Shown in pieces: positions 1 through 13,057 of a stretch of DNA of 13,057 nucleotides (position 1 is the stretch's first letter; each line of letters starts with the position of its first letter). The DNA is taken from the IMG/VR virus record IMGVR_UViG_2778261569_000004. One strand, written 5' to 3'. The position numbers and the translations under genes are program-made. Source of the stretch: a virus. Lineage: Duplodnaviria > Heunggongvirae > Uroviricota > Caudoviricetes. The notes under the pieces are model-generated. The model searched no databases and was not told the DNA's origin. It saw nothing but the letters and a program-made list of their open reading frames with translations.

Positions 1-69
1 ACGATACCGATACCAACGCACCAACTCTTCACGAAAATTAGCCCTGACAAGCTCAGCTATCGTACTCAT
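1..69 (-). CDS. Hypothetical phage protein, N-terminal part only (gene continues past the window start)
   Basis: ATG at 69..67 (minus) preceded by a GGAGG Shine-Dalgarno (plus 80-84, reverse complement); frame stays open to the window edge. Too short to assign a family. Confidence 0.3.
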   Translation of the reverse strand, partial: MSTIAELVRANFREELVRWYRYR

Positions 70-201
70 TTCTTAAAACCTCCTCAAACGCATTCTGACG
101 CATTTTTCATTCTCGCTGCTTATCGGTATACCTTGCACGTGCTTACCTCACCACAGAGCGATTGTGATGCCTTAAAAGCGATTTATTGAAGTGATATTTG
201 C

Positions 202-480
202 TTAATCGAAATTCTTTTCTTTGATTCCTGCGGCCCTGATGGCTTTCATTACTGCAATTACCGTTTTGTCACGCCCATCCTCATAACCCATCGCATAAGC
301 ACCTTCTTCACCATCTTTCCAAAGGTCGTCATTCGATTCGGGCCAGTCGATATCCAGTTCAATAGCAGAGCGCGATGCCTGCCATATCACCCAGGCAAAC
401 TCTTTTAATTCATCGTCTCCCGTGAACTGGCTTTTGTCTTTTGACCACCAGTTTTCAAACTGTCGGTAGCTATCGTTCAC
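202..480 (-). CDS. Hypothetical nin-region phage protein (about 92 aa)
   Basis: ORF track frame 202..495. I place the start at GTG 480..478 because a GGAGAGGG Shine-Dalgarno sits immediately upstream, whereas the TTG at 495 falls inside the terminator T-tract. Acidic, Trp-rich protein; no family recognised. Confidence 0.45.
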   Translation of the reverse strand: MNDSYRQFENWWSKDKSQFTGDDELKEFAWVIWQASRSAIELDIDWPESNDDLWKDGEEGAYAMGYEDGRDKTVIAVMKAIRAAGIKEKNFD

Positions 481-493
481 TTCCCTCTCCCCC

Positions 494-524
494 AAATAAA
501 AAGGCCTGCGATTACAGCAGGCCT
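494..524 (-). terminator. Rho-independent terminator (minus strand) downstream of the replication-gene cluster
   Basis: Perfect 8-bp stem AGGCCTGC/GCAGGCCT (502-509 / 517-524) with a 7-nt loop; on the minus strand it is followed by TTTTATTT (plus 494-501). Confidence 0.55.
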
Positions 525-549
525 GTTATTAACTCAGTGATGTAGATGG

Positions 550-819
550 TCATTGCTTCATCTCCCTTTCCATTTCATCAATGTCAACGTCATCAGGAAG
601 ATGGGAGCAATACGCCGCTATACCATGATGATTTATCTCATACCCTTTGAACGTTACCATCTGGCGCGTAATCTCAACTTCGTTCAGGAATCCGCCATCG
701 CATAACTGCCTGGCTATTTTCGATTTGGTCTGGATTATTGGTAGTGCCTGTTCTTTCAAAGCGTATGATATTTGCGCATCCCATGCCTTTTCGAGAATGG
801 CTAATTGTTTTTTATTCAT
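550..819 (-). CDS. Hypothetical protein translationally coupled to the helicase gene (89 aa)
   Basis: ATG at 819..817 overlaps the helicase stop codon (819-821) by one nucleotide; ORF track 550..819. No family recognised. Confidence 0.5.
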   Translation of the reverse strand: MNKKQLAILEKAWDAQISYALKEQALPIIQTKSKIARQLCDGGFLNEVEITRQMVTFKGYEINHHGIAAYCSHLPDDVDIDEMEREMKQ

Positions 820-2255
820 CAGAATCCTCCTTTCTTCTTGGACTGCGGTTCCTCGCGTTCACGTCGGCGCATTTCAGCAGACTGTTGGTCTGTGTCATAA
901 ATAGCGCCATTTGCCTGAATGCAATACACCGTGCCGGTATTGCCATGACGATTGAGACGAAGGATTAGTTCGGTTTCACCAGGTGGAACACTGTCATCAA
1001 AAGCACCTTCACGATGGATCCCCACCCAATAATCGCAATCCTGTTCAATCTGCCCTGTATCTCGTGAGTCACTTGGTAATGGGCGTTTATTGGTTCGGCT
1101 TTCCAGTGCGCGGTTAAGTTGCGTCAGAAGCACAACAACGCAATCAAGCTCTTTGGCAAGGTTCTTCAGTCCTTTGGTGATCATGCCGTAAGCAAGGTCG
1201 TTGCGATCGGCCTTCTCAGCGGTCATTAGTGTCAGGTAATCGACCAGAATCATGCCAACACATCCTTTTTCTCGCTTGATTCGACGGCTTTCGCTGACGA
1301 TTTGAGCCAGAGATAATCCCGGCGTGTCGTCGATGTAAAGCATGTCGATTTCACTCAAGCGATTGGCTGTTTCGATCGCCCTGTTGAAGTCACCATCGTA
1401 ATCACCCTGATAGCCGTCATCGGCGTCATTTGTCGCCGGAAGGTAAAAAATATTCGGGTTAACACCAGACTTCTGCCCTACCAGTTTTTCCAGTATCTGA
1501 TCACCTGGCATTTCAAGGCTGAACATCAGAGCGGGCTTTTTCTCATGCACTGCGCAATTGATTGCCATCTGGCTGTATAGCGTCGTTTTCCCCATCTTAG
1601 GGCGAGCGCCAATGACAAACAGAGAGCCTTTCACCAGACCTTTCGGTGACAGCATCCTGTCCAGCGATGGGATCCCTGTGCTCATTCCCCGTTGTTCGCC
1701 TGATGGGTCAAATCGCTTCTCAAGGTCGCTAACCCAGTCTTCCATGACCTCGCCAAATGAGCGAAGGCCGCGACGCGATCCGGTTTTTGCATGGTCTGTC
1801 AGTTGCGTGAAAATCGCCTGAATAGCTTCGTACTTCTGCGTCGCAGTCATTCCGTTGCGGGAATAGAGCAATTCCGTCGCTTCAGTCATGCGGTTGATGG
1901 CGTAGCGTTCCATTGCGGTTTCGCGAACCTGCATTGCATAGGCAACGATGTTTGCGGCGCTCGGCGTGTTCTTTGCGATCTCAGCGATATAAGCAAAACC
2001 GCCAACAGACGCCGTTAACGATTTACGCTCCAGTTCATCGAAAAGCGTCAGGCCATCTACTGGCTTTTGCTCCCGGTGCATTCTGGTTATTTCTTCGAAA
2101 AGGATTTTGTGTGGTCGGCTGTAAAATGAATCGGGCTTCAGCATCGCCAGAACTTTCTGGACGCGCTCACTGCTGTCATCATCCAGAAGCAATCCACCAA
2201 TCACCGCCTGCTCTGCCTCGATGCTATGGGGCGGCGCATAAAAATTATCGGTCAT
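819..2255 (-). CDS. Replicative DNA helicase, DnaB family (P22 gene 12-type)
   Basis: N-terminal motif PHSIEAEQAVIGGLLLDD typical of the DnaB N-terminal domain; Walker A GARPKMGKTT; Walker B-like ILVDYLTLM; overall RecA-like helicase layout. Start placed at ATG 2255 ([11 protein letters not shown]) with a GAGGGTGA Shine-Dalgarno upstream, rather than the GTG at 2270 used by the ORF track. Confidence 0.9.
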   Translation of the reverse strand: MTDNFYAPPHSIEAEQAVIGGLLLDDDSSERVQKVLAMLKPDSFYSRPHKILFEEITRMHREQKPVDGLTLFDELERKSLTASVGGFAYIAEIAKNTPSAANIVAYAMQVRETAMERYAINRMTEATELLYSRNGMTATQKYEAIQAIFTQLTDHAKTGSRRGLRSFGEVMEDWVSDLEKRFDPSGEQRGMSTGIPSLDRMLSPKGLVKGSLFVIGARPKMGKTTLYSQMAINCAVHEKKPALMFSLEMPGDQILEKLVGQKSGVNPNIFYLPATNDADDGYQGDYDGDFNRAIETANRLSEIDMLYIDDTPGLSLAQIVSESRRIKREKGCVGMILVDYLTLMTAEKADRNDLAYGMITKGLKNLAKELDCVVVLLTQLNRALESRTNKRPLPSDSRDTGQIEQDCDYWVGIHREGAFDDSVPPGETELILRLNRHGNTGTVYCIQANGAIYDTDQQSAEMRRREREEPQSKKKGGF

Positions 2256-3144
2256 CGTGTTCACCCTCACGAACTTTCAGGTAGGTATTGTCGTTAAGCA
2301 GGAAATCAAATCCCTTTTTGTGCCAGACGGTTCCGCGCTGATGGTTTGGGCGCTCTTCGAACATCCATCGGCAATTTTCGCCTACGTAGCTCAAATAATT
2401 TCTCCAGTCCTGCATCGTGAACCCATGCCCGTCAAGCTGGCGGGTTATCACTCCGGCTTTGCGCCAGAACGTTCGGATCTGGTTTTTACGCTTGTCATTC
2501 AGTGCGCGGATTTTTGGCGCTTCAGGAAGGATTTCGTGGTAAGCATCGACAACATCCTGACAGCTGACGGAAGGTTTTTTCTTGTCAGACTTTTTGTCTG
2601 CTGTGGCACTCTCTAATACGTCAGTATTAGAGATAATATTATTATATTCTTTATCTGTGGTAATTTGCTGGTAATCTGCTGGTACAGTATTGCTTGCAGG
2701 CATTGGTATTGCTGGCTTTGAGGTGGTAATTTGCTGGTAATCTGCTGGTACAAAATTTGACTGATAATCGTCATATTTCTCTACCGAGAAAACTGAGAAT
2801 TTACCGTGTGAAACCCAGTCAATCATGCCGAGTTTTTTGAACTTTCTAAGCAGGTACTGAACGCGATCTGGTTTGAGTCCTGTTTCAAACGCCAGAGAGT
2901 TTCTACCGCCAAGTAGCTTCCCTCTGCCTACCAGAATTTCTCCTGCGTCAGTCATTACATACTCAGGCGTATGCTTTGCTTTGAGGATTAAGTGAACCCA
3001 CAGATGCGCAGCTTCTGCGTCCTTGTAAAACGGCACATCCATAATTTTACGGTGCAGCAAGGCATACCCCTTACCGCTGCTTTGATGCGGTTGTTGTAGC
3101 CTTCTGGCCTCTCTGGCTTCGGCTAGATTAGATATGTTACTCAT
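2245..3144 (-). CDS. Replication initiator protein (lambda O / P22 gene 18 analogue) with origin iterons inside its coding sequence
   Basis: Sits between cII and the helicase as O does in lambdoid phages. Contains a direct-repeat iteron array plus an adjacent AT-rich tract (see repeat feature). AAGGAG Shine-Dalgarno before ATG 3144. The 3' end overlaps the helicase start by 11 nt. The protein is not obviously lambda-O-like by eye, so the family assignment rests on position and the iterons. Confidence 0.7.
2657..2753. repeat. Origin-of-replication iteron array (ori) inside the O-like gene
   Basis: Two perfect 30-bp direct repeats GTGGTAATTTGCTGGTAATCTGCTGGTACA at 2657-2686 and 2724-2753. Each holds two approximately 11-bp subunits GGTAAT(T/C)TGCTGG, with a degenerate copy GGTATTGCTGG at 2705-2716. 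An AT-rich tract (about 2615-2655) lies downstream in the O reading direction, as at ori-lambda. The repeats encode a duplicated [10 protein letters not shown] peptide in the initiator. Confidence 0.7.
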
Positions 3145-3283
3145 GACCTTTCTCCTTCTGCATCAGCTTCACTTTTTCCAACTCAGCCCGGAATCGACAA
3201 GGCTGCTTGAAGCTGGACAGGAAGCGATCACGTAGTATGTGTTTGTGAATTTTGTCCTGGTAAGGACTGAGTTGTTTTGTCAT
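3137..3283 (-). CDS. Putative small protein (48 aa) between cII and the initiator gene
   Basis: ATG at 3283..3281 with an AGGAG Shine-Dalgarno 7 nt upstream; translation [48 protein letters not shown]; stop overlaps the initiator start. Below the ORF-track size cut-off and unsupported by homology. Confidence 0.25.
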
Positions 3284-3317
3284 AATTACTCCTGTGGATT
3301 GATCCAGTCTTTCTACA

Positions 3318-3596
3318 TCAGGCCTCGAAGAATTCGCCGTTCTTCGGGGCTTTTTCTTTTGTCAGGATTCTGGCTACTTTCTTAGCCAGTTCCGCCAACT
3401 CCTCGTCTTCAACACCCCATTCAAGAACAGCCAGAAGCATTCCCATTTTGGGGATGAAGCTATCTTTCCATCGCGAAATTTGCGATTCATTAATCCCTAA
3501 CGCGTCGGCAACCTTTCGCTGACCACGTACAGCAATTCGATTCAGGATGTTGCTTGTAATTGCATTCGCTTTCTTGCGAGTACTTGTAAGTTGCAT
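3318..3596 (-). CDS. cII: CII transcriptional activator (lysogeny establishment)
   Basis: Recognised similarity to lambda CII, including the near-identical block SQISRWK...[13 protein letters not shown]. The translation-initiation region TAAGGAAATACTTACATATG matches the classic lambda cII ribosome-binding site, so the start is ATG 3596, not the upstream start in the ORF track. Confidence 0.85.
3323..3360 (+). terminator. Rho-independent terminator on the strand antisense to cII (oop-like terminator)
   Basis: Stem CCTCGAAGAA/TTCTTCGGGG (3323-3332 / 3340-3349, one G-U pair), 7-nt loop, then CTTTTTCTTTT (3350-3360). It lies on the plus strand inside the 3' end of minus-strand cII, the geometry of the lambda oop RNA terminator. 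Confidence 0.55.
3550..3563 (+). promoter_or_regulatory. CII-binding site TTGC-N6-TTGC (PRE-like establishment promoter -35 region)
   Basis: TTGCTTGTAATTGC on the plus strand inside the cII N-terminal codons, oriented to drive transcription antisense through cro towards cI, as lambda PRE does. The -10 element is not confidently identified. Confidence 0.5.
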
Positions 3597-3655
3597 ATGT
3601 AAGTATTTCCTTAACAAATAAGAAGTTATGCGCATCAAATTATGCGCGTTGTATT

Positions 3656-3698
3656 CCCGCATTTCGGCGGGAATGATGACCATGACTGTTAAAGAGCG
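3656..3698 (-). promoter_or_regulatory. nutR site (boxA plus boxB hairpin)
   Basis: On the minus strand just after the cro stop: boxA CGCTCTTTAACA (plus 3687-3698, reverse complement), then boxB hairpin CCCGC-CGAAAT-GCGGG (plus 3656-3671). The boxB sequence is identical to the one at nutL. Confidence 0.6.
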
Positions 3699-3704
3699 GT
3701 GTTA

Positions 3705-3899
3705 CTATTTGTTTTTCTTGTTGCTTGGGAAAGGACGAACTTCCTCTCCAATCACACTGCCATCAGGCTTTACCGTAACCATGATGTTACGGCCTGCCAG
3801 AATGGCCTTGCTGATAGCGCACTGGATTACACCAAAGTCACTGGCTGCTTTAGCCTGTCCATGGATTTTGGCGTAATCGGCAAGTGTCATTCGAATCAT
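3705..3899 (-). CDS. cro: Cro repressor
   Basis: Recognised similarity to lambda Cro (TLADYA..GQ.K.A.D.GV.Q.AI.KAI.AGR.I.....DGSV..EEV.PFPSNKK). Start placed at ATG 3899 with a GGAGAG Shine-Dalgarno 5 nt upstream. Divergent from cI across the operator region. Confidence 0.85.
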
Positions 3900-3929
3900 A
3901 TGCACTCTCCGTTATTAACCATGAACAAA

Positions 3930-3995
3930 GAATACTACAGGTATTCAAAGCAATCAATACTCAGGGTATTTTTAGTTTAAGTACCTTAGCTATTA
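3930..3995. promoter_or_regulatory. OR operator region: three 17-bp operators with divergent PR and PRM promoters
   Basis: Operators GAATACTACAGGTATTC (3930-3946) and CAATACTCAGGGTATTT (3955-3971) are palindromic; a degenerate third site AAGTACCTTAGCTATTA lies at 3979-3995. Centre spacings are 25 and 24 bp. PR candidate on the minus strand: -35 TTGATT, 17-bp spacer, -10 TATTCT. PRM candidate on the plus strand: -10 TAGAAT at 3994-3999, which places +1 at about the A of the cI ATG (leaderless; no Shine-Dalgarno before cI). Confidence 0.6.
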
Positions 3996-4005
3996 GAATT
4001 AAGCT

Positions 4006-4722
4006 ATGGAAAATAAAAAATCACTGACGACAGAACAGCTCGAAGACGCTAAGCGGCTTAAGGCTTTGTATGAGTCAAAAAAGAAAGAATTGGGAATAAC
4101 CCAATACTCAATCGCTGATGAACTGGGTATCACCCAAGGAGCGGTAGGGCATTATCTTAATGGCAGAAACGCGCTAAACGTTGAGGTCGCATCTGGTTTT
4201 GCACGTTTGTTGCAAGTCTCAATTGCTGATTTTAGCCAGTCAATTGCTGCCAAGGTTGCAGAACAGGCAGAAAGCCTTAAGAGCGATGCCAACGTAAGGT
4301 ATGCAGGGGAATACAGAGCAGGAAAGAGGTATCCGGTGTTAAGCAGTATCCAGGCTGGCTCGTGGTGTGAAGCATGCGAACCATACACCATTAAAGACAT
4401 AGATGTTTGGCTTGAGTCTGACGCGCATATTCAAGGTAATGCGTTCTGGCTTAAAGTGGAAGGTGATTCAATGACGGCACCGGTTGGGTTAAGCATTCCA
4501 GAGGGAACATTCGTTCTTTTCGATACCGGAAGGGAGGCGATCAACGGCAGCTTGGTCATAGCAAAACTTTCTGACTCTAACGAAGCAACATTCAAGAAGC
4601 TGATAATCGACGGCGGAAATAAATACCTCAAGGGACTTAATCCTGCATGGCCTCTCGTGCCAATCAATGGAAACTGCAAGATTATAGGCGTTGCAATTGA
4701 GACAAAACTAAGGCTGGTTTGA
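4006..4722 (+). CDS. cI: CI repressor (HTH DNA-binding domain plus LexA/S24-type autocleavage domain)
   Basis: Recognised similarity to lambda CI: N-terminal LTxEQLEDAKRLKALYE.KK.ELG..Q.S.AD..G and C-terminal FWL.VEGDSMTAP ... ATFKKLI (Ser/Lys dyad). Divergent from cro. Confidence 0.9.
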   Translation: MENKKSLTTEQLEDAKRLKALYESKKKELGITQYSIADELGITQGAVGHYLNGRNALNVEVASGFARLLQVSIADFSQSIAAKVAEQAESLKSDANVRYAGEYRAGKRYPVLSSIQAGSWCEACEPYTIKDIDVWLESDAHIQGNAFWLKVEGDSMTAPVGLSIPEGTFVLFDTGREAINGSLVIAKLSDSNEATFKKLIIDGGNKYLKGLNPAWPLVPINGNCKIIGVAIETKLRLV

Positions 4723-4739
4723 TCACGCAAGGGGCGATT

Positions 4740-5108
4740 ATGGTTGGAACCGCTATAGCAAGCTTTTTTGGGATGTTGGCAATCTCGACAATTTACGGCT
4801 TAGCGCATGCTTTTATTGCGAAATCTCTATCAGAAAAAATAAGCCAGGCTTGGGCGCATAGATCAGCTCGTTTCATGATTCTGGTGATCATAGCAATACA
4901 AGGGATATCTGCATTTATCCTCTATGGATCAAGCTTATACCTATTGTATCAAGGCGCGACATTTACGCCTTACACCAGTGATTACGGAACTCTATACGAT
5001 GGTAGTGAAGACATCACTGTGGCTTGGATCGTCTTTGGTTTATCTATGGCCGTGTCTGTTGTAGCAGACATCATTAAGGTAATTCTCGTCTTAACCTTCG
5101 CTGACTAA
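4740..5108 (+). CDS. Small integral membrane protein in the rex/sie position, co-transcribed with cI (candidate superinfection-exclusion or defence protein)
   Basis: ORF track frame 4719..5108; start placed at ATG 4740 with an AAGGGG Shine-Dalgarno, 18 nt after the cI stop. Three hydrophobic helices predicted by eye (about residues 1-25, 45-70 and 95-120). It occupies the lambda rexAB slot between cI and OL. No homologue recognised. Confidence 0.6.
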   Translation: MVGTAIASFFGMLAISTIYGLAHAFIAKSLSEKISQAWAHRSARFMILVIIAIQGISAFILYGSSLYLLYQGATFTPYTSDYGTLYDGSEDITVAWIVFGLSMAVSVVADIIKVILVLTFAD

Positions 5109-5193
5109 CCTATAATCCCGGCAGCAATAGCTATCGGGATCCACTTCACATATCCCGCATAAAAAGCACTGAACAAGCAGACACCGAAAAAAT

Positions 5194-5281
5194 AAATATC
5201 CTTTGTATTCATTTGCTTATCATTATTTCACCAAAAATAAATACCTTGGGTATTTACACAATAAAATACCTACAGTATTCT
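5194..5281 (+). promoter_or_regulatory. OL operator region and PL promoter
   Basis: Three 17-bp operators of the same family as OR: AAATATCCTTTGTATTC (5194-5210), AAATACCTTGGGTATTT (5239-5255) and AAATACCTACAGTATTC (5264-5280). PL candidate: -35 TTTACA (5253-5258), 17-bp spacer, -10 TATTCT (5276-5281), overlapping the operators as in lambda. Confidence 0.55.
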
Positions 5282-5326
5282 TTAGCCATCAGCAGGGCGC
5301 TGGAAGCCAAACGGAACAGATTGGCA

Positions 5327-5367
5327 GGCTCTTTAACATTGATGGGATTGTCCCGCCGAAATGCGGG
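5327..5367 (+). promoter_or_regulatory. nutL site (boxA plus boxB hairpin)
   Basis: boxA GGCTCTTTAACA (5327-5338) followed by boxB CCCGC-CGAAAT-GCGGG (5352-5367), identical to the boxB at nutR; lies in the leader between PL and N. Confidence 0.6.
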
Positions 5368-5475
5368 AACCAAAGAGTAGTTGGCTTTGGGGTGACGTGA
5401 AGTGCAGCTGCACGACGGCAACCGGAAGATAAGCACCCGGCGCGTCACCGCCAAAGTCAATCATCGGAGGTCAAC

Positions 5476-5748
5476 ATGACAGTAGTCATTACATATCTGG
5501 CTGACGATAACGCCAGAAATCGCCGCAGAGCACGCAGACAGGCTCAACGTGAACAGGCAATGCAAGAGCAGCGACTGGCACGAAAAATTGCGCTAAAGCT
5601 CTCTGGTTGCGTCAGAGCAGATAAAGCAGCATCACTCGGAAGCCTTTGCTGCAAGGAAGAAGATGAACGCAGTGGAAGTATTTGCCTGCCAAACGTAGCC
5701 ATTTACGCGGCAGGATACCGGAAATCAAAACAACTGACAGCGAGGTAA
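5476..5748 (+). CDS. N: Antitermination protein N (P22 gene 24-like)
   Basis: N-terminal arginine-rich motif NARNRRRARRQAQREQ (boxB RNA-binding ARM); C-terminus ...AIYAAGYRKSKQLTAR resembles my recollection of P22 gp24; GGAGG Shine-Dalgarno; first gene downstream of PL and nutL. Confidence 0.8.
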   Translation: MTVVITYLADDNARNRRRARRQAQREQAMQEQRLARKIALKLSGCVRADKAASLGSLCCKEEDERSGSICLPNVAIYAAGYRKSKQLTAR

Positions 5749-5751
5749 GTG

Positions 5752-5976
5752 ATGAATCAGACATACATTCCATCATGCTTGAGAAATCTGCCAAAGCAGA
5801 AAGCAAAGCCCCGCAAGCAAGCCATAAAGGACGCTAAGGCAGAGGTTATTGATCAAGCAATACAATTGCTCAGGGAGGAGTTAAGAAGTGGCAAGCTCGA
5901 AGGAATGATGATGCCCTATCAGCGCGGATATCTATCGGCGATTAGTAAGTTGGAAGTATTGAAGAGTGAATTATGA
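5752..5976 (+). CDS. Hypothetical early protein (74 aa)
   Basis: ATG 5752 with a GAGG Shine-Dalgarno, starting 4 nt after the N stop. Basic N-terminus, predicted helical. In the position of ral or kil-type genes but not recognisably similar. Confidence 0.45.
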   Translation: MNQTYIPSCLRNLPKQKAKPRKQAIKDAKAEVIDQAIQLLREELRSGKLEGMMMPYQRGYLSAISKLEVLKSEL

Positions 5977-6038
5977 ACTATCTGGAATTTCCGGATGGTT
6001 CATTGTTTTGGCAGCAAACCACTTATTTGAGGTGATGT

Positions 6039-6125
6039 ATGGAAGAAGAATTTGAAGAGTTCGAAGAGCATCCTCAGGATGTGATGGAACAATACCAGGA
6101 CTATCCGTATGACTACGACTATTGA
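6039..6125 (+). CDS. Putative very small acidic protein (28 aa)
   Basis: ATG 6039 preceded by GAGGTGA; translation MEEEFEEFEEHPQDVMEQYQDYPYDYDY. Below the ORF-track cut-off; speculative. Confidence 0.2.
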   Translation: MEEEFEEFEEHPQDVMEQYQDYPYDYDY

Positions 6126-6309
6126 TAAAAATCAATGGTGTGGACAATTCAAGCGATGCAATGGATGCAAGCTGCAATCGGAATGCATGGTTAAGCCTGA
6201 AGAAATGTTTCCTGTAATGGAAGATGGGGAATATGTCGATAAATGGGCAATACGAACGACGGCAATGATTGCCAGAGAACTTGGTAAACTGAACAACAAG
6301 GCTGCCTGA
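6109..6309 (+). CDS. Hypothetical small Cys-containing protein (66 aa)
   Basis: ORF track. Four cysteines in CGQFKRCNGCKLQSEC, a possible metal-binding knuckle. Ends just before a terminator. Confidence 0.4.
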   Translation: MTTTIDKNQWCGQFKRCNGCKLQSECMVKPEEMFPVMEDGEYVDKWAIRTTAMIARELGKLNNKAA

Positions 6310-6327
6310 TGGCGGCCTTTATTTTTG
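6298..6327 (+). terminator. Rho-independent terminator
   Basis: Stem AAGGCTGCC/GGCGGCCTT with a TGAT tetraloop, followed by TATTTTTGG. Confidence 0.6.
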
Positions 6328-6374
6328 GCATAAACAACAGAATAAACACAGCACTGAATTATTTGAGGTGAGAT

Positions 6375-6845
6375 ATGACAAAATCATGGAGCGTACCTTT
6401 TCCTGAATCAGAAACTGAACATGATGGAATGCCTGTTTTCTGGAGATTCCAAGCGACAGTTGAAGAAGATGGAATCAAAATATTCGCACTTCAATATATA
6501 GCTTTTCATCAGACAGATCATTATGCATGGTTGGTTCCTGCGCATTGGATTGTTAATTTTAAACCAGCACCAAATCAGTGGTTACAGGAATGGAAACAAA
6601 GGAGAAATAGATATGCAATTAAGAAAGTAGCAAAAAATGCCGAAAGATCTTTTGCATTCCCGACGAAGAAACTTGCCATTGAAAGTTTATTGCGCCGGAA
6701 GAAGTACCATTTAATGAGAATCAAACAAGATTTGGCTGTTGTATCAACTCTTGTTGATGGGATGAAGAATATTGATACATCAATACCAGATATTGAATAT
6801 AACTTTGGACACAACCAAGAAACAGAAAATTGGGTGTTTTATTAG
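6375..6845 (+). CDS. Hypothetical protein on a low-GC moron-like insert (156 aa)
   Basis: ATG 6375 with a GAGGTGA Shine-Dalgarno. A hand count over the first 300 nt gives roughly 37% G+C, against roughly 45% at the start of erf. Bracketed by the terminator at 6298-6327 upstream and by an inverted repeat (6860-6887) and terminator-like hairpin (6951-6974) downstream. No family recognised. Confidence 0.6.
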   Translation: MTKSWSVPFPESETEHDGMPVFWRFQATVEEDGIKIFALQYIAFHQTDHYAWLVPAHWIVNFKPAPNQWLQEWKQRRNRYAIKKVAKNAERSFAFPTKKLAIESLLRRKKYHLMRIKQDLAVVSTLVDGMKNIDTSIPDIEYNFGHNQETENWVFY

Positions 6846-7039
6846 TACGAATAAGCACTGTGTATTCATTCCAACGAGTGAATACACGGAGCAATGTCGC
6901 TCGTAACTAAACAGGAGCCGACTTGTTCTGATTATTGGAAATCTTCTTTGCCCTCCAGTGTGAGGGCCTTTTTATATGCATACCAATAACGCTTCACTCG
7001 AGGCGTTTTCGTTATGCAATCAAACAGAAGGAGCATCCT

Positions 7040-7210
7040 ATGCAACAGTTCGCTATTGCAGGGGCGGCATCGGTTCGCCCTTTCAACCCGATTTTATCGG
7101 TACAGCATTCACGAAAAAATATTTTAACCGGAGCAGACTTTAAACAACCAAGAATGAAAAGCTTGCTCGAAAAGCTTTGGGATATTTTGAAACAACAAGG
7201 CCGCCCATGA
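7040..7210 (+). CDS. Hypothetical small protein (56 aa)
   Basis: ATG 7040 with a GAAGGAG Shine-Dalgarno 6 nt upstream; in frame with the longer TTG-initiated ORF in the track (6935), which I consider an over-extension. Confidence 0.4.
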   Translation: MQQFAIAGAASVRPFNPILSVQHSRKNILTGADFKQPRMKSLLEKLWDILKQQGRP

Positions 7211-7377
7211 GTTTTACAGATAACTGGTCAGACGAAGAATTCATTCGTCAGATGAAAGAATTAATCGGTAACGAAGGAGATATTCATGTCACTTGCAACC
7301 ACCGTGAAGGAGAGCAAGTTACAGAGACGCATGTACACGCAGCAGGCGTTAATGTATCGCCAGAAGGGAGATCGTGA
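7207..7377 (+). CDS. Hypothetical small protein (56 aa), directly upstream of erf (Arf-like position)
   Basis: ATG 7207 overlaps the stop of the preceding gene (ATGA). Its position matches P22 arf, but that is not verifiable by eye. Confidence 0.35.
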   Translation: MSFTDNWSDEEFIRQMKELIGNEGDIHVTCNHREGEQVTETHVHAAGVNVSPEGRS

Positions 7378-7466
7378 AGGTGTTCGCGTATTTTTAAATG
7401 CGGCAAAGACTGAAGTATTAAATCAGCGTTATTTCCTTGGGCCATGTCCATTCTGAGAACAATCAT

Positions 7467-8072
7467 ATGAGCAAAGAATTTTACGCAAGACTGGCAGCTA
7501 TTCAGGAAAATCTGAACGCGCCCAAGAATCAGTACAACTCATTCGGTAAATATAAATACAGAAGCTGCGAAGACATTCTTGAAGGCGTTAAGCCGTTACT
7601 GAATGGTCTGTTTTTATCAATCAGCGATGAAGTTGTGTTGATTGGTAATCGGTATTACGTGAAAGCCACGGCAACTATTACCGATGGCGAAAACAGTCAT
7701 ACGGCAACCGCTCTTGCACGAGAGGAAGAAAGCAAGAAAGGAATGGATTCTGCACAAGTTACGGGAGCTACAAGCTCTTATGCACGCAAGTATTGCCTCA
7801 ATGGTTTGTTCGGCATTGATGATGCGAAAGATGCAGATACAGACGAGCATAAACATCAGCAGAACGCAGCAGCAAAGCAATCAAAACCATCACCTACACC
7901 TGAACAGGTTCTAAAAGCATTCACTGACGCAGCATTGCAGAAAAACACCGTAGAAGAGCTTAAACAGGCGTTCGCCAAAGCGTGGAAGATGCTCGAAGGC
8001 ACACCGGAGCAGCACAAAGCGCAGGACGTTTACAACATCAGACGAGACGAATTAGAAGGAGCGGCTGCTTAA
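7467..8072 (+). CDS. erf: Erf-family single-strand annealing recombinase
   Basis: N-terminal region MSKEFYARLAAIQENLNAPKNQYNSFGKYKYRSCEDILEGVKPLL matches my recollection of P22 Erf closely. Start at ATG 7467, not the upstream start in the ORF track. Confidence 0.8.
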   Translation: MSKEFYARLAAIQENLNAPKNQYNSFGKYKYRSCEDILEGVKPLLNGLFLSISDEVVLIGNRYYVKATATITDGENSHTATALAREEESKKGMDSAQVTGATSSYARKYCLNGLFGIDDAKDADTDEHKHQQNAAAKQSKPSPTPEQVLKAFTDAALQKNTVEELKQAFAKAWKMLEGTPEQHKAQDVYNIRRDELEGAAA

Positions 8073-8455
8073 TGGCACATTCGATTACTGTAAGACTAAA
8101 CAAGCCCGCAAGAGAGTTTCAGGCCGGGGAAAATATCGGATTCAACATCCGTGCTGGCGTTCAGTATTACGATCGCCAGACAAAAAAGAAAGAATGGACA
8201 AACTACAACGCCGTTGTATTTGCCAAGCCGGGAGCGCAAGCGGATTACTACCGTAGTGTTCTTGTTGAAGGTGGCATTGTAGAAATTACCGGAGAAAACA
8301 TCAGGGTTGATGTTTATCAGGGGCAAAATGGTCAATCAATCACTCTTGAATTACTGAATGCAAAGATTGGATTTGCAGCTTCAGGAAATGGCCCGCAGCA
8401 GCAAAGTAGTAACCAGCAGAACACCCCTGTATACGACGATTCCATCCCATTCTGA
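8072..8455 (+). CDS. Putative ssDNA-binding protein with an SSB-type C-terminal tail (128 aa)
   Basis: ATG 8072 overlaps the erf stop (TAATG). C-terminus ...GNGPQQQSSNQQNTPVYDDSIPF has a Gln/Asn-rich linker ending in DDSIPF, mirroring the E. coli SSB tail (DDDIPF). The N-terminal region is not canonical SSB by eye, so the OB-fold assignment is inferred. Confidence 0.55.
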   Translation: MAHSITVRLNKPAREFQAGENIGFNIRAGVQYYDRQTKKKEWTNYNAVVFAKPGAQADYYRSVLVEGGIVEITGENIRVDVYQGQNGQSITLELLNAKIGFAASGNGPQQQSSNQQNTPVYDDSIPF

Positions 8456-8478
8456 TTTAGAAAAATAAGGATTTAATT

Positions 8479-8772
8479 ATGCCAGCGCCTCTGTATGGTG
8501 CGGATGACCCGCGCCGCTGTTCCGGCAATTCCGTATCGGAGGTGCTGGATAAATTCAGGAAAAATTACGACCGGATAATGTCGCTACCGCAGGAAACAAA
8601 AGAGGAAAAGGAATTTCGCCACTGCGTATGGCTTGCAGAGAAAGAAGAACGCGAGCGAATTTACCAGACATCAATCCGACCATTCCGCAAAGCCACATAT
8701 ACCCACTTCCCTGAAATTGACCCGCGCCTGCGTAATTACCGCTCACGCTATGGCGCTATCAGTAATAACTGA
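8479..8772 (+). CDS. Hypothetical early protein (97 aa); size and position compatible with an Abc2-like anti-RecBCD protein
   Basis: ORF track. Lies downstream of erf, where P22 carries abc1 and abc2. The Abc2 assignment is positional and from memory only. Confidence 0.4.
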
Positions 8773-8782
8773 GGAATTTACC

Positions 8783-8950
8783 ATGAGAGGACTTGCATAC
8801 AATCCCAGCATTCTTCCGGCAGAAATGATTATTCGCCAGCGCGTAAAGCCAATGCCATCGAGAGAGGAATTACTTAAGAGAAATTCTTTTCCGTCAGTAA
8901 ATCAAAACAAATATCTGAATGCGATGTTGCGTAAAGGAGGCAAGCAGTGA
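8783..8950 (+). CDS. Hypothetical small protein (55 aa)
   Basis: ATG 8783 with a GAGGA Shine-Dalgarno; same frame as the longer ORF in the track. Confidence 0.35.
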
Positions 8951-9246
8951 GTGTATGTCTTATTGATAAACGTCGACGTGGGCAACAAATACCATCTGTT
9001 GAAATGCCGAATCACACATGGTTTTGCGTACTTGATATCGATGGTATGGATACGTTGGTTGACACTCGTCATTACTGCGATACCGCAACAGCTACTCCGG
9101 CGAAAGCAAAGAAAATTGCTGCTCTGATAGAAAACTGGACTCCACCTGATGGTTGGTGCAATGGGAATGATCGAGATTGGCATGAAAAAATGAAGGGCTA
9201 TATCTGCGATTTCTTACGTAAATGCAACGGATTCAGGGTGATGTGA
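8947..9246 (+). CDS. Hypothetical protein (99 aa)
   Basis: GTG 8947 with a strong AAGGAGG Shine-Dalgarno 8 nt upstream; overlaps the preceding stop (GTGA). No family recognised. Confidence 0.45.
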
Positions 9247-9247
9247 C

Positions 9248-9802
9248 ATGAACAAGATTGACTATCAGGCACTGCGTGCCAAGGCAGAAAAAGCAACGTG
9301 TGGTGAGTGGTCGCTCGAATATGGAGAGGAGAGATTTGATGCTGGTGATGCGCTAATTCATCGTGAAGTTGTTGGATATCTTCCCATTTGCAGAATTGAA
9401 GGAGCGCATCCTGAAAGCGGTTTCGATGAAGATTTCCAGATGGAACAGCAGGCCAATGCTGAATTTATTGCTGCCTTTAATCCAAAGGTTGCTTTGGCAC
9501 TGCTGGATGAACGGGAAAGAAACCAGCAATACATCAAACGCCGCGACCAGGAGAACGAGGATATTGCGCTAACGGTAGGGAAGCTGCGCGTTGAGCTTGA
9601 AGCAGAAAAACAGCGGGCAAAAGTTCTATTTATGGAAAATGCTCGGCTTAAGTCAGGCATAGCCGGTCTGATACACCTCGGTATTCGATATGCAGATGTT
9701 GAGGTCATGAAAATTGCTGGAGATGCCCAGCTTTCTACCCCATGCACTGACAGCATCATAAACAGCATTGCAACAGGCATTCGCATCAAAGGAGGTGAGT
9801 AA
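9248..9802 (+). CDS. Hypothetical protein with a coiled-coil segment (184 aa); possibly Ead/Ea22-like
   Basis: ORF track. The N-terminus QALRAKAEKATCGEW resembles a motif I associate with prophage Ead/Ea22-like proteins; the central region ERERNQQYIKRRDQENEDIALTVGKLRVELEAEKQRAKV looks coiled-coil. Confidence 0.45.
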   Translation: MNKIDYQALRAKAEKATCGEWSLEYGEERFDAGDALIHREVVGYLPICRIEGAHPESGFDEDFQMEQQANAEFIAAFNPKVALALLDERERNQQYIKRRDQENEDIALTVGKLRVELEAEKQRAKVLFMENARLKSGIAGLIHLGIRYADVEVMKIAGDAQLSTPCTDSIINSIATGIRIKGGE

Positions 9803-9978
9803 TGCGTGTGGCATGTATCGGCTTGTTACCGTACCCGACTCGTTTTTGGGCTTCTGCGCTAATTGCAAAGCCGCATGTCCTGATGGCTGACAACATCATC
9901 CCGGCACCAAAGCGCCGCCATACCGGTATTGCATCGGCACGACGAGCAGCAAAGAAACGCAGGAGAGCAAAACGATGA
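9802..9978 (+). CDS. Putative small basic protein (58 aa)
   Basis: ATG 9802 overlaps the upstream stop (TAATG) and its own stop overlaps the next start (ATGA). Translation MRVACIGLLPYPTRFWASALIAKPHVLMADNIIPAPKRRHTGIASARRAAKKRRRAKR. Below the ORF-track cut-off. Confidence 0.3.
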   Translation: MRVACIGLLPYPTRFWASALIAKPHVLMADNIIPAPKRRHTGIASARRAAKKRRRAKR

Positions 9979-10163
9979 AAAACCGTAAAGCAAAGATTCT
10001 GTTAGTTCGTAGAAACGCTCCTGGCGTCTGGCAGTGGGTGAGACTCAGCAACCGACGGGTGGGGTTAATGAAACATTACGGGATGATGGATTGTGGTTTT
10101 TGCAAAAAGCCCAGCGCGGCGCAAAACCGCTGGAAAAACCACTTGCGTACTAAAGGAGAGTGA
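9975..10163 (+). CDS. Hypothetical small protein (62 aa)
   Basis: ORF track; start coupled to the upstream gene. Confidence 0.4.
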   Translation: MKNRKAKILLVRRNAPGVWQWVRLSNRRVGLMKHYGMMDCGFCKKPSAAQNRWKNHLRTKGE

Positions 10164-10164
10164 T

Positions 10165-10374
10165 ATGGCTATTGCCGCAAGTTACACCATGCATCTCTAT
10201 TGTGACTGCCGCCAGTGTACGGAAGGTGTATATCCAGTGCCAGACTTCGGAGAGTATATCGGCACGTCATGGGCTGGTTGTGCAAAAGAGGCGCGTAAGG
10301 ATGGCTGGCGAATAAGCAAAGACAAAACACGTGCTTTTGCGCCTGGGCATAAAGTTTTGAGGATTAACAAATGA
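10165..10374 (+). CDS. Hypothetical small Cys-rich protein (69 aa)
   Basis: ATG 10165 preceded by AAGGAGAG; contains C-x-C-x2-C ... C (HLYCDCRQC...AGC). Confidence 0.4.
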   Translation: MAIAASYTMHLYCDCRQCTEGVYPVPDFGEYIGTSWAGCAKEARKDGWRISKDKTRAFAPGHKVLRINK

Positions 10375-10697
10375 CCACTATTACCAGAGAACAAGCTCTG
10401 AAAATTATTGAGGCAGCCGATGAGGTTATTAGTGCGCTTGCCGGAACTAACGAGGATGTTCACCCTGGTAGCGATAACATGCTACGCCTGTGGGATGACC
10501 TGAATGACCGTTACGCGCCGCCGGAAGTTGTGCGTGAGCTGGCACGGATTGCGCTGGCATCGTTGGAAGCAAAACCAATAGGTGCTTCCACATTGCAGAA
10601 CAGCAAGTTGACGGCACAAGTGACTACCTCAAGGATGGAGAATGGCCTATTGATAATGGGACAATTGAAGTATACGCCGCCCCTCCAGTGCCAGTAG
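10371..10697 (+). CDS. Hypothetical protein (108 aa)
   Basis: ATG 10371 overlaps the upstream stop (ATGA); ORF track. Confidence 0.45.
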   Translation: MTTITREQALKIIEAADEVISALAGTNEDVHPGSDNMLRLWDDLNDRYAPPEVVRELARIALASLEAKPIGASTLQNSKLTAQVTTSRMENGLLIMGQLKYTPPLQCQ

Positions 10698-11173
10698 TAC
10701 CTGAAGAAAAACCAATGCCTAACCCTCTTAGCATGTACGCGGTCGATGCTGTTGCCGCTATTGCAGAGGTGAGAGGCTGGAACGCCTGCCGCGCCGCCAT
10801 GCTTCATGGTGCCGAACCTGTAAGCCAAACTTACAAGTCACAACACACGCAGTTTGAACAAGTTGCTGACCTCTACGAAATGCAATTTGATGACGGTCGC
10901 ACTTGTGCCTTTCACACTGATGCGCAAAAGGCTGCGCAATGGCTTCAGGCATGCGACGGAAACAGGGTTCAGGAATACGTGAAGCTGGAGCGATTGCGTA
11001 ATGCGCTATCGGGCAACTCTCCGGTAACTCCGGATGGTTGGGTTATGGTGCCGAAGGAACCAACTCAGGCCATGATTAAAGCGTGGCTATCAGAGATTGC
11101 TAACTTTCGCGGTCATGCTGCTGGTTACAGGGCTGCTCTTGAGGCAGCACCACAGGAGGTTAACCGTGGCTAA
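10688..11173 (+). CDS. Hypothetical protein (161 aa from a GTG start; frame open upstream to 10538)
   Basis: ORF track, GTG start with no clear Shine-Dalgarno. Protein-like sequence (DGEWPIDNGTIEVYAAPPVP) continues upstream in the same frame, overlapping the previous gene. Confidence 0.4.
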   Translation: MPVVPEEKPMPNPLSMYAVDAVAAIAEVRGWNACRAAMLHGAEPVSQTYKSQHTQFEQVADLYEMQFDDGRTCAFHTDAQKAAQWLQACDGNRVQEYVKLERLRNALSGNSPVTPDGWVMVPKEPTQAMIKAWLSEIANFRGHAAGYRAALEAAPQEVNRG

Positions 11174-11450
11174 CCTGCAACTTGCCGTCAAAGGTGAATA
11201 CTTCGATGCCATGATTCGCGGAGAGAAAACAGAAGAGTATCGCCTGTGTAATGACTACTGGAATAAGCGAATTATGTTCCGGGAGTATGACCGCCTGATT
11301 ATCACAAAGGGATATCCGAAGCGCGACGACTCCAGCCGCAGAATAGACGTCCCGTATGACGGATATGAAATCAAGACAATCACACATCCCCACTTCGGCG
11401 ATAAACCGGTAAAGGTGTTCGCGATAAATGTGAATATCGGCAATGAATAA
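11166..11450 (+). CDS. Hypothetical protein, possibly ASCH/PUA-like (DUF3850-like), about 95 aa
   Basis: GTG 11166 preceded by AGGAGG. The pattern KGEYFDAMIRGEKTEEYRLCND ... resembles my recollection of DUF3850/ASCH phage proteins. The ORF track gives a longer upstream start at 11097. Confidence 0.4.
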   Translation: MANLQLAVKGEYFDAMIRGEKTEEYRLCNDYWNKRIMFREYDRLIITKGYPKRDDSSRRIDVPYDGYEIKTITHPHFGDKPVKVFAINVNIGNE

Positions 11451-11485
11451 CAACCCTCGCATTTGCGGGGATTTCTTTTATCTGA

Positions 11486-11509
11486 ACTCGCTACGGCGAG
11501 TTTTGTTTT
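11486..11509 (+). terminator. Rho-independent terminator
   Basis: Stem ACTCGC/GCGAGT with a TACG loop, followed by TTTTGTTTT. Confidence 0.5.
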
Positions 11510-11821
11510 ATGGAGATGATTATGGTCTGTTCAACATTCAACCATCTAACGTTACAGAAATACCAGCCAGACCCTGAAGATTTATGCTCACTGTGTGGCG
11601 GAAATCATGGTAAAGCCGCCATGATCGAATGTAATGACAAAATCCACATTTGCCTTAATTGCGTTGATGTCCTCGTTGATATCAAAAATGAGAGAGAAGA
11701 TAAAAAGCGTAGCGAGGCTATTCGCGCCTTAGATTCATGGATGCGAGATGGGTATAGTGCTGCGCAAATTTATGACTTAGCAATATCAAAAGGCGAAATA
11801 CCAGGAGTACGCATCGAATAA
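11510..11821 (+). CDS. Hypothetical zinc-ribbon-like protein (103 aa)
   Basis: ORF track. Two Cys pairs, CSLCGG and CLNC, about 20 residues apart. An alternative start at ATG 11522 is better placed relative to the GGAG at 11512-11515. Confidence 0.45.
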   Translation: MEMIMVCSTFNHLTLQKYQPDPEDLCSLCGGNHGKAAMIECNDKIHICLNCVDVLVDIKNEREDKKRSEAIRALDSWMRDGYSAAQIYDLAISKGEIPGVRIE

Positions 11822-11861
11822 GACATAACCGATATTCGAATTGAAGAACTGAAAGAACACC

Positions 11862-11888
11862 AAGCCGCCTGATGGCGGTTTCTTTTTG
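11862..11888 (+). terminator. Rho-independent terminator
   Basis: Stem AAGCCGCC/GGCGGTTT with a TGAT tetraloop, followed by CTTTTTG. Confidence 0.6.
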
Positions 11889-11902
11889 CCTGGAGAATTA
11901 AG

Positions 11903-12094
11903 ATGACCGATACCAGCCTGATTCCTGAGAAAGAAGTGATGAACAAGCTCGGTGTTTCATCACGTCAGACAATCTGGAACTATACCAAACGACACGGATT
12001 TCCGAAGCCAGTCAGAACCCACCCCAAATCATACCTTCGTGAAGCTGTTGAAGGGTGGATTCTTAACGGTGGCGTTAATCAGAAATGCTCCTGA
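11903..12094 (+). CDS. xis: AlpA-type excisionase / DNA-binding regulator
   Basis: AlpA-family pattern (EVMNKLGVSSRQTIWNYTKRHGFPKPVR...W). The 3' end overlaps the integrase 3' end, convergently. Confidence 0.55.
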   Translation: MTDTSLIPEKEVMNKLGVSSRQTIWNYTKRHGFPKPVRTHPKSYLREAVEGWILNGGVNQKCS

Positions 12095-12499
12095 TGTGCC
12101 AGAACAATTTATCAGCGTGAAGCTCATACGCTTTGCGCTGAGCCTCTATCCAATCGTGTTTATTGTATACGGACATTATCCCGCCAAGTTCATGACCGAG
12201 CATTCGCTCAGTAACATGAGGCTCGACATTCATCTCGGACAGACGTGTAACAAGCGTTCTTCTGAAATCATGTGTTCGCCAGTAACCTAGATCCATCCCT
12301 CCCCTTATTCTATTTACGAATCGGTTGGCTGCAGCGATGCTGATCGGTTTGTTTATGTCTTCTCCAGGGAAAAGAACATCATTGTACGTTGTCATGGCCT
12401 TTTCGAGAAAAGGCTTAATTTGTTCGAAGATTGGACGACGGATAACATTACCCATCTTGCTATGCTCTTTCGGTACGGTCCATACGTTGTCCAGCAGGT
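12075..12499 (-). pseudogene. int: Tyrosine integrase, C-terminal catalytic fragment only; N-terminal part displaced by an IS insertion
   Basis: Catalytic motifs HDFRRT and LGHELGGIMSVYNKHDW (Tyr nucleophile) present. The reading frame runs upstream without a stop to the IS terminus at 12500; the conserved box I Arg and the N-terminal domain are absent from this side. Confidence 0.75.

Positions 12500-13057
<558 letters not shown>

Follow-up and report, generated by a model that had tools for sequence, protein, structure and literature searches.

In phage lambda, the distal slot of the exo-xis region holds the last gene that the pL transcript reaches before xis. The order of elements in lambda is the ea8.5 stop codon, TAACAAT, a CCTCGC hairpin, a GAACTCGC hairpin, GGAG, orf55 (lambdap35), a GCCGCCTGATGGCGG hairpin, the cII/pI box and xis, with two tandem hairpins and a Shine-Dalgarno (SD) sequence upstream of the cargo gene and a hairpin block downstream of it. 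The same arrangement is found in the locus described here, whose three hairpins match in sequence the predicted lambda terminators t3, t4 and t5, all of which are ARNold predictions (Bloch et al., 2014; PMC4195576, Table 4). Phages HK022 and HK140 have the lambda layout as well: the HK022 record X51962 labels the first hairpin as the tL4 terminator and in HK140 the third hairpin is annotated as a rho-independent terminator. P22 and HK620 have only the downstream block, which is labeled t'I in the P22 record L06296 and is identical to lambda 29106-29165, and they carry another small CxxC protein, eaG/hkaD, as cargo. In 933W, the homolog of the gene under study here is L0063, and "a portion of orf55" has been noted in this phage (Donaldson, 2021).

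The window, that is, the whole stretch of DNA analyzed (13,057 nucleotides; IMG/VR record IMGVR_UViG_2778261569_000004), is the early-left (pL) arm of an E. coli O111 lambdoid prophage integrated at sbcB; over positions 1-12499 it is 99.9% identical to the prophage that O111 strains carry beside this gene. Its plus strand has the gene order cI, N, ral, erf, abc2, an ea22-like gene, an ASCH-domain gene, the L0063-family gene and an AlpA-type xis, with several small ORFs and an EaA-like pseudogene on the same strand between the ea22-like and ASCH genes. Based on this gene order and the convergent tyrosine integrase gene on the minus strand, we assigned the plus strand as a leftward pL operon of lambdoid type. 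The cI-like repressor gene (LexA family; 4006-4722, plus strand) is situated upstream of a pL-like promoter. The ASCH-domain gene (11166-11450, plus strand) is the upstream neighbor of the L0063-family gene, and the AlpA-type excisionase/regulator gene (11903-12094, plus strand) is the next gene after it on the pL transcript. Only the 3' part of the integrase gene is present (12075-12499, minus strand), since the gene is cut off by an IS element. The prophage is decaying, with int interrupted by IS1203 and the EaA-like gene reduced to a pseudogene.

We consider it probable (approximately 0.7) that the L0063-family gene is an exchangeable accessory gene between conserved terminator blocks, that it is expressed from pL by N-mediated antitermination and that its product is of the ClpX type; a further step, in which this product mimics part of the host ClpX, is held with low confidence.

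Conserved hairpin blocks at the boundaries of the slot

When positions 11400-11950 were compared by blastn with phage records, most of the matches covered just 11444-11515 and 11826-11892. The first of these segments corresponds to the left block (11448-11520, plus strand), which comprises TAACAA, hairpin 1, hairpin 2 and an SD sequence and is common to lambda, HK022, HK140 and 933W. Its first triplet is the TAA stop codon of the ASCH-domain gene (11448-11450). The second corresponds to the right block (11826-11892, plus strand), which matches lambda 29106-29165 and is common to lambda, HK022, HK140, 933W, P22 and HK620. Both blocks are approximately 90-100% conserved among the phages that share each of them, and alignments of both showed that their hairpins are near-invariant and that their edges of conservation are abrupt. 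At the left block, the identity per column, about 0.45 further upstream, goes up to 0.75-1.0 at position -36 (relative to 11484) and drops after the SD sequence, and at the right block it drops to about 0.45 directly past the U-tract of the hairpin. The blocks hold the same position in the lambda-type phages and in the window, namely the last pL slot, upstream of the excision module.

Hairpin 1 (11455-11480, stem 11455-11470, plus strand) consists of CCUCGC-AUUU-GCGGGG plus AUUUCUUUUA and has a ΔG of -10.1 kcal/mol and a z-score of -3.5 relative to shuffled sequences. It aligns with tL4 of HK022, of which it is the ortholog, as it is of the predicted t3 of lambda. Hairpin 2 (11484-11508, stem 11484-11503, plus strand), GAACUCGC-UACG-GCGAGUUU plus UGUUUU, is the ortholog of the predicted t4 of lambda (ΔG -11.9 kcal/mol, z -4.8) and none of 200 shuffles was equally stable. 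Hairpin 3 (11862-11889, stem 11862-11881, plus strand), AAGCCGCC-UGAU-GGCGGUUU plus CUUUUU, aligns with t'I of lambda and P22 and is orthologous to it and to the predicted t5 of lambda (ΔG -13.0 kcal/mol, z -2.8). U-rich tracts are located directly 3' of all three stems (AUUUCUUUUA, (UUU)UGUUUU and (UUU)CUUUUU, respectively). The barrier upstream of the gene is a tandem pair of hairpins, one more than was seen in the first-pass annotation of this DNA, and the terminator which that annotation had placed after the gene corresponds to hairpin 3, a terminator-like structure on the same strand.

Over the whole window there are 26 terminator-like sites, versus 12.9 ± 3.3 in shuffles. Minimum free energies of -7 kcal/mol or lower were obtained for 107 of 125 occurrences of hairpin 1, all 125 occurrences of hairpin 2 and 94 of 95 occurrences of hairpin 3. 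Based on the fact that all three are preserved in more than 90 independent phage loci, we conclude that the hairpins are present beyond chance. Where loci differ within a hairpin, the change affects one side of the stem (G-U to A-U) or is an occasional mismatch, and the blocks as a whole hardly vary. From their identity and their anatomy we infer that the three hairpins are probable terminators of the pL strand, which would halt RNA polymerase unmodified by N before the L0063-family gene and before xis. The arrangement itself is the inherited exo-xis architecture of lambda and had already been predicted in print. The literature searched, which did not extend to the classic lambda terminator papers, held nothing on tL3/tL4. 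In this prophage t'I precedes the AlpA-type gene and faces the convergent int transcript, which hairpin 3 could also end.

Three further observations were made on these sequences. Read on the minus strand, hairpin 3 is followed by a poorer U-rich run. A weak helix is predicted in which the U-tract of hairpin 1 pairs with the SD sequence, but the lambda-type variant lacks the sole C-G pair of this helix. In Rfam nothing was found at gathering scores; isrK aligned over its full length, though very weakly, with the right block (15 bits, E 0.88), and this match and those of Leu-leader and rsmX to the left block were judged to be due to chance.

Exchange of the cargo between the blocks

An exact-pattern scan of IMG/VR for hairpin 2 gave 120 loci, and the addition of the reference loci brought the number of left-block occurrences to 127. 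The gene most often found between the blocks is orf55 (84 of the 127 occurrences, with 139-145 nt). The L0063-family gene is present alone in eight (322 nt), four of which are the window and loci fetched by similarity, and in four others an intact orf55, preceded by an SD sequence of its own, comes after it (474 nt). There was no right block within reach in 31 of the 127, which have other cargo or are truncated contigs. There are at least eight unrelated sequences upstream of the left block and at least five downstream of the right block. The downstream modules include the lambda xis with its pI box, an AlpA-type gene (the same one in HK140 as in the window), a 933W-type xis, an HK022-type ORF and others. 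A given cargo is found with several of the downstream and upstream modules, which indicates that they assort independently. The positions of the blocks coincide with mosaic break points, and the blocks are part of the inherited lambdoid backbone. Among 5426 complete E. coli genomes, the L0063-family gene is present in 316 (about 6%) and its flanks in about half. The gene would then be an exchangeable accessory ("ea"/exo-xis region) gene occupying the last pL slot, before the excision module.

Compared with the lambda slot (t3, t4, orf55, t5/t'I, pI, xis), that of the window differs in its cargo, a 99-residue gene product with a domain like the zinc-binding domain (ZBD) of ClpX, and in the fact that just the last 16 codons of orf55 remain. 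This remnant (11822-11872, plus strand) is non-coding and continues in frame past the stop codon of the L0063-family gene, with the translation DITDIRIEELKEHQAA*. There is an AGA microhomology at the junction of the TAA stop codon and the orf55 remnant, and the state in the window is a deletion derivative of the tandem state in which the L0063-family gene is followed by orf55. Further downstream, the window has an AlpA-type xis with a convergent int and, unlike lambda, is without a pI box of the cII type (TTGC-N6-TTGC). Closely related loci are those of 933W and VT2-Sakai, whose orthologous genes are approximately 95-97% identical and have the same flanks up to hairpin 3. Like the window, 933W has the L0063-family gene and a 3' stump of orf55, whereas its xis/int module, although in the same orientation, is a different one and L0063 is annotated as four codons longer.

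The abruptness of the conservation edges, together with the independent assortment of the cargo and both of its neighbors, could also mean that the blocks are kept mainly as joints for homologous recombination, or as stability or processing elements of the RNA in the read-through pL transcript. Conserved "boundary sequences" are said, in the HK620 and HK97 genome papers, to mark module junctions in lambdoid phages. In addition, the 35 nt upstream of hairpin 3 are retained though they code for nothing in either the window or P22, and the left limit, (G)TAACC, is the same in both. However, all three hairpins have a canonical stem and U-tract on the transcribed strand, and the database records and ARNold predictions call them terminators. 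We consider it unlikely that such roles are the main reason for the retention of the blocks, and they are compatible with termination rather than mutually exclusive with it.

The first-pass annotation had proposed that the terminators insulate this particular gene and time it to induction, that is, that they are a device dedicated to it. The position of the hairpins directly on both sides of the gene and the lack of a promoter-like site upstream of it are what such a device would be expected to show, but in lambda, HK022 and HK140 it is orf55 that the same conserved blocks enclose, and elsewhere they enclose the two genes in tandem. The right terminator, moreover, accompanies at least five downstream modules and is present in P22 and HK620 with other cargo, and dependence on N is already imposed on all that lies distal by at least four terminator-like sites further upstream on the pL strand. 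We regard a dedicated device as very unlikely, and favor the reading of the hairpins as terminators belonging to an inherited backbone into which the gene was exchanged.

Start of the L0063-family gene and its probable expression from pL

The ORF at 11510-11821 (plus strand), which encodes ...DLCSLCGGNHGK...IHICLNCVD..., is real, but its start is most likely the ATG at 11522, giving a protein of 99 residues, and not 11510, which was assumed initially and would give 103. This assignment is based on several facts: the PGAP entry WP_000227131.1 begins at 11522; the alignment of the PHROG 3680 profile to the 103-residue version begins at residue 5; homologs from other genera align to the Met encoded at 11522; a GGAG SD sequence (11513-11516, plus strand) is located 5 nt upstream of this ATG; and the sequence up to about 11520 belongs to the shared backbone block, which is non-coding in lambda. 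The CDS (11522-11821, plus strand) belongs to the family of 933W L0063 and PHROG 3680, and its product is a ClpX-type zinc-binding-domain protein. A consequence of the start at 11522 is that the U-tract of hairpin 2, which had been described as abutting the start codon, abuts the SD sequence instead, with zero space between the two; the presence of a terminator-like hairpin at 11484-11503 before the gene is not affected.

A pL-like promoter (TTTACA-17-TATTCT; 5253-5281, plus strand), which is a consensus match only and is located downstream of the cI-like gene, precedes the L0063-family gene by about 6.2 kb on the pL strand. There is a nutL-like site at 5328-5368 (plus strand), with boxA (GCTCTTTAACA) at 5328-5338 and a boxB-like hairpin (UCCCGC-CGAAAU-GCGGGA) at 5351-5368, and we take this site to be nutL based on its resemblance to boxA and boxB sequences. 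The N antiterminator gene (5476-5748, plus strand) encodes 90 residues and matches PF25694 (N_peptide) with 56 bits versus a cutoff of 27.9 (E 5e-15). Between pL and the L0063-family gene, terminator-like stems on the plus strand begin at 5973, 6298, 6950, 6988, 11455 and 11484. A scan of 11300-11525 for sigma-70-like promoters, based on the consensus and relaxed to 8 of 12 matches, found none upstream of the gene.

Considering the presence of N and a nutL-like site, the earlier terminator-like sites and the lack of a promoter-like site upstream, the gene is most likely expressed by N-dependent read-through from pL and would be off while the repressor holds pL. It would be a delayed-early gene, transcribed by N-modified polymerase after inactivation of the repressor. 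The N-mediated read-through, timing to induction and silence in the lysogen that had been proposed for the gene are likely in this respect, but they do not reflect an insulating design of its own. Dependence on N is common to every gene distal to the first pL terminator and is generic, also for this slot in lambda.

Phage morons, which are autonomous cassettes with their own promoter and terminator that are expressed while the prophage is repressed, to the benefit of the lysogen, are similarly facultative small genes between conserved neighbors, followed by a terminator. The L0063-family gene has a terminator downstream and is present or absent between conserved flanks in the manner of an inserted cassette, being found in just 316 of the 5426 complete E. 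coli genomes versus about half for the flanks. Unlike a moron, however, it has no promoter of its own detectable in the consensus scan (no promoter-like sequence in 11300-11521, even at relaxed stringency), there is no room for one between the U-tract of hairpin 2 and the SD sequence, and the SD sequence is part of the shared backbone block. We find it highly improbable that this gene is a moron, and read-through from pL is the reading that we retain.

A predicted ClpX-type zinc-binding domain and its possible role

The N-domain of ClpX is a dimeric treble-clef domain that docks the adaptors SspB and RssB and the substrates MuA and FtsZ. The L0063-family protein has a predicted ClpX-type C4 zinc-binding domain at residues ~20-58 (11579-11695, plus strand), with its Cys codons at 11585, 11594, 11651 and 11660. 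The four residues, C22, C25, C44 and C47 in the numbering of the 99-residue protein, are conserved without exception in 22 sequences, the most distant at 24% identity, whereas a fifth, C37, is variable. Both the CxxC-18-CxxC spacing and the motif CSxCG...IC..CVD equal those of E. coli ClpX. The protein shares with the ClpX N-terminal domain (PF06689; PDB 1OVX, 2DS5-2DS8) the C4 pattern, the 18-residue spacing and, in the predicted structure, a helix that begins at the second CxxC. It differs from ClpX in being free-standing, without an AAA+ module, in having YQPDPEDL before the first Cys, and in having a long helix and a conserved tail after the domain.

The family is small. A word-indexed search found 31 clusters, all from Enterobacteriaceae, and an exhaustive profile search of 1.84 billion representatives gave just 30 proteins at E ≤ 1e-3. 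Full-length homologs with 27-60% identity are present in Klebsiella, Enterobacter and metagenomes, and they keep the four Cys residues and the N- and C-terminal motifs. Two features are specific to the family: the invariant motif YQPDPEDL ahead of the first Cys and, at the C-terminus, the conserved tail ...IYDAI..GKIP..RI(D/E). A distant homolog, P0043, is likewise encoded in an early-left prophage arm, with AlpA and int a few genes further downstream, which supports a role in the phage lifecycle without saying which. Intact copies are found in 309 E. coli genomes, 933W and VT2-Sakai. That the ORF is a chance or decaying reading frame of a degraded prophage, as might be suspected from the int gene broken by IS1203 and the EaA-like pseudogene, is extremely unlikely in view of these intact copies, the invariant Cys residues and conserved terminal motifs of the full-length homologs, and the confident core of the AlphaFold2 (AF2) model described below.

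No function is assigned to PHROG 3680 in the database, and the literature searched had no mention of L0063 and nothing relevant on phage-encoded ClpX-type zinc fingers. PADLOC gave no defense-system match for this protein, the ASCH protein or two other proteins of the pL arm. The zinc-finger proteins phi24B "gp05" and Ea8.5 (Donaldson, 2021) are different proteins from the one described here.

The relationship to ClpX is supported by several comparisons. Pfam zf-C4_ClpX (PF06689) is the top match for all 17 close family members searched, although with scores under the cutoff. The protein of the window is itself below the Pfam gathering score for this family (15.6 versus 27 bits), whereas full-length relatives of about 100 residues with the same architecture are above it (P0043, 43.3 bits; P0045, 32 bits; P0049, 29.5 bits; P0038, 28.4 bits). 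The sole NCBIfam matches are to the N-termini of ClpX models and the sole consistent sequence matches in the PDB are to ClpX ZBD chains. An hhalign comparison of the family with canonical ClpX-type domains gave a probability of 98.6% (E 1.4e-15, 45 columns), values that are possibly flattered, since it was the family's own profile that had recruited most of the canonical domains.

A first AF2 model from a shallow alignment (pLDDT 69), for which the Foldseek search was empty, was set aside. The model from a deeper alignment has a mean pLDDT of 82, with values of approximately 89-95 over residues 20-60. It has two short strands and then, after strand E42-44, a helix of about 30 residues (45-75) that opens at the second CxxC, followed by a short helix and the conserved C-terminal tail. 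Superposition on the ClpX ZBD 2ds5_A gave 2.1 Å over 38 columns with 34% identity, a TM-score of 0.69 (normalized to the protein of the window) and a Foldseek E-value of 1.8. In a Foldseek search of the PDB and BFVD with this model there was no match at E ≤ 0.001, just generic small zinc fingers, and with a domain this small none of the matches reaches statistical significance. Based on the helix that opens at the second CxxC in the model, and on the fact that the only family signal is that of the ClpX ZBD, a treble-clef domain, the ClpX-type C4 domain of this protein has a predicted treble-clef topology rather than that of a zinc ribbon. The earlier description of the gene as zinc-ribbon-like is accordingly imprecise.

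Regarding function, we can at present offer only a tentative proposal. Phage lambda O is a substrate of ClpXP that is recognized via the ClpX N-domain. The L0063-family protein, which would be made early after induction, may be a free-standing mimic of the dimeric ClpX N-domain that interferes with the recognition of clients and adaptors by the host ClpXP early in lytic growth, although our confidence in this is low. It would pair with the host ClpX N-domain or compete against it, acting as a decoy or through mixed dimers, and the clients and adaptors affected might include SspB, RssB and FtsZ, and perhaps also the O-like replication initiator of the phage itself. The specific proposal that L0063-family proteins are free-standing copies of this domain serving as decoys that divert ClpXP from its N-domain-dependent clients and adaptors is one that we consider doubtful. 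The precedent of CsfB (Gin) of Bacillus subtilis, a small free-standing dimeric treble-clef zinc protein that is an anti-sigma factor and is structurally closest to the ClpX N-domain, shows that a dimer like the ClpX N-domain can serve an unrelated role, outside ClpXP. There is no sequence relationship detected between CsfB and the L0063-family protein, and CsfB is absent from the profile and PDB matches.

The terminator layout of this locus is not new, and it illustrates how conserved terminator blocks mark sites of accessory-gene exchange in lambdoid phages. The interest that remains is in the gene between them, which encodes an uncharacterized conserved small protein in 933W, VT2-Sakai and approximately 6% of complete E. 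coli genomes. How stable lambdoid replication and regulatory proteins are depends on ClpXP, so that a phage decoy could affect induction and replication and hence the output of Shiga toxin. If the proposal is true, it would represent a phage strategy against a host AAA+ protease that has not been described before, carried by Shiga-toxin phages such as 933W.

Decay of the prophage at int and elsewhere

The int gene of this prophage, which lies on the minus strand, is broken off at a junction near 12487-12500 (region 12075-13057), and from about position 12500 to the end of the window an IS1203/IS629 element (IS3-family) is found in place of int, which in intact relatives carries on past the junction. 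In the source strain, excision of the prophage is probably no longer possible. A further mark of its decay is the internal stop in the EaA-like gene (10371-11170), situated upstream of the ASCH gene and annotated by PGAP as a pseudogene in a near-identical O111 prophage.

The t'I hairpin and other terminator-like structures

The AlpA-type gene (11903-12094) is overlapped at its 3' end by 20 nt of the convergent int gene, and on the minus strand there is no good terminator between the int stop and t'I, the terminator-like hairpin at 11862-11881. Transcription of int would therefore continue across the xis-like gene in antisense orientation, and the back of t'I (11862-11881, minus strand) may be where it stops.

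The core GCC(G/T)CCTGATGGCGG is common to two terminator-like hairpins of the pL operon, one after ral (6298-6319) and the other t'I itself, before xis; this could be a coincidence or a duplicated module. A strong terminator-like hairpin is also present at 3320-3352 on the plus strand, facing the 3' end of cII in antisense orientation and placed as the lambda oop RNA terminator is. The Rfam model for isrK, an sRNA of the Gifsy-1 prophage, aligned over its full length to 11822-11885 on the plus strand, but very weakly (15 bits, E 0.88; the gathering score is 50); this match probably stems from the terminator hairpin.

The 35 nt preceding t'I (11826-11861) are kept in three different cargo contexts, the others being P22 (L005 1491-1530) and lambda (L007, lambda 29130-29165), with an identical left limit, (G)TAACC, in all three. 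These nucleotides are coding within orf55 and non-coding after both the 99-aa target gene (11522-11821) and P22 eaG. They may contribute to the function of the element, or else the site may be a recurrent end point of recombination.

Cargo of the slot upstream of t'I

Four IMG/VR loci (L012, L015, L099, and L113) have the ClpX-ZBD-like target gene and an intact orf55 in tandem, with the same two terminator blocks around the pair and with orf55 having its own Shine-Dalgarno sequence. This tandem arrangement is an intermediate state, from which the state of the window and of phage 933W is derived via a deletion with AGA microhomology. In P22 and HK620, the position equivalent to that of the target gene, upstream of t'I, is occupied by a different gene encoding a 59-aa protein (eaG, L005 1294-1473, and hkaD, L006 1294-1473, respectively), which likewise has two CxxC pairs (CPKC...CCDC). 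The slot has repeatedly held small, putatively zinc-binding proteins.

What the first reader, a model, noticed from the sequence alone, without database searches (positions are those of the whole stretch)
11903..12499. Excisionase and integrase are convergent and overlap at their 3' ends
xis (plus strand) and int (minus strand) overlap by about 20 bp tail to tail, unlike the co-directional xis-int arrangement of lambda and P22. Convergent transcription implies antisense interference between the early-left operon, which reads into int antisense, and int expression. That is a built-in regulatory layer resembling retroregulation.
Basis: seen in the sequence. Interest (0 to 1): 0.4.

Follow-up and report, generated by a model that had tools for sequence, protein, structure and literature searches.

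The report
Known convergent xis–int module, IS-broken
The tail-to-tail overlap of a small excisionase gene and an integrase gene is real, but it is the ordinary, already described layout of the phage Φ24B family of recombination modules, and in this window the integrase has been cut in two by an insertion sequence.

Summary
The xis-like ORF (11903-12094, +) and the int ORF (stop at 12075-12077, -) converge and share 20 bp. But "int" here is only codons 253-392 of a 392-codon gene, because an IS1203-family element starts at 12500.

The layout is not new. Xis is 100% identical to that of HK140, mEp234, Sf101 and Stx phages 1717/2851. It is 47% identical to the experimentally validated Φ24B Xis, and Int is 57% identical to Φ24B Int. 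Φ24B int and xis are also convergent, with a 17-bp overlap. In 55 related loci (Int 41-100% identical), 47 overlap by 14, 17, 20 or 23 bp. The module occurs in 524 of 5426 complete E. coli genomes.

The documented consequence in Φ24B is promoter uncoupling: int is transcribed constitutively from its own promoter, and xis from the CI-controlled pL operon. Antisense interference is possible, since no terminator separates the genes, but it is unproven. Φ24B RNA-seq shows xis up 51-fold and int unchanged (1.7-fold) on induction. I found no conserved element beyond the dual-coded tails. In this window there is no working int left to regulate.

Verdict: ordinary and already known; low interest.

The parts
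4006..4722 (+). CI-type (LexA-like) repressor gene. It marks the start of the leftward (here plus-strand) immunity and early-left region.
   Evidence: phrog_4 transcriptional repressor, E=3e-49.
5328..5367 (+). nutL-like site: boxA-like GCTCTTTAACA (5328-5338) and a boxB-like hairpin CCCGC-CGAAAT-GCGGG (5352-5367), upstream of the N-like gene.
   Evidence: Read by eye in the sequence. The resemblance to lambda/P22 nut sites is from my own knowledge, so this is an inference.
5476..5748 (+). N-like antitermination protein gene of the early-left operon.
   Evidence: phrog_271 anti-termination protein N-like, E=3e-33.
11455..11503 (+). Two terminator-like hairpins (11455-11470 and 11484-11503) inside the early-left operon, upstream of xis.
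   Evidence: Consensus scan. Eight terminator-like sites were found against 0.9 expected.
11862..11888 (.). GC-rich hairpin AAGCCGCC-TGAT-GGCGGTTT followed by TTCTTTTT, ending 14 nt before the xis start. It is a strong intrinsic terminator on the + strand and a weaker terminator-like site on the - strand. It is a candidate tL-type terminator and a candidate end of the int mRNA.
   Evidence: Scan hits on both strands. It is annotated as a rho-independent terminator in HK140. An equivalent hairpin sits before Φ24B xis. It is not conserved outside the E. coli phages: 3 of 50 loci.
11903..12094 (+). xis: 63-aa AlpA-family winged-helix recombination directionality factor, the last gene of the early-left operon. 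A GGAG ribosome-binding site lies at 11892-11895.
   Evidence: It is 100% identical in HK140, mEp234, Sf101 and Stx phages and 47% identical to Φ24B Xis. The family profile hits PDB 8c3t, an AlpA family protein, at E=6e-7.
12075..12094 (.). The 20-bp tail-to-tail overlap. It encodes the last 6 codons plus stop of Xis (N-Q-K-C-S-stop region) and of Int (R-S-I-S-D-stop region). The Int stop TAA is the reverse complement of the TTA within Xis codons V58-N59. The Xis stop lies one codon after Int's conserved FWH.
   Evidence: Synonymous variation in int drops only here.
12075..12499 (-). 3' fragment of the P4-like tyrosine integrase gene (codons 253-392 plus stop). It is a pseudogene that lacks the promoter, the arm-binding domain, the core-binding domain and the box I arginine.
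   Evidence: It is 100% identical to residues 253-392 of the O111 Int. It matches Pfam PF00589 profile positions 51-169 only. The full-length protein has Arm-DNA-bind_3 at 4-85 and Phage_integrase at 204-366.
12500..13057 (-). Right end of an IS1203/IS629-type IS3-family insertion sequence (terminal repeat TGAACCGCCCCGGG...; transposase orfB 3' part 12542-13033), inserted into int. It runs off the window.
   Evidence: The record annotation reads 'IS3-like element IS1203 family transposase'. The window matches the O111:H8 prophage at 99.9% identity exactly up to 12499.

Best explanation
This is the recombination module of a lambdoid (P22-like early region) prophage of the type that integrates next to sbcB, and it belongs to the Φ24B family of int/xis modules.

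A P4-like tyrosine integrase is transcribed from its own promoter beside attP towards the phage interior. A 63-aa AlpA-type excisionase is the last gene of the CI-controlled, N-dependent early-left operon. The two genes therefore meet tail to tail, packed so tightly that their weakly conserved C-terminal tails are encoded on opposite strands of the same 20 bp.

How it works, shown for Φ24B and inferred here by homology: Int is made constitutively, also in the lysogen, and is uncoupled from the repressor. Xis is made only after induction, so directionality of recombination is set by Xis alone.

Inferred from relatives: three arm-type Int sites directly upstream of the int start suggest negative autoregulation of int, as in KplE1.

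Structural inference: because no terminator separates the genes, the transcripts must overlap. Whether that overlap regulates anything is open, and the overlap itself looks like an inherited consequence of compaction.

In this particular window an IS1203 element has inserted after codon 252 of int. The module is therefore dead, and the prophage cannot excise with its own integrase.
For: Anatomy:
- ORFs and the 20-bp overlap.
- IS junction at 12500.
- The int fragment equals residues 253-392.
- Domain content of the full-length Int.

Identity:
- Identical Xis in HK140, mEp234, Sf101 and Stx phages 1717/2851.
- Window 1-12499 is 99.9% identical to the sbcB-adjacent prophage of O111:H8, where int is intact.
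- The module is present in 524 of 5426 complete E. coli genomes.

Homology to Φ24B:
- Xis 47% identical and Int 57% identical.
- Φ24B int 236-1405 (+) and xis 1389-1571 (-) are convergent with a 17-bp overlap.

Function in Φ24B (PMC3064807):
- int is inverted and has its own promoter, mapped by 5'-RACE.
- int is expressed in lysogens and is not repressed by CI.
- Xis lies next to the 3' end of int, is AlpA-like, and its excision activity was shown experimentally.
- RNA-seq: xis up 51-fold and int 1.73-fold on induction (PMC4651098).

Operon context:
- CI, N-like, Erf and Abc2 genes all lie on the + strand upstream of xis.
- A nutL-like site is present.
- An intrinsic terminator sits directly before xis, and no sigma-70-like promoter was found in 11400-12560.

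Family conservation:
- 47 of 55 loci with a convergent Xis overlap int by 14-23 bp.

Arm sites:
- GYGTACCAR occurs 5 times in HK140 (0.1 expected). Three copies lie at 10-52 nt upstream of the int ATG and two lie beyond the core.
Against: - No experiment exists for this exact Int/Xis pair. Xis scores below Pfam's gathering threshold for Phage_AlpA as a single sequence (17.8 against 21 bits).
- The int promoter could not be located by the consensus scan in HK140. It lies outside the window in any case.
- The terminator before xis is not conserved outside the E. coli phages (3 of 50 loci). The N-dependence of xis expression is therefore a local inference.
- The near-universal retention of the overlap could reflect selection that I cannot measure, rather than mere inheritance.
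- The 5' part of int beyond the IS is not in the window. A simple insertion, as opposed to a deletion or rearrangement, is assumed by analogy with O157 FRIK2455.
Confidence: 0.8

Rival explanations
1. The convergent, terminator-less overlap is a selected regulatory device. N-antiterminated pL transcripts run antisense through int and lower Int after induction. Conversely, the int mRNA, whose 3' end would cover all of xis up to the hairpin at 11862-11881, silences leaky xis in the lysogen. The mechanism would be RNA polymerase collision and/or RNase III cleavage of the duplex, giving an outcome similar to sib retroregulation.
For: - No intergenic space or terminator exists between the genes in 52 of 55 family members.
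- The only terminator-like hairpin near the junction lies upstream of xis and scores on both strands in the window and in Φ24B.
- pL, nutL and an N-like gene are present upstream on the same strand.
- Antisense control by such architectures is documented in other phages: 186 convergent pR/pL interference (PMC7498355) and the 80alpha ith/tha antisense unit (PMC11087260).
- In Φ24B the int RNA stays flat although phage genomes presumably replicate after induction, which could hide a per-copy decrease. This last point is my inference.
Against: - There is no direct evidence. In Φ24B, int RNA is not reduced when xis rises 51-fold.
- Some relatives have gaps of 2, 25 or 52 bp instead of an overlap.
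- Synonymous variation along int is flat (0.79-0.93). It dips only in the dual-coded last codons, so no extra conserved RNA element exists.
- The hairpin before xis is absent from most of the family.
- The Φ24B authors explain the phenotype by promoter uncoupling alone and do not mention overlap, antisense or terminators.
- In this window int is a promoterless fragment.
Confidence: 0.25
2. The small ORF is not an excisionase. Instead it is an AlpA-like transcriptional activator of int (as AlpA is for intA of CP4-57), or it has an unrelated function, as happened with the 'xis' of staphylococcal phage 80alpha, which is in fact an immunity inhibitor.
For: - The Pfam hit is to the AlpA family and lies below threshold.
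- PGAP annotates the ORF only as an 'AlpA family regulatory protein' or 'helix-turn-helix transcriptional regulator'.
- The 80alpha precedent shows that small int-adjacent ORFs can be mis-annotated as xis (PMC11087260).
Against: - The ORF is 47% identical over its whole length to Φ24B Xis. That protein drove excision when co-expressed with Int from a plasmid, independently of the native int promoter (PMC3064807).
- It has co-evolved with, and stayed adjacent to, this Int lineage across Enterobacterales, Vibrionaceae and Shewanella.
- Other AlpA-family members such as TorI are bona fide RDFs.
Confidence: 0.07
3. The overlap is an annotation or ORF-calling artefact. The true int or xis stop would lie elsewhere, or the xis ORF would be a chance ORF on the antisense strand of the int 3' flank.
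For: Small ORFs antisense to real genes are common in six-frame lists. One search lists many in this region.
Against: - Both stops are fixed by the sequence.
- The Xis family alignment shows conserved F33, P34 and W52 and a GG[VI]N motif across 19 divergent members.
- The Int C-terminus ADK[LI]FWH is conserved up to 6 codons before its stop.
- Φ24B xis RNA is induced 51-fold and the protein is active.
Confidence: 0.02

Closest known systems
Φ24B (vB_EcoP_24B) int-xis module (Fogg et al. 2011, Nucleic Acids Res 39:2116, PMC3064807)
   Same: - Homologous proteins: Int 57% identical and Xis 47% identical.
- int is 'inverted' relative to lambda, and xis sits at the 3' end of int in the pL orientation.
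- The tail-to-tail overlap is in the same relative frame: 17 bp in Φ24B and 20 bp here.
- A hairpin terminator lies just upstream of xis.
- xis follows the exo-xis-type early-left genes.
   Different: - The attachment site differs. This type sits next to sbcB.
- Xis is 3 residues longer, so the overlap is 3 bp longer.
- The early region here is P22-like (Erf, Abc2) rather than Exo/Bet.
- int here is interrupted by IS1203.
- The published work does not discuss the overlap or antisense transcription.
Lambda int/xis with sib retroregulation
   Same: - xis is a distal gene of the N-antiterminated pL operon.
- The biological need is the same: Int without Xis for integration, and both for excision.
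   Different: - In lambda, xis and int are co-directional and overlap head to tail (28860-29078 and 27812-28882).
- In lambda, int is read from pL and from pI inside xis (PMC2951348).
- sib is an RNase III site downstream of int that acts on read-through sense transcripts (my own knowledge).
- Here int is on the other strand, so pL cannot make int mRNA at all and no sib-type element applies.
KplE1 / HK620 / Sf6 IntS-TorI modules (Panis et al. 2010, PLoS Genet, PMC2951348)
   Same: - An AlpA/TorI-type RDF is present.
- int and RDF transcription are uncoupled.
- The int promoter region coincides with the arm of att. Here three GYGTACCAR repeats lie 10-52 nt upstream of the int ATG in HK140, which predicts Int autoregulation.
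   Different: - In HK620 the torI-like gene, attP and int are all co-directional, with attP between them. They therefore end up at opposite ends of the prophage.
- Here xis and int stay adjacent and convergent in both the prophage and the circular form.
Coliphage 186/P2 switch (convergent pR and pL; int on the lysogenic transcript, apl/cox on the lytic one)
   Same: - The integrase and the RDF are on opposed transcription units.
- Transcriptional interference between convergent units is experimentally established there (PMC7498355 citing Callen et al. 2004).
   Different: - In 186 the promoters face each other at close range at the 5' ends of the operons.
- Here the genes meet at their 3' ends, about 6.5 kb from pL.
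- The proteins are unrelated: Apl/Cox against AlpA-type.
Staphylococcal phage 80alpha ith/tha antisense 'noncontiguous operon' (Nat Microbiol 2024, PMC11087260)
   Same: A small gene once annotated as xis lies antisense to a lysogenic transcription unit next to int. Antisense transcription contributes to switching between lysogenic and lytic expression states.
   Different: - That ORF is not an excisionase and is embedded inside an operon with its own constitutive promoter.
- There is no homology to the gene here.
- The small protein here is homologous to a proven RDF.

Membership tests
Φ24B-type convergent int/xis recombination module | The integrase is homologous to Φ24B Int (P4-like tyrosine recombinase with an N-terminal arm-binding domain). 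| tested here: met
   The full-length O111 copy is 57% identical to Φ24B Int over 391 aa. The window fragment is 100% identical to residues 253-392 of that copy. Both Ints carry Arm-DNA-bind_3 and Phage_integrase domains.
Φ24B-type convergent int/xis recombination module | A small RDF homologous to Φ24B Xis. | tested here: met
   47% identity, E=4e-19, over 58 of 63 residues.
Φ24B-type convergent int/xis recombination module | xis lies at the 3' end of int on the opposite strand (tail to tail). | tested here: met
   The overlap is 20 bp here and 17 bp in Φ24B. It is 14-23 bp in 47 of 55 family loci.
Φ24B-type convergent int/xis recombination module | xis is co-oriented with, and distal in, the CI-controlled pL operon. 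| tested here: met
   CI, N-like, Erf and Abc2 genes all lie on the + strand upstream of xis. No promoter-like site occurs in 11400-12560. Actual co-transcription was not tested.
Φ24B-type convergent int/xis recombination module | int is transcribed from its own attP-proximal promoter, independently of CI. | not testable with these tools
   The 5' part of int and its upstream region are not in the window because of the IS at 12500. In relatives the upstream region aligns with Φ24B, but the consensus scan finds no sigma-70 site. 5'-RACE exists only for Φ24B.
Φ24B-type convergent int/xis recombination module | Xis-dependent excision by the cognate Int. | not testable with these tools
   This is shown only for Φ24B (PMC3064807). 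In this window Int is truncated.
AlpA / TorI-type winged-helix RDFs (Pfam PF05930 Phage_AlpA, HTH_17) | Sequence membership in the family. | tested here: inconclusive
   As a single sequence, PF05930 scores 17.8 bits against a gathering threshold of 21, and HTH_17 scores 16.8 against 27. Of 19 family members, 8 hit Phage_AlpA and 9 hit HTH_17. The family profile hits PDB 8c3t 'AlpA family phage regulatory protein' at E=6e-7. It also matches phrog_66 'excisionase and transcriptional regulator' at E=2e-8.
AlpA / TorI-type winged-helix RDFs (Pfam PF05930 Phage_AlpA, HTH_17) | Winged-helix fold. | tested here: inconclusive
   The single-sequence AlphaFold2 model has mean pLDDT 59.5. Helices at 9-16, 21-30 and 41-54 are compatible with the fold, but the model is too weak for a fold search.
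Tyrosine recombinase (Pfam PF00589) | A complete catalytic domain with the R...H-x-x-R...H/W...Y residues. | tested here: not met
   The window fragment matches only profile positions 51-169 of 172. It keeps HDFRR, GH and the VYNKHDW tyrosine but lacks the box I arginine region (GARLSELR, residues 237-244 of the full protein). The full-length gene in relatives meets the feature. The copy in the window is a pseudogene.
Lambda-type sib retroregulation | int is on the same strand as pL, so that the pL read-through transcript is int mRNA. | tested here: not met
   int is on the - strand and the pL operon is on the + strand. Lambda has both on one strand.
Lambda-type sib retroregulation | An RNase III-sensitive hairpin beyond the 3' end of int, formed only in antiterminated transcripts and separated from int in the prophage. 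| tested here: not met
   Downstream of the int stop lies xis (antisense) and then the hairpin at 11862-11881. That hairpin stays linked to int in both the prophage and the circular form. No conserved element was detected beyond the dual-coded tails. RNase III cleavage itself is not testable here.
KplE1/HK620-type module (int promoter within attL, RDF across attP) | attP lies between the RDF gene and int, all co-directional. | tested here: not met
   HK620 has torI-like 1457-1657 (-), attP core 1368-1383 and int 50-1207 (-). Here xis and int are adjacent and convergent, and attP lies beyond the int start.
KplE1/HK620-type module (int promoter within attL, RDF across attP) | Arm-type Int sites overlap the int promoter or leader. 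| tested here: met
   This was tested in the intact relative HK140, not in the window. Three GYGTACCAR copies lie at L001 4138-4180, 10-52 nt upstream of the int ATG (4128), and two more lie at 4411-4431 beyond the core (about 4350). Five matches were found against 0.10 expected.

The most novel reading that the evidence does not exclude
The terminator-less tail-to-tail junction, conserved from E. coli to Shewanella, may be an obligate sense/antisense pair that makes Int and Xis expression mutually antagonistic. In the lysogen, the constitutive int mRNA would carry a full antisense copy of xis as its 3' UTR and quench leaky xis, stabilising lysogeny. After induction, antiterminated pL transcription would run through int and shut it down per genome copy, preventing re-integration. 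This would be an RNA-level directionality switch that replaces lambda's pI/sib logic. It has not been described for the Φ24B family in the literature I could search.
Probability: 0.2. Interest if true: 0.45.

Novelty: already known. Interest (0 to 1): 0.17.

Why it matters
If the antisense idea were true, it would add an RNA-level layer to how a widespread class of Stx-converting and other lambdoid prophages controls excision. About 10% of complete E. coli genomes carry this module. Such control would bear on prophage stability and Shiga-toxin phage mobility.

As it stands, the finding documents an ordinary, previously described gene arrangement. The more practically relevant fact in this window is that an IS1203 insertion has inactivated the integrase. 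This should lock the O111-type prophage into the chromosome next to sbcB.

Tried and rejected
1. I searched for the exact int/IS junction (39-mer) in the species-representative genome collection and found no hit. No complete E. coli genome has the junction either. The source strain therefore remains unidentified, and I could not check for the 5' half of int beyond the IS.
2. The sigma-70 consensus scan for an xis promoter (window 11400-12560) and for Pint (HK140 2500-4500) gave no hits in either. This is uninformative for weak or activated promoters.
3. I tested whether the terminator hairpin upstream of xis is a family feature. It is present in only 3 of 50 non-redundant loci (window type, Φ24B, one Pantoea). 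I rejected it as a conserved part of the module.
4. I tested for a hidden conserved RNA or DNA element in the int 3' region using synonymous-codon entropy over 46 int genes. The profile is flat except in the dual-coded last codons, so I rejected this.
5. I considered the + strand hairpin inside int (12396-12415) as a terminator for xis transcripts. It is weak (3 GC pairs) and not conserved in Φ24B, so I rejected it as probably fortuitous.
6. I considered filing the module under the KplE1/HK620 class. I rejected this because attP separates torI and int there and all are co-directional.
7. The single-sequence AlphaFold2 model of Xis had pLDDT 59.5, too poor for a fold search, so I ran none.
8. 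NCBIfam gave no hit for Xis or for the N-like protein.
9. Literature searches for antisense or convergent transcription of int/xis in Φ24B-like phages found no paper addressing it.
Full report
**1. What is in the sequence**

The ORF list and the raw sequence show a 63-codon ORF at 11903-12094 on the plus strand. It has an ATG start, and a GGAG lies 8 nt upstream. A minus-strand reading frame has its stop codon at 12075-12077. The two frames share 12075-12094, which is 20 bp, tail to tail.

The finding does not say that the minus-strand gene is incomplete. Translating 12075-12560 on the minus strand gives an integrase-like sequence only from about 12497 downwards. From 12500 upwards the DNA is the terminal repeat of an IS3-family element (TGAACCGCCCCGGGTTTCCTGG...), followed by an rve-domain transposase ORF at 12542-13033 that runs to the end of the window.

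The int fragment (12078-12497) is 100% identical to residues 253-392 of a 392-aa integrase of E. coli O111. The full-length protein has an arm-DNA-binding domain (residues 4-85) and a catalytic domain (204-366). The window copy matches only profile positions 51-169 of Pfam PF00589. It has lost its promoter, two DNA-binding domains and the box I arginine region, so it is a pseudogene.

The identical IS end sits at a different position in the same int gene in O157:H7 FRIK2455, where the record annotates an IS1203-family transposase. This integrase has therefore been hit by IS1203 more than once.

**2. Where the window comes from**

Positions 1-12499 are 99.9% identical to a prophage of E. coli O111:H8 strains. 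The match stops exactly at 12499. In those strains int is intact and lies next to sbcB.

The junction with the IS is absent from 5426 complete E. coli genomes and from the species-representative collection.

The rest of the window is a P22-like lambdoid early region:
- DnaB-like helicase and CII on the minus strand.
- CI (4006-4722), an N-like antiterminator (5476-5748), Erf and Abc2 on the plus strand.
- A nutL-like boxA/boxB pair at 5328-5367 (recognised by eye).

Directly before xis lies a strong intrinsic terminator (11862-11888). It is annotated as a rho-independent terminator in HK140. Two more terminator-like hairpins lie at 11455-11503. No promoter-like site occurs in 11400-12560. I infer that xis expression needs read-through from pL, plausibly N-dependent.

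**3. What the two genes are**

Int is a P4-like tyrosine recombinase.

The evidence on the small protein is as follows:
- It scores below Pfam's threshold for Phage_AlpA on its own (17.8 against 21 bits).
- It matches PHROG 66, 'excisionase and transcriptional regulator'.
- A profile of 19 family members hits the solved 'AlpA family phage regulatory protein' 8c3t at E=6e-7.
- It is 47% identical over its whole length to the Xis of Stx phage Φ24B, whose excisionase activity was shown experimentally (PMC3064807).

The full-length Int is 57% identical to Φ24B Int. A single-sequence AlphaFold2 model was too weak to use (pLDDT 59.5).

**4. The arrangement is known and common**

The identical Xis, with the same 20-bp overlap with int, is annotated in phages HK140, HK544, mEp234, Sf101, APC_JM3.2 and several Stx1/Stx2 phages including 1717 and 2851. 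At least 80% of the 650-bp module is present in 524 of 5426 complete E. coli genomes.

In Φ24B itself the record has int at 236-1405 (+) and xis at 1389-1571 (-). These are convergent with a 17-bp overlap.

Fogg et al. 2011 described that int as 'inverted' relative to lambda. They found xis 'adjacent to the 3' of the integrase' and mapped a dedicated int promoter by 5'-RACE. They showed that int is expressed in lysogens and is not repressed by CI, while xis stays under pL control. A later survey of Stx phages repeats this point (PMC8136144).

Lambda, for comparison, has xis and int co-directional with a head-to-tail overlap. HK620 and KplE1 have the torI-like gene, attP and int co-directional, with attP in between.

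**5. How deep the arrangement goes**

A scan of one genome per species with an Int alignment returned 80 loci with Int 41-99% identical. I located the int stop in each of the 86 loci held. I then searched the opposite strand for Xis-like ORFs with an iterated HMM.

Fifty-five loci have a convergent Xis homologue at the int stop. The overlap lengths are:

| Overlap | Loci |
|---|---|
| 20 bp | 23 |
| 17 bp | 13 |
| 23 bp | 8 |
| 14 bp | 3 |
| 4 bp (Shewanella, Catenovulum) | 3 |
| 11 bp | 1 |
| 54 bp | 1 |
| gaps of 2, 25 and 52 bp | 3 |

The values 14, 17, 20 and 23 all keep the same relative frame. The junction sequences explain why:
- The Int stop TAA is the reverse complement of the TTA inside the conserved Xis codons [V/I]-N of the GG[VI]N motif.
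- The Xis stop falls one to three codons after Int's conserved ADK[LI]FWH.
- The lengths differ only by where the Xis tail ends.

The overlap thus covers only the weakly conserved tails of both proteins. The conserved cores abut but do not overlap.

**6. Is there evidence for antisense regulation?**

Structurally, transcripts must overlap in intact members, because there is no room for a terminator between the genes. The only good hairpin nearby is upstream of xis. It scores as terminator-like on both strands in the window and in Φ24B. The int mRNA may therefore carry all of xis in antisense.

Several results weaken the idea that this is a selected regulatory device:
- The hairpin is present in only 3 of 50 non-redundant family loci.
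- Synonymous-codon entropy along 46 int genes is flat (0.79-0.93 per 20-codon bin). It drops to 0.65 only in the last bin, at the dual-coded codons. No additional conserved RNA or DNA element is embedded in the int 3' region.
- In the Φ24B transcriptome, induction raised xis 51-fold (P=0.002). Int changed 1.73-fold (P=0.27) and is listed among the unaltered genes (PMC4651098).

That last result fits promoter uncoupling and gives no sign of a knock-down of int. One caveat is my own inference: phage DNA replication after induction could mask a per-copy decrease. Another is that the paper reports per-gene counts only.

None of the literature I could search discusses overlap, antisense RNA or interference for this module. 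Precedents for antisense or convergent control in other phages exist: 186 pR/pL and 80alpha ith/tha. The idea is therefore reasonable but untested. I give it about 0.2-0.25.

**7. Extra mechanistic detail from relatives (outside the window)**

In HK140 the motif GYGTACCAR occurs five times, all on the int strand, against 0.10 expected. Three copies lie 10-52 nt upstream of the int ATG. Two lie about 280-300 nt upstream.

Comparing the phage and prophage forms places the crossover at about 220 nt upstream of int, inside the annotated attP. This is the pattern of P' and P arm-type Int sites. It puts three of them over the int leader and promoter region. As in KplE1 (PMC2951348), this predicts negative autoregulation of int. 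The same repeats are recognisable in Φ24B.

**8. Verdict**

The layout differs from lambda and forces overlapping transcription, but it is the already published Φ24B-type layout, whose demonstrated logic is promoter uncoupling. The retroregulation analogy fails every defining feature of sib, and antisense interference remains a hypothesis.

In this window the integrase is a promoterless 3' fragment created by an IS1203 insertion, so the module is non-functional. Novelty: already known. Interest: low.

Noticed in passing
window 12500-13057: An IS1203/IS629-type IS3-family element is inserted into int after codon 252. The insertion is private to the window's source: O111:H8 relatives match at 99.9% identity up to 12499 and have an intact int. 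It should immobilise the prophage. O157:H7 FRIK2455 carries an independent IS1203 insertion at another position in the same int (L003, IS end at 5170).
   Followed up: yes
L001 (HK140) 4138-4180 and 4411-4431; also L004 upstream of int: Five direct GYGTACCAR repeats (0.10 expected) lie on the int strand. Three sit 10-52 nt upstream of the int ATG and two lie beyond the attP core. They are candidate P' and P arm-type Int sites, and they imply KplE1-like autoregulation of int.
   Followed up: partly
L004 (O111 11128) 5404-5630: Phage/prophage homology extends about 225 nt upstream of int, which is past the annotated sbcB start (5586). The phage attP seems to overlap the sbcB promoter and first codons and to replace them on integration. 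pL read-through across int would then enter sbcB in the sense direction.
   Followed up: no
window 12075-12094 and junctions in L005-L085: Overlap lengths across the family are 14, 17, 20 or 23 bp (always 3n+2). The Int stop is anchored in the Xis [V/I]-N codons (TTAA), and only the length of the Xis tail varies. Distant members (Shewanella, Catenovulum) overlap by 4 bp.
   Followed up: yes
window 11455-11503: Two consecutive terminator-like hairpins lie on the + strand between ORF 11097-11450 (phrog_625) and ORF 11510-11821 (phrog_3680). Together with the one at 11862-11888, this makes three terminators within 450 nt before xis.
   Followed up: no
window 11510-11821: A 103-aa ORF of unknown function (phrog_3680, no Pfam hit) has two CxxC pairs (CSLCGG...CLNC), suggesting a small zinc-binding protein just upstream of xis. 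This position holds variable genes in HK140 and the Stx phages.
   Followed up: no
window 5328-5367: A nutL-like boxA (GCTCTTTAACA) and a boxB-like hairpin lie upstream of the N-like gene. Palindromic operator-like AATACC..GGTATT sequences occur at about 5240-5280.
   Followed up: no
window 4719-5108: A 129-aa hydrophobic ORF lies immediately downstream of, and overlaps, the end of cI on the same strand. It could be a lysogen-expressed membrane protein (exclusion or moron type). I did not examine it.
   Followed up: no
L058-L075, L083, L086 (Vibrionaceae) and several Enterobacterales loci (for example L011, L030, L039, L046): About 30 loci with a homologous Int have no Xis-like ORF within 800 nt of the int stop. 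Either a different RDF is used or these elements are degraded or satellite-like.
   Followed up: no
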